Source: a bacterium (GTDB lineage Bacteria; Armatimonadota; Zipacnadia; Zipacnadales; Zipacnadaceae). From it: a stretch of DNA of 64,000 nt. Positions 1 to 64,000 of this stretch are shown here, piece by piece. Made by a program: the position numbers and the translations under genes. The notes beneath the pieces are model-generated. The model was given only the letters and a program-made list of their open reading frames with translations, had not been told where the DNA came from and ran no database searches. Positions within the stretch are counted from its first letter, which is position 1. The number at the start of each line of letters is the position of its first letter. The DNA lies in assembly GCA_030602615.1 (NCBI GenBank), contig JAUVZM010000005.1:5094-69093 (forward strand), in the 5' to 3' direction.

Positions 1-509
1 GCGAAATAGGTGCGCGAGTGGCCATAGCTCGACGGGCCGGACTGCTCCACGACATTGGCAAGGCCGTCGACTTCGAGCGCGAAGGCACTCACGCCCAAAT
101 CAGTATGGAGATCGCCCGCACCCATGGCGAACGCGAAGAGGTCCTTAATCCGATCGGCGCCCATCATGGAGAGATTGAACAGCAGTCGATTGAGGCAGTG
201 TTGGTACAGGCTGCTGACGCTATCTCTGCCGCTCGCCCCGGCGCTCGGCGCGAAACTCTGGAAAGTTACATCAAGCGACTCGAAAGCCTTGAGTCTCTAG
301 CAATGGACTTTGACGGCGTCGAAAAGGTTTACGCCATCCATGCCGGACGGGAGATTCGGGTGTTAGTCAAGCCCGGCGAGATGGACGATGCATCCAGCCA
401 GGAGCTGGCCCGCGATGTGGCCACGCAAATTGAACAGGATATGGACTATCCCGGACAGATACGGGTAACGGTCATCCGCGAGACTCGCGCAATCGAATAC
501 GCCAAATAG
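1..509 (+). CDS. rny: ribonuclease Y, C-terminal part (HD domain); the 5' end lies outside the window
   Basis: The translation contains the HD-domain signature LLHDIGK...HH and a conserved RNase Y C-terminus. The reading frame is open from base 1. The ymdB and spoVS genes follow in the conserved order. Confidence 0.8.
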
Positions 510-540
510 AGATACCTACAAAAACGGGGACTGACACTAA

Positions 541-1338
541 TTGGGAGCACACCGCTTGAACATATTATTTATCGGTGATGTCGTCGGCCGGATCGGTCGC
601 AACGCGATAACTGACAATCTGGCCAGCCTAATTGGCGAATACGACATCGCCTTTACCATCATCAACGCAGAGAACGCGGCCGGAGGCTTCGGGTTGACAC
701 CTGACACGGCAGCACAGCTACTTGATGCCGGGGCCGACTGCCTGACTTCCGGTAACCATATCTGGGCACAAAAAGAGGCTGAACAACTGTTGGATAATGA
801 GCAGCGGGTGTTGCGTCCCGTTAACTATCCTCCAGGCGCGCCCGGCCGGGGCAGCGCAATCTATCAGACGAGCGAGGAGGTAAAGGTGGGCGTCATCAAT
901 CTACTGGGCCGTGTCTTTATGGAGCCAGTAGATTGTCCCTTCCGGTGCGCAGAGTTAGAGGTTGAGCAGATCAGCGAATCCAGCGACCTAATCGTAGTAG
1001 ACTTCCATGGCGAAGCCACCTCTGAGAAGCAGGCTATGGGCTATTTCCTGGACGGGAGAGTAACCGCTGTAATCGGTACTCACACCCACATTCAGACCGC
1101 CGATGAGAAGATCCTGGCCGGGGGCACAGCCTACATCACCGACTGCGGAATGACCGGCCCGGACGATACAGTCATCGGGATTGATAAGCAGACTATTATT
1201 GAGAAGTTTGTATCAGGCCGCCCCCAGCGCTTTGAGGTGCCCAAGTCAGGGCCTTGTCTAATATCAGGTGTAGTGATAGAATGTAATCTCCATACTGGGC
1301 TCGCCGAGACCATAGCGCGGATACATATCACTTACTAA
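541..1338 (+). CDS. ymdB: YmdB-like metallophosphoesterase (2',3'-cyclic-nucleotide phosphodiesterase family, TIGR00282-like)
   Basis: The motifs ILFIGDVVG, GNH and GTHTHIQTADE are typical of the calcineurin-like YmdB family. The gene sits immediately downstream of rny as in Bacillus and Thermus. The start is non-ATG (TTG), or possibly TTG at 556. Confidence 0.8.
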   Translation: MGAHRLNILFIGDVVGRIGRNAITDNLASLIGEYDIAFTIINAENAAGGFGLTPDTAAQLLDAGADCLTSGNHIWAQKEAEQLLDNEQRVLRPVNYPPGAPGRGSAIYQTSEEVKVGVINLLGRVFMEPVDCPFRCAELEVEQISESSDLIVVDFHGEATSEKQAMGYFLDGRVTAVIGTHTHIQTADEKILAGGTAYITDCGMTGPDDTVIGIDKQTIIEKFVSGRPQRFEVPKSGPCLISGVVIECNLHTGLAETIARIHITY

Positions 1339-1508
1339 TAGCAATGTTCCGCAACAGACTGCAGCAGGAATTGTGACCATTACGAAATATTGGTCTTGGA
1401 CTCAATATAGGTACGCCAGTAGCAACAATCGCAGAGCAATCATAGACAGCATCATTGCCATCACGACAATTCACATCGGCACAAGACATCACAAAAGGGG
1501 GAGTAGCG

Positions 1509-1772
1509 GTGAGCCTGCTCAGAGTAGGGTCTAAATCTGATCCGAACAAGGTTGCCGGAGCCATAGCTGGCACGATTAGAGAAGAGGACTCCTGTCAAGT
1601 GCAGACCATTGGCGCCGGTGCCCTCAACCAGGCCATTAAGGCCCTGGCGATTGCCCGCGGCTTCCTGGCTCCTTCGGGGATAGACCTAATCTGCTACCCC
1701 GCCTTTGTGGATGTAACTATAGACGGCAACGAGCGCACGGCTATCAAGCTATTCATAGAAGCACGGCAGTAA
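1509..1772 (+). CDS. spoVS: stage V sporulation protein S family protein
   Basis: The sequence VAGAIAGTIRE...IQTIGAGALNQAIKALAIARGFLAPSGIDLICYPAF...ERTAIKL aligns along its full length to SpoVS. The likely start is GTG at 1509, preceded by AAAGGGGGAG. The ORF-track start at 1455 lacks a ribosome-binding site. Confidence 0.8.
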   Translation: MSLLRVGSKSDPNKVAGAIAGTIREEDSCQVQTIGAGALNQAIKALAIARGFLAPSGIDLICYPAFVDVTIDGNERTAIKLFIEARQ

Positions 1773-1931
1773 CCAACAGGGCTGCGGCCGACTTAGGCAC
1801 AGCGCTACCAGTAAATAGAACCTCATTTGCGACGGACAGGAGCGGCAGCCAAGCGCGGTAGAGAGCAGGCTCGGGCTATACAATAGCCAACCACGATTCG
1901 CAATAGCAGTCAGGCCGCAGGAGCGCTAACA

Positions 1932-3620
1932 ATGAGAGCAGACCTAAGGTGGGAGAGGCGAGCTCCTCAGATTCTTACTTACGTCCTCATAGCCCTGGTT
2001 CTGATATTTCTCTACTTGATATTCATGGCGGGACGGTTCCACGGCCTTACCAATGAAAACGCCATGGACTACGCCCAAGTCGCCCAAAACCTGGCCCAGG
2101 GCGAAGGGTTTACCACCAACTTTATCAAGCCAATTAGTCTGACTCGCAATGCCAGCCTGGCTCGCCACCCGGACTTGACCTACCCCCCAATCCATCCCTG
2201 GTTTACTTCCCTGATTATGCGAGCCATGGGCACCAATGACCGGGCAGCAGCACTGGGCAGTGGAATTCCCTTCCTGCTAACTGTGCCCCTGGTGTTTGTG
2301 TTGACCGGTTGGATCTTCGACCGGCGAACTGCTTGGCTGGCGACGGCCCTGCACTTCACCAATATCGAGATCCTCCACTATGCTATCTCCGGACTGGAAG
2401 TGTGTTTGCTGTCGCTATGGCTGCTTGCACTTTTCATGGTACTGTATCAGTATGCCCAGCGCACCGACCTACAGCCAGCTCTGGCCGGCGCTGTCGGCCT
2501 GCTGATTGGTCTCATTTACCTGACTAAGTACATCTGGGTAGTGGCGCTCATCCCGGTGCTAATATACCTGTACTATTCAACCGAGGACCACACCCGAATT
2601 CGCACGCTCCTAGTGGTCGTTATAGTCTTTGCTGTAGTGATATCTCCGTGGTGTTACCGAACTTACCAGGTCAGCGGCAATCCCTTTTTCACCTGGCGCT
2701 GGTACGAGGTTACTATGAACACGCGGACAAATCCCGGCATGACCCTGTATCGCTCGCTGCCGGAAAAGCTCCCCAATCCGGTGACCTACGCCTTGATCCA
2801 CCCCATGGAGATCTATGAGAAGCTCCGTGCCGGGGTGGTCAATCTCTACAGTGTGCCAGCGCGAGTAGCTGGAGTCTACGCTACACCATTGTTCATTGTT
2901 GCCATTCTGGTGCCCTTGGGGACCGCCAACTTCGAAAGACTCAGGTATCTGCTTTACGGTGTGTTGGTGTTGATGATCGTCTCACTACTGTTCGTAGCAG
3001 CAGCTTCCCGACTGCTCTATCCGGTGGCTCCTCTTCTCACTGTAGTCGCCGCTGCCTTTTTCTTTCGGATTTTGCTGCCATTAGTTCAAGATTATGCCAG
3101 TCCGCTGCGACGGCGTTACACGGCGGTGGGGATTGGCGTACTGATGCTGCTGCATACCACCCCACTACTATTCGCGCTGACCACTCGCCGTCGTCCCGGG
3201 GACAGACCTCCGATACAGCAGAGCCAAGACTGGGCTGACCAAGCCCAAGAACTGGGCGGTTCGCCGATCATCACCGATCAGCCCTGGCTGCTGGCCTGGC
3301 ACAATGATATGACGGTGGTGTGGCTACCCAAGACCGGTGCCGACCTGAAGCGGATCCAACAGCGAGTTGGCCAGTTGCCATGGATGCTGCTGACTCCGGC
3401 AGTTACCCGCAATCAAGTCACCGAACGCACGGAGGAGTGGGCTCGACTGTGGCGACAAGCAGTGGCCCGAGAAGTCCCACCATACTACGGATTCGTGGTT
3501 GCCGAGCGCATAGGCGACGGGACGTGGGTGCTACTGCGCAAGAACCCACAGGCTGGCCCTGTTGCCCCTGCTGCGCCTGAATTGCCCGCCACAGATACAC
3601 TACAGTCATCGGAGCAGTAG
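1932..3620 (+). CDS. GT-C fold membrane glycosyltransferase (family 39/83, ArnT/PMT-like)
   Basis: About 11 predicted transmembrane helices form the N-terminal core. The first loop has the acidic motif ENAMDYAQVAQNL. A C-terminal soluble domain follows. The gene heads an operon with the zinc-ribbon protein and the exosortase. Confidence 0.6.
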   Translation: MRADLRWERRAPQILTYVLIALVLIFLYLIFMAGRFHGLTNENAMDYAQVAQNLAQGEGFTTNFIKPISLTRNASLARHPDLTYPPIHPWFTSLIMRAMGTNDRAAALGSGIPFLLTVPLVFVLTGWIFDRRTAWLATALHFTNIEILHYAISGLEVCLLSLWLLALFMVLYQYAQRTDLQPALAGAVGLLIGLIYLTKYIWVVALIPVLIYLYYSTEDHTRIRTLLVVVIVFAVVISPWCYRTYQVSGNPFFTWRWYEVTMNTRTNPGMTLYRSLPEKLPNPVTYALIHPMEIYEKLRAGVVNLYSVPARVAGVYATPLFIVAILVPLGTANFERLRYLLYGVLVLMIVSLLFVAAASRLLYPVAPLLTVVAAAFFFRILLPLVQDYASPLRRRYTAVGIGVLMLLHTTPLLFALTTRRRPGDRPPIQQSQDWADQAQELGGSPIITDQPWLLAWHNDMTVVWLPKTGADLKRIQQRVGQLPWMLLTPAVTRNQVTERTEEWARLWRQAVAREVPPYYGFVVAERIGDGTWVLLRKNPQAGPVAPAAPELPATDTLQSSEQ

Positions 3621-3623
3621 AAA

Positions 3624-4217
3624 TTGCCGACAAAGACTGACAGTCAGCAAAACCAGCAACAATGTTACCATTGTGGCGCTGAGCTGGCGCCGGGGATGCG
3701 GGTATGCCCTGTCTGCGGCCGCAAGCAAACGCGGACCTGCTATTGTGGGGCAGAGATTCCCGTAACCGCACGGACTTGTCCTGAGTGCGGTGCTGACTGG
3801 TCAGCCAGCCGGCGGGTGAGGCGCAAATCCAAATCCAAACGGATAGACTGGAAACAGTTAACTAAATCCGCAGTGATCGGCGCCCTTATCACTGCGCTGG
3901 CAGCCGCCGGGCTCAGCGCTATCGTCACAGCATTGGCCCGTCGCAGTCTGGACTACGGCCAGCCACTGCCGGCTTCATTTATCCAGCGTCTCTCACTGGC
4001 CCTGACGGCGATGTATAGAGCTGTGGCAACAGTGGCTGATCGCCTGGCCGAGCACGGTGCAGGAGCAGCGACACTGCTGGGGATATTGGTGCTGGGAGCC
4101 GGCGTCGGCGCCGTAGTCTATCTATTCCGTGAGGGCTTCTGGACTCGCTGGCGCTATCGCTCATCGAGCAAGATCAAGCGCAAACGCAGCTCCTCAACCA
4201 CGGACCAAGCAGATTAG
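3624..4217 (+). CDS. double zinc-ribbon membrane protein
   Basis: Two CxxC...CPxC zinc ribbons (CYHCGAE..CPVCG and CYCGAE..CPECG) are followed by two hydrophobic helices and a basic tail. The gene starts 3 nt after the glycosyltransferase stop and ends 2 nt before the exosortase. Confidence 0.55.
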   Translation: MPTKTDSQQNQQQCYHCGAELAPGMRVCPVCGRKQTRTCYCGAEIPVTARTCPECGADWSASRRVRRKSKSKRIDWKQLTKSAVIGALITALAAAGLSAIVTALARRSLDYGQPLPASFIQRLSLALTAMYRAVATVADRLAEHGAGAATLLGILVLGAGVGAVVYLFREGFWTRWRYRSSSKIKRKRSSSTTDQAD

Positions 4218-4219
4218 CA

Positions 4220-5110
4220 ATGGACAGTTTGCCAGCCGACCAAACCAGGACGTTGCCAAGCCCGCAGGCCGCCGACCAGGCTCCTTCTCCCATCCAGCTA
4301 ATCACAGTAGGTGCAGCGCTGCTGCTGGCCTACGGGCATTATATCCTGTGGATGGTCGAACGGTGGTGGGAAAGCCCCTACTACGGGCACGGCTTTCTGA
4401 TCCCCATTATCAGCGGTTACCTGATCTGGCGGGTGCGCGAGCGGCTGTGGCAGCTACCGCGCGAAGATTTCAATTGGGGAATAGTCATTGTGGCCGGCTC
4501 ACTGGTGGTGCATCTTGCTGCCAGCTTTGCCGACGTCCATTTTCCCTCGGGCTTTGCTCTGGTTGGAACAATCTTTGGGCTAGTGGTATGGCTGGGAGGA
4601 CGGGCATGGGGACAGATGCTGATCTTTCCGGTCGGCTTCCTGGCATTTATGGTGCCCCTGGGTCGAATCCTGGTCGAGCAGGTCGCCGGGCCTCTGCAAC
4701 TACTCTCCGCCCAACTGGGCGGCCAGGCCGTAGCAATGATTGGCGGGATAGTCAATATTGAAGGCACGCTCATCCGCACGCCGATCTACACCTTCGAGGT
4801 AGCCATTCCCTGCAGCGGACTAAAATCAACCATTGCTATGACTGCGCTGGCTGCCCTGTTTGCCTATCTGGTGGTGGCGCCGCGGTGGAAGAAGCTGGTG
4901 TTGTTCGTGTGCGCTTTTCCCGTAGCCTTGCTGGCCAACGCTGCCCGCATCTTCGTCACTGTGATTTTAGGTACAACTGTGGGGCCGGCTGTTGCTGAAG
5001 GCTTTTTTCACAGCGTTTCGGGTATTATTGTTTTTCTATTCGGCCTGACCGGTCTGTTCGTCGTGGGGAGAACCCTGGGATGTCTGCAACTGCGCGAAGA
5101 CATCTGGTAG
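4220..5110 (+). CDS. exosortase family protein (XrtA-like transpeptidase)
   Basis: The N-terminus WWESPYYGHGFLIP matches the exosortase start. The catalytic Cys motif AIPCSGLKS and Arg motif NAARIFVTV are present. There are about 8 transmembrane helices. EpsI overlaps directly downstream. Confidence 0.75.
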   Translation: MDSLPADQTRTLPSPQAADQAPSPIQLITVGAALLLAYGHYILWMVERWWESPYYGHGFLIPIISGYLIWRVRERLWQLPREDFNWGIVIVAGSLVVHLAASFADVHFPSGFALVGTIFGLVVWLGGRAWGQMLIFPVGFLAFMVPLGRILVEQVAGPLQLLSAQLGGQAVAMIGGIVNIEGTLIRTPIYTFEVAIPCSGLKSTIAMTALAALFAYLVVAPRWKKLVLFVCAFPVALLANAARIFVTVILGTTVGPAVAEGFFHSVSGIIVFLFGLTGLFVVGRTLGCLQLREDIW

Positions 5111-5733
5111 CCCTGATCATACTGCTGGCCGCGGCCGCAGCGGTGGAAGCCGTCCGCATCATGAGCAGCGCGCCGCCCGCCTTCGCACCCGATTTTGCCA
5201 CATTGCCGATGAAGATCGGTGACTACCAGGGCCAGAACCGCGAAGTTGACGAGTTTATCCGCAAGTATCTGGGCGCCGAACAGATGCTGGAACGCCTCTA
5301 CACCGGCCCAGACGGTTTGGTGAGCGTGACCCTGATCTACGGGGTGGACTGGCGCGACGTTCACTCGCCGGTAAGCTGCTTTCCTGCCCAGGGCTGGCTG
5401 ATCGTCGCTGACGACCCCATCCAGGTACCAGCCCCCGCCGACTCACCGACCCCGGGTGCCGTCCACGCCCGTCTGCTGCGGGTAGTCAAGAATGACCAGT
5501 ATCGGCTGGCTGCCTTCGCCTTCTGCCATCCCGGCGGTACCACCAGTAACTGGATCTACCAGGGATGGAAGGTACTTACCGGCCCACGCGGAGCCGGCGG
5601 AGTCATCGTCATCCTCGACACCGAACCAACCCCCGGCCTAGAACCTGCCCAGCAGCGCCTCAACCAGTTTCTGGCGGCCGTCTACCCCCACGCTGTCAGC
5701 TTCTGGTATCAGGAGCCACAGATCGGCAGTTGA
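5080..5733 (+). CDS. exosortase-associated EpsI family protein
   Basis: A signal or anchor helix is followed by the EpsI hallmark HSPVSCFPAQGW (H-x-P-x-x-C-[LF]-P-x-x-GW). The gene overlaps the exosortase by 31 nt. Confidence 0.7.
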   Translation: MSATARRHLVALIILLAAAAAVEAVRIMSSAPPAFAPDFATLPMKIGDYQGQNREVDEFIRKYLGAEQMLERLYTGPDGLVSVTLIYGVDWRDVHSPVSCFPAQGWLIVADDPIQVPAPADSPTPGAVHARLLRVVKNDQYRLAAFAFCHPGGTTSNWIYQGWKVLTGPRGAGGVIVILDTEPTPGLEPAQQRLNQFLAAVYPHAVSFWYQEPQIGS

Positions 5734-5742
5734 TCACAGGGC

Positions 5743-7317
5743 TCAGCGACCTGGCCCAAGTACGACGACCCCACTATTGCGGTATACAGGCTGCCAGCCG
5801 TGCGCCGCGGCCAGCTCCAGCAACTGGCGACGGGGCAGTGCGCGGGCCCATTGACCCTGGGGCGAGGTTGTCGGCACGGCCACCGCACCGACGCCATAAT
5901 GCCGCCAGACGCGCTCAAGGGCATCAGCATCATCGAAAGGAATCTGCACCACTGGCCGGTCACTGTAGAAACGTACCAGGTACGGGTAGTGTGCCATGAT
6001 AACGCTAGGGGCGGGCAATTGCTGCTTCGCCCAACCCGCCATTTCGATGTGAGCCTGCCGCGATGAGTTGGCCGACTGCTGGCTCACCCGCCAATAGACG
6101 TATCCGCCTATACCCACACAGGCTACCAGCAGCACGACAGCTAACAGACCCGCCTCAGCATCTCTGCGGATTGCCCAAATCCGTCGGGCTATTGTCATGC
6201 CCCCCGCGGCGGCACTGATTGCCACCACCGGTAGTACCGCCAGCAGATAACGAGGCAGGACGATCCAACTCAGCCCCAGCTCCAATATGAGCAGACCTGC
6301 AAAAACCCACAGATTTCTGACCCGGCGGTGATGACCCACACCCAATATGACAATCACACAGGGAACCACAAAGAACAGGCCAACGCCCCCGAACAGTAGG
6401 GCCAGAGCGCGGCCTAGTTGGCCAATAACCGTCGCAGCAGCCCCTGGCAGGCCTGCTTGACTGAGCCAGCCGCCCAGTGAGGGGAGCGGCTCGCCCCAGT
6501 AAACGTGTAGCAGCCCCTGGCCGGAAGCATCCGTCCTGATGTGCCCCGCGGTATGAATGTTTGTCGAATAGACAGGATTGCCAAAAGTCAGATGATTGCG
6601 TATCAGCATCGGCGAGGCAAACAGCAGGACGATGACAGCGAATCCGATCAAATGCAGAAGACGCCGTCGGGTGCTCAACCCGGCTTGATCCAGCCAGTAG
6701 TAGGCCGCCAGGGGAGCCACCAACAGTAGCCCGGCAGGCTTGATGGTACAGGCCAGACCGACAGCAGCCCCGGCCAGCAGTATTGCCCCCTTGCGCTCAC
6801 CAGCACAGAGGGCTGCTAATAATGCTAGCAGCAACAGGCTCGTGAAGAGGACATCGGCTCCGGCGTCCAGCGACTCTTTGAGCCAGTAAGGCCAGGCAAC
6901 GAACAGAATCCCGGCCGCCAGGCAAACTGCGGAGGGAAGTCTTAACTGCTGAACCAGCAGATACACCAGAACAGGAGCAAGCAACAGACCTAACAGCAGG
7001 TTGGGCAAGGTTGCTGCAAATTCACTTTGTCCAAACACCGCCATACTGCCGGCCAATACCAGTGACCATGCCGAGGGACGGCGGTCCTCGGCATGCTGGA
7101 CCGACTGGTAGCGGCGATAGAAATTGCCCACCACCTCGCTGGTCAGGCCCCGTCCAGCCAGCAGATTGCGGGCTACCTCCACATAATTGGCCGGATCATA
7201 CGCTCCCAGCCGCGGCGCGCGCCAAGCCGTAATGAGCCCCGCTACCAACATCAGCCCACAGACAGCAATGAGGATGTGGAAATGTCGGTTCCCTATTGGG
7301 TTGAGCTTTGCTGACAT
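5743..7317 (-). CDS. GT-C fold membrane glycosyltransferase (family 39-like, PMT_2 superfamily)
   Basis: The N-terminal loop motif AYDPANYVEVARNLLAGRG is ArnT/PMT-like. More than 10 transmembrane helices precede a C-terminal soluble domain. The gene is convergent with the exosortase operon. Confidence 0.6.
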   Translation of the reverse strand: MSAKLNPIGNRHFHILIAVCGLMLVAGLITAWRAPRLGAYDPANYVEVARNLLAGRGLTSEVVGNFYRRYQSVQHAEDRRPSAWSLVLAGSMAVFGQSEFAATLPNLLLGLLLAPVLVYLLVQQLRLPSAVCLAAGILFVAWPYWLKESLDAGADVLFTSLLLLALLAALCAGERKGAILLAGAAVGLACTIKPAGLLLVAPLAAYYWLDQAGLSTRRRLLHLIGFAVIVLLFASPMLIRNHLTFGNPVYSTNIHTAGHIRTDASGQGLLHVYWGEPLPSLGGWLSQAGLPGAAATVIGQLGRALALLFGGVGLFFVVPCVIVILGVGHHRRVRNLWVFAGLLILELGLSWIVLPRYLLAVLPVVAISAAAGGMTIARRIWAIRRDAEAGLLAVVLLVACVGIGGYVYWRVSQQSANSSRQAHIEMAGWAKQQLPAPSVIMAHYPYLVRFYSDRPVVQIPFDDADALERVWRHYGVGAVAVPTTSPQGQWARALPRRQLLELAAAHGWQPVYRNSGVVVLGPGR

Positions 7318-7520
7318 GATAGGCCCCCGGATGGCTACCTACCAACAGGCCCAAACAGAATTCAAGGCAACAGCGGCTGGGACCTTCATATCGGGGCAAC
7401 AGCGGGTCAGGTTAGCGGTTACAGGCCTCGACGAGGCAATGAGCAGACCACTGGCGCTATATGATGATTTTATGAGTTAACAGCATCTGCGCCAAGCAAG
7501 TAGCCGCCCACAGCTTGTGG

Positions 7521-9113
7521 CTATGGTTGGCGCTGCACAAACATCGCTGCCCCCCAGAGAATGACACAGATGAGCAGCAGGGGCAGGTCGCCGATGCGGT
7601 GGTAGATTGACAACCTGCTCAGAGGATAGACTTTGGCAACTGTCAGGCCTTCTTCGCCCGCGGCGACCTCGGCGATGCGCCGCCCATAGGGGTTGATTAT
7701 GGCCGAGGGACCCATAGTGGCGGCCCGCACCACATAGCGACGACTTTCGACGGCGCGTACTGAAGCGATGGCCCCGTGCTGGCGCAATTCCGGGCTGTAA
7801 GCCGCCCACGAGTCACTGGTTATGGCGACCAGAACCTGGGCGCCCTTGCGACACAACTCGCGGTTAGGCCCCGCGAAGATTGCCTCCCAACAGATCAGAG
7901 TGCCCAGCGGAACTTCGTCGTATACCCGGAGCAGATTACGCTTGGCTCCCGGCACGATGTTTTGCGAGCGGATCGGATAGCGGCCAACCAACCGGTTGAG
8001 GGGACCCAGGTTCGGGACGTATTCCCCGAACATGACCAGATCAACCTTGCGATAGATATCGATAAGTTTGCCCTCACCGGAAAAAAGATAGGCAGAATTA
8101 TGCACCTGGCCGCCAGCCGCCTCCAGGGCGCCCACCAGCAGGTGGGCGCCTGTCTCCTTCGCGACCTGCTTGACTTCGTCAAGGTACTCGGGTGATTCGT
8201 TGAGCGCCACCGGCAGGGAAGTCTCGGGCCAGACAATCAGATCAGCCAGTATGCGGTCAGCAGACTTGGACGTCATATTGACGTAGGCCAGTCGGCACCG
8301 CTCGGCATCCTCCTGGGTAGTGGGATGCTGTATCGCCACGTTAGCCTGCATCACAATGGTACTTAGCGGTTTGCCGGCGGCGATTTCTCTGACAGAGGGA
8401 GTGACAAATGATCCGCTTTGAATGACCACCGCCCCGCTCAGGATAACTCCAAACACCAGGGCCAGTCCTATGAACACGGGTTTGGCCATCTGGGGATGAG
8501 CCGACTGTCTGGCCTCAAGCTTTGCCAGATGGGTCTGGACAAATATGGAGGCGATCAGAGCATTGGCAAAGACTATGACCAGCGTGACGGCACCAGAACC
8601 CAGAACGCTGGCAATCTGCAGTAGCAACAGCATCTCGTATTGGCTGTAGGCTATATCGCCAAAGTTGACGGCCAGCGCCCCTATGTGGCTGCGGATATAC
8701 TCGACCAGAACCCAGGCAGCAGCCAGCGCCGCCGCGCGTAGCAGCAGGGACCTCACGGCCCGCAAATAGACTGCCAACCAGCCGAACACTGCAAAGAAGA
8801 ATCCCTGGAAGAGAGCCAGCAGAACCAGGGGCAGAACTCCGTACTGCGAGATATAGTAGAAGAACAGCCCGAAAAAGACCATTCCGTAGATGAGGCCGAC
8901 CACGCCGCCCTGCCAGGGCCTGCGTACCTGGCCCAGAACGTAGAAAAGCGGGATTAAGGCTATCCAGGCCACAGCAGCCATCTCGGCAGGAGGAAAACTG
9001 ACAAATAGCAGAACAGCCGATAGCACAGCGCCCGCTGCCATTACTATCCAGGAAGTTGACGAGGCCGGCCGGGAGTTATTAGACCCAACTGTTACAGATT
9101 GGAATGCAATCAT
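7521..9113 (-). CDS. lnt: apolipoprotein N-acyltransferase
   Basis: An N-terminal polytopic membrane part is followed by a CN-hydrolase domain with the motifs LIVWPETSLP, K and LICWEAIF (Glu-Lys-Cys triad). The length of 530 aa is typical. Confidence 0.8.
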   Translation of the reverse strand: MIAFQSVTVGSNNSRPASSTSWIVMAAGAVLSAVLLFVSFPPAEMAAVAWIALIPLFYVLGQVRRPWQGGVVGLIYGMVFFGLFFYYISQYGVLPLVLLALFQGFFFAVFGWLAVYLRAVRSLLLRAAALAAAWVLVEYIRSHIGALAVNFGDIAYSQYEMLLLLQIASVLGSGAVTLVIVFANALIASIFVQTHLAKLEARQSAHPQMAKPVFIGLALVFGVILSGAVVIQSGSFVTPSVREIAAGKPLSTIVMQANVAIQHPTTQEDAERCRLAYVNMTSKSADRILADLIVWPETSLPVALNESPEYLDEVKQVAKETGAHLLVGALEAAGGQVHNSAYLFSGEGKLIDIYRKVDLVMFGEYVPNLGPLNRLVGRYPIRSQNIVPGAKRNLLRVYDEVPLGTLICWEAIFAGPNRELCRKGAQVLVAITSDSWAAYSPELRQHGAIASVRAVESRRYVVRAATMGPSAIINPYGRRIAEVAAGEEGLTVAKVYPLSRLSIYHRIGDLPLLLICVILWGAAMFVQRQP

Positions 9114-9130
9114 AGCCGCAATAGTTCACC

Positions 9131-9451
9131 TCAGCAAGATGCCGCCGGGGCTGCCGGAGCTACGACTTTTCCTCTTGCCAGCTTCTTCAGGAAACGCTCT
9201 ATGCGAACAAGTGCCTCTTTCAGTTGCTCCAGGCCGGTGGCGTAGGTGCATCGTAAGTAGCCCTGACCACTGGCGCCAAAGGCAGTGCCAGGAACTACTG
9301 CCACCGCCTCTTCAAACAGCAATGCCCTGGCGAACTGTTCGGAGGTCAGGCCGGTATGCTCAACAGAGGGAAACGAGTAGAAAGCACCTTTCGGTTCCCC
9401 ACAGGGCAATCCGAGGCTATCACTGAGCAGTTCACAGCTCGATATAGCCAA
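9131..9451 (-). pseudogene. remnant of a class I aminotransferase (C-terminal ~100 aa only)
   Basis: The sequence KGAFYSFP...LLFEEAVAVVPGTAFG..GYLRCTYATGLEQLKEALVRIERFL is the canonical AspC-type C-terminus. There is no room for the ~300-aa PLP-binding N-terminal part, because secF occupies the upstream DNA in another frame. Confidence 0.5.
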
Positions 9452-9457
9452 ACCAGT

Positions 9458-10597
9458 CTAGAAGCGGCGTCTACTGCTCCTGTCGTGGCGGCGTTTGCGG
9501 CGCTCGCGCCGCTCTTCGCGCTTTTCCTCCTGGGCGTCCTCTTTAGCCTGCTGGATAGCATCTTCGCTGCTTACCTTCTCTGGTTCGCTCTTTTTCTCTG
9601 TGATCTGCTTCGGGCCGCCACCTCCCTCGCTGGCGGTTGCGCCGACGTAGGCGGGTCGCCGGCGGCGCTGCCTGGCAGTGACCTCGTCACGCTCCCACGC
9701 TACCACAATGGGGCTGGCAATGAATATGGAAGAGTATGCGCCGCTGGCAATCCCAACAATCAACGCCAGCGAGAATGCGTGGATGGCCGGCCCACCAAAG
9801 AAGAATAGAGCAATCAGAGCAAACAATGTTGTGACAGTAGTGTTGATCGAACGGGTCATTGTCTGCAGCAGGCTGGTGTTAGCAATCTCGGCAAATAGGC
9901 CGCCCCGATACAGCCGCATATTCTCCCTGATGCGGTCGAAGATCACCACGGAGTCATTTATTGAATAACCAATAATCGTCAGTATCGCCGCCACGAACTC
10001 GCTATTCAACTCAGCACCCAGCAGCGACATCACTCCGACCACTATTAACACGTCGTGGACGATGGCCACAACCCCAGCGACTCCGAAGCGCAGCTCATAG
10101 CGAATGGCAATGTAGATAAGGATCAGAATAGCACCAAGGATCAGCGCTAGCAGTGCGGTGTTGCGCAGCCGCTTGCCTACTATCGGGCCAACCAGATCGC
10201 GGCCCAAAACCTTGGGAGTGCCAGCCCGATCGCCGAAAAGCTCCCGGAGCCCTCCAGCTACTTGCTCAGCCTGCTGGGCAGCGGTATCTTCGTCCTGGGT
10301 GGCAGTGCGGATAAGCAATTCCGTCGTACCGGAGACCTGTATCTGACACTTGCTCAATCCATACTCATCGAGCATAGCCCGAGTTTGGGCAACAACAGTG
10401 GCAGCCGAATGCTGCGAATCCGTCAGCGAACGCTCAAAGCCATAGTTCACCAGTGTGCCCCCGGTGAAGTCTATGCCGTAGTTCATGCCCTTGCCAATCC
10501 AACTGATCAGCCCGGCACCTATCACGACCAGCGAGACAATCAACCACAGCCGGCTGCGGCCGATAATGTCGAAATTACTGCGGCGAAAAAAGTCCAA
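9458..10597 (-). CDS. secF: protein translocase subunit SecF, with a ~75-aa highly charged C-terminal tail
   Basis: Six transmembrane helices carry the SecF motifs GIDFTGG and GYSINDSVVIFDRIRE. A K/E/R-rich tail (EEKREERRERRKRRHDR) follows. The gene is immediately downstream of secD. Confidence 0.85.
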   Translation of the reverse strand: MDFFRRSNFDIIGRSRLWLIVSLVVIGAGLISWIGKGMNYGIDFTGGTLVNYGFERSLTDSQHSAATVVAQTRAMLDEYGLSKCQIQVSGTTELLIRTATQDEDTAAQQAEQVAGGLRELFGDRAGTPKVLGRDLVGPIVGKRLRNTALLALILGAILILIYIAIRYELRFGVAGVVAIVHDVLIVVGVMSLLGAELNSEFVAAILTIIGYSINDSVVIFDRIRENMRLYRGGLFAEIANTSLLQTMTRSINTTVTTLFALIALFFFGGPAIHAFSLALIVGIASGAYSSIFIASPIVVAWERDEVTARQRRRRPAYVGATASEGGGGPKQITEKKSEPEKVSSEDAIQQAKEDAQEEKREERRERRKRRHDRSSRRRF

Positions 10598-10640
10598 GTC
10601 AAGTAAACCTCCTCAGCAAATAGCGGCGAGAATACCAAGC

Positions 10641-12638
10641 CTATTGCTCTGCGCGGGGTTTGACCCCGTAAAGGGACAGATTCTGTCCCAATGAGGTCCG
10701 CCCTACCATCGTGATCATCCAGCGAGTCACCGTCACCGCGGTAAACAGCGACACACAGATTCCCAAAAACAGCACCACCGCGAAACTCTTAATCAGGCTG
10801 GTACCCAAGAAGTACAGCACTGCTGCCACAATGAGCGTAGTCACATTGGCGTCGAGGATGGCCGTCCAGGCGCGGTTGAATCCCGCCTCGACAGCCGAGC
10901 GCATGGTGCGCCCCGACCACAATTCCTCTTTCAGCCGCTCATAGATGATAACATTGGCATCCACGGCAAACCCAATTGACAGGATCAAGCCGGCTACCCC
11001 CGGCAGCGTCATAGTTGCTCCGACGAAGACCAGCACTGCCAGCAGCAAAAGTACGTACAAGATGAGCGCGACCCCCGCTACCATCCCCGGCAGGCGGTAG
11101 AATCCGATCATAAACAGAATCACAAATCCAAAAGCAATACCACCAGCGATTAGGCTACGGTTGATGGTATCCTGGCCCAGCGTGGCGCTGACGGTGCGAT
11201 TCTCGGCGATCTCCAGAGGCACCGGCAGGGCACCAGCATTCAGCAGCAGGGCGATATCGCCGGCCTCCTGCGCGTCGAAACTACCCTCAATCACACCCCG
11301 GCCCCCCGTGATAGGACTGCGAATGACTGGAGCCATCTGGCACTCCTCATCCAGCACGATGGCCATTATCCTGCCCACGTTGCGACGGGTGAAGTCGCCG
11401 AAAGCGGTTGATTTCTCAGCCCTCAGCTCAAAGGCAACCACAAAGTCCATGGCCTGGCCGGGCTGAGGCCGGGCATTGCTCTTCAGATCAGCGCCGGTGA
11501 AGGCCTGCTCGGAGCTGTGATAGACCTGCTGCCAGGGTACCACGTCATTGCTGGCCTCGTCTATCCACTGGCTGTAGTCACCAGCTTCCGCCGCCCCCCC
11601 AGCGAGGGTGTAGCGCGCAGGAATGAGTCGAAATTCAAGCTGAGCTGTGCTCTGAAGAATACCCAGTACGCGCTGGGGATCCTTGACGCCAGGTAGCTCG
11701 ACGATAATCTGGTCGTCGCCCTGCTGCTGAATGACCGGCTCGCGGATATCGCTCATCGCGTACAGACGCCGGCTTACAATATTCTTGACCTTGTCGGCGG
11801 TATTCTTCCCGATAAAGACAGTCTCTGGGTCCTTCTTTTTAATCTCCACCCCCGGATAGTTGCTCTGCAGGAATTGGTAAACTATCTCCTGATGCTTCTC
11901 GACAGTACTTTTGTCATTTGCTCGCGTCCTTACTACCAGTAGACCGGGTGTCGGCACCTCCACAGTGATCTCATCGGCGGGCACCCCCTTACGCACCAGC
12001 ACGGCCTTGACTTTTTCCCGCAGGCTGGCCCGCGTTTCCCCGGGCTGATAGCCCTGGAGCTGGTTTGACTCGTCCTCCGTGGCGGCCTCCTGGTCAAGCC
12101 TCACCAGCGGCTTGTCCTCAGGTGAAGTAAAATGCATGGTAGCCTGGGACAGACAGCGCAGCACTACGTGAGCTCCCCCCTGCAGATCCAGTCCCAGCTT
12201 AATCTGGGGGCTTGGCGGATAAATAGCCAGATTGTCAAACGGCTGCCACAGGGGTTGCTGGCCCGCTTGTGAGGGTGGTGTTTGCGGCTGGCCAACTCCC
12301 TCAAAGTTCTCCTGCAGAATCTGGGTGACTGCTTGTTTGTCTTTCTGTGCCTCTTCATCGGTAACCGCCGCAGTCTCGACTTCCAGCGTGGAGTTATCAA
12401 GCAGAGTCACCGACATAGTGACCACACCGGCCTCTTCCAGCAGCTTCTGAATCTGCTCGGACTTGGCAAAGCGCTGGGCTGCATCAGAAACCAGCGGCTC
12501 AGCAAACGGGTAGCGGAAGGTGCTCTGTACGGTAAAGCCACCTCCCTCCGGAGATTGGATTGGGGCAAACCCCATCAGGAAACTAACAGCAAACAGAAGA
12601 ATGATTGTTGCAATCCAATATTTGTGCCGAGCTGGCAT
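10641..12638 (-). CDS. secD: protein translocase subunit SecD
   Basis: An N-terminal transmembrane helix and a large periplasmic P1 domain are followed by the C-terminal 5-transmembrane bundle with SecD/SecF family motifs. The gene is upstream of secF. Confidence 0.85.
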   Translation of the reverse strand: MPARHKYWIATIILLFAVSFLMGFAPIQSPEGGGFTVQSTFRYPFAEPLVSDAAQRFAKSEQIQKLLEEAGVVTMSVTLLDNSTLEVETAAVTDEEAQKDKQAVTQILQENFEGVGQPQTPPSQAGQQPLWQPFDNLAIYPPSPQIKLGLDLQGGAHVVLRCLSQATMHFTSPEDKPLVRLDQEAATEDESNQLQGYQPGETRASLREKVKAVLVRKGVPADEITVEVPTPGLLVVRTRANDKSTVEKHQEIVYQFLQSNYPGVEIKKKDPETVFIGKNTADKVKNIVSRRLYAMSDIREPVIQQQGDDQIIVELPGVKDPQRVLGILQSTAQLEFRLIPARYTLAGGAAEAGDYSQWIDEASNDVVPWQQVYHSSEQAFTGADLKSNARPQPGQAMDFVVAFELRAEKSTAFGDFTRRNVGRIMAIVLDEECQMAPVIRSPITGGRGVIEGSFDAQEAGDIALLLNAGALPVPLEIAENRTVSATLGQDTINRSLIAGGIAFGFVILFMIGFYRLPGMVAGVALILYVLLLLAVLVFVGATMTLPGVAGLILSIGFAVDANVIIYERLKEELWSGRTMRSAVEAGFNRAWTAILDANVTTLIVAAVLYFLGTSLIKSFAVVLFLGICVSLFTAVTVTRWMITMVGRTSLGQNLSLYGVKPRAEQ

Positions 12639-13001
12639 CCTTGCCTCTCCTTTGGTATGCCGAAAACAGTCGCAGGCAGTACATTCAATACGTAACCCGC
12701 CAGTCTATGATGTAACCGAGGCCGGGATAGTAAACCCGGCCCCGGCCAACTAAACCAGCCAGGATTGTGACATCCAAGCCGCACCACCGGCAGCGGCCAA
12801 AGACTGAACAATAGGCGGGAGCATTATAAGTCTGTGCGGTCAAACTGTCAAGCGCACCGCCGGCCAACTGACTTGACAAACCCGGCGATTGCAGCTACTC
12901 TCTTATGACGCGTAGGAGCTGGCCCACACGAGCAGACCCGGTCATCGCAAGCCAGAGGGCCTCAGCCCCAAACTTCAAAGTGACACATCAGGAGACCGCC
13001 T

Positions 13002-13829
13002 GTGCCTGAGTATACTGTGGCAGTGGCGCTGTCCAACCCCGCCAACGTTCCCAAACTTATTCACATTGCCGCACTGATAGCCACAGAACACAGTGGTGGG
13101 CTTGTGGTCACCAGCGTAGTGCCTGCTCCCGATGAAGAGGGGCTGACCGCTGACGCTGATCCCGATGCTTTTGACAAGGCTCAGAGCCTGGTTCAGCGCG
13201 GCTACGAGGCAGCCCTGACTCGCGGCATTCAGTGCGACAGGCGCGTGGCCGTCGGCCAGCATATCCATGAAGGTATTATTAATGTTGCCGAAGGCCACCA
13301 GGCCAACCTGCTGGTGATGGGAATGTCGGAGTCTCTCCATCCCCTACTGGAGGCATCCGACATAGAGTTTGATCGCGTAGTTGACGCAGTATCGGCTCAT
13401 GCGCCGTGCAATGTACTGGTAGCCAAGTTTCGTGACGGCACGCATTTCGATAGCGCTCTGGTCTGGGTATCGGACCATATTGATTTCAGGATGGCTGAAC
13501 AAGTCATCGTCCCGCTACATCGCCAGGCCGGAGTTGAGATCGAGTTTGTAAATTTCGCGGCCTCTCAGCAGCAAGTCGGGCAGGCCCGCACACAAGTCAA
13601 CCAGAGGTTGGAAGAGGCCGGGCTCACTGGCTATGGTCACCTCACAGTCCAGGTCGGTGAAGAGACCGCTGATGCCATCATCGAGGCCAGCAAGACCTAT
13701 GACCTGATTCTTCTCGGGACTCCCCCATTGCACCAGCTTGAACGCCGGTTGCTGGGATCGGTCGCTGAGCAGGTGGTGCACAACGCCTATTGCACCACTT
13801 TGGTGATGCGGCCTGCTGAGAAGGGTTGA
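13002..13829 (+). CDS. tandem universal stress protein (two UspA domains)
   Basis: Two UspA-like halves are present, each with LLV.G...G.. and G(S)V motifs. The C-terminus reads LILLGTPPLHQLERRLLGSVAEQVVHNAYCTTLVM. Confidence 0.75.
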   Translation: MPEYTVAVALSNPANVPKLIHIAALIATEHSGGLVVTSVVPAPDEEGLTADADPDAFDKAQSLVQRGYEAALTRGIQCDRRVAVGQHIHEGIINVAEGHQANLLVMGMSESLHPLLEASDIEFDRVVDAVSAHAPCNVLVAKFRDGTHFDSALVWVSDHIDFRMAEQVIVPLHRQAGVEIEFVNFAASQQQVGQARTQVNQRLEEAGLTGYGHLTVQVGEETADAIIEASKTYDLILLGTPPLHQLERRLLGSVAEQVVHNAYCTTLVMRPAEKG

Positions 13830-13922
13830 GGGCGGCGACTCGAGTAATTTGCAGAATTCTGAGTTAGCGGGGAGGAGAGCGGAGGGCAAACGGAGAACTA
13901 GTAGAGGAAACACAGGTAGGAG

Positions 13923-14537
13923 GTGCAGGTGAGCAACGAGTTTGATGACCTGAATCTGGATATAGATCAGCCGGAGCCAGCCCCAAGGAGCCGTCGTCGG
14001 GCTGTGTCCAGCCCACTGTACATGCTGGTGGCGGTACTTCTTGCCGGAGCCTGCGCTTATCTGGTGTGGCTGCATGGTGAGAACCGCGTGCTCATACAGC
14101 TTCTCCAAGAGCAACAGCAACGAGCCCGAGACCAGTATGAGAAGTTGAGGGGCCCCAGCAAAGAGGTCAGAGAAGCCCTCACTGAACTGGCCGACCACGC
14201 TGCCTCCGAGACGACACTGCATCATAGTCTGGGAAATCGCAAACAGGCGTTGGCGGACCTGGACCGCGCCCAGAAGCTGCTCCAGCTAGCCGACGATCTG
14301 AAAACGTGCAACTGTCCGTCCGAAACTGCATCTATCCAGGCAGTGCAGAATAAGCTCGACAAGCTCATGGCAGACCTGCAACCCACTGAGCAAGAACTGT
14401 CAGAACTTGTGCCCACAGAAGGGGCCAGTAGCGAGCAAGCCGACGCAACGTCGGCAGAAGCAAAGACGCCCCAACCTCAGCCGGAACAGCCCAGCAAATC
14501 CGGCGAGCAACACTCTGTAGATGAGCCCGATGCCTAA
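13923..14537 (+). CDS. hypothetical membrane-anchored coiled-coil protein
   Basis: One transmembrane helix (LYMLVAVLLAGACAYLVWL) precedes heptad-rich helical segments and an acidic P/Q/E-rich tail. No family was recognised. Confidence 0.45.
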   Translation: MQVSNEFDDLNLDIDQPEPAPRSRRRAVSSPLYMLVAVLLAGACAYLVWLHGENRVLIQLLQEQQQRARDQYEKLRGPSKEVREALTELADHAASETTLHHSLGNRKQALADLDRAQKLLQLADDLKTCNCPSETASIQAVQNKLDKLMADLQPTEQELSELVPTEGASSEQADATSAEAKTPQPQPEQPSKSGEQHSVDEPDA

Positions 14538-14538
14538 T

Positions 14539-14761
14539 ATGTGCCTGATAGCAGTTGTAGTGACGCTCCTGGTTAGTGCTGTCGTTGTTTCGGCGGGAAC
14601 CGTCAATGATGGGCTACAGCGGATTGCTGATGGTTCCGACCACTGACACCCTGAGCGACGGGGGCTACAATGTCGCGATAAGTAGCAGTGAATTGAGCGA
14701 CTGGGATGACCGCGCTTACATTGCCAACTTCGGCCTGCAGTGGCAGATGATCTTCGAGTAG
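14539..14761 (+). pseudogene. frameshifted remnant of an SLH-porin paralog (signal peptide plus terminal beta-barrel strands)
   Basis: Frame 1 encodes a signal peptide MCLIAVVVTLLVSAVVVSAG that stops at 14649. The +1 frame continues to ...DWDDRAYIANFGLQWQMIFE, which mirrors the C-terminus of the 15222 porin (...DLIGLQWQMMFD). Confidence 0.35.
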
Positions 14762-14904
14762 CTGGCCATTGCTGTTGCCTGCTACCTCCTAACGGAGGAT
14801 AGCAGCACCTTAGTTGGCCAAGAGCAACTAAGCACAACGGGGACTCGGGCAACCGAGTTCCCGTTGTTCATTTACGAGTCCTGTCCAGTGCTACACCACA
14901 AGGT

Positions 14905-14933
14905 TGACAGAAAGGGGAAACTATGATATAGTG
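14905..14933 (+). promoter_or_regulatory. sigma-70-type promoter (TTGACA-17-TATAGT) upstream of the SLH porin
   Basis: TTGACA at 14905-14910 is followed by a 17-nt spacer and TATAGT. It lies about 290 nt upstream of the porin ATG, implying a long 5' leader. Confidence 0.4.
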
Positions 14934-15221
14934 TTTAGTGTTCGTCGTGACATGATGCATTGCGCGGCGATCCTCTGAGCACTCAATCGCACTGCCTGTC
15001 CAAACTGGCCAGGAAGGGAGGGTACCTCAAGGCCTGACCGGTAGTTGGTCAGCGGTTGAGAAGCCAAGCGAGTTGTACGCCGACAAGGGGCAATAGTGCG
15101 AGGAAACATAGGACACTCACCGGATCGTCCCAGTCGGACTGTGGGCTTGCTTGGATGAAGTGAAGACGTGTTGTCATCACTTCCTTGGAGTCTTCATAAT
15201 ATGAAAGAGAGGATAAGATAA

Positions 15222-16610
15222 ATGACCAAGCACAGAGTACTGTTGTGTTTAGTTGTTGTAGTGCTCGCAGCCCCAGCTTATGCTGGAGGTGACCCCGTTG
15301 GAACGGTCCCCCCTGATCACTGGGCCTACGACGCTGTCAAGGAGCTGGTGGACGCGGGAATACTGATCGGTTATCCCGACGGGGCCATTCGTGGCAATCA
15401 GCCCATGACTCGGTACGAGTTCGCGATGGCCATCAGCCGCCTGATGGCTGCCCTCGAAATGACGGGTGTCGCTGGTCCCCAGGGCCCCGCCGGCCGGCAC
15501 GGTGCCACTGGCCCAGCAGGTCCGGCTGGTGCCCATGGCCCGGCATCGGCAGCGCCACCTGCTACAGTGGTAGCAGCCGCGCCCGCAGGTGCCACCGCGG
15601 CAGCTCCTGCCGCCAGCGATAAGTGGTACGACCGGATGTCGGTTGACGGGTACTTGCAAACGCGCTATGAGGACCGGGATATGGGTTCTTCTTCTGGCCC
15701 CAGCGCTGCGAACATGGGCAGCGATGGTGAGCATGACGGGTTTTACCTGCCGCGTTTGCATGTCAGCCTGCGGGCCGATGTCAACGAGCGAACCAAGGCC
15801 GTAGTGACCTGGTCACGTCTGGGCAGTACGAGCTCGCGGCCGCAGTGGACCACTGACTGGACGGACATCTACCTGGACTACGCTTATAGCGACAAGTGGA
15901 CAGTCCGCCTCGGCCAGGCGCCCAACTGGTTTGGGCTGGAGGGCGCGCAAGACTCTTCGGACCGCATGTCCCTGGAGCGAGCTGCCTTCCTGACTCGTAT
16001 CCCCGAAACTGGCGGGCCGGGCTGGAAGGACGGAGTGTACCACGCAGGTCGGTGGGACCGCGGCGTGTGGTTCGTCCGCCATCGCAAGAGCACCGGCGGG
16101 CCTCAGATCATACTGGGCCTAACTAACGGTAGCTTCCGGGATGTGGAGGGCAATAGCAACAAGACCCTATCGGCAGATCTGAAGTGGAAGCGGCCCTGGG
16201 GGCAGTACGGGGTTAGTTGGCTGGATGGCAAGACCAGTTATTCTCCGGACAGGGACCGCAACGCGCTGCTGGGGTATGTGCGCTGGGCGCGACCTGACCA
16301 GCGTTGGGCGGCACAGGCCGAGTATATGGACGGCAAGCTGCACGGCGACAACGTCGACGGCTGGTATGGCCAGTTCGAGTATCGGTTGACGAAGAATCCG
16401 ACGTGGGCCTTCGTCAAGTTGGAGGAGTTTAACCCCACGGACGATGCCAAGTACGATGCTGTGCACCTCGGTCTGACCAAGCAGCTAGACGCGAACAACG
16501 AACTCACCCTGCAGTGGACCGATGCCGATTGCGATTACAGGCGTAGAGGCAGTGATAGGACCCGCAAGAAGGACCTAATCGGCCTGCAGTGGCAGATGAT
16601 GTTCGACTAG
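15222..16610 (+). CDS. SLH-domain outer-membrane porin (OmpM/Slp-like) with a collagen-like linker
   Basis: A signal peptide is followed by the SLH motif PPDHWAYDAVKELVDAGILIGYPDGAIRGNQPMTRYEFA. Eight consecutive Gly-X-Y triplets follow (GPQGPAGRHGATGPAGPAGAHGPA). The C-terminal region is rich in alternating aromatics and ends with an F-terminal beta-barrel signature. Confidence 0.75.
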   Translation: MTKHRVLLCLVVVVLAAPAYAGGDPVGTVPPDHWAYDAVKELVDAGILIGYPDGAIRGNQPMTRYEFAMAISRLMAALEMTGVAGPQGPAGRHGATGPAGPAGAHGPASAAPPATVVAAAPAGATAAAPAASDKWYDRMSVDGYLQTRYEDRDMGSSSGPSAANMGSDGEHDGFYLPRLHVSLRADVNERTKAVVTWSRLGSTSSRPQWTTDWTDIYLDYAYSDKWTVRLGQAPNWFGLEGAQDSSDRMSLERAAFLTRIPETGGPGWKDGVYHAGRWDRGVWFVRHRKSTGGPQIILGLTNGSFRDVEGNSNKTLSADLKWKRPWGQYGVSWLDGKTSYSPDRDRNALLGYVRWARPDQRWAAQAEYMDGKLHGDNVDGWYGQFEYRLTKNPTWAFVKLEEFNPTDDAKYDAVHLGLTKQLDANNELTLQWTDADCDYRRRGSDRTRKKDLIGLQWQMMFD

Positions 16611-16667
16611 CCGAGAGACGGACGCTTGGGTTGATTCAATCAGCACAAGCAATAGACACCTACCGGG

Positions 16668-16693
16668 CCGGTGGCCCTCCACAGGGCCACCGG
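16668..16693 (+). terminator. terminator-like hairpin after the SLH porin (11-bp GC stem, 4-nt loop, weak U tract)
   Basis: The hairpin ccggtggccct-ccac-agggccaccgg lies 58 nt after the stop codon. Confidence 0.35.
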
Positions 16694-16930
16694 CTCGTTG
16701 GTGCAAGCCATGAGACTCCCGCAGTCAGCACTACAGTGACCTACGACGGCCAGACCGCGGAGCTATCTTCGGTACCGTACCTGCTGGCTGGGGGAACTGC
16801 GATGATGCGGTGGGACGCATCTCTTTCGGGAAGTAGGCGATTACTTCAGTAGTTGCGCACCAAGCACAAACTATCCATGCTCCAGCGCACGCTGGAGCAT
16901 GGGTTTCTCCAGGACCCTGGCAGCTACTGC

Positions 16931-17401
16931 CTACTCCTCTATGTCTACCTCAATGACAGACGCGTTCTCCTGCGCCGACAGCTCGTGCTTCGGCCTCTCC
17001 CGGTTTTCGTAACGCACGGTGATAAAGTGTATCAGAAGTAGCGCCAGTCCAACGGCGGCCAGGATGACAGATAGGCCCGCACTCTCGGACTGTGGCCCTC
17101 CGAAAGGCGCGATGGCGAATGCCCCGGCAACGAACAACAGCACGATGCCCGCCTTGAGGTTGCGCAGCCGACCTCTACCCAGAGCGAACAGACCGCCTGC
17201 GATTCGTGCCGCGGGCCTTTCGGGCAGTTCCAGCGGTGGCAGGTCGGTCACCCCTTTTTCAATCAGCAGTTTGCGCTCTTCCAGAATAAGCTGCAACTGA
17301 CGGTGATGGAGCCACCTTGAGTAAGCAGCCATCCCAAAAACGGCCAGAACCGGAATGCCAACGACAATCACTAATACGCCCATGACAGCTATTCCTTCCA
17401 T
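16931..17401 (-). CDS. hypothetical membrane protein (3 predicted transmembrane helices)
   Basis: Hydrophobic segments are present and the coding GC3 bias is maintained. No family was recognised. Confidence 0.4.
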   Translation of the reverse strand: MEGIAVMGVLVIVVGIPVLAVFGMAAYSRWLHHRQLQLILEERKLLIEKGVTDLPPLELPERPAARIAGGLFALGRGRLRNLKAGIVLLFVAGAFAIAPFGGPQSESAGLSVILAAVGLALLLIHFITVRYENRERPKHELSAQENASVIEVDIEE

Positions 17402-17572
17402 TGAGTCCTGCCTCCTATCTTACGCAGTGGTCGTGTCTTTTCGTTCGATAGCTTAGATGCCACCCTCCGGATCAAAGGTTGCAGTCAGCGGCGCGAAGAA
17501 GTATCATAGCGAGTGCAACCAAATCACGCTCGTGCGGCATCTAATCCACAAACAGTCAGGGAGATGACAACC

Positions 17573-18238
17573 ATGAATAGTAAGTTGACCGCAGCCGTGG
17601 TAATAATGCTGGTGGTGCTGCCGCTATGTGTCGTGGTAGCCGCCCCGGGCAGCGAGGCGCACGCCGGGGGGGCAGTTGCCCAGGCTCTTAAGCTCGAGAA
17701 GCCGGAGGACCTCGCGACTGTGAAGGGCCTGTCTTACCCGGGCTTCGCCTGTCCCATAATGGTGGAGCTGGACGCTGGTATGTTGAGTATGCTGACGCCA
17801 CTGCTGGAGCAACTGCTCCAGGGCAAGGAAAGTATGCCGGAGCCTCTCGGCAACCTGGGCAAGATGCTGGAGAAGATGACGCCAGAAGCCCGGCAGGTGC
17901 TGAGGCAGGTGCTGCTGAGGGAAGTGCTGGGCAACCTCAAAGGGGTAGCTCTGGCGATCCAGGCGCCCCGTAGCGGCGAGGTCAACGTGTCCAAGGTGAG
18001 CAGCTTCTATCTGCAGCGGGCAACGGCCGCGGGCTGGAAGCAATGCCTGGGTATCGGCCAGGGGGATGGGTCAATTGCGCTATTCCAACTGCCCACTCCC
18101 ATCTCCGCAGACGGCAGTCCGGAGCCGCCGCGTGGCCTGGTCCTGGTCGTGGCAGCCCCCCAGCAGGTCATCGCCGTCGGCCTGTTGGGCCAGTTGGACC
18201 TCGGCAAGCTGCTGCCGCTGCTAGCAATGCTAGGGTAG
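17573..18238 (+). CDS. hypothetical secreted protein
   Basis: A signal peptide MNSKLTAAVVIMLVVLPLCVVVAAPGSEAHA is present. AGGGAG lies 9 nt upstream of the ATG at 17573. No family was recognised. Confidence 0.4.
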   Translation: MNSKLTAAVVIMLVVLPLCVVVAAPGSEAHAGGAVAQALKLEKPEDLATVKGLSYPGFACPIMVELDAGMLSMLTPLLEQLLQGKESMPEPLGNLGKMLEKMTPEARQVLRQVLLREVLGNLKGVALAIQAPRSGEVNVSKVSSFYLQRATAAGWKQCLGIGQGDGSIALFQLPTPISADGSPEPPRGLVLVVAAPQQVIAVGLLGQLDLGKLLPLLAMLG

Positions 18239-18248
18239 ATGGCTCGCA

Positions 18249-18842
18249 ATGGCAATGGATCTCGTCTTTGCTAATCGGCTACTGGCCAGCTTCACTGACC
18301 AGGCGATCACCATCAGTGAAACGGCGCTGGTGGCACTCGCCCGGCAGGGCGACCATCACGCCTTCGAAGTCCTGGTGCGGCAGTACAGGAACCGTGTGTT
18401 GAACGTGGTCTGGCGCATCGTCTCCGATGCCGACGGCGCCCAGGACGTGGCGCAGGAGACATTCATCAAGGCGTACCAGCAACTCCCTCGCTTCCGGGGG
18501 AAGTCCACGTTCGGCACGTGGCTGTACCGCATAGCGGTCAACGAGGCACGCGGGCACCTCCGCGCACGGCGCCGACGGCAGGCCCGCTGGGAAAAGCAAG
18601 GAATGCTGGAAGCAGTTCAGCCGGTGTCTCCCGAGGTTGGCGAACAGGCTGGGCCAATCGTGGGTCTACTGCAGGAACTGCCGGAAAAGCAGCGCATCGC
18701 GCTGGCCCTGTTCTATCTGCAGGAACTGTCCGTGGCCGAGATTGCCCGGGCAGTGCGCGCGCCGACCGGGACGGTTAAGGCGTGGCTGTCTCGCGGTCGG
18801 CAGCGACTGCGAGAACTCGCCCAGGAAAGAGGGCTTCTGTGA
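18249..18842 (+). CDS. ECF-family RNA polymerase sigma factor
   Basis: Region 2 (FEVLVRQY...AQDVAQETFIKAY) and region 4 (LSVAEIARAVRAPTGTVKAWLSRGRQRL) are both present. Confidence 0.8.
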   Translation: MAMDLVFANRLLASFTDQAITISETALVALARQGDHHAFEVLVRQYRNRVLNVVWRIVSDADGAQDVAQETFIKAYQQLPRFRGKSTFGTWLYRIAVNEARGHLRARRRRQARWEKQGMLEAVQPVSPEVGEQAGPIVGLLQELPEKQRIALALFYLQELSVAEIARAVRAPTGTVKAWLSRGRQRLRELAQERGLL

Positions 18843-19312
18843 ACTGCCGGCAGGCGCACGCACAACTGGCTGGCTACAGTGCAGGCTTCACCCGGGGCGA
18901 GCGCCGCACGCGCTTGCAGGCACATCTGGCCGTCTGTCAGCCGTGCCGGGAGCACCTGGCGCAACTGCGCGCGCTGGATCAGCTCCTGGCTGGTGAATCG
19001 CTGAGTGCGGACGAAGCGCTGGTGCACAGAATTATGGCACAGGTGCAGGAGGCCGAGATTCTCTGCAAGTGGCGGCGGCGATGGCTGCTGGACAGCCTGG
19101 GGCCAATAGCGGCGGCGGTCAGCCTGGGGGCAGCCACGATACTGATTATCCAGCCGTACGCTGCCGAGTGGACCGCAGCACTGAGCACGTGGCAACTGGA
19201 CTGGGAGCTGCTGGCGCAGCCGCAGTGGGCGCTGGGAGCAGTCGTGGGATTGCCTTTGGTAGCGGGGACAGTGGCCTGGCTGACTAATTGGCTCGCCGAA
19301 GCGTTGACCTGA
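18839..19312 (+). CDS. anti-sigma factor (zinc-finger type) with a C-terminal transmembrane helix
   Basis: A GTG start overlaps the sigma-factor stop (GTGA). The H..C..C motif (HLAVCQPCREH) is typical of ZAS/RsrA-like anti-sigma domains. A transmembrane helix is present (LLDSLGPIAAAVSLGAATILII). Confidence 0.6.
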   Translation: MNCRQAHAQLAGYSAGFTRGERRTRLQAHLAVCQPCREHLAQLRALDQLLAGESLSADEALVHRIMAQVQEAEILCKWRRRWLLDSLGPIAAAVSLGAATILIIQPYAAEWTAALSTWQLDWELLAQPQWALGAVVGLPLVAGTVAWLTNWLAEALT

Positions 19313-19349
19313 CCCAGAACATTCGTGAGTCGCGACAGGAATGTCGCTC

Positions 19350-19715
19350 CTACGGTATGGTGAGCGCCTCGGCGGCGGCCTCCACATTCTCCAGAATCGG
19401 CACCATCGCGGCTACACCTGTCGTCAGAGTAGAAGCGGCCACCGAACCAGTGGCGCCAGCGATGGCCATATCGCCGCCCCGGCTGCGCAGGCGTACGGCA
19501 GTAGTCAGAAGCTGGCCCAGAGCCCGAGATATCAGGAATTCTGCGCCGGAAAGATCCACCACTAGGTAGCGGACGTCCTCGTCTATCAAGCTATCCAGCA
19601 GACGACTCAGCCGCTCCAGGCCCTCAGCGCCAGCGTCCACCTCTCCGCGAATAGCAAGCACTGTCACCGGCGGCTCGCGGTCTATCTCAGTCACTGCTGT
19701 TTCCATCTGCCTCAC
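19350..19715 (-). CDS. STAS-domain anti-sigma factor antagonist (SpoIIAA-like)
   Basis: The length of 121 aa and the pattern VTVLAIRGEVDAGAEGL...LVVDLSGAEFLISRALGQLL match a STAS domain. Confidence 0.7.
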   Translation of the reverse strand: MRQMETAVTEIDREPPVTVLAIRGEVDAGAEGLERLSRLLDSLIDEDVRYLVVDLSGAEFLISRALGQLLTTAVRLRSRGGDMAIAGATGSVAASTLTTGVAAMVPILENVEAAAEALTIP

Positions 19716-20556
19716 CTACTTTTGCCTTGGCGATCTGATGCTGACTTGCCCAGTCCAACAGATGCTCGGCGCACTCGTCAGGCACCTCAACCGCACCGAT
19801 CTCCACTGGTATCGGCCCCTCTGGCCCATGCGAGTCGCTGCCTCCGGTGATCAGCAGATCATTCTCCTGGGCCATCACGATATAACGACGGGTCTGCGCC
19901 GGGCTGTGAATAATATGATACGCCTCTATGCCCTGCAAGCCGCAGTCTATCAAGCTGTCAACATGTTGCTCAGCGCCATCCAGTACCGGGTGGGCCAGCA
20001 CGGGTATCCCGCCAGCGCTAATTACCAACTCTACAGCCTCGCCGGGAGCAAGCTGGTAGCGCTCCACGTAAGCTGAGCCGCCCCGGCGCAGATACCGAGC
20101 AAAGGCCTGCCGGGAATCAGCCACGTGGCCCTCTCTGGCTAATCGCCGGGCGATATGGGGCCGGCCAATGCTGTCAGGGCCAGCCTCTTCCAGCAGCTTT
20201 TCAAAGTCAATGACAATCCCCAGCTTCTCCAGCTCATCAGCAATCTGGCGTGCCCGCTGGTGGCGGGCGTCGCGAATCGCCTGCAACTTCTCCCGCAATC
20301 CGACGTGCTGTAGGTCAATGAAGTAGCCCAGGATATGTACGTCCCGGCTGTCTACCGTGGTACTTATCTCAACGGCGGGCAATACCTGCAATTCAGTGTC
20401 AGCAGCCGCCTGCTGCGCGGGCACAACCCCTGATATGCTATCATGGTCACTAATGGCAATCGCTGTCAGTTGCTTATCCAGGGCCACTTGCACTATCTGC
20501 TGCGGCGTCAGCGTGCCATCGGAAAAAGTTGAATGAATGTGTAAGTCAATTGCCAT
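19687..20556 (-). CDS. PHP-domain phosphoesterase (TrpH/YciV-like)
   Basis: MAIDLHIHSTFSDG...AISDHD...HP are PHP metal-binding motifs. The chosen start is ATG at 20556, and the ORF-track N-terminal extension is judged unlikely. It overlaps the helicase stop by 11 nt. Confidence 0.75.
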   Translation of the reverse strand: MAIDLHIHSTFSDGTLTPQQIVQVALDKQLTAIAISDHDSISGVVPAQQAAADTELQVLPAVEISTTVDSRDVHILGYFIDLQHVGLREKLQAIRDARHQRARQIADELEKLGIVIDFEKLLEEAGPDSIGRPHIARRLAREGHVADSRQAFARYLRRGGSAYVERYQLAPGEAVELVISAGGIPVLAHPVLDGAEQHVDSLIDCGLQGIEAYHIIHSPAQTRRYIVMAQENDLLITGGSDSHGPEGPIPVEIGAVEVPDECAEHLLDWASQHQIAKAKVGEADGNSSD

Positions 20557-22876
20557 TCTGCGGTTTATTTCCCGAAGTGGCCGGCTCAGTCCTTCCTGTT
20601 GCCCACAACTGAGCCAGCAGTGCTGCGCCCGTCTTGTCCAACGGTTGATTGTCATCGCCGCAACTGGGCGACTGCACGCAGCCCGGACAGCCGGCTTCAC
20701 ACGAGCAGTTTGTTATCCGTTCATAGACCGCACCCAACACTTCCTCGGCCCGGTAGTAGGCCTCCTCGCAGATACCCACCCCCCCCGGATATCCGTCATA
20801 GATGAAAACTCCCCCGCCGTCCAGTGCTTTGTGATAAAAATACGAAACCCCCCCAATATCGTGGGCCTCACACAGCGCAAACAAGGGTAGCAGCGCCACG
20901 AGCGCGTGCTCCAGAGCGTGCAGGCTACCCATGGGGTGGCACTTGTGCGCGGCCAGCATCTGCGCCGCCGCCTCGCTGAGGGTCAGCCATACTCCTACTG
21001 TCTCGTAGTCCTGCGCCGGTAAATTCAGCTTTTCGCTTCCACATTGCTGGCCGCTTTCCCGGTTGAACTTGCGATACCCCACGACCTGGTTGTGGACATT
21101 GACCTCGCCGAGGCCTATCTGGCCGCAGCCAGCCAGCTCTCGCCTGTCATAAGCCTCAATGACATCCACGTCCGACATCTCCAGAGTCTGAGTGTAATAT
21201 TCAACATCAGTCGGCTCCACGGTGATGCGGTACTCTTCTATATCCAGGTCAGTAACCAGGTAGTCCTCTCCCTGGTGCAGGTAGACCGCGCCGGGATAGG
21301 TTATCCAGTAGACCGAATGTTCGTCAATCGTGCCCAGCAGCTCATCACAACTGGCATCAATAATCTCAAACTCGCCACCGGCACTGCTGCGGATATTGAC
21401 CTCGGCCGGTGGATAGATATCTACATCGCCGGACCAGTGCCAGCGGCGGCGCTTGCGCAGATAGTTGTGCTTCTCCAATGTCTGCAGAATTGCAGGCATC
21501 TGAGGGCCGAAGAAATCCTCGTCATCTTCAGCCAGCGACAACTCGTAAGCTGCGCACAGCAGATGCTGTCCCAGAATGAAGCGGTTATCGGGATTGATCA
21601 ACACTCGCTCCTGAGCAGCGTCCAGCAGATACTCGGGATGCTCAATGACATACTGGTCAATACCGCCGGGCAGCGCCACCAGCACGGCAAGCGAATCATG
21701 CTGCCCCCGGCCAGCCCGCCCGACCTGTTGCCAGGCCGAGGAGATACTGCCCGGATAACCGGTCATCACCACCGCGTCCAAGCCACCGATGTCCACGCCT
21801 AGCTCCAGGGCACTGGTAGCCGCCACCGCCAGCAAGTCACCGGAAAAGAGTTGCTGCTCGATCTGGCGCCGCTGCTCAGGTAAGTACCCTCCCCGATAAG
21901 CCATCAGGCGCTCGCTGAGCCTCTCATCGCCAGCCAGCTCGCGCATGTACTGGAGAATAAGCTCGGCATGCTGGCGGGCCTGGGTGAAGGTGAGCGTGCG
22001 AATGCCGCGGCCGGCCAGCGCCACGGTTAGCTTAGCAGCCTCCACACTGCCGCTGCGCCGCCGACCTGAGTCAGGTTCGAGCAGCGGCGGATTCCAGAAG
22101 ACGAAAAAACGCCGTCCCCGCGCCGAGGTGTCTTCGCTGATCACCTCAAAATCTGCCCCCACCAGCCGTCGGCAGTGCTCGCCGGGATTGCCCACAGTCG
22201 CCGACGAGCAGATGAACTGCGGCTCTGCACCGTGGTATTGGGCAATCCGCCGCAGTCGGCGCAGCACATTGGCCGTGTGCGAGCCGAACACGCCCCGGTA
22301 GGTATGCACCTCATCGAGCACGACATACTTAAGGTGCTCAAAGAAGTCGGCCCACGACTGATGATACGGGCAGACGGCCATATGCAGCATATCGGGGTTG
22401 GTGAGAATGACTTGCGAATACTGGCGGATGCGCCGGCGCTGGCTCTGGGGGGTGTCGCCGTCGTAGGTGTTAGCGGTAAACACCTCCCCGGCGCCAAAAT
22501 CGCTCAGCTTGCCCAGTTGATCCTGCGCCAGCGCCTTGGTCGGATAGACCAGGATTGCTCGAGTGGTTGGGTCTTCGTATATTGCCTGGGCCAGTGGCAC
22601 TGTGTAACACAGTGTCTTTCCGCTGGCCGTACCCGCGGCAATGACCACATTTTTGCCGGCAAATACCTGCTCGATGGCCCGGACCTGGTGACGATAGAGC
22701 CTATCCAGGCCCAGATTATCCAGAATAGTCTCCACCTGCGGGCTTAGTTGTACATCCAGTTCATCGTAACGCGCCGGCTGCGGGGGAATCACCTGAAGAT
22801 GCTGGATCTGGTCCTGGTAATCTGCACCTGTGGTCAGCTCATCCAGGAATGCCTCGATGGGAGACTGCTCGCTCAC
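20546..22876 (-). CDS. DEAH-box helicase with a C-terminal DUF1998 zinc-finger domain (MrfA/YprA-like)
   Basis: Walker A (AAGTASGKT), DEVH box (VVLDEVHTY) and helicase C motifs are present. The C-terminal CSCEAGCPGCVQSPSCG four-Cys motif is the DUF1998 hallmark. Confidence 0.75.
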   Translation of the reverse strand: MSEQSPIEAFLDELTTGADYQDQIQHLQVIPPQPARYDELDVQLSPQVETILDNLGLDRLYRHQVRAIEQVFAGKNVVIAAGTASGKTLCYTVPLAQAIYEDPTTRAILVYPTKALAQDQLGKLSDFGAGEVFTANTYDGDTPQSQRRRIRQYSQVILTNPDMLHMAVCPYHQSWADFFEHLKYVVLDEVHTYRGVFGSHTANVLRRLRRIAQYHGAEPQFICSSATVGNPGEHCRRLVGADFEVISEDTSARGRRFFVFWNPPLLEPDSGRRRSGSVEAAKLTVALAGRGIRTLTFTQARQHAELILQYMRELAGDERLSERLMAYRGGYLPEQRRQIEQQLFSGDLLAVAATSALELGVDIGGLDAVVMTGYPGSISSAWQQVGRAGRGQHDSLAVLVALPGGIDQYVIEHPEYLLDAAQERVLINPDNRFILGQHLLCAAYELSLAEDDEDFFGPQMPAILQTLEKHNYLRKRRRWHWSGDVDIYPPAEVNIRSSAGGEFEIIDASCDELLGTIDEHSVYWITYPGAVYLHQGEDYLVTDLDIEEYRITVEPTDVEYYTQTLEMSDVDVIEAYDRRELAGCGQIGLGEVNVHNQVVGYRKFNRESGQQCGSEKLNLPAQDYETVGVWLTLSEAAAQMLAAHKCHPMGSLHALEHALVALLPLFALCEAHDIGGVSYFYHKALDGGGVFIYDGYPGGVGICEEAYYRAEEVLGAVYERITNCSCEAGCPGCVQSPSCGDDNQPLDKTGAALLAQLWATGRTEPATSGNKPQNGN

Positions 22877-23697
22877 TGCTCCTCACCTTCGGGGTCATCG
22901 ATCAGCTCATCATAGGGCGGGGGGAGCAGCTCATCTTCGCCGTCGGAGAGGTGAGGGCGCTTTTCGACCAGACGCACCAGACCAATGCTGAGCACATACA
23001 GCAACACCAGGGGCCCGGCCATAAACAGCATTGTCACCGGGTCGGTGGTGGGTGTAGCCACGGCCGCAACGATGAATATAGCAACCAGGGCATAGCGCCA
23101 CCATGTGAGCAGGCCGGTTGCTCGCACGATGCCAACCACACCCAGAAACATCAGCACCAGCGGCAGCTCAAAAGCCAGCCCGAAGACCAGCAGCAGTCGC
23201 AGCAGGAAATACAGATAGGGCTGGAGGGTCAGCTCCACCTCCACGCCCATGCTCTGATTGATGTGGAAGAAGAACGCGAAGGCGCGCGGCGAGATAAGAT
23301 AGCAGAACACAACTCCCCCGCCAAAAAGAATGGTTGCCGCTGGCAGCAGCCAGAAGACATAACGCTTCTCGTGGGGCTCGAGGGCCGGCTTGATGAATAG
23401 CCACATCTCCATAAAGATCAGCGGCGCGGCGAGGATGAGGCCAGCCACCAGCGCGATCTGCATCATCAGTATGAACCCGGCGGCCGGCTCGAAGATGCGG
23501 AAGGGCAGCTCCTCAATACCCGCCTGCTGCGCGCCGATCTCCGCCGGCAGCCGCAGGACTTCAAGCAGCGGACTGCGGATGGTCCAAGCCAACGCGGTGC
23601 CAACCGCCACATAGATAAGCATCCGCAGGATGCGCATACGCAGCTCATCCAGATGCTCAAAGAACGAGGCCTCTTTTCGGTAGCTCTGGGCAGTCAC
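22873..23697 (-). CDS. tatC: twin-arginine translocase subunit TatC
   Basis: Six transmembrane helices and the TatC N-terminal motif FFEHLDELRMRIL are present, with a short acidic C-terminal tail. Confidence 0.85.
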   Translation of the reverse strand: MTAQSYRKEASFFEHLDELRMRILRMLIYVAVGTALAWTIRSPLLEVLRLPAEIGAQQAGIEELPFRIFEPAAGFILMMQIALVAGLILAAPLIFMEMWLFIKPALEPHEKRYVFWLLPAATILFGGGVVFCYLISPRAFAFFFHINQSMGVEVELTLQPYLYFLLRLLLVFGLAFELPLVLMFLGVVGIVRATGLLTWWRYALVAIFIVAAVATPTTDPVTMLFMAGPLVLLYVLSIGLVRLVEKRPHLSDGEDELLPPPYDELIDDPEGEEQ

Positions 23698-23825
23698 AGC
23701 AATTGCCTACTCCCAATCCCACTCCAACATTTAGCAAGCACAAGTCCCGAAGGAATCCTGGTGCCGGGCAGCGAACTTAACCGCAGTTGTCTGTAAGTCT
23801 ACTGTTCTTTTGAGGAGGCGACAAG

Positions 23826-24197
23826 GTGGTAACTGAATCTGGAACACCTGATGATATACTCCGTACGCTGCGCCGGGACAACCCCGACGTCACCGCGGCG
23901 ATGGTGGTGACCCCCGACGGCTTCCCCGTTGCCGCGGATACCGGCCCGCAGGTCTCCGAGGATATGCTGGGGGCGCTGGCGGCTGACCTTCTCACCCGCG
24001 CAGCCCGCAGCGCTCGAGAATTCGGACAGGGCACCATCGAAGAGCTGTACGCTCGCGCCGAGACTGGTCATCTGATTGTGGTTACCGCCGGCGCCGAGCA
24101 GCTCCTGGCCTGCCTGGCTGCACCGGAAGTGACCCTGGGCCTGCTGCTGGCCGACGTGCGCCAGGCTGCCAATAAGCTGGCCTCAACTGCTGGCTAA
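23826..24197 (+). CDS. roadblock/LC7 domain protein (MglB-like)
   Basis: The 123-aa alpha-beta-alpha LC7 pattern TAAMVVTPDGFPVAAD...GHLIVVTAGAEQLLA is present. The start is GTG, preceded by GAGGAGG. Confidence 0.65.
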   Translation: MVTESGTPDDILRTLRRDNPDVTAAMVVTPDGFPVAADTGPQVSEDMLGALAADLLTRAARSAREFGQGTIEELYARAETGHLIVVTAGAEQLLACLAAPEVTLGLLLADVRQAANKLASTAG

Positions 24198-24231
24198 TCG
24201 CTGGGCCGCCTGTTGTTCTTGCTGCCAGGCC

Positions 24232-25230
24232 CTATCTGCGTTCCTTGTACCATGTCTCAAAGTATTCCCGGCTGCGGGCCAGGCTACGTTCCAGCCAGTC
24301 CTGATGGTCGGCAAACCAGCGCACCGTTCTGCGCAGGCCCTCTTCCCACTGAATCTGTGGCTGCCAGCCCAGTTCAGCCATTTTCTGGCCACTCATAGCA
24401 TACCGAACATCGTGACCGGGACGATCCGTTACATGCTTGATGAGGCTGGCGGGCTTGCCCAGCTCGTCCAGTATCACTCGAATCGTCTCCAGATTCTCGC
24501 GCTCGCTGCCGGCGAGAATGTTATACACCTCTCCGACCTGGCCCTTCTCCAGCAATGTGTGCATCGCCCGACAGTAGTCGGTCACATGCAGCCAGTCGCG
24601 CCGCTGCCGGCCATCGCCGTAGACCGGCAACGGCTCGTCGCGCAGCGCCTTATAGACGAACAGCGGCACCAGCTTCTCGGGATATTGATAGGGGCCGTAG
24701 TTGTTACACGGGCGCGAGATGATAACGGGCACGTCGTAGGTCACATAGTACGCCTGGGCCAGGTGGTCGGCGCCGGCCTTGCTGGCTGAGTAGGGATTGC
24801 GGGGATTCAGCCGCGCCGCTTCGTCGAACTGGCCCGTCTTAACCGGCCCGTAAACCTCATCGGTGGAGACATGCAGAAACAGATCCGGCTGAGTCTGGCG
24901 GGCAGCCTCCAGCAGCACAAAAGTACCCTGAAAGTTGGTCTGCATTGCCGGCTGCGGCCCCAGGATGCTGCGGTCCACATGCGACTCCGCCGCCAGGTGC
25001 ACCACCACATTCACGCCGGCCATCGCCTCCTGCACTACATCCACATCGCAAATATCTCCTTCAACAATAGTGACCCTGGGGTCGGCATCAACGTCGGCCA
25101 GATTCTCCCGACTGCCCGCATAAGTGAACTTGTCCAGCACCCGCACCCGCGCATCCGGAATATGCTCAAGCAGATACCGGACGAAATTACAACCAATGAA
25201 TCCTGCGCCACCCGTTACTAGAATGTTCAT
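24232..25230 (-). CDS. rfbB: dTDP-glucose 4,6-dehydratase
   Basis: The N-terminus MNILVTGGAGFIGCNFVRYLL, the YSASKAGADH catalytic motif and the SDR-extended fold are present. The start is taken at the internal ATG at 25230. Confidence 0.85.
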   Translation of the reverse strand: MNILVTGGAGFIGCNFVRYLLEHIPDARVRVLDKFTYAGSRENLADVDADPRVTIVEGDICDVDVVQEAMAGVNVVVHLAAESHVDRSILGPQPAMQTNFQGTFVLLEAARQTQPDLFLHVSTDEVYGPVKTGQFDEAARLNPRNPYSASKAGADHLAQAYYVTYDVPVIISRPCNNYGPYQYPEKLVPLFVYKALRDEPLPVYGDGRQRRDWLHVTDYCRAMHTLLEKGQVGEVYNILAGSERENLETIRVILDELGKPASLIKHVTDRPGHDVRYAMSGQKMAELGWQPQIQWEEGLRRTVRWFADHQDWLERSLARSREYFETWYKERR

Positions 25231-25270
25231 ACCCGTCTCCCTGACTACATCACATGTGGGGATGATCATA

Positions 25271-26068
25271 TCAATCGGCTGATCCAGCTTCCTGCATCAG
25301 CGCCTCAAGATCAGGCATTCCACCTTTCGGTGTAACACCTATTAGTGCTTGAGCAGCCTCAATTTGAATACCAAGGGCTATCATGAGTTGACGCAGTATC
25401 CACAGGGATAGCTTCTGCTGATCAATACGTTCGGTGTGTCCGTCCAGCCTAAGCTCGTCGGGGAAGGCGTATGTTACCCCGTAGACACTGGGATGAACCA
25501 ACTCGCACAGCCGGGCATAACAGCAGTCAAACTGCATCCTACGCCCTGCCTGCCGAAATGTACTGGCAATGCTGAGACCATTCCAGCTATCGGCGTCTTG
25601 GAAGAGTGGCTGGCCATTCTCGTCATGCTCTCCTTGCCAAAGCCCATCTCGGAACTCACGGAACTCTTTGACCTTTTCCCTCAAACACCGCCGTGCTTTG
25701 GGAGTATCGTACCGCGACACTATCTTGTGCTTCTTGAACCCTTTCCAGGCTCGAAGCCGATCCTGTGCGTCACTAATCAGAAACAGTCTAGCGAAGTCTT
25801 CAGCATCGCTTCCTCTACTACGTATGTAGGCCAGCACGCCTGCGTCCTCGAATACCGTGCGCGTCAGGACACCTGCTGCTTCCCAGTACTCACTATCAAG
25901 CAGGAGTTTGGTAGCACAACCGAAGTTGGAGGATCGCGAAAAAACCACGTGAATTGCGCCCCATCGGTGCAGTTGTGAACGGGGAGTATTTCCGTGTTGG
26001 ATCAACCTTCCCCAAACAGTTTCGGCCACTTCCTGATGACAGGTGAGTATCTCATCAAGTGACTTCAT
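25271..26068 (-). CDS. hypothetical protein in a lower-GC stretch (orphan)
   Basis: The 265-aa ORF has no recognised domain. Local GC is about 50-57% against roughly 62% in the surroundings. It is wedged between rfbB and purN. Confidence 0.4.
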   Translation of the reverse strand: MKSLDEILTCHQEVAETVWGRLIQHGNTPRSQLHRWGAIHVVFSRSSNFGCATKLLLDSEYWEAAGVLTRTVFEDAGVLAYIRSRGSDAEDFARLFLISDAQDRLRAWKGFKKHKIVSRYDTPKARRCLREKVKEFREFRDGLWQGEHDENGQPLFQDADSWNGLSIASTFRQAGRRMQFDCCYARLCELVHPSVYGVTYAFPDELRLDGHTERIDQQKLSLWILRQLMIALGIQIEAAQALIGVTPKGGMPDLEALMQEAGSAD

Positions 26069-26127
26069 AGGCTCATACACCGTACCTCTACGCGCTTTGT
26101 CCAAGAAGTACCTACCGCGGGACTGTC

Positions 26128-26796
26128 TCAGATCTCCAATCCCGGGCTGATTATTGCCTCCATGATAGTCGGTGGGCGAGCGTCTTCCAGAATTACGCGG
26201 CGGCCCTCGATACGCAGGCGACCCTCGGCACACCACTGAATCGCCTGCGGGTATATCTTATGCTCCTGCGCAAGGATACGAGCGGCGAGGCTGGCGCCGT
26301 CGTCGCCGGGGAGCACCGGCACCGCCGCCTGGATGATAATCGGGCCGGTATCAAACTCCGGCCAGGCAAAATGCACCGTGCAGCCCGCGACTTTCACGCC
26401 ATAGTCAGCAGCATCCTCCTGCCCGTGCGTGCCTGGGAAAGAGGGCAGCAGCGCCGGGTGAATGTTGAGTATCGCCTCCGGATAGGCTGCAAACATATTG
26501 GGCCCGATCAGGCGCATATATCCCGCCAGACAGACCAGGTCCACATCGTGGTTCTGGAGCAGTTCAACATGCCGCCGATCCGCCGCTGTGAATTCAGGGC
26601 TGTCATTTTTGCCGACGGGCACGTGGTAGGCAGGGATGTCGTGGCTGCGGGCCCGCTCCAGCGCATACGCATCAGCCTTGTCGCTGATGACCACCGTCAC
26701 CGTGGCGTCAATCCTGCCTCCTGCGCAGGCATCAATAATCGCTTGCAGGTTAGTCCCGCCGCCGGAGACGAATACACCAAGGTTGAGCTGGCTCAT
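26128..26796 (-). CDS. purN: phosphoribosylglycinamide formyltransferase
   Basis: The N-terminus LGVFVSGGGTNLQAII and the catalytic motifs NIHPALLP..G.H are present. The start is taken at the internal ATG at 26796. Confidence 0.85.
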   Translation of the reverse strand: MSQLNLGVFVSGGGTNLQAIIDACAGGRIDATVTVVISDKADAYALERARSHDIPAYHVPVGKNDSPEFTAADRRHVELLQNHDVDLVCLAGYMRLIGPNMFAAYPEAILNIHPALLPSFPGTHGQEDAADYGVKVAGCTVHFAWPEFDTGPIIIQAAVPVLPGDDGASLAARILAQEHKIYPQAIQWCAEGRLRIEGRRVILEDARPPTIMEAIISPGLEI

Positions 26797-26897
26797 TGTT
26801 AGACACCTTCCACATAAACTCATCCGAAGCTGGTTACCTGTAACCTTTCGCGGCCCGCGGGCAAAATCCTGCCTGCCCTCCGCCCAGAACCAGGCCT

Positions 26898-26926
26898 TTG
26901 CCAGGCCCAAGTTGTCGATGTATAAT
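26898..26926 (+). promoter_or_regulatory. sigma-70-like promoter (TTGCCA-17-TATAAT) for the 26970 gene
   Basis: A -35 element TTGCCA, a 17-nt spacer and a perfect -10 TATAAT at 26921-26926 precede an RBS AAGGGGG and the ATG at 26970. Confidence 0.35.
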
Positions 26927-26969
26927 GAAAGGGCAACCATGGGAAAGCAGATAGTAAGGGGGTAGGCGA

Positions 26970-28037
26970 ATGAGAACGACAATGCTAATCCTGTCTCTTC
27001 TGGCCCTGGCAGTAATACCTGCGCTCACAGACGACGGCGCAATCGGGGTAGTTGGTGGCGCAGTGCAGATGCTCGACGAACACAGCGATGTGCGGATGGT
27101 CTCTGCAAAGATCAGTGCTGATGTCCATATAGGGAGCACCAGGGTTCGCTGCGAGTACCTGCTCAAGAATGAAGGCAAGGGGCAGATGGTAACCTTGGGC
27201 TTCCCAGACATGCCGGGATGGGAGGGAGCTGACGTCCGAATAACGCATGTGCATCTCCACGACTTCCGCTCGTGGGTTGATGGCAAGCGATTGTCTGTCA
27301 AGCTTCACACTATGTCCCGGGAAAAAGGCTCCGGCTTCGACCGGTGGTATGTTAGGCGGATATGGTTTGGTCCTGGTCGAACGCGGCAGGTGGTCAATAC
27401 CTACATCCAAGGTCATGGTATGATGTCGGACGGGTCGCGGTGGTTTCCCTATACCATATGGCCGGCGGGATCATGGAGGGGCCCCATTGGCGAACTTGAC
27501 ATCACTGTGCGGTGGTGCGAACCGCACTTGTGGAACCATGAACGCACGCGGACATGGTCATGGACCGACCTCGAGCCCACTCGGCAACACGTCGCGGATA
27601 TATTTGTGGGTTTTTACCCGGCGTGGCGGCAGGCGGTTGTCAACGGGGAAAAGAACTGGGGCCCAGAAGCTGCTAACTGGTTCCTGGTCTACTCAGACCT
27701 GACCATGGCTCCAGTGCGGCATCTAGCCAGTTTGCTCGGCTTGGAGTGTGTTTGGGCCGATGGGGTAGTCGCCCTGTCGGACGGTGCGGGGAAGATGTTC
27801 GTTTGCCAGGTCGATAGCGAGAAAGCAATTGTCAACAGCAAGGTGATTACCATGCGAAGGGCACCTATGCTGCGGACCGCGCCCGGCTACACCAGGGGAC
27901 AACGCCATATGTATGCTCCCCTTCGCCCGATTTGTGACGTGTTCGGCTGGCGCTGCAGCCTGTACTACGACCAGTACGCCGTGGTGCTGGAGCGCGCGGA
28001 GCCAAAGCCCGCTCAGGCAGTGGAGGAGAGCCAATAG
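26970..28037 (+). CDS. secreted protein with a C-terminal copper-amine-oxidase-N-terminal-like (stalk) domain
   Basis: A signal peptide is present. The W/H-rich N-terminal domain is of unknown family. The C-terminal ~70 aa (KVITMRRAPMLRTAPGYTRGQRHMYAPLRPICDVFGWRCSLYYDQYAVVLER) resembles Cu_amine_oxidN1 stalk domains. Confidence 0.5.
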   Translation: MRTTMLILSLLALAVIPALTDDGAIGVVGGAVQMLDEHSDVRMVSAKISADVHIGSTRVRCEYLLKNEGKGQMVTLGFPDMPGWEGADVRITHVHLHDFRSWVDGKRLSVKLHTMSREKGSGFDRWYVRRIWFGPGRTRQVVNTYIQGHGMMSDGSRWFPYTIWPAGSWRGPIGELDITVRWCEPHLWNHERTRTWSWTDLEPTRQHVADIFVGFYPAWRQAVVNGEKNWGPEAANWFLVYSDLTMAPVRHLASLLGLECVWADGVVALSDGAGKMFVCQVDSEKAIVNSKVITMRRAPMLRTAPGYTRGQRHMYAPLRPICDVFGWRCSLYYDQYAVVLERAEPKPAQAVEESQ

Positions 28038-28102
28038 CGAAGAAAGAAGCCCCTGGTGGCTGGCGGACTCAGAACTTGATCTACGTGGCCCGCGGCGTAG
28101 TA

Positions 28103-28159
28103 TTGACAAACGAGGCAAATAGTGTTAGACTCTAACGGCATATTGGAATCTGTCAATAT
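28103..28159 (+). promoter_or_regulatory. promoter (TTGACA-17-TAGACT) with an inverted repeat that is a candidate ArsR/SmtB operator
   Basis: A -35 element TTGACA at 28103-28108, a 17-nt spacer and a -10 element TAGACT are present. ATATTG-N8-CAATAT (28140-28159) lies between the promoter and the arsR ATG at 28168. Confidence 0.4.
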
Positions 28160-28167
28160 TTACAGCT

Positions 28168-28494
28168 ATGCAAACGCTTGCCACCAGGTGCGTTCATAAA
28201 CTCAGAGTAGAAGTTCTCAAGGCGCTCGCCTCCCACACTAGACTTCACATAATTGCTCTGTTGCGCGACGGCGAGATGGCTGTTTGCGATATTGCTGACG
28301 CACTGGGGAACAATCAGTCTACCATATCGTGTCACTTGAATACACTTCGGGCCAGCGGACTGGTGACAACGCGCAAAGAGGGCAATCGGGTTCACTACCG
28401 GCTGGCCCACGAGGCAGTTGACGAGCTGCTCGAGCTGGTTGATGAGATACTGAAGGCCCAGTGCCTAAGTAACAGTGAAACACTGGACCTGTAG
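28168..28494 (+). CDS. ArsR/SmtB family metal-responsive transcriptional repressor
   Basis: A winged-helix HTH LKALASHTRLHIIALL...CVCDIA-type fold is present. Metal-ligand Cys residues lie at the alpha-3 position (MAVCDIAD). The length is 108 aa. Confidence 0.8.
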   Translation: MQTLATRCVHKLRVEVLKALASHTRLHIIALLRDGEMAVCDIADALGNNQSTISCHLNTLRASGLVTTRKEGNRVHYRLAHEAVDELLELVDEILKAQCLSNSETLDL

Positions 28495-28548
28495 GACAGA
28501 GAATGAATAGCTTCCTACAGCGTTTTCCCCAAGAAGGAGGTGACCAAT

Positions 28549-28671
28549 ATGTGTGGATGCTGTGAGCCAAAGAAGGAAAAAGAGTGCTGTGAGCCGAAGC
28601 AGGAAGAGTGCTGCCCGGAAGAAAAGAAAGAAGAGAAGTGCGAAGAGGAAAAGAAAAGCTGTTGCGAATAG
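28549..28671 (+). CDS. unannotated 40-aa Cys-rich microprotein, a candidate metallothionein-like metal binder (MCGCCEPKKEKECCEPKQEECCPEEKKEEKCEEEKKSCCE)
   Basis: It is not in the ORF track, which reports a different frame here. A perfect SD AGGAGGTG lies 7 nt before the ATG. Ten Cys residues fall in CC/CxC clusters within an E/K matrix. It lies immediately downstream of arsR and is followed by a textbook intrinsic terminator. Confidence 0.5.
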   Translation: MCGCCEPKKEKECCEPKQEECCPEEKKEEKCEEEKKSCCE

Positions 28672-28680
28672 CAATAGCAC

Positions 28681-28721
28681 AGACTGGGGCCTGATGCAAC
28701 ACAGGCCCCAGTCTTTTTTTG
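28681..28721 (+). terminator. rho-independent terminator (13-bp stem agactggggcctg / caggccccagtct, then T7)
   Basis: A perfect GC-rich hairpin followed by TTTTTTT lies 10 nt after the microprotein stop. The convergent NIL-ferredoxin gene ends 23 nt beyond it. Confidence 0.6.
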
Positions 28722-28743
28722 CGTACATTGATGCCCGACTACC

Positions 28744-29151
28744 TTAGAACTCCACCTTCATCGCCCGCGGCGGGCAGGCGGGCACACACAGCTCACAGGC
28801 GACGCAGCGATCCGAGTCGAAGTGTACCTCCTGCGTCGCCACTTCCCGGTACAGCGCCTCCGTGGGGCAGATCGTCAGGCACGCCCCACAGTGGTTGCAT
28901 CGGTCTTCGTCGCGCACCACATCGCGTTCCAGCGGCTCGACGGCCACACCCTGGTCGCGCGTCCAGGCCAGCCCCTGACGCAGGTTCTCTTCGCTGCCCT
29001 CCAGTCCCACCACCAGCAGACCCTCCGATTCGGGAGTAATATTGGCGCGCAGGATGTTCAGCTCCAGGTCGTAGTTCTTCACCAGGTGCGAGACGACTGG
29101 TTCATCTATCAGATGACGCGGGTAGCGTAAGACTACGCGGCGCGTTGCCAT
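28744..29151 (-). CDS. NIL-domain 4Fe-4S ferredoxin (partner of the DUF39 homocysteine-synthesis protein)
   Basis: An N-terminal NIL domain is followed by two CxxCxxCxxxCP motifs (CNHCGACLTICP and CVACELCVPACP). The gene is adjacent to DUF39, as in the methanogen-type pathway. Confidence 0.75.
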   Translation of the reverse strand: MATRRVVLRYPRHLIDEPVVSHLVKNYDLELNILRANITPESEGLLVVGLEGSEENLRQGLAWTRDQGVAVEPLERDVVRDEDRCNHCGACLTICPTEALYREVATQEVHFDSDRCVACELCVPACPPRAMKVEF

Positions 29152-30366
29152 CTAACTCACCTCCGGCTGGACAGGACGTTCGCGCAGCGGTTTGAAGCTG
29201 ACTCCCGAGTCGGCAGAGGGTATCTGCTGGACTGGCTCGCTGAGCAGAAACTCCCCACGCTGGATCCAGTCCTTGAGAATCCCGGCGATCTGTCGTGCCT
29301 TGGGGTAGCTGGATAGTGAACCAGTCGGCACCTCTCGGCCATTGATCTGTATGCTGCCGCTGCGCAACCGTTTGTAGTCAACATAACCCAGCGGGCCGCC
29401 CTCGTTGTAGGGGTAGCCCCGACTGTAGTCCACAATCGGTGCAACGATATCTTCGTCTTTCACCGCGGTGTACAGCGCCATCTCTTCGTCGAGAATGGGA
29501 ATGGCCGTGCCAATACCAACCGTCAGCGAGACACCATATCCGTACATACTGACTCCCACCATCCACTGCGGGTCCATCTGCTTCATATCGCCGACTACCG
29601 CCAGGGTGCCAGCGCCCCCCTTGGGCACACCATTGCCGGCGCGGGCTGCGGTGGGATTGTGCTGGGTCCCCGGCCAGAAGACGTAGCCCTCGGCCCCGCC
29701 CAGGAATATGCGCGAACCGATCCCAATGGTTCGGTAGTAGGGATCGTTCAGCAGCGGGCTGAGCTGGCCGGCCGAGCAGTAGTTGGCATTGCCCAGGTCG
29801 CGCTTGAGCACGCCCATATAGGTGTAGATGTCACGCTCCTCGTTTAGATTCACCGCAACGCTGTAATTCTGGTAGCAGTTGCGAGGATTGAGCAGCGTGC
29901 ATTCGTTGAGGTCCTGGATATTGATCCAGGTATCCAGCTCCCTGCGCGGGTAGCAGTCTGTGCCATAGCCGCTCGCCCGTAACCGGACATCCTTGCCAGC
30001 CACCAACTCCTCGATGACATGTCCGCCGCCGTAGCGGAATTCGCCGGGATGCTGCGCGTTGAGCGGATCGCCTTCGACGACCGCGGTGGCACCGATATAC
30101 AGGTCCACCGCAGCCAGGCCCCCGTAGGCCGGCACGTCATTGAGCCACCCCTCGGAGGCACGGATCCGCGGTGTGCTGTGCCCGAAGTTAATCAGAGCAC
30201 CCGAAGAGCACATCGGCGCGAAGGTCCCCGTGGTCACAACGTCCACCTGCGCGGCAGCCCCGGCTGGCCCCTTCTCGTCAACTACATCTATCATCTCCTC
30301 GGCGGTGACAACCACTACTTCGCCGCCGCGGATTCTATCGTTGATTTCCTGGTAGGTCTTGGCCAC
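29152..30366 (-). CDS. DUF39 (COG1900) homocysteine biosynthesis protein, sulfide-dependent
   Basis: The 404-aa protein shows conservation typical of the MA1821 family. A GTG start is preceded by GGAGGTGA. It lies adjacent to a NIL-ferredoxin. Confidence 0.75.
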   Translation of the reverse strand: MAKTYQEINDRIRGGEVVVVTAEEMIDVVDEKGPAGAAAQVDVVTTGTFAPMCSSGALINFGHSTPRIRASEGWLNDVPAYGGLAAVDLYIGATAVVEGDPLNAQHPGEFRYGGGHVIEELVAGKDVRLRASGYGTDCYPRRELDTWINIQDLNECTLLNPRNCYQNYSVAVNLNEERDIYTYMGVLKRDLGNANYCSAGQLSPLLNDPYYRTIGIGSRIFLGGAEGYVFWPGTQHNPTAARAGNGVPKGGAGTLAVVGDMKQMDPQWMVGVSMYGYGVSLTVGIGTAIPILDEEMALYTAVKDEDIVAPIVDYSRGYPYNEGGPLGYVDYKRLRSGSIQINGREVPTGSLSSYPKARQIAGILKDWIQRGEFLLSEPVQQIPSADSGVSFKPLRERPVQPEVS

Positions 30367-30563
30367 TATAGTTCACCTCCAGCGGCGCCGACCCGGATGC
30401 GGGCAGACGCCGAGACAACTTGAGTTATTGCAAACTAGGATGCTGCCGACAATACGGCTCGGGTCGCGTCGGCTGAGCCGACGCCCGTGCATAGCCATGC
30501 CCAGCACCCGCCGGTTGTATTCTCGTCGCCCTATCATCCGGATCTCACCTACCTTTCCGTGCA

Positions 30564-30896
30564 TTATCTGAAGCAGGCCACCTTGCCGCCCTCCGGCATC
30601 CAATGGTGACGAACACACTCACAGCATAGCCCCAGTCGGGGGCAATCCTGCGCTTCACAGAGGCACGCTTCAGCGTTGCGCGACTGATTGTCACAGGAGC
30701 TTACCAGTCCCTGCAGGTTAAGTGTGTCTTCAGGGCGCCCGGCCCCGCCCATGCAGGCGGTCTCAGGCCACTGGGTGCTGTTTCGATGATACGCGGCGCA
30801 CTCACAACATATCCCCCGACGCGGACAGGATTCCTCCAGACACGGACACATCTGGATGTTGATCTCGTAGTTGGGACATTGTTGGGCCAATGCCAT
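30564..30896 (-). CDS. hypothetical Cys-rich protein with two tandem C-x-C-x4-C-P-R-x-G-x-C-C-E-C-x3-[YH]-H modules
   Basis: The repeats CPCLEESCPRRGICCECAAYH and CLCEAQDCPRLGLCCECVRHH are internal duplicates. The chosen start is ATG at 30896, with AAGGGAAGTGAG upstream. It lies between thi4 and DUF39. Confidence 0.5.
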   Translation of the reverse strand: MALAQQCPNYEINIQMCPCLEESCPRRGICCECAAYHRNSTQWPETACMGGAGRPEDTLNLQGLVSSCDNQSRNAEACLCEAQDCPRLGLCCECVRHHWMPEGGKVACFR

Positions 30897-30956
30897 ATTC
30901 TCACTTCCCTTTTTCTGATGGCGGCGAGACGACTTGCCGCTTTGCAACTCGCAGTG

Positions 30957-31754
30957 TCATTCGTCAGCAAGTCGGTCGGCAGCCAGTTGCGCGGCCTTCT
31001 GGCCGGACAGGAACATACCGCCGAATATCGCTCCCATGCGCGGGGCGCCGGCCGCAGCATTGGCGGCCATCCCCGCCACTATTACGCCGGGGTAGACTTC
31101 CTTAGTCAGCTCGACGATATGGCCTTCAGCTTCAGTGGCATTCATCGAACTCTCGCCGGCTATCTGACCGGTAGGAGTATCGAACTCAGCACCAGCAATC
31201 TTGCGCTCGATGGTTCGCAGCACGTCCGCGTCATGACCAGTGGCATCAATGACCAGTCGTGCGCTGACCGCCAGCGGGTCTACGTGCATCTGGGCGCGCT
31301 GCACCGCATCCCAGTTCAGTACCACCCCACAGACCCGAGCGTGCTCATCAATCACTACGTCCTCAACCAGCATACCCACCCAGATATGGGCGCCAGCGTC
31401 TACCGCGGCAGCAGTGCATTTGGATACACATTCGACTGAATCGGCCACGTGATAACCCTCGCCTGCCTGCTGGACACTGACCCCGACTTCCTTGACGAGC
31501 TGCACGGCCTCATCCTGAATAACTATGCGCGGAAAGAGCATGCCTCCGCCCCACATGCCCCCGCCCACATGCAGGTTACGCTCGAATACTGCCACTTGAT
31601 AACCAGCCTCGGCCAGCAGCCGCGCCGCGGTTATGCCGGAGGGCCCGGCGCCGACCACGGCTACATCCAGGCGCGTGTCGGCTACAAAATCTTCAGCAAA
31701 GCTTCTGACGATAAAACGAGTAACTCGGGTTTCATCAATGTGACGCAGTGACAT
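30957..31754 (-). CDS. thi4: thiazole synthase Thi4 family (His-type, sulfide-dependent; ADP-thiazole synthase)
   Basis: The FAD/NAD fold motif VAVVGAGPSGITAARLLAEAG and the Thi4 motif GGGMWGGGMLF are present. The active-site region DATGHDADV has His where yeast THI4 has its suicide Cys. A TPP riboswitch precedes the gene. Confidence 0.8.
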   Translation of the reverse strand: MSLRHIDETRVTRFIVRSFAEDFVADTRLDVAVVGAGPSGITAARLLAEAGYQVAVFERNLHVGGGMWGGGMLFPRIVIQDEAVQLVKEVGVSVQQAGEGYHVADSVECVSKCTAAAVDAGAHIWVGMLVEDVVIDEHARVCGVVLNWDAVQRAQMHVDPLAVSARLVIDATGHDADVLRTIERKIAGAEFDTPTGQIAGESSMNATEAEGHIVELTKEVYPGVIVAGMAANAAAGAPRMGAIFGGMFLSGQKAAQLAADRLADE

Positions 31755-31775
31755 AAAAAGCAGACCTCCTCAGAT

Positions 31776-31925
31776 TAGGTCTGCCAGCGGAGAAACCGGT
31801 CCTCCCGAGGACCGATTGAGAAGTGTAGTTTCGCGGAGCACTTCCCTTCGCCGGCATTATCCGGATCAGGTTCATGGGGTCAGCGGCCCGGCCGCTTTCT
31901 CAGCAAGCAAGCTCCCCCAGTTGCC
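31776..31925 (-). promoter_or_regulatory. TPP (THI-box) riboswitch in the thi4 leader
   Basis: The minus-strand RNA reads ...CUGAGAaagcgg...ACCCcaugAACCUGAUCcGGAUAAUGCCgGCGaAGGGAAg..., matching the THI-element consensus. A downstream hairpin (cagaccu...aggucug) includes the GAGGAGG SD and precedes the thi4 ATG. Confidence 0.75.
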
Positions 31926-31973
31926 AACATTTCCGTGTTATTATAGGCCCGCGGGTCTCCCCCACAGGCTCGT

Positions 31974-32783
31974 CTATTCTATTCTATCGGCGGGCTCCCT
32001 GTCAAGCAACAGTTCATCAGGCGCCACCTGAGTGAGTGTTTTCCTGTTCGCGGCGATGGGCACAATCTCAATTTCACCGCCCACCACCATTTGATCGCCG
32101 CAAATAGCGACCGCTCCCGAAATACCGGGCAACTGAGTGGCCCACGTGACGGCCTGCTGGCAGTCCTGCGGACCCTGTATCCGATTCGCCGTGGCTGTGG
32201 CCACCGCGTCAGCCAGGGCAGTATTCGGGGCGACCACCACGGCCGCATCAGCCCGACCGTTGCTCACCGAGTGGCCCACGGTGCCGGAGGAGGTACAGAC
32301 TCCCAGCCGCACACCACCCGGAATAGCCAGACCAATCTGCCCACTGAATCTCGAGGAACCCGACTCAATCGCCACCACCCGAGCAACTTCCGTCGCCAGG
32401 AAGATGTCACCACCGTTTTCGACAATGACCTGCCTGCTACTTGCCAGCAGTTGCTGCCCGACATAGGCGGCAACAGCACCAGCCACTGCCGCCATCGGCC
32501 CGGTGCCGGCCTGCTGGGCGGCCTGGTACATATCTCTGACCAGCGCGGGGCACTTCTCCGGCTCCGGCAAAGGCCCGAGACTGGTGGCGAAGTGCGGATA
32601 GTTCTGGATATGTCTTTCAATCTGGGTGCGGGCCTGCCTGATCGACTCCAGGGCTTCATCAGTCAGCCGCGCCTCAGCCTGTATGTACAGATCGGTCTCT
32701 CCCACCACCACAGCAAAGCCAACCAGATCGGGACTTTCAGCAGATTGTCTGTAGACTCGCGGCTGGTAGGTCACAGGTGGCAC
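31974..32783 (-). CDS. UPF0280/ApbE-like family protein
   Basis: The ApbE-like pattern (GAVAAYVGQQLL...ENGGDIFL..., GS.R, AVVVAPNTALADA) was assigned from memory. The start is uncertain: the ORF-track start at 32966 would overlap the thioredoxin gene by 160 nt, so GTG at 32783 is proposed. Confidence 0.5.
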   Translation of the reverse strand: MPPVTYQPRVYRQSAESPDLVGFAVVVGETDLYIQAEARLTDEALESIRQARTQIERHIQNYPHFATSLGPLPEPEKCPALVRDMYQAAQQAGTGPMAAVAGAVAAYVGQQLLASSRQVIVENGGDIFLATEVARVVAIESGSSRFSGQIGLAIPGGVRLGVCTSSGTVGHSVSNGRADAAVVVAPNTALADAVATATANRIQGPQDCQQAVTWATQLPGISGAVAICGDQMVVGGEIEIVPIAANRKTLTQVAPDELLLDREPADRIE

Positions 32784-32806
32784 CTGATTTGCGCCCGCAG
32801 AGATTG

Positions 32807-33289
32807 CTACTGCTCGGGGGAAAGAGCCGTGACTATTTTGTCGCGCAGTTGCTTCGGCGGCCAGAAACCAATGGCTCGGTCGATCTCCTCGCCATTGTTG
32901 ATAATCACTATCGCGGGCAGGTTGATCACCTGAAACTGCCTGGCCAACTTTGGATTTGCGTCCCAATCAACACTTACAAACTTCAGCTTGCCAGCAAATT
33001 CTTCCGCCAACTGCTCCAAAGTGAGCTTGACTATGGGGCAATACACACACCAGCTTGCCCAGAAGTCCACAACCACCGGAATATCGGACTGGATCACCTC
33101 TTGCTCAAAGTTACCTTGATCCACTGCCAAAATAGTGCCCTCGGCTGCTGGATGGCCCTGCTGGTCAGCTTGCGAGCGTGGAGGCGGCTCAGAGGTCACC
33201 TGTCCATCTTTCGGGCAACATCCGGCTATGGTCAGCGCTATTGCCAAAATCGCAATGCCAACAATCGTCTTGCTGGTGGTGAAACTCAT
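32807..33289 (-). CDS. thioredoxin-family lipoprotein
   Basis: A lipobox IAGC follows the signal peptide MSFTTSKTIVGIAILAIALT. The thioredoxin active site WASWCVYCP is present. Confidence 0.75.
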   Translation of the reverse strand: MSFTTSKTIVGIAILAIALTIAGCCPKDGQVTSEPPPRSQADQQGHPAAEGTILAVDQGNFEQEVIQSDIPVVVDFWASWCVYCPIVKLTLEQLAEEFAGKLKFVSVDWDANPKLARQFQVINLPAIVIINNGEEIDRAIGFWPPKQLRDKIVTALSPEQ

Positions 33290-33867
33290 AGGGGTCTTAT
33301 TGCCTCCGCAACTAATTGCTGGTGCATGCACAGTTGAGCTAACTATGTTTGTAAGACTATACTTCTAATTGAGCCAGAACGCAACCGGCCGCAATCGCGC
33401 TGCGAAGGTGTAAGCACCTCGGGTAGCGAAGAGCTTAACAGGACAAGCGGCGCGCAGCGCGGCCCGACAGGGGCAAAGGATTGTGGGACCGGGATTGGTG
33501 GTACTAGCTTACGCGCCTGGAGTACGGGGATAGGGTGGCCCAGTCAAAAGAGGCCGCCCACAATCACAGTCCGGCGGGGTCACCCTAAAAATTGACCGCC
33601 CGGGGGAATTCATCCGAGGATTCGCCGGTGCGCTGGTCGACGCGCCGGTCGGCTTGGCTGCTGCACAGGCATGCAGCCACGGCCAGGACACCGATGAACA
33701 ACCAGATGCCTATGACAGCGATTGCTATGGTGAGCAATGCTCTCGCCCCCTGCCGGCGCTGATGGTGTTCCTTGATTATATCGGCTTGTATCCGGAAACC
33801 TTTAGCCGACGGCCCAGACAACAGTTGACATAGTTGACCTGCAACAGACGGTCAGTGAGGACGAACA

Positions 33868-34833
33868 ATGTCTGACACTACGTCAGGGCAAGTGCCACTG
33901 CTCCAGAAAATGGAGATTGCGGACATTCTGGATACCGCAATCCGCCTGTACCGGCACAATTTCACCCTCTTTATGGAAATTGTGGCCGTGGTGCAGGTAT
34001 TTCTGATGGCCATATATGTGATTGGGATGTGGGCGGCCGCCCAGACGGTGATGACAACCGGCGGCGAAGAGATCCCCTGGCAGGCTCTGCTGGGCCTGGG
34101 GCCGCTGGGGCTGTTGTACATAGGGGGCTGGATACTGCTTTTCCCCCTGAGCGAGGCAGCCCTGGCCTTTGCCGTCTCCGAGACCTATCTGGGTCGGCGC
34201 ATCAGCGTCCTAGAGGCCTACCGGCGGATGTGGCCGCTGATCTGGCGGCTGCTGGGGACGATGATCCTGGTCTCGATTGTCATCTCACTGGGCACCGGTA
34301 TGTGCCTTATTCCGGGTCTGCTGGTGTGGGTCTGGTTCGCCATTACCACGCCAATCGTCGCCCTGGAGCGCACTGCAGGCCCGACAGCGATGGATCGTTC
34401 CTACCGGCTGGTCTCCGGCCACTGGTGGCGGGTATTGGGTGCGCTGTTGCTGCTGCAGTCGATCATAATCGTTGCGACCCTGGCCATCTCCCTGCCGCCT
34501 ATGCTTGCCGTGATGCTACTGCTCGGCGAGTCCAACCCCCTGCTGGCCCAATCGCTAACGACGGCGGTCCAGACCATAACCAACATTGTTGTTCGACCGG
34601 TGTTGATGATTGGTACGGTCCTGATATACTACGACCTGCGCATTCGCAAGGAGGGCTTCGACCTGGTCACGCTGACTCAGGCTCTGGAGCGCAGTCGCGG
34701 TGCAGGTGTGGGCGAAGAGAAGCCGGCAGCCTCCCAACCGTCCGATCGGGAGCTACCGCCGGCCCCTGACACACGAGTGGCCCTGCCCCCTCGGCCCAAC
34801 GAATCTGAATCAGGACAACAGCCCCCCACTTAG
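33868..34833 (+). CDS. glycerophosphoryl diester phosphodiesterase membrane-domain (GPDPase_memb) family protein
   Basis: A multi-transmembrane protein carries the family hallmark VLIYYDLRIRKEGFDL near the C-terminus, followed by a Pro-rich tail. Confidence 0.6.
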   Translation: MSDTTSGQVPLLQKMEIADILDTAIRLYRHNFTLFMEIVAVVQVFLMAIYVIGMWAAAQTVMTTGGEEIPWQALLGLGPLGLLYIGGWILLFPLSEAALAFAVSETYLGRRISVLEAYRRMWPLIWRLLGTMILVSIVISLGTGMCLIPGLLVWVWFAITTPIVALERTAGPTAMDRSYRLVSGHWWRVLGALLLLQSIIIVATLAISLPPMLAVMLLLGESNPLLAQSLTTAVQTITNIVVRPVLMIGTVLIYYDLRIRKEGFDLVTLTQALERSRGAGVGEEKPAASQPSDRELPPAPDTRVALPPRPNESESGQQPPT

Positions 34834-34847
34834 GATTGATATAGCTG

Positions 34848-35276
34848 ATGTCAACCGATGCTGAGGCCGTTCTGTACACAGACGGATCCTCGCTGGGTAA
34901 TCCCGGGCCGGCTGGGGCCGGCTTCGTCCTGGAAGGCCCTGGCGACAGTGTGGTGGAACGGGCGATCCCTCTGGGCGAGACGACGGTGGGGGTAGCCGAA
35001 TACCGCGCGCTCATTGCCGGCCTCTCCGAGGCTATATCCCGAGGTGTGCAGGGGGTGCGAGTCTATAGCGATAGTCAATTTCTGTGCCGCCAAATCCAGG
35101 GGAAGTATAAGGTCCGTTCGGCCAATATCCGCCCGCTGTACGAGTGGGCGTGCAAGCTAGTTGGCCAGTTTGACAAGTTTCAGATCGAACACACTGCCCG
35201 CGAGGGCAATCAGCGCGCCGACGTACTGGCGAGGCAGGCCGCCGAACAAGCCAAGCAGAACGCGAAGGAGACTTAG
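34848..35276 (+). CDS. rnhA: ribonuclease HI
   Basis: The motifs LYTDGSSLGNPGPAG, VAEYRALI, VYSDSQ and NQRAD carry the D-E-D-D catalytic residues. Confidence 0.8.
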   Translation: MSTDAEAVLYTDGSSLGNPGPAGAGFVLEGPGDSVVERAIPLGETTVGVAEYRALIAGLSEAISRGVQGVRVYSDSQFLCRQIQGKYKVRSANIRPLYEWACKLVGQFDKFQIEHTAREGNQRADVLARQAAEQAKQNAKET

Positions 35277-35335
35277 CGCGGAAGCTGAAACTAAGTTGCA
35301 GTCATTTGAAAAGAACAGATCACGAGGAGTGACAT

Positions 35336-36430
35336 TTGATTATGAACAATGAGAAGATTGGATGGGGCATCATTGGCTGCGGTGTTATTGCTCCGCTTCA
35401 TGCCGATGCAGTCCAGGCGAACGAGCAGGCCGAGCTGGTTGAGGTCTGTGACATAGTGGAGCAAAAGGCCGACAAGCTGGCCGACGAGCACGATTGTTCA
35501 TACGTGACCAGCATCGAAGAGCTGCTGGCCAACGATGACATCCAGGCGGTTTCGATCTGTACGCCCAGCGGAATGCACTCCGAGCAGGCCATTGCCGCCG
35601 CCCAGTCCGGCAAGCATATCCTGTGCGAAAAGCCCCTGGATATTACCCTGGAGAAGATTGATGCAATGATTGAAGCCGCCGAGACCAACGCTGTCAAGCT
35701 GGCCGGCGTATTCCAGTTGCGCACCTATCCGTCCTTTCAGAAGGTTCGGCAGGCAGTTCGCGACGGCAAGATAGGAAAGCTGGTGCTGGGCGAATGCCAC
35801 CAGAAGTGGTTTCGCGCCCACGAATACTATGCCAGCGGGGACTGGCGCGCCACCTGGGAGCTGGACGGCGGCGGTGCCCTAATGAACCAGTGTATTCACA
35901 GCGTTGATCTGCTGACCTGGATTATGGGCGACATAGCCCGACTCTCCTCTTACTGCCGCCGACTGGTTCGTAACGTCGAGGTGGAAGATACCAGTGTCAC
36001 CAATCTGGAGTTCACCAACGGCGCACTGGGCAGCTTTGTCGGCACCACCTCAGTAACTCCCGCCGAGAATAGGCTGCTGGAAATCCATGGTGACACCGGC
36101 ACCATCAAGGTCGAAAGCGAAAGGATCACCAAGTGGGCCGTAGAGGGCGAAGAAGAAGCGATTGAAGACGAAGAGGTCCAGGAAGGCACTGCCACCGACC
36201 CGGCGGCAGTGGCTGCGGCCGGCCACATCGCACACGTGCAGGATCTGTGCGAGGCGATTATCAACGACCGGGAGCCGACCATCCCCGGTCGCGAAGCCCG
36301 CAAGGCTGTCGAGATAATCAAGGCCATCTACCTGTCCAGCCGCCTGGGGGGAAGTACTGTGGAGCTGCCGCTCAGCTACGAGGACGACAGCCCGGGCATC
36401 TACCCACCCCAGACCTGGCCGGAGTGGTAG
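35336..36430 (+). CDS. Gfo/Idh/MocA family oxidoreductase
   Basis: An N-terminal Rossmann fold (GWGIIGCGVIA) and the EKP motif (ILCEKPL) are present. Confidence 0.8.
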   Translation: MIMNNEKIGWGIIGCGVIAPLHADAVQANEQAELVEVCDIVEQKADKLADEHDCSYVTSIEELLANDDIQAVSICTPSGMHSEQAIAAAQSGKHILCEKPLDITLEKIDAMIEAAETNAVKLAGVFQLRTYPSFQKVRQAVRDGKIGKLVLGECHQKWFRAHEYYASGDWRATWELDGGGALMNQCIHSVDLLTWIMGDIARLSSYCRRLVRNVEVEDTSVTNLEFTNGALGSFVGTTSVTPAENRLLEIHGDTGTIKVESERITKWAVEGEEEAIEDEEVQEGTATDPAAVAAAGHIAHVQDLCEAIINDREPTIPGREARKAVEIIKAIYLSSRLGGSTVELPLSYEDDSPGIYPPQTWPEW

Positions 36431-36508
36431 GCGTTGAGGGTAGTATCTACCAAGCCGAAGAAGGGACTGGCTCGGCGATGGGAGACCAAACACGGCAGGA
36501 GCGCCTCT

Positions 36509-37558
36509 CTAGACTTCCACCTCTTCACCGGCCTGGCCGGAGGCGTAGATGCCGTCCAGGATGCGCTGGGTAATCAGGGCCTGCTCGCCGGGTACTGGTG
36601 AAGGCTTGCCTTTGAGGATTGCCTCCACGAAAGCAGCTATCTCCCCAACGAAAATATCCCCGGGTACGTCAACCGGCACCTGAGGGGTAGCGTTTACCAG
36701 CATGCCATTCTCTTCGCGAATCAGAGTCAGGGGGGAGTATTGCAGGCCGGCCTTGTCTCCACATAGAATCACGTTATGGCCAACGGCGGCCTCAGTCACA
36801 TTCAGTGCCCAACTGGTCTGCACGGAAAGCGTTGCCCCATTCGCGAAGCGGATAAAGCCGGCCGCCATATCTTCGGGTACCGTGTACTTGGCGGGGTCGT
36901 GCTTCATTAGCGAGGGCTTGTCAGCCAGTTCCAGGTAAGTAGCCCCGCTAACACTGACTGGCTCGGGGAAATCCATAAGATGCAGAGCCAGATCCAGGAC
37001 ATGCACGCCCAGGTCATAGCAGGGACCACCGCCCGAGGCTTCCGCATCTATGAACTCCCCCCATGAAGGGACGCCCCGAGCTCGCAGGCAACTGCACTGG
37101 CCCCAGTAGATGTCCCCGACCAGCCCGGCATCCACCCACGCCCGCAGCGTCTGGCCTTCGACGCCGAAGCGCAGCACCTGGGCGACCATCAGTAGCCTGT
37201 CGGCCTCTTTGCCCGCCTTGATCATCGCCCGGCACTCGTCAGCCGATATTGCCACCGGCTTTTCCACCAGCACGTGACAGCCGGCCTCGAAGGCAGCGAT
37301 AGCCAGGAGCTTGTGACAGGCATTGGGTGTGCAGATGTCTACAACATCCAATTCCACCTTCTCCAGCATCTTCTCGTGACCATCAAATAGCGCATCTTTC
37401 GCCACGCCCCAGCGCTCGACGGTATCTTCGCGGGCTTTGCGCTTGATATCACATATTGCCACCATCTCAGCATCCTGGTTTTCCTCCCACCCTGCCATAT
37501 GGTGCTGGGCGATACCTCCGGCACCAATAAGTCCGACACGCAGTTTCTCAGTCATCAA
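36509..37558 (-). CDS. Gfo/Idh/MocA family oxidoreductase
   Basis: An N-terminal Rossmann fold (VGLIGAGGIAQ) and the EKP motif (VLVEKPV) are present. Confidence 0.8.
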   Translation of the reverse strand: MMTEKLRVGLIGAGGIAQHHMAGWEENQDAEMVAICDIKRKAREDTVERWGVAKDALFDGHEKMLEKVELDVVDICTPNACHKLLAIAAFEAGCHVLVEKPVAISADECRAMIKAGKEADRLLMVAQVLRFGVEGQTLRAWVDAGLVGDIYWGQCSCLRARGVPSWGEFIDAEASGGGPCYDLGVHVLDLALHLMDFPEPVSVSGATYLELADKPSLMKHDPAKYTVPEDMAAGFIRFANGATLSVQTSWALNVTEAAVGHNVILCGDKAGLQYSPLTLIREENGMLVNATPQVPVDVPGDIFVGEIAAFVEAILKGKPSPVPGEQALITQRILDGIYASGQAGEEVEV

Positions 37559-37927
37559 CTACTACCTCCTCTTGGCGCCGCCATTCAGGCGGCACAGTTA
37601 ACAGCCAGCGTCAATTCTCTGTCCCTCGCCTGTTACCAGAACCAGTACTTGGCCAGCATAAGCTTGAGATAGGCTAAGTCTTCGCGAGTCTGCTCGACGA
37701 CCTCGTCGGCATCCATATCCCGGAAGCTATGCCCGCTGATATACTCGCTGTGAATGGTACTCAAGCTGGCGGTGGCCATCCATTCCCTGTGCTATTCGTC
37801 GTTGGCTGACCCAGTCCTCCCTCTACGCCAAGGCATTTCTCATTACTACTAGATGTCGCAGAAGGACTATCTGTCCGTGAGGCGAACCGTAGGACATAAC
37901 AGATCAGTGAGCGAGGAGGCGATCACC

Positions 37928-38881
37928 TTGTCACGACACGTAACCGTCGCCAGTGTCTCAACCAAGCCCAGCCACTCCGCCGATAAGGAAATGGACAAAC
38001 TGTTGGACGAGGCCGCCCACTACGCCTGGCGGGCCCGGCAGATGGGCGCTGATATCCTGGCATTTCCAGAGATATATCCCCACATAAACTCCGCAAAGAA
38101 AAGCGCGGAGGCCGCTGAGGAATTGCCCACATCCACCACTGAGCGAATGATGACAGAGGCCAGCAAGCTGGGTATGTACATCATCTGGCCGCAGTACACT
38201 CGCGAAGGCGACCAAGCCCACAACTCGGCGGTGCTTATCAATCGAGACGGCGAGATCAACGGCGTTTACCACAAGATGCACCCGACGATAGGCGAAATCG
38301 AGGATGGAATAATGCCGGGCACCCGGATGCCTACCTTCGAGACCGACTTCGGCACTATTGGTATGACCATCTGCTTCGACCTGAACTTCCGCGACATTAT
38401 GACCGGACTGAAGAAGAATGGAGCCGAGATTGTTTTTTTCTGCTCGGCTTACCGTGGGGGGCTGCAGGTGCGGGCCTGGGCCTTTGAGTTGGGCTGTTAT
38501 GTTGTCACAGCAATAATGAGCGATCTGGGCCAGATAGTTGATCTGACCGGCAGGCAACTGGTGGAGTCGTATTTCCATAACCCGGTGATTGTCCGCGATA
38601 TCAACCTCAATCGCCGGCTACTGCACATGGACTACAACTGGGAGAAGATGGACGAGATGCTGGAGAAATACGGCTCCGAGTTGACTTTTGACTATGTCAG
38701 CCCGGAGGCCTGCTACGCAATTGGCTGCGAGCGAGCAGGCTTGGATATCGAGCAGGTTATTGACGAGTTCGGTTTAGAGCGACGGGACGACTACTTCCAG
38801 CGGGCCGACGCCGTGCGCGCTGCTGCTGTGGCAGAGGAAACTACGCTACCCAGTTCTCACCCAGCCCAGAGCGATGGTTGA
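37928..38881 (+). CDS. carbon-nitrogen hydrolase family protein (nitrilase/amidase superfamily)
   Basis: The Glu (LAFPE), Lys (HKMHP) and Cys (ICFD) triad is present. A TTG start at 37928 is preceded by GAGGAGG at 8-nt spacing. Confidence 0.75.
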   Translation: MSRHVTVASVSTKPSHSADKEMDKLLDEAAHYAWRARQMGADILAFPEIYPHINSAKKSAEAAEELPTSTTERMMTEASKLGMYIIWPQYTREGDQAHNSAVLINRDGEINGVYHKMHPTIGEIEDGIMPGTRMPTFETDFGTIGMTICFDLNFRDIMTGLKKNGAEIVFFCSAYRGGLQVRAWAFELGCYVVTAIMSDLGQIVDLTGRQLVESYFHNPVIVRDINLNRRLLHMDYNWEKMDEMLEKYGSELTFDYVSPEACYAIGCERAGLDIEQVIDEFGLERRDDYFQRADAVRAAAVAEETTLPSSHPAQSDG

Positions 38882-38956
38882 CAAAAGAGCTCATTTCTAA
38901 TAAAGTTGAGTCGTTAGTGTACCGATCAACAACTTGGGGAGGAAACTGCCTTGCGT

Positions 38957-39220
38957 ATGCAAGGGAGAGTTAAGTGGTTCGATCCGCGCAAGGGCTACGG
39001 CTTCATCGAGCGGGACGACGGGGAAGATGTATTCGTCCACTACTCCGAGGTCAATATGAAGGGCTTCAAGACCCTCGAAGACGGTGAGCTCGTGGAGTTC
39101 GAGATCGCCCAGACGGATCGCGGCCCCCAGGCCGAAAATGTAACACGGCTGGAGATGGGCGCTGAGCAACCCGAACCAGGTCCGGAAACTGAAGATGAAG
39201 AGGAGCTCGACCTCACCTAG
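38957..39220 (+). CDS. cspA: cold-shock protein (CspA family) with an acidic C-terminal tail
   Basis: [15 protein letters not shown]...VFVHYS are the RNP1 and RNP2 motifs. A possible promoter TTGACA-17-TAAAGT lies at 38878-38906. Confidence 0.85.
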
Positions 39221-39305
39221 TAGCACAGTAGTGAGGCTGTCAGCCACGGGCCGGCCCCATACCATTCTCATACTTGGAAGTGCCAACAGGAGATTGCCTA
39301 CATAG

Positions 39306-39869
39306 ATGCGAATTGACTATCAAGGGCGGAATACCTCTATTACCAAGACATTCCGCCTGCATGCCGAGCCCCGCATACAGGGATTGAGCCAGTACTTCGA
39401 CCGGATAACCGATGTCAAAGTAGTTGTCTCGCAACAGCGCCATCTATTCACCGTCGAGATCACGGTCAACGCCGACGGAACGCTAATCCGCGGTGAGGAT
39501 CGCTCGCCGCAAGTCCTCGCCACCTTTGACAGAGCTCTGGACCGGGTGGAAAGGCAGTTGCGTCGGAACAAAGACAGGCTAGTCGAGCGGGGTCGCCGCA
39601 ATCGAGCAGAGGACGTCGGGGCAACCGCAGGCGAGCCGGTGACTGCTCAACAAGACGAGCCCGACCTTACCGCTGATCAAGAAGATATAAACATAGTGCG
39701 GACAAAGAGCCACGTGCTCAAGCCGATGACGCCCGAAGAAGCTGTCCTGCAGATGGATATGTTGGACCATGACTTTTTCGTGTTCTTCAACGGCCAGACC
39801 GAGCGCGTTGGTGTCGTCTATAAACGCCGCAATGGCGACTACGGGCTGATTGAACCGGACATCGGCTGA
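39306..39869 (+). CDS. hpf: ribosome hibernation-promoting factor (long HPF)
   Basis: An N-terminal RaiA/HPF fold is joined to the C-terminal dimerisation domain of long HPF (VRTKSHVLKPMTPEEAVLQMDMLDHDFFVFFN). Confidence 0.85.
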   Translation: MRIDYQGRNTSITKTFRLHAEPRIQGLSQYFDRITDVKVVVSQQRHLFTVEITVNADGTLIRGEDRSPQVLATFDRALDRVERQLRRNKDRLVERGRRNRAEDVGATAGEPVTAQQDEPDLTADQEDINIVRTKSHVLKPMTPEEAVLQMDMLDHDFFVFFNGQTERVGVVYKRRNGDYGLIEPDIG

Positions 39870-40049
39870 TGCCGGCCGTACCGAGCACCCAGATTCAAAT
39901 ATAAAGTCCCTTCCGACAATATCAGGCACTCTCCGGGGAGAGTACCTTGGATCCAGCGGCAACCTCCACGGTATACGCTGGCTCTTTTGTGTGACACCTG
40001 GTGCTAATACCGGCTCAGTTGGGCCGTTGCTGGCGGCCAGCAGATTACA

Positions 40050-41867
40050 ATGGAGAGTAGCGAAGAAGCAGATTCCAAGTTCACGCCGGACAGTCCGGCC
40101 CGACGGCTGATTGTGGGCCTGGAGCAGCGGTTCTTCAGTTCCCGCATGTCGCAATCGTCAACGGTGCTGCTGCTGGGGGTTCTCGTCGGGGTGGCGGGTG
40201 GCTTGGGTGCGGTAGCCTTCCGCTGGATGATCGGGCAGACGACCGGGCTCTTCTTTGACTACGGTGCCAGCCTTTTCCACGGGCTGGGTGGTTATTACAC
40301 TGTATTGTTGCCGGCCATCGGCGGCGCCATTGTCGGACCCTTCATCTACCTGGTAGGACCCGAGGCGCGCGGCAGCGGAGTACCGAAGGCTATGGATGCA
40401 GTGTTTCGGCTTGGCGGGCGCATGCGCGCCCGCGTCGGCCCGGCCCGAGCACTGGCCAGCGCCGTTTGTATCGGCTCGGGAGGCTCAGTGGGCCGGGAAG
40501 GGCCAATTGCCCATATCGGAGCGGCCCTGGGTTCACTGGCCGGGCAACTGCTGAGGCTCTCGCAGACCCGTACTCGGACGCTGGTCGCCTGCGGAGCAGC
40601 CGCCGGTGTTGCAGCTACCTTCAATGCTCCCATTGCCGGCGCCTTCTTCGCGCTGGAGGTCATCGTTGCCGAGTGGACGGCCGAGGCATTCGCTCCGGTA
40701 GTGGTCTCAGCGGTGGTTGGCAGCGTCATCGGTCGGACTTTTTTCGGCGATGTGCCCTCCTTTGCTGTCCCCGAATACGGAATCACCACTTTCAGCGAGC
40801 TGCCGCTATTCGCTCTACTAGGTATTGCCGCCGCGGTGGTGGGCATCGCGCTGATTGTAGTGCTATTCCGCGCCGAAGACCTGTTTTCGGCTTTACCTAT
40901 CCCCATCTATCTGCTACCCGTAATCGGAGGACTGGTAGTCGGCTTCATCGGCTTGTATCATAGCCAGTTGTACCGCGTCGGCTACGGCATGATCGAGCAG
41001 ATTCTGCTGGGTCATCAAACCGACTTAGCTTTCCTGGTGGGATTGCTGGGACTTAAGGTGGTAGCTACTTCTGCGACGCTGGGTTCGGGCGGTTCGGGGG
41101 GAGTATTCTCGCCCAGCCTCTTTCTGGGTGCAGTGCTGGGGGGCATACTGGGGACGGTGTTCGGCGACCTATTTCCCAATCTGGCCAGCACCCCAGGTGC
41201 CTACGCCATAGCCGGAATGGGAGCGGTGTTTGCGGCAACCAGCCATGCCCCAATCTGTGCGATAATGTTCGGATTCGAGCTGACCCGCGACTATCGGCTC
41301 ATTCTACCTTTGATGCTGGCCTGCGGAGTTTCGGTCGTCATCGCCAAGGCCCTCTACCGTTTCTCGATATACAACCTGGCGCTGTTCCGGCGGGGGATAC
41401 ATATCGAACTGGGCCGCGACGCACAGTTGCTGAACCAAATTACTATTGGCGAGGCAATGACCACAGACGTTATCACCGTCACGCCACAGACCCCGGTGCG
41501 CGACATTGCCCATATGTTCGACGAAACCAAACACCACGGCTTTCCCGTCGTCGACGAACAGGGTAAGCTGCACGGCTGTGTAACCCTCGAGGACGTCCAC
41601 CGGGCCGGCCCGGACGGCCTGGGCAAGCCAGTTGATGAGATTGCCACCCACGACCTGGTTGTTGCCTTCCCGGATGAGAGTATCAACGACGGTCTGCGCA
41701 AGCTGGGCCTGCGCGATGTCGGACGAATTCCCGTGGTCTCCCGCGAAGACCACACCCGCCTGCTCGGCCTGCTCACGCGCAAGAACATCATATCTGCCTA
41801 CAATCAGGCGCTGATGCGTCACCACACCCGCCTGGAAGAGACCGAAACCGCAGAGCATTTTGACTAA
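40050..41867 (+). CDS. ClC-family voltage-gated chloride channel / H+-Cl- antiporter with tandem CBS domains
   Basis: The selectivity motifs GSGVP and GREGP are present, with a C-terminal CBS pair. Confidence 0.85.
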   Translation: MESSEEADSKFTPDSPARRLIVGLEQRFFSSRMSQSSTVLLLGVLVGVAGGLGAVAFRWMIGQTTGLFFDYGASLFHGLGGYYTVLLPAIGGAIVGPFIYLVGPEARGSGVPKAMDAVFRLGGRMRARVGPARALASAVCIGSGGSVGREGPIAHIGAALGSLAGQLLRLSQTRTRTLVACGAAAGVAATFNAPIAGAFFALEVIVAEWTAEAFAPVVVSAVVGSVIGRTFFGDVPSFAVPEYGITTFSELPLFALLGIAAAVVGIALIVVLFRAEDLFSALPIPIYLLPVIGGLVVGFIGLYHSQLYRVGYGMIEQILLGHQTDLAFLVGLLGLKVVATSATLGSGGSGGVFSPSLFLGAVLGGILGTVFGDLFPNLASTPGAYAIAGMGAVFAATSHAPICAIMFGFELTRDYRLILPLMLACGVSVVIAKALYRFSIYNLALFRRGIHIELGRDAQLLNQITIGEAMTTDVITVTPQTPVRDIAHMFDETKHHGFPVVDEQGKLHGCVTLEDVHRAGPDGLGKPVDEIATHDLVVAFPDESINDGLRKLGLRDVGRIPVVSREDHTRLLGLLTRKNIISAYNQALMRHHTRLEETETAEHFD

Positions 41868-41930
41868 TAGCCAGATTCATAGTATGCTAACGGATGTCAC
41901 CGCTAATACTCAGACAGGAGGCACAGACCA

Positions 41931-42734
41931 ATGAAATTTGGGGTAATCCACTACAACGCACCGGGCGAGACACTTGCTGAGTTCTTGGACTGGGCAGCAG
42001 CCACAGGTTTCCAGTATGTTGAGCTTACTAAGGATGATCTGTGGCCGGAAGGATCGGAAAACCCCCACGCCGAGGCCGAGAAGGTCCGCGATATGCTGGA
42101 GCAGCGCGGCCTGAAGGCTTCCGCAGTGGCGGCCCACAACGACTTCGTGGTGCTGGAGGCTGACGAAGTCGCCCAGCAGATGGAGCGACTGGAGGTCATC
42201 TGCGAACTGGCCCAGATCGCGGGCACCGATGTCCTGCGCACCGAAGGCGGGGCGCCCAAGGAGGAAGTCCCCGAGGAGAGGTGGGCCGAGGCCATCACCA
42301 ACTGCTGTCGGCAGGCGCTTCAGTTCATCGAGCCGATGGAGATGAGGCTAGCCATAGACAATCATGGAGTGGTGAGCAACGATATTCCGCTGCTGCTGGA
42401 AGTCATCGAGTCGGTCAACTCGCCGCTGGTCGGCAGTAATCTGGATACTATGAACGTGCGCTGGTACGGCTGGAGCGTGGCAGAATGCGACGAGTTCTAC
42501 CAGCAGTTGGCTCCCCACGTCTTCCACATCCACATGAAAGACGGCACCGGCAGCCGTGAAAACTACCAGGGGGCAGCCCTCGGCGACGGAGAAATCCATG
42601 TGGACTATGTCGTTGAGCTGCTCCAAGAGGCGGGCTATGACGGGGTGTGGTGCGCTGAGTATGAGGGTCCGGAGGTTGCCGAGGGCGTCGGCTATCGCAA
42701 GTGCCTGGAGTGGATGCAGCAGCATATAGGCTGA
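41931..42734 (+). CDS. sugar phosphate isomerase/epimerase (xylose isomerase-like TIM barrel)
   Basis: AP-endonuclease 2 / TIM-barrel family conservation is present, with E/H/D metal ligands. Confidence 0.7.
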   Translation: MKFGVIHYNAPGETLAEFLDWAAATGFQYVELTKDDLWPEGSENPHAEAEKVRDMLEQRGLKASAVAAHNDFVVLEADEVAQQMERLEVICELAQIAGTDVLRTEGGAPKEEVPEERWAEAITNCCRQALQFIEPMEMRLAIDNHGVVSNDIPLLLEVIESVNSPLVGSNLDTMNVRWYGWSVAECDEFYQQLAPHVFHIHMKDGTGSRENYQGAALGDGEIHVDYVVELLQEAGYDGVWCAEYEGPEVAEGVGYRKCLEWMQQHIG

Positions 42735-42847
42735 TGAAAGCTGGACGCCAGCCACACTGGCTCTGTTGCCGAATTCCAGAAAATGTCGTATATTGAGGCT
42801 TGGCCTGATAGAGTATTGTACTTTGCAGAGGGGCAACAGACCGCGCC

Positions 42848-43804
42848 ATGAATGTACGGCTCACGGTTCTGGGCAACATAAACATTGACTTTGTCGTGCA
42901 GACAGATCGGCTACCCAAGCCCGGCGAGACGCTACGCTCGCGGGGTGATTTCACTATGGTGCCCGGGGGCAAAGCTGCCAATCAGGCAGTGGCTGCGGCC
43001 CGGCTTGGTGCCCAGGTGACGCTCATCGGCCGGGTGGGCAACGACGCCTTCGGACCGGCGCTGGTGGAGAACCTGCGCCGCGAGAATGTCAATACCGATT
43101 TCATCGTCCAGGACGAAGAGGCCAATACGGGCGCTGCCTTCATAACAGTGATTCCCAGCGGTGAGAATTCCATCGTCTCCGCGCTGGGTGCCAACAATCG
43201 CTGTAGCATCGAGCAGGTGGAGGCCGCCGCCCCCGAGATCGAGCGCAGCGATCTGCTATTGGTACAACTAGGTGTGCCCGCCGAGGTGGTGGATCGGGCT
43301 ATCCAGATTGCTGTCGACCGCGATGTGCTCGTCCAGCTCGATCCCAGCCCCCTGGGCGAGCCCCTGCCCGACCTATGGCGACGGGCCTACGCCCTGATAC
43401 CCAACCAGACCGAAGCCAGCGAGATTTCAGGGATTGAGATTGCCGACATAATGTCCGCTGTTGAAGCAGCACAGGCTATCCGCCGGGAGGGCATCACGGT
43501 GGTGGTAATCACCCTGGGACCATCCGGTTGCCTGGTGGCCAGCGAGCAGGGAATCTACCGGGTGGACGGCTTTCCGGTCGAGCCGGTAGATACGACTGCT
43601 GCCGGTGACAGCTTTGCCGGGGCGTTGGCCACGGCGCTGGGTGAGGGCATACCAGTGACCGAAGCAGCGATCTTTGCCAACGCCGCCGGAGCCCTGGCTA
43701 CTACAATTGCTGGCGCCCAGCCCAGCCTGCCGCCACGCGAGGCGGTAGATGACTTTCTCACGCAGCGTGGGGAGATGGGCGAAGTGACGGTCGAGGAATT
43801 GTAG
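42848..43804 (+). CDS. rbsK: ribokinase (PfkB family)
   Basis: The N-terminus GNINIDF, the di-Gly motif PGGKAANQA, and the C-terminal anion hole DTTAAGDSFAGAL are present. Confidence 0.8.
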   Translation: MNVRLTVLGNINIDFVVQTDRLPKPGETLRSRGDFTMVPGGKAANQAVAAARLGAQVTLIGRVGNDAFGPALVENLRRENVNTDFIVQDEEANTGAAFITVIPSGENSIVSALGANNRCSIEQVEAAAPEIERSDLLLVQLGVPAEVVDRAIQIAVDRDVLVQLDPSPLGEPLPDLWRRAYALIPNQTEASEISGIEIADIMSAVEAAQAIRREGITVVVITLGPSGCLVASEQGIYRVDGFPVEPVDTTAAGDSFAGALATALGEGIPVTEAAIFANAAGALATTIAGAQPSLPPREAVDDFLTQRGEMGEVTVEEL

Positions 43805-43948
43805 CCAAGTCCGTTGACAGCCTCCTGGTAGTCTGTTAGCATATTAGGAGTCTCTCTCAGGGTAGGATAAGCTGGCAGATGGCTGGGAGCAATCCGCTTC
43901 CACTCTTCTCCGAAACACCTTTGATCTCTACGCAGAGGCCGACTATCC

Positions 43949-46900
43949 GTGGCTGATGATACCATCCGCATTCGGGGCGCCGCCCAACACAATTTGCGTA
44001 AGGTTGACCTCGATCTGCCGAAGAACCGCCTTATTGTTTTCACTGGCATCAGCGGCTCGGGCAAGTCATCCCTGGCCTTTGATACCTTGTTTGCCGAGGG
44101 GCAACGGCTGTATGTGGAGTCGCTTTCCACCTATGCCCGGCAGTTTCTCCAGGAGATGCCCCGCCCGCAGGTGGATAGCATCGAGGGGCTGGCCCCGGCT
44201 GTAGCCATTGACCAGGCCAAACGCAGCCATAATCCTCGCTCGACAGTAGCCACTATCACCGAGATATACGATCACCTGCGGGTGCTGTTCGCCGCCATCG
44301 GCACGCTGCATTGCCCTAAGTGTGGGCGCGAAGTAGGCGCCCAAACTCGGGAAAGTGTGATACAGCGTATCGTCGGCCTGGCCAGCGAGAGCACCATGCA
44401 GATTCTGGCACCGCTGGAGCGTGGGCGCAAGGGCCAGTTCAAGGAACTCTTCGCCGACCTGCGGCAAGCAGGCTACGCTCATGCCCGCGTGGATGGCCGG
44501 TTCATCCACCTTACTGAACCCCCGGAACTGGACCGCTACCGCCGTCATGACGTTGAGGTGGTGGTTGACCGGCTGGCGGCTGGTGCACACTCCCCCAGCC
44601 GCATAGGCGAGGCCATCGACATTGCCTTTGATCTGGGTGAGGGTAATCTCATCGCAGTGCCCGAAGACGGTGAGGATATCCTGTTTAGCCGCAATTTCGC
44701 CTGCCCCGACTGTCAGATCAGCATCCCCGAGCCTACCCACACCTCGTTTTCGTTCAACAGCCCCCGCGGTATGTGCCCGACCTGCGAGGGCCTCGGTGAG
44801 GCCCGCACCATTGACCCGGAACTGCTGGTCGCTCATCCCGACAGGTCGCTGGCCTCCGGGGCGATACCGCTACTGAGGTCGCTGCGCAGCGCCCGCCGCC
44901 GCCACTGGTATCAGGGCGTCGCCGACCATTACGGATTCACCCTCGACACGCCCTGGAAGGAGCTAACTGAGAAGCAACGCCACGCCTTACTGTATGGTTC
45001 CGGCGAGGAACTGATTGAGTTTTACTATCGCCATGCCCGCCACGGCTGGGAGTGGCGCCACGCTGATGTATGGGAGGGGATAATTCCCGGGCTGACGCAC
45101 CGGTACAAACGGGCTGAGTCCCGCCTGCTGCGCCAGCGTTTCGAGCAGGTCATCCGCCAGCAGCCGTGCCCCGACTGCCACGGTCAGCGGCTGCGCCCCG
45201 AGAGCCTGGCAGTGACCATCGGAGGGAAGTCAATCGCCGCCATTACCGGCCTCACTGTAGATCAGGCCGGCGAGTTCTTTGCCAAGCTAACACTCAACGA
45301 AAACGACGCACTCATAGCCGAAGACGCTCTTAAGGAGATCACGGAGCGGCTGTCGTTTCTGAAAGAGGTGGGTCTGCACTACCTGACGCTGGATCGCACT
45401 GCACCGACCCTATCCAGCGGCGAAGCCCAGCGCATCCGCCTGGCCGGACAGGTGGGCAGCGGCCTGACTGATTGCCTCTATGTCCTGGATGAGCCCAGCA
45501 TCGGCCTGCACTACCGTGACCAGGGGCGCCTGCTGGAGGCACTCAAACGACTACGGGATCTGGATAACACGGTGATCGTCGCTGAGCACGACGAGCAGAC
45601 CATCACCAATGCTGACTATGTTGTGGACTTTGGTCCGGGAGCAGGTGCCCAGGGCGGCCAGATTGTCAGCGTCGGCACTGTAACAGAAATAAAGAACGAT
45701 TTAGACTCGCTGACCGGCGACTATCTGGCCGGACGGCGCAGCATCCCGATTCCCAGTCAGCGTCGTGACGGCAACGGGGCCAGCCTGACACTGTGCGGAG
45801 CCCAGCACAATAACCTGAAGGATATAGATGTGAAATTCCCGCTGGGCCGGTTTGTTTGCATCACCGGCGTGTCAGGCTCAGGCAAGAGTTCGCTGATTGC
45901 CGACACCCTCCATCCGATTCTGGCCGCCGAGCTACACAGCGCCGAGACTGAGCCGGGGGAGTTTGATCATCTCGAAGGTATTGAGAACGTGCGTAAGGTG
46001 GTGATGATTGACCAGTCACCGATCGGCCGCACCCCGCGAAGCTGCCCGGCCACCTACACCAAAGTCTTCGACGATATCCGCCGGCTGTACGCGCAACTGC
46101 CTGCCTCGCGGGAACGCGGCTATACGCCTGGCCGATTCAGCTTCAACGTTAAGGAGGGCCGCTGCCCCCACTGCGACGGCTACGGCGCCGTCAAGCTACA
46201 ATCGGATTTCCTGGCTGACGTGTGGGTGCAATGTGAAGAGTGTCATGGACAGCGGTTCGACCGGGAAACGCTAACCATTCAGTACAAGGGCGCCGGCATC
46301 GCTGAGGTGCTGGATATGGAGGTCAGCCGGGCGCTGGAGCACTTCGCTAATGTTCCCAAAATCAAGCGGGTGCTGCAGGTCCTGGCCGATGTCGGGCTGG
46401 GCTACATCAAGCTGGGACAGTCGGCAACTACCCTCTCCGGCGGCGAGGCCCAGCGAGTCAAGCTGGCCCGCGAGCTGGCCCGTCCCCAGCAGGGCGACTG
46501 CCTGTATCTGCTTGATGAACCTACCACCGGCCTGCACTTTGAGGATGTCCGCCATCTGCTGGCCCTGCTGGGACGGATGGTGGACGGCGGTAATACTGTA
46601 ATCATCATCGAGCACCATCCTGACATCATCAAGACAGCCGATTATGTAATTGATCTGGGGCCGGAGGGTGGCGAGGAAGGCGGCGAGGTGGTCGCGACAG
46701 GTACCCCGGAGCAGGTCGCCAAATGCCGCCGCTCGCACACCGGTCAACTGCTCGACCAGATACTCAACGGTGCCGACGGGAGCCAGCCAATCCCACGAGT
46801 TGGCACTCAGCGGCGCAGTAGCCAGCCCAAATGTGAGGCCATCCAAGTGTGGGGCGCCCGCGAGCATAATCTCAAGAATATCAGCGCCAGGGTCCCCCGC

Positions 46901-49900
46901 CGGCAGATGGTCGTCTTCTCGGGTGTATCAGGCTCGGGCAAGACCTCCCTGGCAGTAGACACCATCTACGCCGAAGGTCAGCGGCGCTTTGTCGAATCGC
47001 TATCTTCCTATGCCCGCCAATTTGTCAGCGAGATGCCCAAGCCCAAGGTAGACCGGGTCCGGGGCCTATCGCCGGCGGTAGCTATTGACCCGCGCAACAC
47101 GGTCCAGACGCCGCGCTCAACTGTCGGCACAATGACCGAGATATACGACTACCTGCGGGTGCTGTACGCCCGGCTGGGTGTTCCCCACTGCCCGGAGTGC
47201 GGCAGCAACCTGGGTGCAGCCTCCGTTGATGATATTGTTGACCGCCTGCTGAGCAAGCTGCACCGCCGCGAGATTATGATCCTGGCGCCTCTCCAGCCTA
47301 AAGCCACCGAAGAATACCAGGAACTGCTCGAACGGCTACAGCGGCAGGGCTGGGTGCGCATTCGCCTGGACGGACAAATCCAGCGGCTGCCGTTTGCCTC
47401 TGCGCCGGACCGGCGCAGCCACCACAAACTTGAACTGGTGGTAGACCGCCTGCGCGTGGCAGAAAAGCACAGGTCGCGCCTCGCTGAAGCCGTGGAGACC
47501 GCCCTTGCCGTCGGAGGGGGGCAAGTAATAGCAGCACCTACGGCTGAGACGGCCGCACCAGACGAAGAGCTGACTTTTTCCAGCGAGCTTTCCTGCCCTA
47601 ACTGCGGCACCGCCTACCAGGAATTAGAGCCGCGCAGCTATTCGTTCAACCATGCCCAGGGCTGGTGCCCGGTTTGCGAAGGGCTCGGCACTCAACCAGG
47701 TGTAGAACCGGCGGCGCTGGTGCCGGACGAGAGCAAGTCAATCCGCGAGGGCGCCGTCAGTCTGTGGGGGCCATTGGAACGGGACAGCCTGCTGTATAAG
47801 CTGCTTGCCGCGGTCGCGGAAGCCGCCGGGTTCAGTCTCAATCAGCCCTTTGCCGAGTTGACGTTCGCCCAGCGGAATCTTGTCTTTTCCGGCGGTGATG
47901 AGCAATTCACCGTTGACGGGATGACTGTGCGATTCAAGGGATTAGTGGAAGGTATCCGGTCGGCAGTGCAGTTGGGCGATAAGATGCGGCGCAGATTTGC
48001 CCGCGCCTGGACCGATGTGCCCTGCCACGCCTGCGGTGGAGGACGGCTGCGTCCCGAGCCCGCCGCCACTCGCTTTCGTACTCACACACTGCCTGAGCTG
48101 TGCCGCTACTCACTGGAAGAGGCACTCGGCTTTTTCGAGCAACTCGACCTATCATCCACTGAAGAGCAGCGCGCCGGAGAGATTCCTGAAGAGGTGCTCA
48201 GCCGGCTGCGGCTGCTGGTGGATATCGGCCTCGATTATCTCACATTGGATCGGCCAGCAGCGTCACTTTCCGGCGGGGAGGCCCAGCGTATCAAGCTGGC
48301 CAGCCAGCTCCGATCCGGACTCACCGGCGTACTTTATGTGCTCGACGAGCCGACTGTCGGCGTTCATCCCCGCGACAATGAGCGGATGCTGGCGGCGCTG
48401 GATTCGCTGCGGGATTTGGGCAACAGCCTCATCATCGTCGAGCACGACCCCCAGACCATCAACCGGGCTGACTATGTTATGGACTTCGGACCGGGCGCCG
48501 GCCGCGAGGGTGGCGAGATAATCGCCACTGGCACCCAACGAGGCATCAGGCGGCGCAACTCGCCGACCGGCCACTACCTGGCCGGCAAGCTGGCTGTCCC
48601 TGTTCCTCAACCCCGGCGGTGGCCCAATGACGGCAACAATAGTGAACTGAAGATTCTGGGCGCGGCCCATCATAATCTCAAAGATGTTGATGTAACCGTC
48701 CCGCTGGGCTGCCTGGTTTGCGTCACCGGCCCGTCTGGCTCCGGCAAAAGCTCGCTTATCGAGGAGATCCTTTATCCGGAGCTGGCCTGGCGGCTGCAGG
48801 GCAAAGCGACTACGCCAGGGCGGCATCGGGACATCATCGGCAGCGAAGCTGTTGACAGGGTGATAAATATCGACCAGTCGCCGATCGGCCAGTCGCCGCG
48901 CTCCAACGCCGCTACTTACACCGGCATCTTTGACCTGATCCGCGAGTTCTATGCCAGCCTGCCGGAGGCGCGCATGCGCGGCTATACCTCCGGCTGGTTT
49001 AGCTTTAACAATGCGGGAGGGCGTTGCGAACACTGCCAGGGGATGGGGACAATCCACGTGGAGATGCACTTTCTGCCCGATGTCTGGGTGACCTGCGAGG
49101 AGTGTCAGGGGCGGCGGTACAAGCCGGAGATACTGGAGATCGAATACAAACACCGCAATATCTCTGATATTCTAGAAACAACTGCCGCTGAAGCATTGGA
49201 GCTGTTTGCTGACTTTCCCAGGTTGCACCGGATGCTTAGCGTAATGTGCCAGGTCGGGCTGGGCTACCTTCCGCTGGGGCAAGCTGCGCCCACCCTGTCG
49301 GGAGGCGAGGCCCAGCGGGTCAAGCTGGTCCGCGAACTGGCCCGGCCCCGCCGCGGTCATACTATCTATCTGCTGGATGAGCCGACCACTGGCCTGCATC
49401 CCGCCGACATCATCAAGCTGCTATGCGTGCTAAATCGGTTGGTCGAACAGGGCAATACAATGGTGGTCATTGAGCACAACCTTGACGTCATAAAGACTGC
49501 TGACTACGTCATTGACCTGGGGTCGGGAGGTGGCGACCGGGGCGGGGAGGTGTGCGCTGCCGGTACTCCCGAGCAAGTTGCCCAAAGCGATTCACCTACT
49601 GCTATTTACCTGAAGAAGGCGCTGGCAGCAAGTCCCACGGTCGGTCGCCAGGAGCTAACCGCACCGCTGCTGGAGACCAAACCCGGCGGCAAGGTGGCGG
49701 CAATGCGCTCGGAGGTCCAGGCGCCCTGGCAGCGCGACCCGGCAAAGTGGCATCAGGAGCAGCGCACAACCGCCGACGGCGAGCAGCGCGCCTGGGATGT
49801 CGAAGCGCTCACTGTGCTCGAGGAAGCTATCAGCCAGCTAGCCGACCCACCCGACGGAGACTGGGAGCATCCCCGCTACATCAAGTATCAGCTCGATGGC

Positions 49901-50215
49901 TCCAGCGACTGGTTCGTGCGGGCGCGCACCGACAAGAAATGGTACCTGGACCTGCAACTGCGCACCGAAAAGGGACTTCTTGACGAAGTGCAACTGGCCC
50001 AGCGCCTTGCTCTGCCCACCTGGAACGAGATTGAAGACCTGCCCAAGTACGGCGAGGGCGCTCGCGTGCGGGTACACACCCGTGCTGCTGACTACGACAG
50101 GATTAGCCTGCAGATCTTCTCGGCCGATGACCTGCGTCAGCCACAGTTTGCCAGCTTTCTGGCAACTTGCTACCAGGGCTACCGGCGCATGATCGGATGG
50201 AAGGAGGGCGGCTGA
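43949..50215 (+). CDS. uvrA: tandem-fused double UvrA (two complete UvrA modules in one 2088-aa chain) with a ~190-aa uncharacterised C-terminal domain
   Basis: Module 1 (~aa 1-955) and module 2 (~aa 960-1890) each carry two ABC ATPase domains: Walker A GISGSGKSS / GVSGSGKSS and GVSGSGKTS / GPSGSGKSS, plus LSGGEAQR signatures. Each also has zinc-finger CxxC pairs and a UvrB-binding-like region (ILAPL...VVVDR). The frame is continuous with no internal stop. The ~190-aa C-terminal tail has no recognised family. Confidence 0.8.
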   Translation: MADDTIRIRGAAQHNLRKVDLDLPKNRLIVFTGISGSGKSSLAFDTLFAEGQRLYVESLSTYARQFLQEMPRPQVDSIEGLAPAVAIDQAKRSHNPRSTVATITEIYDHLRVLFAAIGTLHCPKCGREVGAQTRESVIQRIVGLASESTMQILAPLERGRKGQFKELFADLRQAGYAHARVDGRFIHLTEPPELDRYRRHDVEVVVDRLAAGAHSPSRIGEAIDIAFDLGEGNLIAVPEDGEDILFSRNFACPDCQISIPEPTHTSFSFNSPRGMCPTCEGLGEARTIDPELLVAHPDRSLASGAIPLLRSLRSARRRHWYQGVADHYGFTLDTPWKELTEKQRHALLYGSGEELIEFYYRHARHGWEWRHADVWEGIIPGLTHRYKRAESRLLRQRFEQVIRQQPCPDCHGQRLRPESLAVTIGGKSIAAITGLTVDQAGEFFAKLTLNENDALIAEDALKEITERLSFLKEVGLHYLTLDRTAPTLSSGEAQRIRLAGQVGSGLTDCLYVLDEPSIGLHYRDQGRLLEALKRLRDLDNTVIVAEHDEQTITNADYVVDFGPGAGAQGGQIVSVGTVTEIKNDLDSLTGDYLAGRRSIPIPSQRRDGNGASLTLCGAQHNNLKDIDVKFPLGRFVCITGVSGSGKSSLIADTLHPILAAELHSAETEPGEFDHLEGIENVRKVVMIDQSPIGRTPRSCPATYTKVFDDIRRLYAQLPASRERGYTPGRFSFNVKEGRCPHCDGYGAVKLQSDFLADVWVQCEECHGQRFDRETLTIQYKGAGIAEVLDMEVSRALEHFANVPKIKRVLQVLADVGLGYIKLGQSATTLSGGEAQRVKLARELARPQQGDCLYLLDEPTTGLHFEDVRHLLALLGRMVDGGNTVIIIEHHPDIIKTADYVIDLGPEGGEEGGEVVATGTPEQVAKCRRSHTGQLLDQILNGADGSQPIPRVGTQRRSSQPKCEAIQVWGAREHNLKNISARVPRRQMVVFSGVSGSGKTSLAVDTIYAEGQRRFVESLSSYARQFVSEMPKPKVDRVRGLSPAVAIDPRNTVQTPRSTVGTMTEIYDYLRVLYARLGVPHCPECGSNLGAASVDDIVDRLLSKLHRREIMILAPLQPKATEEYQELLERLQRQGWVRIRLDGQIQRLPFASAPDRRSHHKLELVVDRLRVAEKHRSRLAEAVETALAVGGGQVIAAPTAETAAPDEELTFSSELSCPNCGTAYQELEPRSYSFNHAQGWCPVCEGLGTQPGVEPAALVPDESKSIREGAVSLWGPLERDSLLYKLLAAVAEAAGFSLNQPFAELTFAQRNLVFSGGDEQFTVDGMTVRFKGLVEGIRSAVQLGDKMRRRFARAWTDVPCHACGGGRLRPEPAATRFRTHTLPELCRYSLEEALGFFEQLDLSSTEEQRAGEIPEEVLSRLRLLVDIGLDYLTLDRPAASLSGGEAQRIKLASQLRSGLTGVLYVLDEPTVGVHPRDNERMLAALDSLRDLGNSLIIVEHDPQTINRADYVMDFGPGAGREGGEIIATGTQRGIRRRNSPTGHYLAGKLAVPVPQPRRWPNDGNNSELKILGAAHHNLKDVDVTVPLGCLVCVTGPSGSGKSSLIEEILYPELAWRLQGKATTPGRHRDIIGSEAVDRVINIDQSPIGQSPRSNAATYTGIFDLIREFYASLPEARMRGYTSGWFSFNNAGGRCEHCQGMGTIHVEMHFLPDVWVTCEECQGRRYKPEILEIEYKHRNISDILETTAAEALELFADFPRLHRMLSVMCQVGLGYLPLGQAAPTLSGGEAQRVKLVRELARPRRGHTIYLLDEPTTGLHPADIIKLLCVLNRLVEQGNTMVVIEHNLDVIKTADYVIDLGSGGGDRGGEVCAAGTPEQVAQSDSPTAIYLKKALAASPTVGRQELTAPLLETKPGGKVAAMRSEVQAPWQRDPAKWHQEQRTTADGEQRAWDVEALTVLEEAISQLADPPDGDWEHPRYIKYQLDGSSDWFVRARTDKKWYLDLQLRTEKGLLDEVQLAQRLALPTWNEIEDLPKYGEGARVRVHTRAADYDRISLQIFSADDLRQPQFASFLATCYQGYRRMIGWKEGG

Positions 50216-50847
50216 TGCAGTTTCTCTCCCGGCTACTCTTTCAGATCACCGCCGACTGCCCACGGGTCTCCGATGCCGTGAATATGGCACCGGAAGACTG
50301 GCCGGACGGGCTACTGCCACCACTGGGTGAACTGGACAGCGAGCAACTATTTGCGCGCGTGTACGTAAGTTGGAATGAGAGCGGGCTCTACATAGCCAGT
50401 AACATTCCCCGTGGCGGTCGGCTGGTCGGCAATCGCCAGCGGCCCGACTCGGGGGACTGCCTGCAACTGTGGATTGACACTAGCCCTGAAGAAGGTCGGC
50501 GCCGGGCTGACAGGCACTGCTACCACTTCATTATCCTGCCCCAGGTGCCCGGCGGCGACAAGCCCGTGGCGTGGCAGCAGCATATCCGCCGTGCTCGCGG
50601 CCGCCCGCCGCTGTGCGATCCCCAGCAGATACAGGCCATGGTCAAGCAAGAAGAGGAAGCCTATCAGATGCTGGTGGGCCTGCCCACCACGGAGTGTCTC
50701 GATTTCACGCCCCAGGCCGGGACGGAGGTCGGCTTCAACTATCTGCTCAACGATACCAGCCTCGGTCGGCAGTTGTGGAGTTGTCCTCACCACGCAGATT
50801 ACGCAAAAGACCCCAGTTGCTGGGGCCGGTTGCGCCTGGTTGAGTAA
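50215..50847 (+). CDS. CBM9-like / DOMON-like domain protein, translationally coupled to the double UvrA (no signal peptide)
   Basis: The ATG overlaps the UvrA stop (TGATG) and has an AAGGAGGG RBS. The motifs ARVYVSWNESGLYIASNI...DCLQLWIDT and FNYLLND resemble the CBM9-like family. Confidence 0.45.
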   Translation: MQFLSRLLFQITADCPRVSDAVNMAPEDWPDGLLPPLGELDSEQLFARVYVSWNESGLYIASNIPRGGRLVGNRQRPDSGDCLQLWIDTSPEEGRRRADRHCYHFIILPQVPGGDKPVAWQQHIRRARGRPPLCDPQQIQAMVKQEEEAYQMLVGLPTTECLDFTPQAGTEVGFNYLLNDTSLGRQLWSCPHHADYAKDPSCWGRLRLVE

Positions 50848-51082
50848 AATTGATAAACAGATTTCGCGGAAAACCCGCTTTTTGAAAAAAGCCGGTTTTC
50901 CGCACCTTTCCGACAAAACTTTACAAGTGGAACAGTACGACAGATAGCGTACTGTTATCCCTCACAGGGGTCGAATACTTTCCACTAAGGGGCCGCTTGC
51001 AAACGGCTTTGACGCGGCAAGACATCTTTGTATTTCGGTTCGTGAATAATCCGCGATAGTCGAATAAGAGCTGCCAGCCATC

Positions 51083-52828
51083 CTACGCCAAAAAATGCTC
51101 CAGCAATGCAATCTCCGCCTCATTGGTCCAGCTATTGCCTGGCCCCAGCTTTTCCGCTACGCCAGGCAATCGCTCATTCAACTCATCGAGGGACGTCAGG
51201 GGCAGGCCCTCAATCTGGGGATAGATGACTATCTTTCCGGGCACCTCGCCGTCCTGGACCGCGTCCATGCCTGCGCGCGCCGCCTTGATGCCACCAATCG
51301 CCGCCACCGACAGGTTCGGGGAAAGCTGGCCGCTCTCGGTCATATGCAGCGTGGCCTCCAGATCGTGAATGCGCGAGCCACTGGTGCCGGTGTAGCGGAT
51401 ACCGTCCAAAGCCACCGAACTGAGATTTATCTGCCCCATCGTACCCCGTGGCATACCCGCAAAGAAATTAACCACGCCGCCGTCAGCTACGTACTGGGCC
51501 GACTGCACCGCCAGGGGCGCGACCGGCACCATAACTACAACATCGTTGAAACCGTCGGGGGCAATCTCGCGTAGACGTCGGTCGAAGGTCTCCGGGCCCA
51601 GCTCCTCGGGATTCAAACAGATCAACTGCTTCCCCAACTCGTCAGCAACCGGCATGAACTGCTCGGTAACCACTGCCAGCCGGCCCGCCGCAATGTCGGT
51701 GGCTACCACCACCTGGGGCCCGTCGGGACTCTCCAGGGCAAGCTGGACGTGCATCTGGCCCATCGGCCCGCCGCCACCAACCATAAGGACCCTGCCACCG
51801 GCTGCCAGGCGCGGGTTACGGCTGGCGCTGTAAGCCTCGGAGATATCAGGCCCTCGGCAGCCCAGGTAGCGGATGTAGTCATAATGAATTCGGCCCAGGT
51901 CAATCTCGACTGCCCGGACAAGCGGTTGATCGGTTACCAGCACCAGCGCGCCTTCGCGACCCAGGGCGGCGGCGGTGGCTTCAACCAGGTCAGGCGCCGG
52001 CTGGCCCAGCAGAATTATGTCATCGAAGCCGTCGGGTGCCACTTCCTTTTTCAACTCATCTATTGACTCGGCTGCGGCGCTGGGCACTTCCTGAAGCTGT
52101 GCTCCCCACTTCAGTGCTGCCGTCTCAAGTTCTTCACGAAGCTGCTCAGATACCCCGGTGTAGCGTATCTTGTCGGGGCCCTGCTCCTCCTCAGCCAAAG
52201 CTCCCAGAGAATAGGCTTCTAGTTTTTCGCTGCCGATAAACCAGGCCACTCCGCCGGGGCCAAGCCGGCGGCGGAAGTCAGTATGATAAGCATGAATCAC
52301 ACACGCCCACGGCTCCGACAGCGCTGTCTCGGCATAGCCGGTCTCAGGTCGGACCGGAATGAGATACAGCCCTTCGTCGCCGGCCAGAATCTCCTTGCCC
52401 AGCAGCACGTACTGTTCAAAGGCACCGGGCAGCATATACCCAAAGGCCAGGTTCACACCCTGAAAGAAGACATCCGCCTGCACCACAAAGCGGTCACCTA
52501 TACTGAATCTGTCAGCAATGTCGCTGCCGACCTTGACAATGGTTAGAGCTGCCTCGTGGCCGGGGACTATGGGATCAGCGGCCAGGTCGCGACCATACAG
52601 GCGGGGGTGCTCGCCGCCCAGGCGCAGTATCTTCACATCACTGAAGCACAGGCTGGCGGCGTCCACCCGCGCCAGCAGCTCTCGGGAGGTCGGCTGAGGG
52701 ACTTCTACTTCCACTGGCTGCTCATCGCGGCCGAAGCTTTCCAGGCCCGCCCCGAACACCTGCCAGGCCTTCATAGCTGCGGGAATCTCCTGCTGGCCCG
52801 AACGATACCGCTTCACAAAATCATTCAT
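51083..52828 (-). CDS. medium-chain dehydrogenase/reductase (zinc-binding ADH family) with an extended C-terminal nucleotide-binding region
   Basis: An N-terminal GroES-like ADH domain (CFSDVKIL, PGHE) is followed by two Rossmann-like glycine-rich motifs (VLMVGGGGPMG). The start is taken at ATG 52828. Confidence 0.7.
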   Translation of the reverse strand: MNDFVKRYRSGQQEIPAAMKAWQVFGAGLESFGRDEQPVEVEVPQPTSRELLARVDAASLCFSDVKILRLGGEHPRLYGRDLAADPIVPGHEAALTIVKVGSDIADRFSIGDRFVVQADVFFQGVNLAFGYMLPGAFEQYVLLGKEILAGDEGLYLIPVRPETGYAETALSEPWACVIHAYHTDFRRRLGPGGVAWFIGSEKLEAYSLGALAEEEQGPDKIRYTGVSEQLREELETAALKWGAQLQEVPSAAAESIDELKKEVAPDGFDDIILLGQPAPDLVEATAAALGREGALVLVTDQPLVRAVEIDLGRIHYDYIRYLGCRGPDISEAYSASRNPRLAAGGRVLMVGGGGPMGQMHVQLALESPDGPQVVVATDIAAGRLAVVTEQFMPVADELGKQLICLNPEELGPETFDRRLREIAPDGFNDVVVMVPVAPLAVQSAQYVADGGVVNFFAGMPRGTMGQINLSSVALDGIRYTGTSGSRIHDLEATLHMTESGQLSPNLSVAAIGGIKAARAGMDAVQDGEVPGKIVIYPQIEGLPLTSLDELNERLPGVAEKLGPGNSWTNEAEIALLEHFLA

Positions 52829-52975
52829 ATGGCATTCTCCTGGCGAGAGTAAATCAACTTGAGGACCTCCAAATGCATCCACCACAGCTTGGGTGCTGGG
52901 GAATCTGCGTCCCGGAGCCACAAAATGGGCCAGGTAATATTTGAGCTTAGTCGGACAAACGCTGGCCGATGCTGG

Positions 52976-53812
52976 TTAGTGCTTGGTAATTACCAGGCCC
53001 ACAACAGGCCGATCCAGGTCGGAATAGCCGAAGTAGCCCAGCGCGATCCATCTCTGCCTCTCACTGTATTCCTCGGCACTTCGTCCCAGTCCACTCAGGG
53101 CCAGGCCGGCATTCACTTGCATCCCATCATATTCCGTTACCAGGGTCAACCCACCAGTCACCGGTATTGATAGTCCCCCGAAAGGATTGCTGTCAAACCG
53201 CCCATCCCCCCAGCCGATGGTCAAATAGCTATCACCGAATAGATCAAAAGGTCGGGTGGCTACACCGTAAATTGAACGTGCCCCGTAAGGATCGCCGGCG
53301 TAGTCGTCGCGCTGGTTAAGGATATCCTGGACGCCAACGGCCAGGGCCCAACCCCGTTGGCCGCCGTCAGCCAGTTGGTACTGGAAGTTGTAGGCTTCCT
53401 CGATGTGGCTGCCGGTCATCATCCAGGATCCGTACATTCCATGGCCGGGCCTTCCCGCACCCAGCCCAATGAATGCCGTGCCGTTGACATCGTCCCCACT
53501 AAAGCCGATTTCCACGCTGCCGGTGTTGCTGCCGCTGTTGCAGCCTATCACCCAGTTATCGGCGCTCGGGGTGTAGGCCACCGGGACATTCTGCTGCAGC
53601 GCGCCGTCGAAGCCGACCTGGCCGGCGGGGCTGACTCCAAACATATTACCCGGCAGGGTCGAGGAGTGACGGAACTGGTAGAATTCGTTCCAGTCGGTGT
53701 CGGCCAGGACGGGGCTGACCAGCATAAATACAAGCAGCACAACTGCCGCCAGTAAGTAGCACTGTACCGGTGTCCTATCACTGCCGTAGTATGCCGGTGA
53801 CAATGTTTTCAT
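52976..53812 (-). CDS. hypothetical secreted protein, Gly/aromatic-rich (possible outer-membrane beta-barrel)
   Basis: A signal peptide is present (LLAAVVLLVFMLVSPVLA). There are many G/Y/F/W and alternating hydrophobics. No family was assigned. Confidence 0.4.
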   Translation of the reverse strand: MKTLSPAYYGSDRTPVQCYLLAAVVLLVFMLVSPVLADTDWNEFYQFRHSSTLPGNMFGVSPAGQVGFDGALQQNVPVAYTPSADNWVIGCNSGSNTGSVEIGFSGDDVNGTAFIGLGAGRPGHGMYGSWMMTGSHIEEAYNFQYQLADGGQRGWALAVGVQDILNQRDDYAGDPYGARSIYGVATRPFDLFGDSYLTIGWGDGRFDSNPFGGLSIPVTGGLTLVTEYDGMQVNAGLALSGLGRSAEEYSERQRWIALGYFGYSDLDRPVVGLVITKH

Positions 53813-53906
53813 TGCGCGACCTCCTTTGTACCATTGCTATTCATTCACAGGTAACATCGTTGAAGCTGTATCCGACAATCGCTTTCGGTTGGCAGTACAG
53901 TCCGCC

Positions 53907-54443
53907 TCACTGCGATAATGTCTCCTCCAACCGCGCCAGCCGCTGTTCCAGACGAGCCTGACGCAGGGCGTTGGTCAAATCGCCGCGGGTACGCTCGATC
54001 ATCCCGCGCAGCGCGTCGGAGCGCCCGCGCAGGCCATAGCTGATGGCTTTAGGATAGTCAAAGCCCATAATGGTATGATATATTTCGTTCATAGCTTCCA
54101 GATATTCCTCGGCCTGTTCCGGGTGGTCTTCGCGGATCAGGTCAAGGACGTGGCGGCGGAATTCCCCGCCTACTTCAGCCAGGCCATTGAGCCACGGCGC
54201 ATAATCAATTTCAAGCTCTTCGGGAGTGGGCAAAGGCTGTCCGCTTATCACTGCACAGGTGATAGCCGCCTCAGCGTATTCCTTTTCAGCATCGCCCACA
54301 AATCCGCCGTAGCGCAGGGCGGGCTGGTCGCTGAACGCGCCCAACATCTGGGCAGTGGCCTGGCGAGTCTCCTCCAGAAGCTGCTCGGCCTGCTGGGGTT
54401 GGTTTCTGTGGATGCTCTTGATGCAACTGGAAGCCAGCCGCAC
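53907..54443 (-). CDS. hypothetical helical protein
   Basis: The 178-aa ORF has coding-like composition and no confident family assignment. Confidence 0.35.
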   Translation of the reverse strand: MRLASSCIKSIHRNQPQQAEQLLEETRQATAQMLGAFSDQPALRYGGFVGDAEKEYAEAAITCAVISGQPLPTPEELEIDYAPWLNGLAEVGGEFRRHVLDLIREDHPEQAEEYLEAMNEIYHTIMGFDYPKAISYGLRGRSDALRGMIERTRGDLTNALRQARLEQRLARLEETLSQ

Positions 54444-54553
54444 GACCTCCCGGGATAGGTTATAGGCTCTTTCCCGAGACTTGTCCTGCTCGCCGAAATG
54501 GGCACGGATTCGATCGCAGATCTCAGTTAAGCCACTTAGAATGATATCTCACC

Positions 54554-55105
54554 TCACCGAAGTTGCTCTGCAGCCAGTTGTGCGCCGCGCTGCAGGGCAG
54601 CGACATTTGTGGGAATGTAGTCGTGATGGCGCTCGGGCAGTATCCGATAGAGGGTCTCCTCAATTAGCTGTTCTTCGACTAACTCGGTTGTTGCCACATA
54701 GGCCCCCAGCAACACCATATTGGTAGCCCGTTCGCTGCCCAACTCCGCCGCAATATCAGTGGCCGCTACGGCTACCAGGTCAATGTCATCGCGCTTGACC
54801 TCATCGCCGGCAAGCGAGGAGTTCACAACCGCCAGTCCACCAGGCCGAACCCTGTTCAGATGGTTGTCAACGGCAATCCCATCCATGAGTATCATACTGC
54901 CTGGCTGGCCCACCACCGGGCTGCCCACCTCACCGTCAGCAATCACCAGAGTACAGGTAGCCCGGCCCCCGCGTACCTCCGGGCTGTACAGAGGAAACCA
55001 GGACAGCTCCAGGCCTGCTTCCAGAGCCGTCTGGGCCAAGAGCTGACCCGCCAACAGCACGCCCTGCCCGCCCATCCCTGCCATAAAGACTTCTTGCCGC
55101 ATCAA
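54554..55105 (-). CDS. porG: 2-oxoacid:ferredoxin oxidoreductase, gamma subunit
   Basis: The POR gamma motif AGMGGQGVLLAGQLLAQ is present and the gene follows the alpha and beta subunits. Confidence 0.8.
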   Translation of the reverse strand: MMRQEVFMAGMGGQGVLLAGQLLAQTALEAGLELSWFPLYSPEVRGGRATCTLVIADGEVGSPVVGQPGSMILMDGIAVDNHLNRVRPGGLAVVNSSLAGDEVKRDDIDLVAVAATDIAAELGSERATNMVLLGAYVATTELVEEQLIEETLYRILPERHHDYIPTNVAALQRGAQLAAEQLR

Positions 55106-55177
55106 TACCGCCTTCTCAACTCTTCACTCATATTCCTGCACAGTACTCTGTGGAGCAACCTGCCGGTAGTCGGCCGC

Positions 55178-55945
55178 CTATTGGCCCTCCGCCAATTTGT
55201 CCACAAACACCTTTAGCGGATACTGCTCGAGCATAACATCCTCAATCCATTGCAGAGCTTCCAGCGGCTTCATATGCCACCAGGTTGGACAACTGCTCAC
55301 CAGTTCTACCAGCGAGAAGCCCAGCCCGGCTGCCTGCGCCTGGAAGGCCTTCTTCAGGCTCCTTTTGGCCTGGCGAATGCGCTTGGGACTGGTCATCGTC
55401 TCCCGCGCCAGGTAAGCGACACCGGGAATCTGGGCGAGCAGCTCACAGATGTTGAGCGGATAGCCGCCCTGCTCGACGCTGCGGCCTTGTGGAGTAGTAG
55501 TCGTTTTCTGGCCCATCAACGTGGTCGGGGCCATCTGCCCCTGCGTCATCCCGAACACGGCATTATTTACAAAGATTACCGTGAAGTTCTCGGCCCGCGT
55601 CGCCGCGTGCATCACCTCGGCAAGCCCGATAGCCGCCAGGTCGCCATCGCCCTGATAAGTGAACACTATGGTATCCGGCTGGCACCGCTTGATACCAGTG
55701 GCCACTGCCGGGCCTCGGCCGTGAGCAGCTTGCACAGCGTCGGTGTCGAAATACTCATAGGCATAGACCGAACAGCCCACCGTGGCAATGGCTACCGTTC
55801 GCTCCTTAAGACCCAGCTCGTCGAGCACCTCCGCCACCAGCCGATGAGCAATGCCGTGGGTACAACCCGGGCAATAGCGCATCTGAACATCAGTCAGGCT
55901 CTCCGGCCGCTTGTATACTGATTCGGCCAGTTTGGTCTCAGCCAA
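55178..55945 (-). CDS. porB: 2-oxoacid:ferredoxin oxidoreductase, beta subunit (TPP-binding)
   Basis: A TPP-binding GDG motif (TYQGDGDLAAIG) and the POR beta N-terminus CPGCTHG are present. Confidence 0.85.
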   Translation of the reverse strand: MAETKLAESVYKRPESLTDVQMRYCPGCTHGIAHRLVAEVLDELGLKERTVAIATVGCSVYAYEYFDTDAVQAAHGRGPAVATGIKRCQPDTIVFTYQGDGDLAAIGLAEVMHAATRAENFTVIFVNNAVFGMTQGQMAPTTLMGQKTTTTPQGRSVEQGGYPLNICELLAQIPGVAYLARETMTSPKRIRQAKRSLKKAFQAQAAGLGFSLVELVSSCPTWWHMKPLEALQWIEDVMLEQYPLKVFVDKLAEGQ

Positions 55946-55987
55946 AACGGCTACCTCCTATGAATGGCTGCGTCTCTGTCGTCACGC

Positions 55988-57040
55988 TCAAGCGATTTCG
56001 ATAATCCGCTCGGCGACCTCTTCGGGGGTCACCAGCATCCCGCCAGTGCGGCCGAACAACTCCACCGGGCAGGCCCCTGCAACAGCCAGGCGAACATCCT
56101 CAATGAATTGCCCCATTGACAGCTCCACTACCAGGACCTTGTCCACGCGCTGGGCCCAGTCAGCAATGACCTCAGTCGGGAACGGAAAGAGGCTGATGGG
56201 CCGGATTAGCCGGCAGGCCACGCCCGCCTCAGCAGCGTGCTCAATTGCGGTCTGGCAAATCCGCGCCGAGATTCCATAGGCACAAACCAGAATTTCCGGG
56301 TCATCGGCGCCATGCTCGGTCCAGCGGGTCTCATTCTGAGCCGCCTCCCGGTAGCGTTGCTGAATGCGCAGGTTGACCTCTTCCATAACCGGCGGGTCGG
56401 TCCACAGCGAGTTGACGATGTTGCGCTGGCGGCCTTTCTGGTCCCCGCCCACCGCCCACGAAGGCTTCTCTTCCGGAGGATCGAGGCGATCGCGCAGCGC
56501 ACACGGCTCGCGCATACTGGCCAGGACCGCATCAGCTAAGATCATCACCGGATTGCGGTACTTCTGCGCGATGGGAAAGGCCTGCCCGACGAGGTCATAG
56601 ATCTCCTGGACACTGAACGGTGCGAAAGTCAGGCAGCGCCCGTCCCCGTGGCCCGCTCCCCGCGTTGCCAGCCAGTAGTCGGATTGGGCCGGCGCGATGT
56701 TGCCCAGCCCCGGTCCCCCCCGGGCCATGTTGACCAACACACAGGGCAGCTCCGCGCCGATCATATAGGAAAGGCCCTCCTGCATCAGGGAAATACCCGG
56801 CGACGAGGAGGTGGTCATCGCCCAGGCGCCGGTGGCCGCCGCCCCGTAGACCATATTTATGGCAGCAACTTCACTCTCGGCCTGGATGTAGACGCCGCCG
56901 ATTGGCGGCAAGTGCTCCGACATATACTCTGGAATCCTATTCTGCGGGGTAATCGGATAGCCGAAGAAATAGCGACAACCGCCGGCAATTGCTCCCTCGG
57001 CGGCTGCCTCATTGCCGGTAATAAGCTGACGCTCAGGCAT
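55988..57040 (-). CDS. porA: 2-oxoacid:ferredoxin oxidoreductase, alpha subunit
   Basis: POR alpha-subunit conservation (GYPITP, GGPG) is present and the gene overlaps the delta-subunit stop. Confidence 0.85.
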   Translation of the reverse strand: MPERQLITGNEAAAEGAIAGGCRYFFGYPITPQNRIPEYMSEHLPPIGGVYIQAESEVAAINMVYGAAATGAWAMTTSSSPGISLMQEGLSYMIGAELPCVLVNMARGGPGLGNIAPAQSDYWLATRGAGHGDGRCLTFAPFSVQEIYDLVGQAFPIAQKYRNPVMILADAVLASMREPCALRDRLDPPEEKPSWAVGGDQKGRQRNIVNSLWTDPPVMEEVNLRIQQRYREAAQNETRWTEHGADDPEILVCAYGISARICQTAIEHAAEAGVACRLIRPISLFPFPTEVIADWAQRVDKVLVVELSMGQFIEDVRLAVAGACPVELFGRTGGMLVTPEEVAERIIEIA

Positions 57041-57263
57041 TGGCTTCCGCCTCCACCTTCACGCGGTAGATCTCGATACAAACATCCGGGCACATCAGCA
57101 CACACATCTGGCAGCCGGTGCAGTCTTCCTCACTGATTATACAGGCCGGGTGATAGCCGGCTTCGTTCATATCAGAACTCAGCTCGATATTATCCTGGGG
57201 ACAAAACTCCACACACAACCCGCAGCCCTTGCAGCGCTGCTGGTCAATAACCAGGCGAAACAT
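57033..57263 (-). CDS. porD: 2-oxoacid:ferredoxin oxidoreductase, delta subunit (2x[4Fe-4S] ferredoxin)
   Basis: CKGCGLCVEFCP and CTGCQMCVLMCP are present. The chosen start is ATG at 57263 with AGGAG 6 nt upstream. The ORF-track upstream extension is judged unlikely. Confidence 0.75.
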   Translation of the reverse strand: MFRLVIDQQRCKGCGLCVEFCPQDNIELSSDMNEAGYHPACIISEEDCTGCQMCVLMCPDVCIEIYRVKVEAEANA

Positions 57264-57297
57264 AAGATCTCCTGACTTTACTGGCACACACAAACAG

Positions 57298-58194
57298 CTA
57301 TCGCTCCAGCCCCCAGCGCAGCTTAGTATGTAATCTCTCGAAGAAAGAACTTTGATCAAGACGCACCAGTTGGGCTTTGAAAGGCGCCTTTTGGATCACT
57401 ACCAGGTCTTCGGAGGTGACTTCAACATCTTCTTGCCCATCCACGCTCAACCGCACGGTCACCGGCTCGTCATAGCGCTGCTCGACTTTGACGGTAACCA
57501 CCGAATCATCGTCTACGATGAGGGGCCGCAAATAGAGAGTGTGAGGACAGATGGGCGTGAGAATAAGGCAATCCAAATCGGGATCCACCAGCGGCCCGCC
57601 TGCTGACAGGTTGTAAGCAGTCGAGCCCGTGGGAGTAGCCACAATCAAGCCGTCGGCAGGATAGACGGCGACGCGCTCGCCGTCCACGTGCGTATCCAGC
57701 CGGGTCATCCAGCGGGGATATACCCTCGAGATAACCGCATCATTAAGCCCAAAGAACCGGCTGGTGACCTCAGCACCTCGCTGCACCTCTACAGCCAACA
57801 TCAGCCGCTGCTGGATATGATACCCGCCGGCCAGCAACTGGTCTACGCGGTCGAGCACCATCGCCGGCTGGACGGCAGCCAAAAAACCAAAACTGCCCAA
57901 ATCGACTCCCAGCAACGGGACTTGCGCAGGCCCGGCCAGGCGCGCTACCCTCAGCAGTAGCCCGTCGCCCCCCATCACGATTACCATGTCTGCCTGGGCT
58001 ACCAACTCTTCCCGCGGCCGCTGTTCATAGCCGCCTGGACAGCTCTGGGCTGTATTGGGGTCCAGCAGAACCTCAACTTCGGCCTCGTGCAGCTTGGCAA
58101 TCAGTGGCTCAGCAAACTCCCGCAGCCCCGGGCGCTGCTGGCCGCTGACCAGGCCTACTGTCTTGAGGTTTGTAAGCTCCGCCGCGAGGCTCAT
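57298..58194 (-). CDS. nadK: NAD kinase
   Basis: The motifs GGDGLLL and NDAVI..., PTGSTAYNLSAGGP are present. Confidence 0.85.
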   Translation of the reverse strand: MSLAAELTNLKTVGLVSGQQRPGLREFAEPLIAKLHEAEVEVLLDPNTAQSCPGGYEQRPREELVAQADMVIVMGGDGLLLRVARLAGPAQVPLLGVDLGSFGFLAAVQPAMVLDRVDQLLAGGYHIQQRLMLAVEVQRGAEVTSRFFGLNDAVISRVYPRWMTRLDTHVDGERVAVYPADGLIVATPTGSTAYNLSAGGPLVDPDLDCLILTPICPHTLYLRPLIVDDDSVVTVKVEQRYDEPVTVRLSVDGQEDVEVTSEDLVVIQKAPFKAQLVRLDQSSFFERLHTKLRWGLER

Positions 58195-59657
58195 TAACTG
58201 GGTTCTGACTCCTCTTTTGGCTCAAGCCGCTCTAGATTCTCCTGGGCCGGCTGATAATTTGGGTTGATCTGTAGCGCTCGCTGGTACTGCTGACGGGCTT
58301 CGTCCAGCTTGCCCTGGCGCTGGTATGCAGCTCCCAGATTGTTGACGGCATAGACATACTGAGGATCGCTCTTCAATGCCGCTTTGAAATGGACAATCGC
58401 TTCGGTTACGTCCTGGCGATCCAGGAATATCAAGCCAATATTGTTGTGCGCCTCGGCGTTGTCAGGAGCAAGTTTGAGAACCTGCAGATACTCAGCCAGC
58501 GCCTCAGACTTGCTTCCTCGGTCGTAGTAGGCATTGGCCAGGCCCAGGCGCACCTGGAAGCTATCGGGAAACCTTTGGGTCGCCAACTGCCACTGCACCA
58601 GCGCCTCGGCGTCTTTTCCCGCCTTGGCCAGCGACCAGGCCAGATTCAGATGGGCAACTTCCCAACGAGGCCCGCGCTTGATAGCCTCGCGAAATGTCGT
58701 GCTAGCCTGCTCGTAGTTGCCCTGCTGGAACTGGGCCCAGCCCAGATTAATCAGACAGTTGACATTGCCAGCCTCAATGGCCAGCGCCTGTTCGTAGGCC
58801 GCTTCAGCCTGCTGGTACTGCTGCCGGGCAGCCAGAGCCAGACCCAGATTATACTGGGCGACAAAATCATCGGGAGTAGCTTGCGCCGCCTGCTGGAGAT
58901 GACTGACTACCTCCGTGTAGCGCTGCACATTGTACAGCGCCGTGCCCAGACCAAGATGAGCATTTGGGAGGTCAGCATCTATGGCGAGGGCCGCCTGATA
59001 GGCATCTATGGCCGCCTCATTGTCGCCCGACTTGAGATACAGCGAGCCGAGCGTGCTCAGGACGGCGGTATTTTGTGGCTGTATTTTGCGGGCGGCCTCG
59101 TATTCGCGGATCGCTTTGGCTGTCTCCCCGGCTCTTTGCAGGGCATAACCAAAGTTTATGTGCGCCTCCGGGTCATTAGGACTTACCTCAAGGGCACGAC
59201 TGTACTCATTGAAGGCCACCACAAACTTGCCCTGGCGAGCCATCAGGTTCGCCAGATTGTAATGAGCGTCAAAGTAGTTGGAAGTGATTTCCAGGGCTTT
59301 GCGGTAGCTTTCCTCAGCCTGCTCAAACTTGCCGACCTCAGCGTAGGCATTGCCCAGGTTGTTGTATATCACGTGCGATCCTTCACTGCGAGCAGCCGCC
59401 TGCTCCAGACACTGAATAGCCCGCTGGATGTCGCCGAGCTGCAGCGAGACCGTCCCGCACCAGGCCAAAACCACCGGATCGTTGGGCACCAGGCCCAAAG
59501 CTGCCTCGAAAGCCGCTTTGGCACCAGCGAGATCACCGGCTTCGTACAGCTCCAGGCCGCGCTGGAAGTCATCGGGGCTTGATTGCTGGGCGTAACTGAC
59601 ACTAGCAACCAGCGCCACGACCACAATTACTACCGCGACGTTCAAATGCATTTTCAT
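58194..59657 (-). CDS. secreted TPR-repeat protein
   Basis: A signal peptide MKMHLNVAVVIVVVALVASVSYA precedes more than 10 TPR units. The start is taken at ATG 59657. Confidence 0.7.
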   Translation of the reverse strand: MKMHLNVAVVIVVVALVASVSYAQQSSPDDFQRGLELYEAGDLAGAKAAFEAALGLVPNDPVVLAWCGTVSLQLGDIQRAIQCLEQAAARSEGSHVIYNNLGNAYAEVGKFEQAEESYRKALEITSNYFDAHYNLANLMARQGKFVVAFNEYSRALEVSPNDPEAHINFGYALQRAGETAKAIREYEAARKIQPQNTAVLSTLGSLYLKSGDNEAAIDAYQAALAIDADLPNAHLGLGTALYNVQRYTEVVSHLQQAAQATPDDFVAQYNLGLALAARQQYQQAEAAYEQALAIEAGNVNCLINLGWAQFQQGNYEQASTTFREAIKRGPRWEVAHLNLAWSLAKAGKDAEALVQWQLATQRFPDSFQVRLGLANAYYDRGSKSEALAEYLQVLKLAPDNAEAHNNIGLIFLDRQDVTEAIVHFKAALKSDPQYVYAVNNLGAAYQRQGKLDEARQQYQRALQINPNYQPAQENLERLEPKEESEPS

Positions 59658-59704
59658 TTCTCTGGCACCCCCATTATAAGGTTCAGTTGCACTGGACTGG
59701 AAAT

Positions 59705-61606
59705 CTATTTGCTGACGTAGGCGACGTCCACACTGCGGCACAGCTTGCCCGCAGCCTGCACGATCGCCTCAGTATCTATGCCCACATCGGCGCGCAGGCG
59801 CTCGACATCCCCGAAGGTAATAAATTCATCGGGTATCCCCAGGCGAGCCAGTCCTACATCCTCCAAGCCGCAGTCATTGAGCAACTCGGCTACCCCCGAG
59901 CCGAATCCGCCCGCTCTAGCATTGTCTTCTACTGTTATAATTGCCCCAATTTCTTGGGCAAGGCTGATAATTAAATCTTCATCCAGCGGCTTGACAAAAC
60001 GAGCATCAACAACAGTAGCATCAATGCCCTGCTTACTGAGGACTTCCGCTGCCTCCAGAGCCGCCGAAACACAATCGCCCACGGCAACTACTGCTATATC
60101 ATTCCCCTCGCGGCGCACTTTGGCCTTCCCCGCAGGCAACGGCTCCAGCGGCACCTGCCAATCGGCCCCAGGCCCGCAGCCACGGGGATAGCGCAGCGCA
60201 GCCGGACTGTCGAGCGTCAGGGCTGTCGCCAGCATACGGCGCAGCTCCGCTTTGTCCGACGGGGCCATCACCGTCATATTAGGGATATGGCGCAGATAGC
60301 TCAAATCGAAAAGGCCGTGGTGGGTCGGGCCATCCGCACCTACGAGGCCAGCCCGGTCTACCGCAAAGATCACGGGAAGATTCTGCAGGGCCACATCGTG
60401 AATGATCTGGTCATAGCTGCGCTGCAAGAAGGTAGAATATATGGTCACAATCGGCCTCATGCCCGCGGCCGCCAGTCCCGCCGCATAGGTGACGGCGTGT
60501 TCTTCTGCCATGCCCACATCGAAGCAGCGGCCTGGGAAGAGCTTCTTGAACTGGTCCAGCCCGGTTCCGTCGAGCATGGCCGCTGAGATAGCCACAATTC
60601 GCTCGTCGTCTTCGGCCAACTCGCAGACCGTCTGACCTAACACCTCACTGAAAGTAGGCTGCTGGCGCGAGGAAACGGTCTCGCCATTTTCCGGTAGAAA
60701 TGGACTGGTACCGTGGAAGCGCCGCGGATTATCTTCCGCCGGCTCATAGCCCCGGCCTTTTTGCGTCAGCAGATGAACCAGGACTGGTCCCTTAAGGCGC
60801 ACAGCATGCTTAAACAAACTACTCATATGAGCTATATTGTGGCCATCAATGGGACCCAAATAAGTGAAGCCAAACTGCTCGAAGAGCATCCCCGGCACGA
60901 CAAGTTGCTTGATCCCCAGCTTGATTCGGTCCAAAGCGTGGACCATATCCTCGCCCATCGGAATATGCCGCAGCAGGCGCAGAGCATCTTCGCGCGCCCG
61001 CCGGCCAGCCGGGTGTAGCGTCGCCCGCAGCGTGGCTAGATAGCCGGACATCGCCCCAACATTGTGACTGATGCTCATTTCATTATCATTTAGCACAACC
61101 AGCAGATCGCGCTGCTGCTCGCCGGCTTGATTGAGCGCCTCCAGAGCCAGACCACCGGTAAGAGCACCGTCGCCGATAACTGCGACAATGGTCTCATCCT
61201 CACCACGCAGGTCGCGGGCGGTGGCGAAGCCCAGGGCCGCAGAGATGGACGTACTGCCATGACCGGCCCCGAACGGATCGTGCGGACTCTCCTGGCGGCT
61301 GGTAAAGCCGGAAAGCCCTCCATACTGACGCAGATTAGCAAACTCTTTCTGGCGGTCGGTCAGCAGTTTGTGGGTATAACACTGATGTCCGACGTCCCAG
61401 ATAATCTTATCGGCAGGCGAGTTAAGCTCGCGGTGCAGGGCAATGGTCAGCTCCACTGTCCCCAGGTTGGGAGCCAGATGCCCGCCGGTCCGAGCGGTAG
61501 TCTCGATGATCCGCTCGCGGATTTCTCCAGCCAGAGTGTGCAACTGACTTAGCGACAGCGATTTCAGGTCAGCCGGCGATTGTATATCGTCCAAAAGCTC
61601 ACTCAT
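59705..61606 (-). CDS. dxs: 1-deoxy-D-xylulose-5-phosphate synthase
   Basis: The TPP-binding GDG motif, transketolase-like domains and full-length DXS conservation are present. Confidence 0.9.
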   Translation of the reverse strand: MSELLDDIQSPADLKSLSLSQLHTLAGEIRERIIETTARTGGHLAPNLGTVELTIALHRELNSPADKIIWDVGHQCYTHKLLTDRQKEFANLRQYGGLSGFTSRQESPHDPFGAGHGSTSISAALGFATARDLRGEDETIVAVIGDGALTGGLALEALNQAGEQQRDLLVVLNDNEMSISHNVGAMSGYLATLRATLHPAGRRAREDALRLLRHIPMGEDMVHALDRIKLGIKQLVVPGMLFEQFGFTYLGPIDGHNIAHMSSLFKHAVRLKGPVLVHLLTQKGRGYEPAEDNPRRFHGTSPFLPENGETVSSRQQPTFSEVLGQTVCELAEDDERIVAISAAMLDGTGLDQFKKLFPGRCFDVGMAEEHAVTYAAGLAAAGMRPIVTIYSTFLQRSYDQIIHDVALQNLPVIFAVDRAGLVGADGPTHHGLFDLSYLRHIPNMTVMAPSDKAELRRMLATALTLDSPAALRYPRGCGPGADWQVPLEPLPAGKAKVRREGNDIAVVAVGDCVSAALEAAEVLSKQGIDATVVDARFVKPLDEDLIISLAQEIGAIITVEDNARAGGFGSGVAELLNDCGLEDVGLARLGIPDEFITFGDVERLRADVGIDTEAIVQAAGKLCRSVDVAYVSK

Positions 61607-61613
61607 AGTTCAG

Positions 61614-61847
61614 CTACTCAAAGAGCGACTCTTCCTCCTGTTCGGACTCCTCATCAGGGACATATTCTTCAATCTTGGCCTCGGCCTCGCTCAGCCGGCG
61701 CTCACACAGTTGCTTCAGAGCCATACCTCTCTGAAACTTTTCCACAGCTTCCTCCAGGGACAACTCGCCTTCTTCCAGCTCTGCGACAATCTCTTCGAGC
61801 TGAGTTAGAGCTTCCTCGAACTTCAGGTCTTCCCCAGATTCTTCCAT
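61614..61847 (-). CDS. xseB: exodeoxyribonuclease VII small subunit
   Basis: The sequence FEEALTQLEEIVAELEEGELSLEEAVEKFQRGMAL is XseB-like. The gene lies directly downstream of xseA. Confidence 0.8.
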   Translation of the reverse strand: MEESGEDLKFEEALTQLEEIVAELEEGELSLEEAVEKFQRGMALKQLCERRLSEAEAKIEEYVPDEESEQEEESLFE

Positions 61848-61866
61848 GATGATATCCTAACCGGCC

Positions 61867-63075
61867 TTAGTTGGCGCTGACCTTGGTAACATCAGCGAAT
61901 ATGTCCCCGTCGGTTACCGTCACCCGCACCGGCTCACTTCGCTGCACTGCCGCGACCGACTTGACCACAGCCCCATCGCGTCCTCGCTGGCAGATGGCGT
62001 AGCCCCGCTCCAATACCGCTGTGGGGCTCAGCGCCGTCAGGGCCGTGCCTGCCTTCTCCAGCCGACGGTCATGCTCAGAAACCAGGTCATCGAGCTCCCT
62101 ACTCAGTAGAACAATTCCCTCATCGAGCCGCTGCTGCCAGGGCTCGAGCATTATCTGGGGCTGACGCATTGTCGGGCGGTCGGCGACGGCAGCGAGCCGG
62201 TCGCTAGCTCGTTGCAGCCGGCTCAGCACGCCGCCTCGCAGCCGCTTGCCCGCGACCACCAGATTATCAAGAAGTTCTCGCTGATCGGGCACCACCATCT
62301 CGGCTGCCTCCGAGGGCGTGGCGGCGCGGGCGTCAGCAACATAGTCAGCGATGGTAAAATCTGTCTCGTGACCGACAGCGCTGATCACGGGAATCGGGCA
62401 GGCAAAAATAGCTCGGGCCACTGCTTCTTCGTTGAACGCCCACAGATCTTCCAGCGACCCTCCACCACGCCCGACAATGATCACATCCAGTTCCTCATGG
62501 CGGCCGGCCGCCTGCAGGGACTGCACGATGCTGGGAGCGGCTGCCTCTCCCTGGACTACTGTAGGAAACTGCACAATCTTGGCCCGCGGATAGCGGCGGG
62601 TCATTATGCGAATCATATCCTGGACGGCCGCCCCGGTTGGCGAGGTGCATATCCCAACAGCTCGCGGGAAGAGCGGCAACGGACGTTTGCGGGCGGGCTC
62701 AAACAGACCTTCCGCCTCCAGCCTCGCCTTGAGTTCTTCCAGACGCGCTGCCAGTTCCCCAGCGCCGTCAGGTCGCATAAACCGCACAATTAGCTGGTAG
62801 CGCCCGGCCCGCTCATAGACTGTGACATTGCCGCGCGCCACTACCTGCATGCCCTCTTCGGGGGCAAAATCCAGGCTCTGGGCGGCGCGACGAAAACAGA
62901 CACAGCTAAGCTGGCTATCCTCATCTTTCAGTGAGAAGTACAGATGGCCGGAGCGGTGGCTGGTGAAGTTGGATATCTCGCCACGTACCACCATCTGCTG
63001 GAGCACTTCGTCGCGATCCAGCAACTGCTTGACGTACGCGGTCACCTCAGAGACACTAAGGATAGCTTCTTGCAT
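61867..63075 (-). CDS. xseA: exodeoxyribonuclease VII large subunit
   Basis: An N-terminal OB-fold (LSVSEVTAYVKQLL...) is followed by the catalytic domain. The start is taken at ATG 63075, with 63090 as an alternative. Confidence 0.85.
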   Translation of the reverse strand: MQEAILSVSEVTAYVKQLLDRDEVLQQMVVRGEISNFTSHRSGHLYFSLKDEDSQLSCVCFRRAAQSLDFAPEEGMQVVARGNVTVYERAGRYQLIVRFMRPDGAGELAARLEELKARLEAEGLFEPARKRPLPLFPRAVGICTSPTGAAVQDMIRIMTRRYPRAKIVQFPTVVQGEAAAPSIVQSLQAAGRHEELDVIIVGRGGGSLEDLWAFNEEAVARAIFACPIPVISAVGHETDFTIADYVADARAATPSEAAEMVVPDQRELLDNLVVAGKRLRGGVLSRLQRASDRLAAVADRPTMRQPQIMLEPWQQRLDEGIVLLSRELDDLVSEHDRRLEKAGTALTALSPTAVLERGYAICQRGRDGAVVKSVAAVQRSEPVRVTVTDGDIFADVTKVSAN

Positions 63076-63152
63076 GTTAGAAGAATGCATCCTCAGACTA
63101 TTTACACCCACTCTGTGCCGGGTGGCCCATCTCTGTTCTGCCCACCGGGCAA

Positions 63153-63650
63153 TTAGCTGACTTCTTCAACCTGTTCCCGGGCCACTGCGCCCAGAATGCC
63201 GTTAATGAACTTGCTGGAGTCTTCGGTCCCGTATTCCTTAGCCAGTTCGACAGCCTCGTCAATAGTAACACTGATCGGGACCTCGGGCACATAAAGCATC
63301 TCGGCCAGAGCCATGCGCAGAATGTTGCGATCCACCGCTGGCATCCGCGCCAGCGCCCAGCCCTCTGAATACTGGCTGATTAGTTCATCTATTGGGATCG
63401 AGTGGGCATAATATTGCTCAGCTAAGCGGCGGCTATAATCTTCAATCTCTGCGCCGAGCTTTTCCAGCTCATCGCCGTCGAGGTTCCACTGCTCGATCAG
63501 CATGCCCAGGATGGCTCGAGCTTGCTTGAAAACCTGGTCGGAGCCTTGCCCGCTGATATCCCCAGCAAAGACTAATGCCAAGCACAGTTCCCGCGCCCGC
63601 CGCCGGGCGCCAATCTGACTTGTCCGCGACGTTCCAGGGAGGTCGGGCAT
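63153..63650 (-). CDS. nusB: transcription antitermination factor NusB
   Basis: ARELALQ-like N-terminal and NusB C-terminal conservation is present (EYGTEDSSKFINGILGAV). The start is near 63650 at MPDLPG. The ORF-track upstream extension is judged unlikely. Confidence 0.8.
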   Translation of the reverse strand: MPDLPGTSRTSQIGARRRARELCLALVFAGDISGQGSDQVFKQARAILGMLIEQWNLDGDELEKLGAEIEDYSRRLAEQYYAHSIPIDELISQYSEGWALARMPAVDRNILRMALAEMLYVPEVPISVTIDEAVELAKEYGTEDSSKFINGILGAVAREQVEEVS

Positions 63651-63684
63651 ACCATACCTCTTACTTACCAGAGGCCGGCGCCGG

Positions 63685-63912
63685 TCAGCCTCGCTCAGAC
63701 CAGGGCCAAGTGGCGTCGCCGGCCACATAGAATCTGCCGACCACTGCCCCCAATACTGTGAGGAGTAACACGAATAGACCGGCGGCAGCTCCGCTGACAA
63801 CAAAGATAATCCCAATGCCCAGTCCAAATACCGCACCAATGATGGTGGCTACCACGGTGATGAGGGTATCAACCCATGCCGGTGACTCATTGGACTTTTC
63901 TGAACCTTTCAT
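63685..63912 (-). CDS. hypothetical small membrane protein (2 transmembrane helices)
   Basis: The 75-aa ORF has two hydrophobic helices and sits upstream of nusB. No family was recognised. Confidence 0.3.
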   Translation of the reverse strand: MKGSEKSNESPAWVDTLITVVATIIGAVFGLGIGIIFVVSGAAAGLFVLLLTVLGAVVGRFYVAGDATWPWSERG

Positions 63913-64000
63913 AGTAGCTGACCTCCTTCATCTAATCCATACGCCGTTCGACAAAACTAATATCCACTTCCCCGCGCCGGAAATAGGCATTGCCCAGAAT

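Follow-up and report, generated by a model that had tools for sequence, protein, structure and literature searches.

The locus considered here raises the question of whether a 40-codon open reading frame (ORF) rich in cysteine codons, lying downstream of a gene for an ArsR/SmtB-family repressor, is a gene at all and, if so, what its product does. It is found in a 64,000-nt stretch of DNA (hereafter the window) from a member of the Armatimonadota, and a sequence-only reading had taken it for a real, unannotated gene paired with the ArsR sensor. That pairing is upheld by comparison, as the arsR-peptide-terminator module is kept in every related locus readable 3' of arsR, at ArsR identities down to 59-61%. 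To our knowledge, bacterial metallothioneins are rare and very few families have been recognized (SmtA/BmtA, MymT, and a handful of others). On balance we lean towards seeing the module as a self-contained, autoregulated two-gene operon that would provide a metallothionein-like thiolate sink in a lineage of uncultured sediment Armatimonadota.

Layout and signals of the operon

The two genes appear to share a single set of transcription signals (Table 1). A promoter scan over 1 kb returned two promoter-like sites for 0.1 expected, and no second promoter on the + strand between arsR and the peptide gene. The arsR promoter itself recurs in relatives: each of the 27 distinct upstream regions compared has TTGACA and a TATAAT-like -10 box at the same spacing 5' of arsR. 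Just after the -10 box lies the inverted repeat ATATTG-N8-CAATAT, already noticed from the sequence alone and indeed present. Its core, ATTGNAATNNNNCAAT, has a single match in the 64-kb window (0.01 expected), and the ATTG-N8-CAAT pattern is present in 41 of 47 related loci; in the 27 distinct upstream sequences, the palindrome stands directly 3' of the -10 box, always at the same place relative to it. Some loci even carry perfect 16-bp palindromes (ATTGGAATATTCCAAT in locus L013 and ATTGCAATATTGCAAT in L040), with one mismatch in L012. Since it begins 9 nt after the -10 box, the palindrome covers the expected transcription start, and by its sequence and placement it is a conserved operator-like element and a candidate ArsR site.

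Table 1. Positions of the operon's features in the window.
Feature	Positions	Strand	Description
Sigma-70-type promoter of the arsR-peptide operon	28103-28131	+	-35 TTGACA (28103-28108), 17-nt spacer, -10 TAGACT (28126-28131); 10 of 12 matches plus TG extension
Operator-like palindrome	28140-28159	none	ATATTG (28140-28145), N8, CAATAT (28154-28159); conserved core ATTG-N8-CAAT, 28142-28157
arsR, ArsR/SmtB-family winged-helix repressor	28168-28494	+	108 aa; Pfam HTH_5, NCBIfam NF033788
Shine-Dalgarno of the microprotein gene	28535-28542	+	AGGAGGTG, 6 nt to ATG
Microprotein gene	28549-28671	+	40 codons from ATG at 28549, stop TAG (28669-28671); AGGAGGTG Shine-Dalgarno, conservation, coding signatures
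Intrinsic terminator closing the two-gene operon	28681-28721	+	13-bp stem (28681-28714, 9 G-C pairs), 8-nt loop, T7

At the other end, the operon is closed by an intrinsic terminator, whose 13-bp stem and T7 tract are as first described; the distance between stop codon and stem, given earlier as 10 nt, is however 9 nt. The structure folds with z=-4.15. In every complete homologous locus, the stop codon is soon followed by a strong hairpin (-24 to -42 kcal/mol), with stem sequences that differ from clade to clade. Two other candidate RNA elements were rejected: an Rfam atoC match over the terminator, which is sub-threshold (22.6 bits, with the gathering score at 50), and an intercistronic hairpin spanning the arsR stop codon (28489-28520), considered as an attenuator, which is not significant (z=-0.8) and is absent from other clades.

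The small ORF and its relatives

The 40-codon ORF and its perfect Shine-Dalgarno sequence are found as first reported. The product, MCGCCEPKKEKECCEPKQEECCPEEKKEEKCEEEKKSCCE, has 40 residues, of which 10 are Cys (the 25% counted at first sight), 14 Glu, and 9 Lys, i.e., about 60% Glu plus Lys, with no aromatic residue and no His; within the gene, a 27-nt tandem duplication (28558-28613) encodes CCEPK(K/Q)E(K)E. The window has 525 ORFs of 25-120 aa, of which this one alone reaches 20% Cys or more, and 20 shuffles of the window yield none. The GTG at 28540, used as a start in the program-made ORF list, falls inside the Shine-Dalgarno sequence and is not the real start. As also pointed out from the sequence, an out-of-frame 64-aa ORF exists at 28553-28747 (+2 frame). 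It arises as a by-product of purine-rich sequence: no Shine-Dalgarno precedes it, its GTG start is lost in L013, and it runs through the terminator. Antisense ORFs of 87 and 127 aa were rejected likewise, having no Shine-Dalgarno and unconserved starts and running through the terminator.

Related loci were collected with ArsR as an anchor from the raw contigs of genome and metagenome collections, and belong to Armatimonadota MAGs (class Ca. Zipacnadia or 'Armatimonadia') and to sediment metagenome contigs; an arsR orthologue is present in ten GTDB species-representative MAGs. The 47 loci reduce to 27 distinct peptide coding sequences. Conservation had been set beforehand as the test on which the gene would stand or fall, and the ORF is kept in these relatives, with 26 of the 27 sequences intact and a premature TAA at codon 7 in the remaining one (L024). 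In all 27, [AG]GGAGGTG is found exactly 6 nt before an ATG or GTG. The peptides range from 27 to 41 codons and differ by whole codons because their repeat units are 24 and 27 nt long, while both ends are conserved (M-x(1-4)-CC-x-PK and KK-S-C-(C/S)-x). Between Shine-Dalgarno and terminator, 179 of 186 TGY triplets fall in a single frame, the other seven lying after the stop or overlapping in-frame Cys codons. The invariant Pro is encoded by CCA (10), CCC (11), CCT (3), or CCG (2), invariant Cys codons switch between TGT and TGC, and the stop codon (TAG 17, TGA 6, TAA 3) always comes one residue past the last Cys. Judged by these signatures, the small ORF is a genuine coding gene. Its 26 intact members contain 5-10 Cys each (18-25%), only 5-6 in the most distant ones, no His, and one Tyr. 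Net charge is near -5 in the window clade and near +6 in L017, showing that only the Cys pattern and spacing are conserved.

What stays joined across clades is limited to arsR, the peptide gene, and the terminator. The flanking genes are unrelated, with PurN and, on the opposite side, NIL-Fer4/HcyBio in the window clade, sulfatases and a glycoside hydrolase at L017 and L020, and SepF, ProC, and Rce1 at L015. The association is also exclusive to one group of regulators: neighbouring ArsR clades have neither the three invariant cysteines described below nor the peptide, and ArsR proteins of at most 51% identity, in which the triad is missing, are encoded in ArsP/thioredoxin operons with no peptide gene.

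The initial view that the peptide is unlike SmtA/BmtA also stands, given its lack of His and aromatic residues and the fact that none of 24 family members matches any Pfam family, metallothioneins included, at E<=10. The window peptide has no match in Pfam or NCBIfam, nor in the PDB by sequence at E<=10, and contains no signal peptide or hydrophobic segment; its AF2 model has no confident apo fold (pLDDT 57.7). A word-indexed protein search retrieved three relatives with the peptide alone, all of the same lineage, and at least six with the 24-member alignment, of that lineage among the matches listed. An exhaustive HMM search of 1.84 billion representative proteins gave four matches, all from this lineage and none from outside. 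The family may be restricted to this lineage, or merely uncalled elsewhere. No description of the peptide or of its ArsR subgroup was found in the published literature.

Cysteines of the ArsR regulator

The assignment of the upstream gene to the ArsR/SmtB family, made at first inspection, is confirmed by models scoring well above cut-off (Pfam HTH_5, E=1.9e-16, 60.1 bits against 22; NCBIfam NF033788, 96 bits against 55). The AF2 model of the protein (pLDDT 89) has the elements H-H-H-H-E-E-H of the canonical ArsR fold (alpha1-alpha5 plus a beta-hairpin), and all its top Foldseek matches are ArsR-family proteins, including Mb0332, CadC, HlyU, SqrR, and SmtB (TM 0.65-0.9). Three cysteines, Cys8, Cys55, and Cys99, are invariant in 25 orthologues; Cys55 lies within the recognition helix (QSTISCHL) and Cys99 near the C-terminus.

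The regulator lacks all the classical metal sites of the ArsR family and falls below the cut-off of every named metal-sensor model. Where As(III)-responsive ArsR proteins have an alpha3 CVC site (ELCVCDL-type), this protein has Cys40 alone (AVCDI), a residue that 6 of the 25 orthologues replace with Gln or Arg, and the PRK10141 (ArsR) model gives 66 bits against a cut-off of 97. The Asp/His/His/Glu zinc site in alpha5 of SmtB/CzrA-type sensors has no counterpart, as alpha5 (residues 82-106) is devoid of His and the sole His nearby, His81, gives way to Asp in many orthologues. Of the two SmtB sites, alpha3N and alpha5, the regulator has neither. The Cys pair joining alpha2 and alpha5 in BigR, SqrR, and HlyU is not found either, Ala30 aligning with HlyU Cys30 (Asp in the orthologue consensus).

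The nearest parallel is with CmtR (the 'alpha4C' Cd/Pb sensor of Mycobacterium and Streptomyces), which senses Cd via two cysteines of the DNA-binding helix and a C-terminal one (PMC11672702). The regulator is 40% identical to CmtR over 78 residues and likewise combines a recognition-helix Cys with a C-terminal Cys, Cys55 lying one helical turn before CmtR Cys57 and Cys99 in the region of CmtR Cys102. In contrast to CmtR, it has Thr59 and Ser63 in place of Cys57 and Cys61, together with a third invariant cysteine, Cys8, contributed by the N-terminal helix, and it scores 45.2 bits with the CmtR model NF047906 (cut-off 150). Given the analogous layout of Cys55 and Cys99, it may work like CmtR without membership of the CmtR family, and a sensor role for the Cys triad is plausible from its invariance and position.

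Possible roles of the peptide

In the reading that we favour, a dimer of ArsR would sit on the ATTG-N8-CAAT palindrome over the transcription start and repress the operon. A thiophilic inducer, for which a soft metal or metalloid (Cd, Zn, Cu(I), Hg, or As(III)) is the likeliest candidate, would engage Cys8, Cys55, and Cys99 and thereby take the repressor off the DNA. The resulting bicistronic mRNA would yield little repressor, because arsR has no Shine-Dalgarno in front of its ATG, and much peptide, because the second gene has a perfect one and an unstructured, purine-rich coding region. The product would be a cytoplasmic peptide of 27-41 aa made of a CC-x-PK head, a KKSC(C/S) tail, and, in between, one to several Glu/Lys spacers of about eight residues, each with a Cys or a CC pair. 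By binding the inducer through its 5-10 thiolates, it would lower the free inducer until ArsR rebinds, closing a negative feedback loop.

An established precedent exists in SmtB-SmtA, in which an ArsR/SmtB-family repressor controls a metallothionein. The same is true of AzuR-NmtA (PMC8790569). These two cyanobacterial systems share with the present locus an ArsR/SmtB repressor whose only effector is a small, Cys-rich cytoplasmic protein, a palindrome at the promoter, and the expected feedback by sequestration. Here, in contrast, the genes are co-directional within one operon in which the regulator comes first and is, in our proposal, autoregulated. The peptides (27-41 aa) are also shorter than SmtA (56 aa), whose fold is zinc-finger-like with His ligands, and have neither its His nor its aromatic residues. 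The best reading by analogy is that the operon would work like SmtB/SmtA with a peptide that is not homologous to SmtA.

In size and Cys count, the peptide resembles the minimal metallothioneins, such as the Cu-MT of Neurospora crassa (25 aa, 7 Cys) or mycobacterial MymT, and with them it shares the expectation of a disordered apo-form and metal-thiolate clusters. It has the attributes of the class, i.e., low mass, a high Cys content (about 15-30% is expected), and few or no aromatic or His residues, and is a good candidate for a new family of very small bacterial metallothionein-like proteins, a term used here for what we infer as the best-supported function rather than for a demonstrated fact. 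There is, however, no sequence similarity between the two groups: the minimal metallothioneins have CxC and CxxC motifs in Gly/Ser-rich contexts, whereas the present family has CC pairs between Glu/Lys spacers that are probably helical. MymT, moreover, is not ArsR-regulated. Among the observations that count against a metallothionein, the peptide is unrelated in sequence to every metallothionein family, the 5-6 Cys of distant members are few for a cluster-forming thionein, net charge changes sign within the family, and the regulator stays below the cut-offs of the metal-sensor models.

Other functions have to be weighed against this one. Ranked by sequence profile, the closest solved relatives of the regulator are non-metal, thiol-based ArsR proteins (HlyU, NolR, and SqrR), with HlyU (75.9 bits), Mb0332, NolR, and SqrR ahead of SmtB (53 bits) and CadC, and the BigR model is among the better NCBIfam matches. 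This suggests a serious, though rather unlikely, alternative in which a HlyU/BigR/SqrR-type repressor would have its cysteines oxidised or persulfidated by polysulfides, oxidants, or electrophiles. The peptide would then accept or carry sulfane sulfur, or serve as a sacrificial thiol buffer, rather than sequester metal. Persulfides and disulfides form readily at vicinal Cys pairs, the habitats, judged from MAG names, are sulfidic cold-seep and hydrothermal sediments, and the window-clade operon adjoins the sulfur-assimilation genes HcyBio and NIL-Fer4. The regulator also resembles HlyU, BigR, and SqrR in having a Cys near the end of alpha5; it differs from them in the alpha2 Cys that defines their redox pair, absent here, and in its score with the BigR model NF040642 (54.8 bits for a cut-off of 155). 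Their usual regulon (sqr, pdo, rhodanese, TauE) is unlinked at the loci examined, the sulfur-gene neighbourhood is not conserved beyond the window clade, and the invariant recognition-helix Cys is a feature of the metal sensor CmtR.

A bolder variant of this idea, unlikely in our estimation, would make the peptide the first dedicated ribosomal oligo-thiol, a modular Glu/Lys helix displaying CC pairs under a new three-Cys ArsR sensor. Such a peptide would act as a carrier or buffer of sulfane sulfur or polysulfide, or would co-sense for its own repressor. If so, a peptide-based low-molecular-weight-thiol system would operate in an uncultured phylum-level lineage of sulfidic sediments.

The strict 1:1 linkage with one ArsR subfamily, accompanied by no other effector gene, could also mean that the peptide is the regulator's partner, i.e., a co-sensor, metallochaperone, or anti-repressor that gives or removes the ArsR signal rather than a bulk sink. 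The low sequestration capacity of the distant members with 5-6 Cys is consistent with such a role, which we nonetheless consider quite improbable, as the peptide gene has a perfect Shine-Dalgarno and arsR has none, which suggests that the peptide greatly outnumbers the repressor, and as internal Cys repeats vary freely in number, which is easier to reconcile with selection for capacity than with selection for a fixed protein-protein interface.

The wealth of Cys codons, the end of the ORF 9 nt before the terminator, and the sulfur amino-acid genes nearby in the window clade would, in principle, suit a leader on which ribosomes short of Cys-tRNA stall at Cys codons, thereby controlling readthrough. 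Mycobacterial polycysteine short ORFs, similarly short, unannotated, and Cys-codon-rich, are such Cys-responsive attenuators (bioRxiv 10.1101/834739). Those ORFs, however, are leaderless and come first in Cys-related operons, whereas here the ORF has a strong Shine-Dalgarno and is the last gene of its transcript, with the terminator after it in all loci. The next gene downstream is unrelated between clades, and in the window, L013, and L015 it is convergent; folding offers no antiterminator alternative, Pro, Lys, and both termini are conserved besides the Cys codons, and a dedicated repressor is encoded in the same operon. Attenuation is thus largely refuted already and very unlikely to apply.

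The small size would also suit a secreted peptide, the precursor of a RiPP, or an ORF arising by chance in a purine-rich spacer, and a radical-SAM/SPASM gene does lie about 4 kb away in L015, but these readings are next to negligible given the absence of conserved adjoining modification, protease, or export genes, of a leader-core architecture, and of a signal peptide, and given overwhelming coding signatures.

Returning to the metallothionein-like operon, this well-defined family comes with a promoter, presumed operator, sensor, and terminator of its own and varies naturally in the number of Cys-bearing repeats; it therefore offers a compact experimental system of about 600 bp. This could serve the study of metal or thiol sensing by a new ArsR Cys triad and of minimal thiolate-cluster chemistry, or supply parts for biosensors and bioremediation. 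The operon also adds a stress-response trait to Ca. Zipacnadia, for which the published genome survey gives only generic ArsR genes. Gene callers routinely miss or mis-start small ORFs of this kind, and in the contigs examined the peptide gene was called in some, skipped in others, and given a wrong start in one, while bearing no name in any source.

The arsR-microprotein unit and its conservation

All features described at 28103-28725 in the sequence-only reading are present, i.e., promoter, palindrome, arsR, Shine-Dalgarno sequence (SD), 40-codon ORF and terminator. The Cys-rich ORF is the sole ORF of 25-120 aa with at least 20% Cys in the 64-kb window, and 20 shuffles of the window contained no ORF with such a Cys content.

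Features of the arsR-peptide operon and of the genes beyond its terminator (window positions)
Feature	Position	Strand	Details
Promoter-like site	28103-28131	+	TTGACA, 17 nt, TAGACT
Palindrome	28140-28159		ATATTG-N8-CAATAT; core single in window vs 0.01 expected
arsR	28168-28494	+	108 codons; ArsR/SmtB family
SD	28535-28542	+	AGGAGGTG; 6 nt before ATG
Peptide ORF	28549-28671	+	40 codons, ATG to TAG
Terminator	28681-28721	+	13-bp stem, 8-nt loop, T7; 9 nt after peptide stop
NIL-domain/2x[4Fe-4S] ferredoxin gene	28744-29151	-	Convergent to operon
HcyBio gene	29152-30366	-	COG1900-type homocysteine biosynthesis; convergent
Thi4 gene	30957-31754		Beyond HcyBio

Related loci (n = 47) were gathered from the contigs of peptide relatives, from ArsR-orthologue anchors and by ArsR alignment against genome and metagenome collections. 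Their sources are MAGs of Armatimonadota, given as Candidatus Zipacnadia or 'uncultured Armatimonadia', together with sediment metagenomes, cold-seep ones among them, and the identity of their ArsR orthologues to the window protein ranges from 94% down to 59-61%. In every locus with sequence there, the arsR orthologue is followed by the same module: a [AG]GGAGGTG motif, always 6 nt ahead of the ATG or GTG start of a Cys/Glu/Lys ORF of 27-41 codons, and behind this ORF a strong hairpin terminator. With 26 of the 27 distinct peptide coding sequences also intact, the small ORF, proposed earlier as an unannotated gene, is a real gene conserved in relatives. The sole broken copy (L024, JAUWJN010000076.1) carries a TAA at codon 7 (MCKECC*), about 45 nt past the arsR stop, the remaining reading frame and the terminator being intact; this premature stop reflects either recent inactivation of the gene or an assembly error.

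Codon-level evidence for coding is unambiguous. A single frame holds 179 of the 186 TGY (Cys codon) triplets found between SD and terminator across loci, the other 7 lying past the stop codon or overlapping in-frame codons. Differences in length are whole codons, consistent with repeat units of 24 and 27 nt; the invariant Pro uses all four of its codons across the family, TGT and TGC alternate at the invariant Cys positions, and all three stop codons occur, always one residue past the last Cys. M, CC, P, K, E and a C-terminal K...C are invariant in the family alignment (consensus M-C-K-C-C-x-P-K-K-E-E-K-C-E-E-K-K-E-E-K-C-x-K-x-E-K-K-S-C-C-x). Gene calling is inconsistent in five loci (L016, L017, L019, L021 and L011), the same or near-identical sequences being annotated as genes in part of the contigs and missed in the rest; the called start of P0001, the L011 protein, is 14 codons too far upstream.

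Clades differ wholly in their flanking genes: in the window clade the operon lies between PurN and the NIL-Fer4 and HcyBio genes, L017 and L020 have sulfatases and a glycoside hydrolase beside it, and L015 has SepF, ProC and Rce1. The arsR-peptide-terminator unit stays constant despite these changes, which upholds the pairing of the peptide gene with an ArsR sensor. The existence and linkage of the two genes are near certain. The relatives found by protein searches are few and unnamed: they measure 31-33 aa, apart from one called at 55 aa with its start placed too far upstream. An HMM run exhaustively against 1.84 billion representative proteins gave matches only from this lineage. The peptide has no match in Pfam, NCBIfam or PDB, the literature search found no description of it, and none of the sources checked names it. 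The paper defining Zipacnadia reports ArsR genes in 53 of 77 MAGs and nothing further on them (PMC10290634).

The next-closest ArsR proteins (at most 51% identity) are without the peptide gene, and the identifiable neighbours of one of them, in L049, are ArsP and thioredoxin-type genes. This ArsR, at 47% identity and with a CICE motif, is the closest one outside the orthologue group and the first gene of another operon (L049, 1742-4564), which contains an ArsP_1 permease, Thioredoxin_3 proteins, a DGC-domain protein and two uncharacterised ORFs of 49-75 aa.

Expression signals

Upstream of every arsR orthologue compared lie TTGACA, a 17-nt spacer and a TATAAT-like -10 element, followed 7-9 nt further by an ATTG-N8-CAAT palindrome, a perfect 16-mer in some loci. 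The palindrome lies over the expected transcription start, where a repressor operator would be expected, and is thus a candidate operator. A promoter scan found no second plus-strand promoter between arsR and the peptide gene. Of the operon's two genes in the window, only that of the peptide has an SD, which is perfect, and its purine-rich coding region is unstructured; this difference in SD predicts little repressor and abundant peptide from one transcript. Folding of the region yielded no antiterminator alternative, and no Rfam family matches it.

The arsR stop codon lies within a hairpin at 28489-28520 (+), CUGUAGGA...UCCUACAG, with CGUUUUCCCC after it. Only the window clade has this hairpin, in versions that differ in the loop; other clades lack it, and it does not stand out significantly from shuffled sequences (z = -0.8). 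It could set the arsR:peptide ratio, either as a partial terminator or as a processing site. The candidate operator palindrome is overlapped by a second promoter-like match, on the minus strand at 28129-28156 (TTGACA, 16 nt, TAGAGT). This match probably just mirrors the palindrome and is not a divergent promoter; no minus-strand gene starts nearby.

The ArsR regulator and possible functions of the pair

By its matches to Pfam HTH_5 (E = 1.9e-16) and NCBIfam NF033788 (96 bits, cut-off 55), the 108-aa product is assigned to the ArsR/SmtB family, and its AF2 model (pLDDT 89) has the canonical ArsR fold. None of the classical sensory sites was found in it: alpha3 is without the CVC of the As(III) site and alpha5 without His ligands. 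No named sensor model scores it above the respective cut-off. Cys8, Cys55 (within QSTISC[HN]L of the recognition helix) and Cys99 are invariant across the orthologue group; Cys40 is frequent but replaced by Gln or Arg in six members. CmtR, 40% identical over 78 residues, binds Cd via recognition-helix Cys residues and one C-terminal Cys (PMC11672702). Since Cys55 precedes CmtR Cys57 by one helical turn and Cys99 falls in the region corresponding to Cys102, the triad is best read as a putative new site, laid out much as in CmtR and fit for a soft metal or metalloid.

The reading adopted, as the simplest consistent with all the evidence, is a self-regulated sensor with a thiolate-rich sequestering peptide, and we consider it somewhat favoured. 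ArsR would repress its own two-gene operon at the palindrome until a thiophilic inducer engaged the Cys triad and released it; the peptide, made in excess, would then bind the inducer via its 5-10 thiolates, and this sequestration would bring repression back. SmtB/SmtA follows the same regulatory logic, and in AzuR/NmtA, too, a repressor of the ArsR/SmtB family controls a metallothionein (PMC8790569). The window peptide is, however, not homologous to SmtA, is about half its size and is without His or aromatic residues, consisting instead of Glu/Lys spacers carrying single Cys or CC pairs. Of the sensor-metallothionein-type operon suggested from the sequence, the regulator/peptide pair and the non-homology to SmtA thus hold, and the function is a proposal.

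The main rival, which we hold to be unlikely, is that ArsR senses thiols, persulfides or oxidants, with the peptide as a thiol buffer. The closest solved proteins by profile (HlyU, Mb0332, NolR and SqrR, then SmtB and CadC) and the sulfidic habitat support it, but the alpha2 Cys of the HlyU/BigR/SqrR redox pair is missing, Ala30 being aligned with it, and the usual regulon is absent. A co-sensor or chaperone role for the peptide seems less probable still. That the ORF is a Cys-responsive attenuator is very improbable, because it is the last gene of the operon, not the first, and the genes that come after it are either convergent or unrelated (compare bioRxiv 10.1101/834739); a RiPP precursor or a chance ORF is the least credible. 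Systems that pair an ArsR-family sensor with a sequestering Cys-rich protein are known; the resources searched hold no description or name for this peptide family or for the three-Cys ArsR subgroup. With sequestration as the favoured function, the operon may encode a new minimal bacterial thionein together with its own sensor, and as a candidate it is clean and testable.

Neighbouring genes

The sulfur-assimilation neighbourhood (NIL-Fer4, HcyBio and Thi4) is conserved in the window clade only. Between HcyBio and Thi4, at 30564-30947 (-), lies a 127-aa Cys-rich ORF with an internally duplicated C-x-C-x-E-x-x-CPR-x-G-x-CCEC-x-x-x-H motif and no Pfam or NCBIfam match; it is absent from the related locus L003, as the HcyBio-Thi4 gap there is only about 220 nt. 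Upstream of the operon, at 26970-28037 (+), a 355-aa gene encodes a signal-like N-terminus and weakly matches DUF4424 and the copper amine oxidase N-terminal domain. Its position holds no such gene in most other relatives and two paralogous genes in L013, so that the left flank of the operon is variable.

Follow-up and report, generated by a model that had tools for sequence, protein, structure and literature searches.

Predicted thiazole and homocysteine synthesis genes lie side by side with separate putative regulatory elements in an uncultured Armatimonadota bacterium

Enzymes predicted to consume sulfide for thiazole (thiamine) and for homocysteine (the methionine precursor) are encoded side by side in an uncultured Armatimonadota bacterium of the class Ca. 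Zipacnadia. Within the window, the whole 64,000-nt stretch of DNA analysed, direct reading of the sequence and profile searches place six genes on the minus strand at 28744-33289, in the order thioredoxin-like lipoprotein, UPF0280/COG2122, Thi4, Cys-rich protein, DUF39/HcyBio and NIL-2x[4Fe-4S] ferredoxin (Table 1). The co-directional cluster of five to six genes in the preliminary description is therefore real, with profile matches far above chance, and its DUF39, NIL and Thi4 families were recovered with PF01837, PF09383 and TIGR00292. All enzymes at the locus belong to already known kinds.

Table 1. Features of the locus, by position in the window
Feature	Position	Strand	Basis
Bidirectional terminator hairpin	28681..28714	both	13 bp, U-runs on each side, from sequence
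NIL domain + 2x[4Fe-4S] ferredoxin	28744..29151	-	PF09383 NIL 60.8 bits, Fer4 53.9 bits
DUF39/HcyBio (COG1900a-type), GTG start	29152..30366	-	PF01837 506 bits, positions 1-349 of 349
Conserved structured leader, ~195 nt, directly 5′ of DUF39	30367..30561	-	six sequences, fold
Cys-rich protein, 110 aa	30564..30896	-	ATG start consistent with all homologues
Thi4 thiazole synthase, non-Cys (His157) type	30957..31754	-	PF01946 243.7 bits, TIGR00292
Riboswitch expression platform, two hairpins	31755..31816	-	sequence and minimum-free-energy fold
TPP riboswitch aptamer (THI element), thi4 leader	31826..31928	-	RF00059 68.6 bits
Promoter-like site TTGACA-18-TAGAAT	31976..32005	-	11/12 consensus positions; consensus match only, putative function
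UPF0280/COG2122 (MA1715 / DvMF_0044 family)	31974..32783, ORF 32966-31974	-	PRK04334.1-3
Thioredoxin-fold lipoprotein	32807..33289	-	PF00085 79.4 bits

The thi4 product scores 279.7 bits against TIGR00292, the 'sulfide-dependent ADT synthase' (cut-off 148.3), and among solved structures its best relatives are 4Y4M, 7RK0, 4Y4N and 6HK1, from methanococcal and Thermovibrio Thi4 (E = 1e-67 to 1e-71). In both MAFFT and BLASTP alignments His157 (in QMHVDP) lies opposite the suicide Cys205 of the yeast enzyme, and the His type is found in 81/81 close relatives. His, not Cys, at the sulfur-donor position agrees with the preliminary description, which had however taken ATGHD as the diagnostic motif; His174 of this motif pairs with His237 of yeast TTGHD and is invariant in all Thi4s, which rules it out as the replacement for the suicide Cys. 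On this alignment the protein is assigned to the non-Cys (His), sulfide-dependent type. Since His157 occupies the Cys205 site, the enzyme is expected to be catalytic and sulfide-using, and it should use a bound metal to make the thiazole precursor out of NAD, glycine and free sulfide. His-type Thi4s use free sulfide in vitro (PMC8454699). The His site, HVDP, ATGHD and a full-length match are shared with the Methanocaldococcus/Methanococcus enzymes (4Y4M, 4Y4N, 6HK1) and with Thermovibrio ammonificans THI4 (7RK0; PMC8454699), whereas the Armatimonadota host and the setting between COG2122 and L-ASST (L-aspartate semialdehyde sulfurtransferase) genes are particular to the present case.

The DUF39 protein, which carries no CBS domain, reaches only 117.7 against TIGR03287 (MMP16; cut-off 363.95). 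It is 47-97% identical to a large family carrying both L-ASST cysteines, and close homologues are named 'homocysteine biosynthesis protein' or 'L-aspartate semialdehyde sulfurtransferase' in the source records. Its Cys53 and Cys138 are invariant in 71/71 homologues and match the two near-universal cysteines of COG1900a (PMC12068725). The ATG of the NIL-ferredoxin gene, whose product has two Fer4 motifs (CNHCGACLTICP and CVACELCVPACP), abuts the DUF39 stop codon, an adjacency seen in most of 41 DUF39 loci. The methanogen-type homocysteine pathway proposed at the outset is thus borne out as being of the L-ASST type (PF01837, PF09383, Cys53/Cys138), with DUF39 as the predicted catalytic and NIL-ferredoxin as the predicted electron-donating and regulatory subunit; together they would convert aspartate semialdehyde and sulfide to homocysteine with electrons from ferredoxin.

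Genetic work in Desulfovibrio shows that homocysteine formation needs the trio of DUF39, NIL/ferredoxin and COG2122 (PMC5764234), and methionine binding by the NIL domain has been reported (PMC12068725). The same three families make up the systems of M. acetivorans (MA1821, COG1900a/DUF39; MA1822, NIL-ferredoxin; MA1715, COG2122) and Desulfovibrio vulgaris Miyazaki (DvMF_1464/0262/0044) (PMC5764234, PMC12068725). Abutting DUF39 and NIL-ferredoxin genes and both conserved cysteines are common features, and here COG2122 is present in the same locus. Unlike the known systems, our locus encodes the bacterial short form of DUF39, without the C-terminal CBS domain; the thi4 module and the TPP riboswitch stand between its COG2122 gene and DUF39; and 5′ of DUF39 it has a structured leader/upstream ORF not reported there.

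COG2122 matches NCBIfam PRK04334.1-3 at 268.5 bits, 2.5 bits below the cut-off of 271, with the match beginning at ORF residue 66. Its true start is probably the GTG at 32783 or 32774, 24-33 nt past the thioredoxin stop codon, and relatives with 61-89% identity are recorded as PF27030 AbpE_bact. The preliminary description listed an 'ApbE-like UPF0280' as a loose extra; the UPF0280 gene is indeed present, but as COG2122 it is a component of the homocysteine pathway, known genetically as the third gene of the DUF39 route (PMC5764234). From its family we regard it as a candidate sulfide-trafficking partner in that pathway, which may hand sulfur on to Thi4. The thioredoxin has a signal peptide/lipobox (...LTIAG/C; IAGC) and a WCVYC active site, scores 88.7 against TIGR01068, under the cut-off of 96.8, and has counterparts in relatives, where one or two Trx genes lie upstream of COG2122 (L001, L008-L011, L134). 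Its identity as a thioredoxin lipoprotein stands (PF00085, lipobox), but a direct role in the chemistry of the cluster is doubtful, since the protein is extracytoplasmic and would be working alongside cytoplasmic enzymes.

The Cys-rich gene begins 60 nt after thi4, and a search of this gap for a terminator found none. Its product consists of two 8-Cys/1-His modules (C-x9-C-x-C-x4-C-x5-CC-x-C-x3-H-x9/10-C), with all 16 Cys and 2 His invariant in 9/9 sequences. Only 8 word-sharing homologues were found, and searches of Pfam and NCBIfam gave no match, PF20095 (DUF6485) giving none even at E <= 10. A profile of the family recovers single-module proteins, some of which pass PF20095 (P0016 52.7, P0029 35.1 bits), and the DUF6485 Cys pattern (CPN..N...C.C....C.R.G.CC.C..YH......AC) is shared, the window protein being a tandem of two modules. 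Only about 10 proteins of the tandem form were found. The protein had been called novel and tandem; the second term holds, and by profile search it appears instead to be a divergent, distantly DUF6485-like domain protein, of a family to which no function is assigned. Direct placement after thi4 occurs only in L001/L012, L008 and L009; homologues outside the lineage adjoin unrelated genes, not thi4, and no TPP riboswitch was found at their loci. Small Cys-rich metal proteins are known as Thi4 neighbours, namely TRASH with an extra CC, which adjoins some non-Cys THI4 genes (PMC8454699), and DUF6775; here a putative metal-binding protein of another family follows thi4. Our best guess is that it may carry a metal, or Fe-S/sulfide, for Thi4.

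A single plain operon does not describe the six genes, since a TPP riboswitch, accompanied by a promoter-like site, lies inside the cluster and DUF39 has a leader apart from these. The genes may be read as three modules: the thioredoxin gene with COG2122, the factor required with DUF39 to form homocysteine; the promoter-like site and riboswitch with thi4 and the Cys-rich gene behind them; and the leader followed by DUF39 and NIL-ferredoxin. The terminator beyond the last gene closes both the DUF39-NIL-ferredoxin unit and a convergent ArsR/small-ORF unit. The promoter-like site shares sequence with the 3′ end of COG2122, and ~45 nt separate it from the riboswitch downstream; its equivalent (TTGACA...TAGAAT) is seen in L129. 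The full-length aptamer, a standard RF00059 element in the 5′ leader of a thiazole synthase gene, exceeds the gathering score of 54.3 (E = 2e-11), and the same element precedes thi4 in 7 related loci (62-69 bits in L008-L011 and L013, 65 bits in L129, and 45 bits, E = 8.5e-7, in L001). In the platform, hairpin 1 is GC-rich and followed by GUUUCU; hairpin 2 (GGCAGACCU/AGGUCUGCU) takes up part of the thi4 Shine-Dalgarno (GAGGAGG) in its pairing, and UUUUU-AUG comes next. On this fold the platform may act on transcription or on translation: with thiamine diphosphate plentiful the hairpins would form, and transcription would be terminated and/or the thi4 ribosome-binding site masked. Unlike usual TPP-regulated units, this one includes a DUF6485-like gene and may read into the homocysteine genes.

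Because no terminator was detected between thi4 and DUF39, a TPP-controlled transcript may run through all four genes, and one could ask whether DUF39 and NIL-ferredoxin (with COG2122) serve thiamine, giving activated sulfur to Thi4 instead of, or besides, making homocysteine. The Cys-rich stop codon overlaps an in-frame AUG of the DUF39 leader frame (UAAUG), COG2122-thi4 adjacency survives where DUF39 is absent, COG1900 enzymes overlap in substrate use (PMC12068725), and a sulfur relay to Thi4 has already been proposed (PMC13325395). We nevertheless consider this very improbable: DUF39 is preceded by a conserved leader of its own, which contains Met codons, and it is kin to proteins having both L-ASST cysteines; the NIL domain is a module for methionine binding; the usual partners of DUF39 are NIL-ferredoxin, COG2122 and cysK, not thi4; and His-type Thi4s can work on free sulfide in vitro.

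The DUF39 leader is a previously undescribed element, with no match in Rfam even at E <= 10. It is represented by six distinct sequences of one lineage, always beside DUF39 regardless of the upstream gene. Its fold has z = -3.44, and compensatory changes support only a central hairpin (~30486-30465) and a long-range helix between nt ~30549-30514 and ~30420-30383, which has dG of -30 to -44 kcal/mol in 6/6 leaders and is built from different sequences in two subgroups. An invariant Shine-Dalgarno-like GAAAGGUAGGUGA (30557-30545) precedes a 54-codon open frame running from AUG 30537 to a UGA ending at 30373, with an invariant Met-Ala/Gly-Met motif, AUG-GCU-AUG at 30498-30490; the DUF39 Shine-Dalgarno GGAGGUGA (30380-30373) also lies within the leader. 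The frame is open in 6/6 sequences and the other two frames have 1-5 stops; by chance a ~55-codon frame would be open in roughly 15% of cases per independent sequence at this GC content. Another clade independently has Met-clustered upstream ORFs (M-x-M-L/V-W-I-M) before DUF39, with synonymous codon changes.

Leader-peptide attenuators (trpL, hisL, leuL) and ligand-sensing arrest peptides (TnaC, SpeFL) offer the nearest parallels, with a short upstream frame, its own ribosome-binding site, alternative RNA pairings and clustered codons for the product amino acid of the operon downstream. In contrast to these, the DUF39 leader has a long frame (54-77 codons) that holds only 2-3 Met codons and ends at or inside the DUF39 start. 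It also lacks a terminator with a U-tract and thus does not qualify as a classical attenuator. A literature search found no methionine leader peptide. Perhaps the leader responds to methionine: translation of the frame would depend on methionine supply and would in turn set DUF39 translation. The long-range helix links the frame start with the stretch immediately 5′ of the ribosome-binding site of DUF39.

Alternatively, the conserved 'Met' block may act as an RNA motif and not as codons, and the leader may be a metabolite-binding riboswitch of a new class (for SAM, methionine or homocysteine, for example) with an incidental ORF. Its architecture would suit this, as a long closing helix surrounds a core of ~100 nt that has several helices and, left unpaired, the invariant blocks GAUGAYAG, GGUG and AUGGCUAUG; save for a few codons the peptide is poorly conserved, with substitutions at all codon positions, and the hairpin keeps its pairing but not its amino acids (GRRLSRR, QHRPGRC, QRRPVRR). 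We think it unlikely. The invariant Shine-Dalgarno-like block lies 5-7 nt ahead of an invariant AUG, and indels have not closed the frame, L008 even having a 39-nt in-frame insertion free of stops. The end of the frame falls in every case between -7 and +28 nt from the DUF39 start, and Met-rich mini-ORFs that are clearly translated occupy this position in an unrelated clade.

The clustering of the homocysteine and thiazole routes, stressed in the preliminary description, is not a one-off. Zipacnadia relatives keep the order Trx-COG2122-[TPP]-thi4-(CysRich or cysK)-[leader]-DUF39-NILFd, adding cysK to the cluster, and thi4-DUF39 adjacency is also found in four lineages beyond the relatives, namely Chloroflexota/Dehalococcoidia (L081, L085), Omnitrophota (L074), one bacterium without classification (L069) and, in divergent form, Hadarchaeota/Hadesarchaea (L048), as well as on a metagenome contig (L105). 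The linkage is nonetheless facultative, since thi4 adjoins DUF39 in only 1/41 DUF39-centred metagenome loci, lies within 10 kb of it in ~10/80 Thi4-centred loci, and L001/L012, the nearest genome with synteny beyond the immediate group, has no DUF39 at the locus. A survey of Cys-type (suicide) Thi4s already lists HcyBio among their neighbours (Oliveira-Filho et al. 2026, PMC13325395), with no mention of COG2122; as in those neighbourhoods, thi4 here lies near genes making, relaying or using reduced sulfur, but our Thi4 and its 81 relatives are of the His type.

The two modules might be mere neighbours, independent end-product-regulated units brought into a loose 'sulfur island' by rearrangement. 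Each does have its own regulatory element, the thi4-DUF39 interval varies in content (CysRich, nothing, cysK, or CysRich plus cysK), COG2122-thi4-CysRich is kept without DUF39 in L001/L012, and a 75%-identical DUF39 sits instead with cysK, nifS, tusA, thiF, thiS and tsuA; the single thi4-adjacent case among the DUF39 loci fits as well. Against this, the Thi4 loci with DUF39 at <=10 kb span at least 5 lineages and are far above the ~1% that two single-copy genes would give in a genome of a few Mb, and in L081, L105 and L069 the thi4-DUF39 gap is 4-55 nt, so that the genes must be co-transcribed. We regard such proximity without functional meaning as possible but doubtful. The recurring adjacency, together with cysK in the relatives, supports the reading that sulfide-consuming enzymes cluster.

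The 2-oxoacid:ferredoxin oxidoreductase genes at 54554-57040 are real and lie 21 kb away, outside the locus; cited earlier in support of sulfide assimilation, they indicate an anaerobic lifestyle only. Our results make it likely that this locus brings together sulfide-consuming biosynthetic genes of known enzyme families as separately controlled modules in an anaerobic host, with the thiazole and homocysteine enzymes next to each other and each behind its own predicted switch.

Profile searches confirmed five of the six co-directional genes on the minus strand between positions 33289 and 28744 (see the table), and the gene calls of the preliminary description, made from sequence alone, were borne out. 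Its main idea, that sulfide-consuming enzymes are gathered here, holds as well, with several details in need of correction. The locus is composed of known kinds of enzyme.

Features of the sulfur locus and of other genes in the window
Feature	Position	Strand	Evidence or remark
Thioredoxin lipoprotein (Trx)		-	PF00085, 79.4 bits
UPF0280 (COG2122)		-	PRK04334.1-3, 268.5 bits (cut-off 271)
Promoter-like TTGACA-18-TAGAAT	32005-31976	-	precedes the riboswitch
TPP riboswitch	31928-31826	-	RF00059, 68.6 bits (gathering threshold 54.3), model positions 1-105 of 105
Thi4	31754-30957	-	PF01946, 243.7 bits; TIGR00292 "sulfide-dependent ADT synthase", 279.7 bits (cut-off 148.3)
Cys-rich protein gene	30896-30564	-	no Pfam or NCBIfam match; conserved across nine sequences
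UAAUG overlap	30566-30562	-	Cys-rich stop and an AUG in frame with the leader ORF
DUF39 leader	30561-30367	-	
DUF39/HcyBio	30366-29152	-	PF01837, 506.2 bits (cut-off 26.2), profile positions 1-349 of 349
NIL + two 4Fe-4S motifs (NILFd)	29151-28744	-	NIL, 60.8 bits; Fer4 in two stretches
Bidirectional terminator	28681-28714		
40-aa ORF	28549-28671	+	strong Shine-Dalgarno sequence AAGGAGGTGA
ArsR/SmtB-family metalloregulator	28168-28494	+	
Flanking genes	33868-36430	+	YciC/UPF0259-like membrane protein, RNase H/RVT_3 protein, GFO/IDH/MocA oxidoreductase
Very long ORF	43949-50215	+	2088 aa
2-oxoacid:ferredoxin oxidoreductase gamma, beta and alpha subunits	54554-57040	-	
NAD kinase	57298-58194	-	
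DXP synthase	59705-61606	-	

The DUF39 protein matches its profile over the full length and far above the cut-off, in agreement with the proposed COG1900-type assignment, and close homologues are annotated by their sources as "homocysteine biosynthesis protein" or "L-aspartate semialdehyde sulfurtransferase" (abbreviated L-ASST). All 71 homologues compared, which are 47-97% identical, keep Cys53 (APMCSS) and Cys138 (GTDCYP); by published positions these fit the near-universal cysteine pair of COG1900a, Cys54 (essential) and Cys131 of MA1821 (PMC12068725). The MMP16/ComF-type model TIGR03287 scored 117.7 bits, far below its cut-off of 363.95, and Pfam and NCBIfam searches found no Fer4 domain inside the protein; it thus differs from the COG1900d subtype (MMP16/ComF, coenzyme-M synthase), which has an inserted ferredoxin domain. 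DUF39 is predicted to form homocysteine from aspartate semialdehyde and sulfide. The ATG of the NIL-ferredoxin gene immediately follows the DUF39 stop codon, and its product has an N-terminal NIL domain and then two CxxCxxCxxxCP motifs, as in the MA1822-type small subunit. The UPF0280 protein scored below the PRK04334.1-3 cut-off (E = 5e-80) and had no match in a Pfam profile search; its orthologues with 61-89% identity are recorded as PF27030 AbpE_bact, and it is practically a member of COG2122, the family of MA1715 and DvMF_0044. Price et al. found DUF39, NIL/ferredoxin and COG2122 each to be needed for homocysteine synthesis in Desulfovibrio, with a fitness correlation of r = 0.98 between COG2122 and DUF39 (PMC5764234). 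As all three are present, the locus holds the complete known trio, and DUF39-NILFd(-COG2122) was the standard arrangement in DUF39-centred metagenome loci. The thioredoxin keeps its synteny with COG2122; given its lipobox and WCVYC motif, it is probably extracytoplasmic, and a direct part for it in cytoplasmic sulfur transfer is unlikely.

For the Thi4 active site, the yeast THI4 reference sequence was identical to PDB entries 3FPZ and 4Y4L except at residue 205, which is Ser in those entries. MAFFT and BLASTP agree in aligning Q155-M-H157-V-D-P of the window protein with yeast Q203-C-C205-M-D-P; His157 lies opposite Cys205 and therefore replaces the suicide Cys. The His type proposed earlier was thus correct, and the motif cited for it, ATGHD, was not: the His of that motif (His174) aligns with yeast TTGHD and is invariant across every Thi4 examined. 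All 81 close relatives retrieved have His at the Cys205 site. Among solved structures, the closest are the Thi4s of methanococci and Thermovibrio, described as catalytic enzymes in PMC8454699. By TIGR00292, PF01946 and its PDB relatives, the window protein has the Thi4 fold and belongs to the Thi4 family, and, as expected of catalytic sulfide-dependent Thi4 (EC 2.4.2.59), it carries a non-Cys residue, usually His in such enzymes, at the Cys205 position. We infer that the enzyme would be catalytic, turning over repeatedly on free sulfide with Fe(II) or a different metal.

The TPP riboswitch ends 72 nt upstream of the thi4 AUG. Two hairpins lie 3′ of it; part of the thi4 Shine-Dalgarno sequence is paired in the second, after which comes U5-AUG. 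Since the Cys-rich gene starts 60 nt downstream of thi4, behind the same riboswitch, the two genes make up a TPP-controlled unit. A TPP riboswitch stands at the same place in seven related loci (loci compared here are numbered L001 to L138), and none was found in thi4-DUF39 loci of other phyla (L048, L069, L074, L085 and L105), L081 being left out of the scan because its sequence does not extend upstream of thi4. The Cys-rich gene ends in a stop codon that shares bases with an AUG (UAAUG), and this AUG is in frame with the leader ORF described below. Seen in the window and L008 alone, the overlap is a hint that translation may be coupled from the TPP-controlled unit to the leader of DUF39.

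The gene of the 110-aa Cys-rich protein is real and conserved: 16 Cys and two His residues are the same in all nine sequences, each of which starts at the same Met. Among 5.8 billion proteins there were only eight word-sharing homologues. A profile search of 1.84 billion representatives returned 136 proteins, mostly single modules of 50-90 aa with the same Cys pattern, some of which (P0016 and P0029 among them) pass Pfam DUF6485. Neither the whole protein nor either half matched PF20095 directly at E <= 10; the link is transitive via P0016 and P0029, and the protein is therefore filed as DUF6485-like. It is tandem, as first described, and less novel than was claimed, being related to these single-module proteins. 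No mention of DUF6485 was found in the literature. The structure model had low confidence (pLDDT 64) and no PDB fold match (best E = 7.4) and is therefore uninformative. Our preferred guess, held with low confidence, is a metal or Fe-S/sulfide carrier, because each module has eight Cys and one His and the gene would be co-expressed under TPP control with a metal- and sulfide-dependent enzyme. A general linkage of this family to thi4 or TPP was rejected: tandem homologues outside the Zipacnadia thi4 loci lie in five other, unrelated contexts (with GHMP kinase, glycosidase and CrcB neighbours) and have no riboswitch.

Relatives within Zipacnadia keep the order Trx-COG2122-[TPP]-thi4-X-[leader]-DUF39-NILFd, where X is the Cys-rich gene in the window and L008, cysK in L129 and L138, both genes in L009 and nothing in L011. 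In L009, where cysK is inserted between the Cys-rich gene and DUF39, the insertion has a partial leader copy of 81 nt (7453-7533) on one side and a full copy (8985-9175) on the other, a footprint of sulfur-island rearrangement. One genome (L001/L012) has COG2122-thi4-CysRich without DUF39. Relatives with 75% DUF39 identity carry a different sulfur island, cysK-DUF39-NILFd-nifS-tusA-thiF-thiS-tsuA, with thiF and thiS near DUF39. The flank order at 33868-36430 is shared by L001 and L134, so that synteny extends beyond the sulfur genes.

Outside the class, His-type thi4 lies directly 5′ of DUF39 in several loci: in Dehalococcoidales (L081, thi4-DUF39, then sufC and sufBD), in Chloroflexota (L085, nadA-cutA-thi4-DUF39-NILFd-COG2122), and directly before DUF39 in Omnitrophota (L074), an unclassified bacterium (L069) and a metagenome contig (L105). 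In Hadesarchaea (L048) it is divergent from DUF39-NILFd-COG2122. DUF39 was found less than 10 kb from thi4 in about 10 of 80 Thi4 loci, vs. about 1% expected for unlinked single-copy genes with kinship ignored, and thi4 occurred in only 1 of 41 DUF39-centred loci. The picture is one of a facultative but recurrent gathering of enzymes predicted to consume or relay reduced sulfur. The clustering of homocysteine and thiazole genes, singled out earlier as notable, thus does recur across lineages, but it is facultative and extends published observations modestly. It is in line with Oliveira-Filho et al. 2026, whose list of genes found in clusters with Cys-type Thi4 includes HcyBio (PMC13325395), and with Joshi et al. 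2021, who describe small Cys-rich TRASH proteins beside non-Cys THI4 genes (PMC8454699); the modest extension is that a His-type Thi4 here shares its locus with the whole L-ASST/COG2122 set.

The 197 nt ahead of DUF39 are no mere spacer. They recur as a conserved element in six distinct sequences (window, L008, L011 (= L134/L135), L009, L129 and L138), in each case immediately 5′ of DUF39, with the Cys-rich gene, thi4 or cysK as the gene before them. A search of the 138 loci with the leader profile (nhmmer) found no copies outside the Zipacnadia group. The leader folds more stably than shuffled sequences (z = -3.44), its central hairpin shows compensatory changes, and a long-range helix (dG -30 to -44 kcal/mol, z -2.6 to -5.9), formed from different sequences in two subgroups, joins the start of an upstream frame to the stretch immediately before the DUF39 ribosome-binding site. 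The leader may be a new metabolite riboswitch. No known RNA (SAM, SAH, T-box or other) was matched in 5.3 kb searched against Rfam at E <= 5, and the 241-nt leader alone gave, at E <= 10, no match but a spurious 27-nt hairpin. The leader also contains an invariant Shine-Dalgarno-like GAAAGGUAGGUGA 5-7 nt ahead of an invariant AUG, from which all six sequences have an open frame of 54-77 codons, ending -7 to +28 nt relative to the DUF39 start, while the other two frames have 1-5 stops. Indels that are not multiples of three spoke against a coding reading, which was taken up again because this one frame is open throughout; the 39-nt insertion in L008 is in frame and stop-free and leaves it open. 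The codons GUG..AUG-GCU/GGU-AUG (M-A/G-M) are invariant, and the frame has just 2-3 Met codons. Unlike a classical leader-peptide attenuator, which needs a U-tract terminator vs. an antiterminator, the window leader has no terminator-like site at 30563-30367 on the minus strand, and its frame runs to the DUF39 start. Inside the upstream genes there was no convincing sigma-70 promoter for DUF39, only weak -10-like hexamers.

In another clade (64-68% identity; L089, L090, L092-L094, L124, L095 and L096) a short upstream ORF beginning M-x-M-(L/V)-W-I-M occupies the same position; it shows synonymous changes in Leu and Ile codons and is preceded by a similar AAAGG(N)AGGUGA. It lies at about -68 to -26 nt from DUF39 in L089, L090, L092, L093, L094 and L124, and at -131 to +7/+26 in L095 and L096; upstream, a strong promoter (TTGACA...TAAATT) is accompanied by a direct repeat, TTATCAAATTTATCAAATT, that resembles an operator. 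With two independent kinds of Met-clustered upstream frame, the most economical reading is that DUF39 would be under methionine-responsive, translation-dependent control; as the leader comes from six sequences of one lineage, we offer this as a hypothesis. Literature searches on methionine leader peptides returned nothing relevant. Separately, leaders of about 370 nt precede the cysK-DUF39-NILFd-nifS-tusA-thiF-thiS-tsuA operons (L130 3630-4010, L132 3590-3950, L136 3120-3510); they contain a conserved mini-ORF, AUG-(UGC/CGC)-AUG-(CCN/CGC)-UAG (Met-Cys/Arg-Met-Pro/Arg-stop), with no clear Shine-Dalgarno sequence and no Rfam match.

On the other side of the homocysteine genes, the ArsR/SmtB-family gene is followed by the 40-aa ORF MCGCCEPKKEKECCEPKQEECCPEEKKEEKCEEEKKSCCE, which encodes a metallothionein-like peptide. 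L088 and L123 keep this pair downstream of NIL-Fd; in the window it converges on the homocysteine genes, and both use the bidirectional terminator. The 2-oxoacid:ferredoxin oxidoreductase genes, previously linked to sulfide assimilation at this locus, are real but lie 21 kb away and are unrelated to it; together with the NAD kinase and DXP synthase genes that follow them, they are consistent with an anaerobe. Both 2-oxoacid:ferredoxin oxidoreductase and DXP synthase are TPP-dependent enzymes.

These elements can be joined in a single proposal, which as a whole we consider rather unlikely. The DUF39 leader would be a new ribosome-dependent methionine sensor of the same family as the M-x-M-L/V-W-I-M mini-ORFs, in which translation of the Met-codon frame, coupled via the long-range helix to the DUF39 ribosome-binding site, would set homocysteine synthesis. 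COG2122 would supply sulfide to both Thi4 and DUF39, and the riboswitch-controlled tandem DUF6485-like protein would serve the catalytic Thi4 as its dedicated chaperone for metal or Fe-S/sulfide, by analogy with the TRASH and DUF6775 proteins that neighbour other Thi4s.

None of the enzymes is new; what is informative is how they are arranged. The parts worth following up are the undescribed DUF39 leader with its upstream ORF and the riboswitch-controlled DUF6485-like gene, for which the TPP riboswitch provides the first function-linked context of such a protein. His-type catalytic Thi4s, and not only the surveyed Cys-type enzymes, keep company with sulfide handlers (COG2122, L-ASST, cysK, Suf). 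This is relevant to the way in which catalytic Thi4s acquire sulfide and metal when concentrations are low, which matters in practice for engineering low-cost thiamine synthesis into plants; COG2122 and the DUF6485-like protein emerge as two concrete candidates for accessory proteins. If confirmed, the leader and the Met-clustered frames would give the DUF39 homocysteine pathway its first described regulatory elements and be a rare case of methionine control by a leader peptide rather than by a SAM riboswitch, T-box or protein repressor.

Follow-up and report, generated by a model that had tools for sequence, protein, structure and literature searches.

A single gene encoding two complete class I UvrA modules, with a conserved C-terminal tail domain and a downstream CBM9-like gene

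Organization of the fused uvrA locus

The window, a 64-kb stretch of DNA from an Armatimonadota-type bacterium, contains a gene in which two UvrA modules follow each other in one reading frame. A third, non-UvrA domain is encoded at the 3' end of the same gene, and a small gene starts at its stop codon. The features of the locus are as follows.

43814..43842, + strand: candidate sigma-70-like promoter, TTGACA-17-TAGCAT with a TG element, 10 of 12 consensus matches (a pattern match alone)
43949..50215, + strand: fused double uvrA, GTG start, 2088 codons plus stop, a single uninterrupted open reading frame
43949..46783, + strand: N-terminal complete class I UvrA module, residues 1–945, from NF001503, Pfam, motif and PDB matches
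46769..46840, + strand: inter-module linker GADGSQPIPRVGTQRRSSQPKCEA, residues ~941–964, ~24 residues, the gap between both UvrA alignments
46841..49618, + strand: C-terminal complete class I UvrA module, residues ~965–1890, with the same domain set as the N-terminal module
49685..50212, + strand: C-terminal domain of ~175 residues (1913–2088), no family assignment
50199..50208, + strand: Shine-Dalgarno-like site GAAGGAGGG, within the 3' end of uvrA and 7 nt upstream of the next ATG, read from the sequence
50215..50847, + strand: CBM9-like gene, 210 residues, whose ATG overlaps the uvrA stop codon by one base (TGATG)

The promoter candidate sits in a gap of 144 nt on the 5' side of uvrA. The genes around the fused uvrA are ordinary metabolic and housekeeping genes. 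Among the open reading frames of at least 500 residues in the 64-kb window, none encodes UvrB, UvrC or a second UvrA, in agreement with a first-pass annotation of this DNA, which had seen neither uvrB nor a further uvrA.

Canonical UvrA is a homodimer of one chain of ~940 residues. A Pfam search of the 2088-residue protein gave two matches each to PF17760 (UvrA_inter) and PF17755 (UvrA_DNA-bind), and the NCBIfam equivalog model for UvrA, NF001503 (TIGR00630; 943 positions), matched in two stretches. When the halves were searched alone, the N-terminal half scored 1325.7 bits over model positions 3–942 and the C-terminal half 1192.5 bits over positions 4–941, both above the equivalog cutoff of 1147 bits. 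The N-terminal module consists of NBD-I, a UvrB-binding domain (residues 132–236), an insertion/DNA-binding domain (residues 289–400), NBD-II and three zinc modules. In the whole protein there are four copies each of the Walker A, Walker B, signature and H-loop motifs, and the sole deviation is LSSGE in place of LSGGE in NBD-I of the N-terminal half. The 12 CxxC pairs, six per half, correspond to three zinc modules per half, and their columns align with those of E. coli UvrA. The UvrA structures 9gxk and 2r6f match residues 2–940 of the fused protein.

These results show that two class I UvrA modules, both complete, are encoded in a single gene, with four ATPase sites, six zinc modules and paired UvrB-binding and insertion domains intact. 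The first-pass annotation had described two full modules in one frame, each equipped with the two ABC ATPase domains, zinc modules and a UvrB-binding-like region, and had proposed domain parsing as a check; Pfam, NF001503 and the motifs agree on this description, and neither half lacks the ABC or the zinc modules. A covalent pseudo-dimer, as it was called there, is the natural reading of two complete modules in one chain. As in class I UvrA (NF001503; structures 2r6f, 3pih, 3zqj and 9gxk), each half carries the full domain and motif set and aligns from end to end. Unlike canonical class I UvrA, the window protein joins two modules that are only 47% identical to each other (aligned across 931 residues), and it adds the linker, the C-terminal domain and a coupled partner gene. 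The linker is basic (pI 9.5); its sequence is not conserved among relatives, and its length is kept.

A fusion of this kind could in principle be an assembly or annotation artefact, in which a sequencing error at the junction has merged two adjacent or collapsed uvrA genes. We consider the probability of this negligible. The junction (nt ~46769–46840) contains neither a stop codon nor a frameshift, either of which, as the first-pass annotation had stated, would refute the fusion if seen on resequencing. A 100% identical protein (P0001, present in NCBI) and close relatives are encoded on other contigs. One of these (L002) is encoded by an intact open reading frame on a 254-kb contig that is syntenic with the window, and has 93% amino acid identity; another (L001), again intact, has 71% identity, and these two contigs are independent and partly syntenic. 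Uninterrupted frames of this kind also encode the proteins (1728–2449 residues) of over 100 independent clusters, which come from different projects. Moreover, DNA identity between the two halves reaches at most ~74%, in short stretches only, with no near-identical DNA, which makes the halves too dissimilar for an assembler to confuse. Because the intact frame recurs on independent contigs and the halves have diverged in DNA, misassembly is ruled out and the fusion is genuine, as first annotated.

Distribution and origin of double-length UvrA proteins

The best 120 database clusters (90% identity) are all double-length UvrA proteins of 1728–2449 residues. Their source labels include Armatimonadota, Gemmatimonadota, Poribacteria, Planctomycetota and WS1, and their names are plain "excinuclease ABC subunit UvrA". 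The fused layout is widespread across several little-studied bacterial phyla. Together with the existence of a curated double-length model in NCBIfam, NF001885, this overturns the initial impression that tandem UvrA fusions are rare. Searches of the open-access literature for a natural fused UvrA gave nothing relevant.

NF001885 (PRK00635, "excinuclease ABC subunit A") has 1809 model positions and a cutoff of 3054 bits, and we take it to represent the Chlamydia-type UvrA of ~1786 residues. The window protein is likewise a single chain of about twice the length of UvrA, and it matches the model in two stretches. Its score of 1349.3 bits is below the cutoff and rules out membership in this equivalog. 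For each half of the window protein, the best match is to the first half of the model (positions ~5–929), so the second half of the model must be a different and more divergent module. The model is also too short to hold the tail domain of the window protein.

In a tree of the separated halves, all 100 of 100 bootstraps recover the N-terminal halves as monophyletic, and likewise the C-terminal halves, and 93 of 100 unite the two groups. The recovery of each half as its own fully supported clade therefore points to one old tandem duplication, common to many lineages. The double-UvrA family is broad and looks vertically inherited. Across the 120 relatives, each of the four NBDs retains its catalytic motifs, in the N-terminal and the C-terminal half alike, a sign that all four sites are under selection; the zinc modules are kept likewise.

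The two halves have not evolved identically. The mean corrected distance is 0.62 among C-terminal halves and 0.54 among N-terminal halves, and the C-terminal halves are also farther from E. coli UvrA. In a subset of relatives the insertion domain has been lost from the C-terminal half, which means that the two halves do not have equivalent functions in every relative. Both observations would fit a chain that is not a self-contained dimer. The halves might instead pair between molecules, by a domain swap or as a dimer of pseudo-dimers with four UvrA units, or one half might be chiefly a scaffold, regulatory or structural. We consider such arrangements very unlikely. The conservation of the ATPase sites and zinc modules in both halves, in the window protein and in its 120 relatives, argues against a dead scaffold half, and the linker length of ~24 residues, conserved among relatives, also speaks against such arrangements.

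The C-terminal tail domain and the CBM9-like gene

The second UvrA module is followed by ~175 residues that do not belong to UvrA. Both this tail and the coupled downstream gene were overlooked in the first-pass annotation. The tail is rich in tryptophan and has a conserved PWxxDxxxWH motif. Relatives were collected by an exhaustive HMMER search (a word-indexed profile search returned only three fragments), and the resulting family comprises 466 representatives at 50% clustering. In every interpretable case with enough upstream sequence, the tail follows the C terminus of a UvrA. Two sequences with the tail in another context (P0197 and P0302) look like chimeric or mis-called fragments and were set aside.

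The predicted structure of the tail, a confident model, has an alpha+beta fold that resembles YjbR/DUF419 and the "double wing" of T4 MotA. When 25 tail sequences were searched against Pfam with E values up to 10, there was no match, PF04237 included, and NCBIfam gave none either. Alignment of the tail with a YjbR alignment of enterobacterial sequences only, using hhalign, gave a probability of 0.2%, and Foldseek with the tail returned nothing below an E value of 0.02. The Pfam and hhalign results rule out the tail as a member of the YjbR family by sequence, and the likeness is at the level of the fold alone. The tail thus differs from the MmcQ/YjbR (PF04237/DUF419) and T4 MotA C-terminal domains in having no sequence or profile relationship to them; it is also ~60 residues longer and is attached to UvrA rather than free-standing. 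Since the window copy is acidic (pI 5.3), a further difference from these domains, simple DNA binding by the tail is not favored. In E. coli, yjbR abuts uvrA. Because the two genes are convergent, we regard this adjacency as a coincidence that carries no evidential weight for the tail, and it was not used as evidence.

Judged from the TGATG overlap and the Shine-Dalgarno-like site, the CBM9-like gene is translationally coupled to the fused uvrA. A profile of the CBM9-like family matches the structure of CBM9-2 from T. maritima Xyn10A (1i82) with an E value of 1.8e-9 over ~75 residues. The CBM9-like protein of the window itself scores 15.8 bits (E 0.014) against Pfam CBM9_1 (PF06452), below the gathering cutoff of 23.4. 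Among homologs, matches to CBM9_1 vary from weak to clear, and at one locus (L016) the precomputed CBM9_1 hit of the homolog is unmarked. From the sub-cutoff Pfam score, the profile match to 1i82 and this precomputed hit, the CBM9-like protein is related to CBM9 as a distant member. A single-sequence structure model of it had a pLDDT of 40.7 and was unusable.

Among 13 loci examined, the CBM9-like gene lies downstream of the double uvrA in nine and is missing in four, including two of the 10 loci that have the tail. Relatives of the CBM9-like protein were also located in metagenomes, where 29 of 80 loci place the gene directly downstream of UvrA or of the tail domain; these are mostly the closest relatives. 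Unlike the CBM9 of the T. maritima xylanase, the CBM9-like protein is a stand-alone protein of ~210 residues that lacks both an obvious signal peptide and an attached glycoside hydrolase, and its gene is coupled to a DNA repair gene. For this partner, we know of no link to DNA repair.

Proposed function of the fused protein

The fused protein is probably a covalent pseudo-dimer that serves this Armatimonadota-type bacterium as the damage sensor of nucleotide excision repair (NER). This reading is favored because the domains are complete, PF17760 is present in both halves, the motifs are conserved and the neighboring genes are housekeeping genes. By analogy with known UvrA, the two halves would pack together as in the canonical UvrA2 dimer, and two UvrB molecules would be bound through the two UvrB-binding domains. 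The fused protein would then scan DNA and spend ATP in testing for lesions; the damage site would be passed to UvrB, and UvrC would make the incisions. Fusion would abolish concentration-dependent dimerization and set a 1:1 stoichiometry of the halves, and it may have let them drift to 47% identity, creating a built-in heterodimer.

The covalent UvrA dimer itself is no discovery, since databases already hold many such proteins annotated as plain UvrA. What is new here is the conserved ~175-residue tail domain and the coupled CBM9-like gene. Both are lineage-specific additions. With low confidence, we would guess that they add a nucleic acid or ligand contact or a site for docking a partner. 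A more specific proposal, which we hold to be doubtful, is that the tail-bearing fused UvrA and the CBM9-like protein together make up an accessory module of bacterial excision repair that has not been described before. The sensor would in that case gain specificity from a double-wing-type domain and a beta-sandwich that binds sugars or ligands, for instance toward DNA with sugar or other bulky modifications, or it would be tethered by them to another cellular structure. Separately, and equally tentatively, the fused family could represent an obligate UvrA "heterodimer" that arose in nature, its four ATPase sites and two UvrB-binding domains having come to divide their roles in the course of evolution. 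The unnamed tail and its CBM9-like partner are a testable candidate accessory factor of bacterial NER in poorly studied phyla. In the fused family, nature also supplies an asymmetric UvrA whose four ATP sites and two UvrB-binding domains can be mutated one at a time; in homodimeric UvrA this needs engineered constructs.

Against a sensor role in NER, the presence of a non-UvrA tail and of a conserved partner of a ligand-binding type suggests some specialization, and the fused uvrA lies outside any operon with uvrB or uvrC. The protein might therefore be a specialized paralog with a function other than NER, such as drug, toxin or adduct tolerance or the clearance of DNA-bound ligands, as for Ecm16, DrrC and UvrA2. 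A canonical uvrA would then lie elsewhere in the genome, of which the data cover 64 kb. We consider this unlikely. It is common for uvrA to lie apart from uvrB and uvrC, and in E. coli it adjoins ssb and yjbR. No biosynthetic or resistance genes are found nearby in the window, and the breadth and apparent vertical inheritance of the double-UvrA family also speak against such a paralog.

The domain content is decisive with respect to class II UvrA, the resistance type, which is defined by the absence of the UvrB-binding domain (PMC3167621; PMC9328131). The window protein shares the ABC-ATPase core and zinc modules with class II proteins (D. radiodurans UvrA2, 2vf7; Ecm16, 7sh1; DrrC), and its PDB matches to class II structures score 615 and 492 bits. 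In contrast to them, both of its halves have the UvrB-binding domain, which rules out a class II resistance paralog. The first-pass annotation had hinted at a paralog tied to drug or toxin resistance; this idea is not favored, because both halves retain that domain, and each also exceeds the housekeeping equivalog cutoff amid ordinary metabolic genes. In the tree, class II sequences from Planococcus fall outside the clades of the N-terminal and C-terminal halves.

Domain content and integrity of the double UvrA

The fused UvrA is encoded by a single frame in the window's ORF list (43949..50215, + strand), which starts with GTG and translates into 2088 residues without an internal stop. The alignment to the UvrA model begins at residue 3 of the model, which makes the GTG start credible. 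Pfam identifies two UvrA_inter (UvrB-interaction) and two UvrA_DNA-bind (insertion) domains, and the NCBIfam UvrA equivalogs NF001503 and TIGR00630 each match two stretches. When scanned alone, residues 1–960 score 1325.7 bits and residues 961–1900 score 1192.5 bits, against a curated UvrA equivalog cutoff of 1147, and both span nearly all 943 positions of the model. The N and C halves are 47% identical across 931 residues (BLASTP), and the N half aligns end to end with the solved class I UvrA structures 9gxk, 2r6f, 3zqj, and 3pih.

Four Walker A motifs are present (GISGSGKS, GVSGSGKS, GVSGSGKT, and GPSGSGKS), together with four Walker B motifs, four H-loops, and four signature motifs, the first being LSSGE and the other three LSGGE. 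Twelve CxxC pairs occupy columns matching those of E. coli UvrA, which gives three zinc modules per half. The first-pass annotation had described two full UvrA modules in one uninterrupted frame, each with both ABC ATPase domains, zinc modules, and a UvrB-binding-like region. This description is accurate and careful: the stop-free translation and the scores of the separate halves bear out the two modules, and the Pfam matches and located motifs their content.

The DNA sequences of the two halves resemble each other only in short stretches of 60–74% identity, too little for an assembler to have mistaken one for the other. NCBI already has the identical protein, and further members of its 90% cluster come from separate contigs (11, 79, and 255 kb). 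A 254-kb contig from a metagenome-assembled genome (MAG), L002, is ~90% identical to the window in DNA and syntenic over >20 kb. The fused ORF is uninterrupted both there (93% protein identity) and in L001, a locus from a 'Candidatus Zipacnadia' MAG (71%). The divergence of the halves and these intact ORFs rule out a misassembly, and the frame holds. Going by the labels of its close relatives, the window belongs to Armatimonadota.

Distribution and origin of the fusion

Tandem UvrA fusions had initially been regarded as rare, which is wrong. Every one of the best 120 clusters (90% identity) for the fused UvrA is 1728–2449 aa long and contains two UvrA units. Their source names read plainly 'excinuclease ABC subunit UvrA,' and the organism labels include Armatimonadota, Gemmatimonadota, Candidatus Poribacteria, Planctomycetes, candidate division WS1, and Zipacnadales. 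A curated NCBIfam model, NF001885/PRK00635 ('excinuclease ABC subunit A'), is likewise double-length, with 1809 positions; we take it to represent the ~1786-aa chlamydial UvrA. The window protein scores 1349 bits against this model, far below its 3054-bit cutoff, and both halves match its first half better. Double-length UvrAs are thus known and curated, and the window protein belongs to a different fused lineage. The fusion is a widespread and routinely annotated architecture that is apparently ancient, and full-text literature searches found no paper discussing natural fused UvrAs.

Neighbour-joining trees were built on 916 well-occupied columns from the 120 fused UvrAs split into halves, E. 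coli UvrA, two further single UvrAs, and three class II-like Planococcus proteins. The N halves of all 120 proteins fall into one clade and their C halves into a second, each recovered in 100 of 100 bootstrap replicates on a 76-sequence subsample; the N and C halves group together without the single UvrAs in 93 of 100. With the caveat that the outgroups include only three single class I UvrAs, the simplest reading of these trees is one old tandem duplication and fusion, after which the halves diverged. The C halves are somewhat more divergent (mean corrected distance of 0.62 versus 0.54 for the N halves) and are more distant from E. coli UvrA. In all 120 proteins, both halves retain the zinc ligands and the catalytic motifs are conserved at each of the four ATPase sites; neither half is therefore a degenerate scaffold.

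In a subgroup of ~1800–1990 aa (P0046, P0048, P0056, P0064, P0071, P0074, P0079, P0081, P0087, P0096–P0098, P0103, P0109, and P0113), the insertion/DNA-binding domain is gone from the C half (query positions ~285–404), although it is kept in the window protein. These proteins are naturally asymmetric pseudo-dimers.

The first-pass annotation had also hinted at a drug-resistance type of UvrA paralog. Class II UvrAs are defined by the loss of the UvrB-binding domain (PMC3167621), whereas both halves of the fused UvrA keep it, and this reading is therefore disfavoured. The best-supported reading, which we consider probable, is a bona fide excision-repair UvrA in the form of a covalent pseudo-dimer with two lineage-specific accessories, in which the two halves, joined by a 24-aa linker, would pair intramolecularly. 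The ~820-aa UvrA-like proteins of Planococcus spp. (L005–L008), which are of the short class II-like type and 41–42% identical to the window protein, served as outgroups only.

What is new, on a modest scale, is the unnamed C-terminal domain tethered to UvrA, together with the coupled CBM9-like gene; curated family libraries contain neither.

The C-terminal tail domain

The tail (residues ~1913–2088) has no sequence matches in Pfam, NCBIfam, or the PDB, and recurs as a conserved unit in 58 of the 120 proteins. Fused UvrAs of 2240–2340 aa carry it twice in tandem, and P0105 (2449 aa) has about three copies. Multi-copy proteins include P0082, P0084, P0102, P0111, P0117–P0120, P0089, and P0105, plus many fragments; the tandem often consists of one full copy and a second that covers profile positions ~5–105 only. 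Invariant residues include Pro-14, Trp-15, Asp-18, Trp-22, and His-23 (a PWxxDxxxWH motif), as well as Thr-82, Arg-127, and Asp-138.

In an exhaustive HMMER search of 1.84 billion representatives, 466 proteins match the tail profile at E ≤ 1e-3. Within the 150 of these that were listed and inspected, the tail follows a UvrA C terminus wherever the upstream sequence is sufficient and interpretable, the remainder being short fragments. In P0197 and P0302, it stands behind an unrelated N-terminal region, one ABC-transporter-membrane-domain-like and one SurA-like; these are probably chimeric contigs or mis-joined gene calls.

A confident AlphaFold2 model from a 25-sequence alignment (pLDDT 91.5, pTM 0.85) predicts an alpha+beta domain with a six-stranded sheet. 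The best fold matches are YjbR-family structures, with nothing below E 0.02 in Foldseek, and a profile-profile comparison with YjbR, whose alignment is narrow, was negative. The window tail is acidic (pI 5.3), and some homologs are basic. Because the likeness is at the fold level only and the tail is acidic, we describe it as a domain tethered to UvrA whose predicted fold is double-wing-like. In E. coli K-12 (L009, NC_000913.3 4270658–4273871), yjbR (PF04237) and uvrA are convergent and their 3' ends are 35 bp apart, which may be a coincidence.

The CBM9-like partner gene and the neighbourhood

Other features of the window are the following.

20546–22876, −, DEAD-box helicase (775 aa) with HRQ1 winged-helix and MrfA zinc-binding (MZB) domains
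Upstream of uvrA, genes for a ClC channel, a xylose-isomerase-like TIM-barrel protein, and a PfkB kinase
41931–42734, +, the AP_endonuc_2/xylose-isomerase-like TIM-barrel protein, two genes upstream of uvrA
144-nt gap upstream of uvrA, promoter-like site (pattern match)
50199–50208, +, Shine-Dalgarno sequence GAAGGAGGG before the partner ATG
50215–50847, +, CBM9-like partner gene (210 aa), ATG at 50215 within an ORF listed as 50167..50847
Downstream of uvrA, opposite strand, genes for an ADH-like protein and 2-oxoacid:ferredoxin oxidoreductase subunits
59705–61606, −, DXP synthase, ordinary housekeeping
61867–63111, −, exonuclease VII large subunit (XseA), ordinary housekeeping

For the partner gene, the ATG at 50215 is the most likely start rather than the listed 50167. 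The A of this ATG is also the last base of the uvrA stop codon (TGATG), an overlap that, together with the preceding GAAGGAGGG, is a classic translational coupling arrangement. The product matches CBM9_1 only weakly. A profile built from nine partner homologs hits the T. maritima xylanase 10A CBM9 module (1i82) with an E value of 1.8e-9.

Partner homologs of 34–90% identity lie directly 3' of the fused uvrA in L002, L001, L010, L011, L012, L013, and L018. In L016, where the UvrA lacks the tail, the homolog is one gene further downstream; the remaining neighbours vary among these eight loci. At L014, L015, L017, and L019 there is none within 4 kb of the fused uvrA. Among the 80 closest partner relatives on metagenome contigs, 29 are immediately preceded, on the same strand, by UvrA or the tail. 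The linkage is concentrated in the closest relatives (~24 of the 27 best loci whose upstream sequence is long enough), and CBM9-like proteins further away mostly lack it. The fused uvrA and its partner are a genuine gene pair, conserved on many independent contigs.

Neither UvrB nor UvrC is found among window ORFs of at least 500 aa, in agreement with the earlier remark that no uvrB is visible in the window. E. coli uvrA is likewise apart from uvrB and uvrC, a normal state for uvrA. The helicase is presumably a repair enzyme like MrfA/Hrq1, a type that in B. subtilis has been connected with mitomycin repair independent of UvrABC. The AP_endonuc_2 family includes endonuclease IV, but the protein at 41931–42734 has the PfkB sugar kinase as its neighbour and is more probably a sugar enzyme. 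A similar gene also lies near the fused uvrA in L016.
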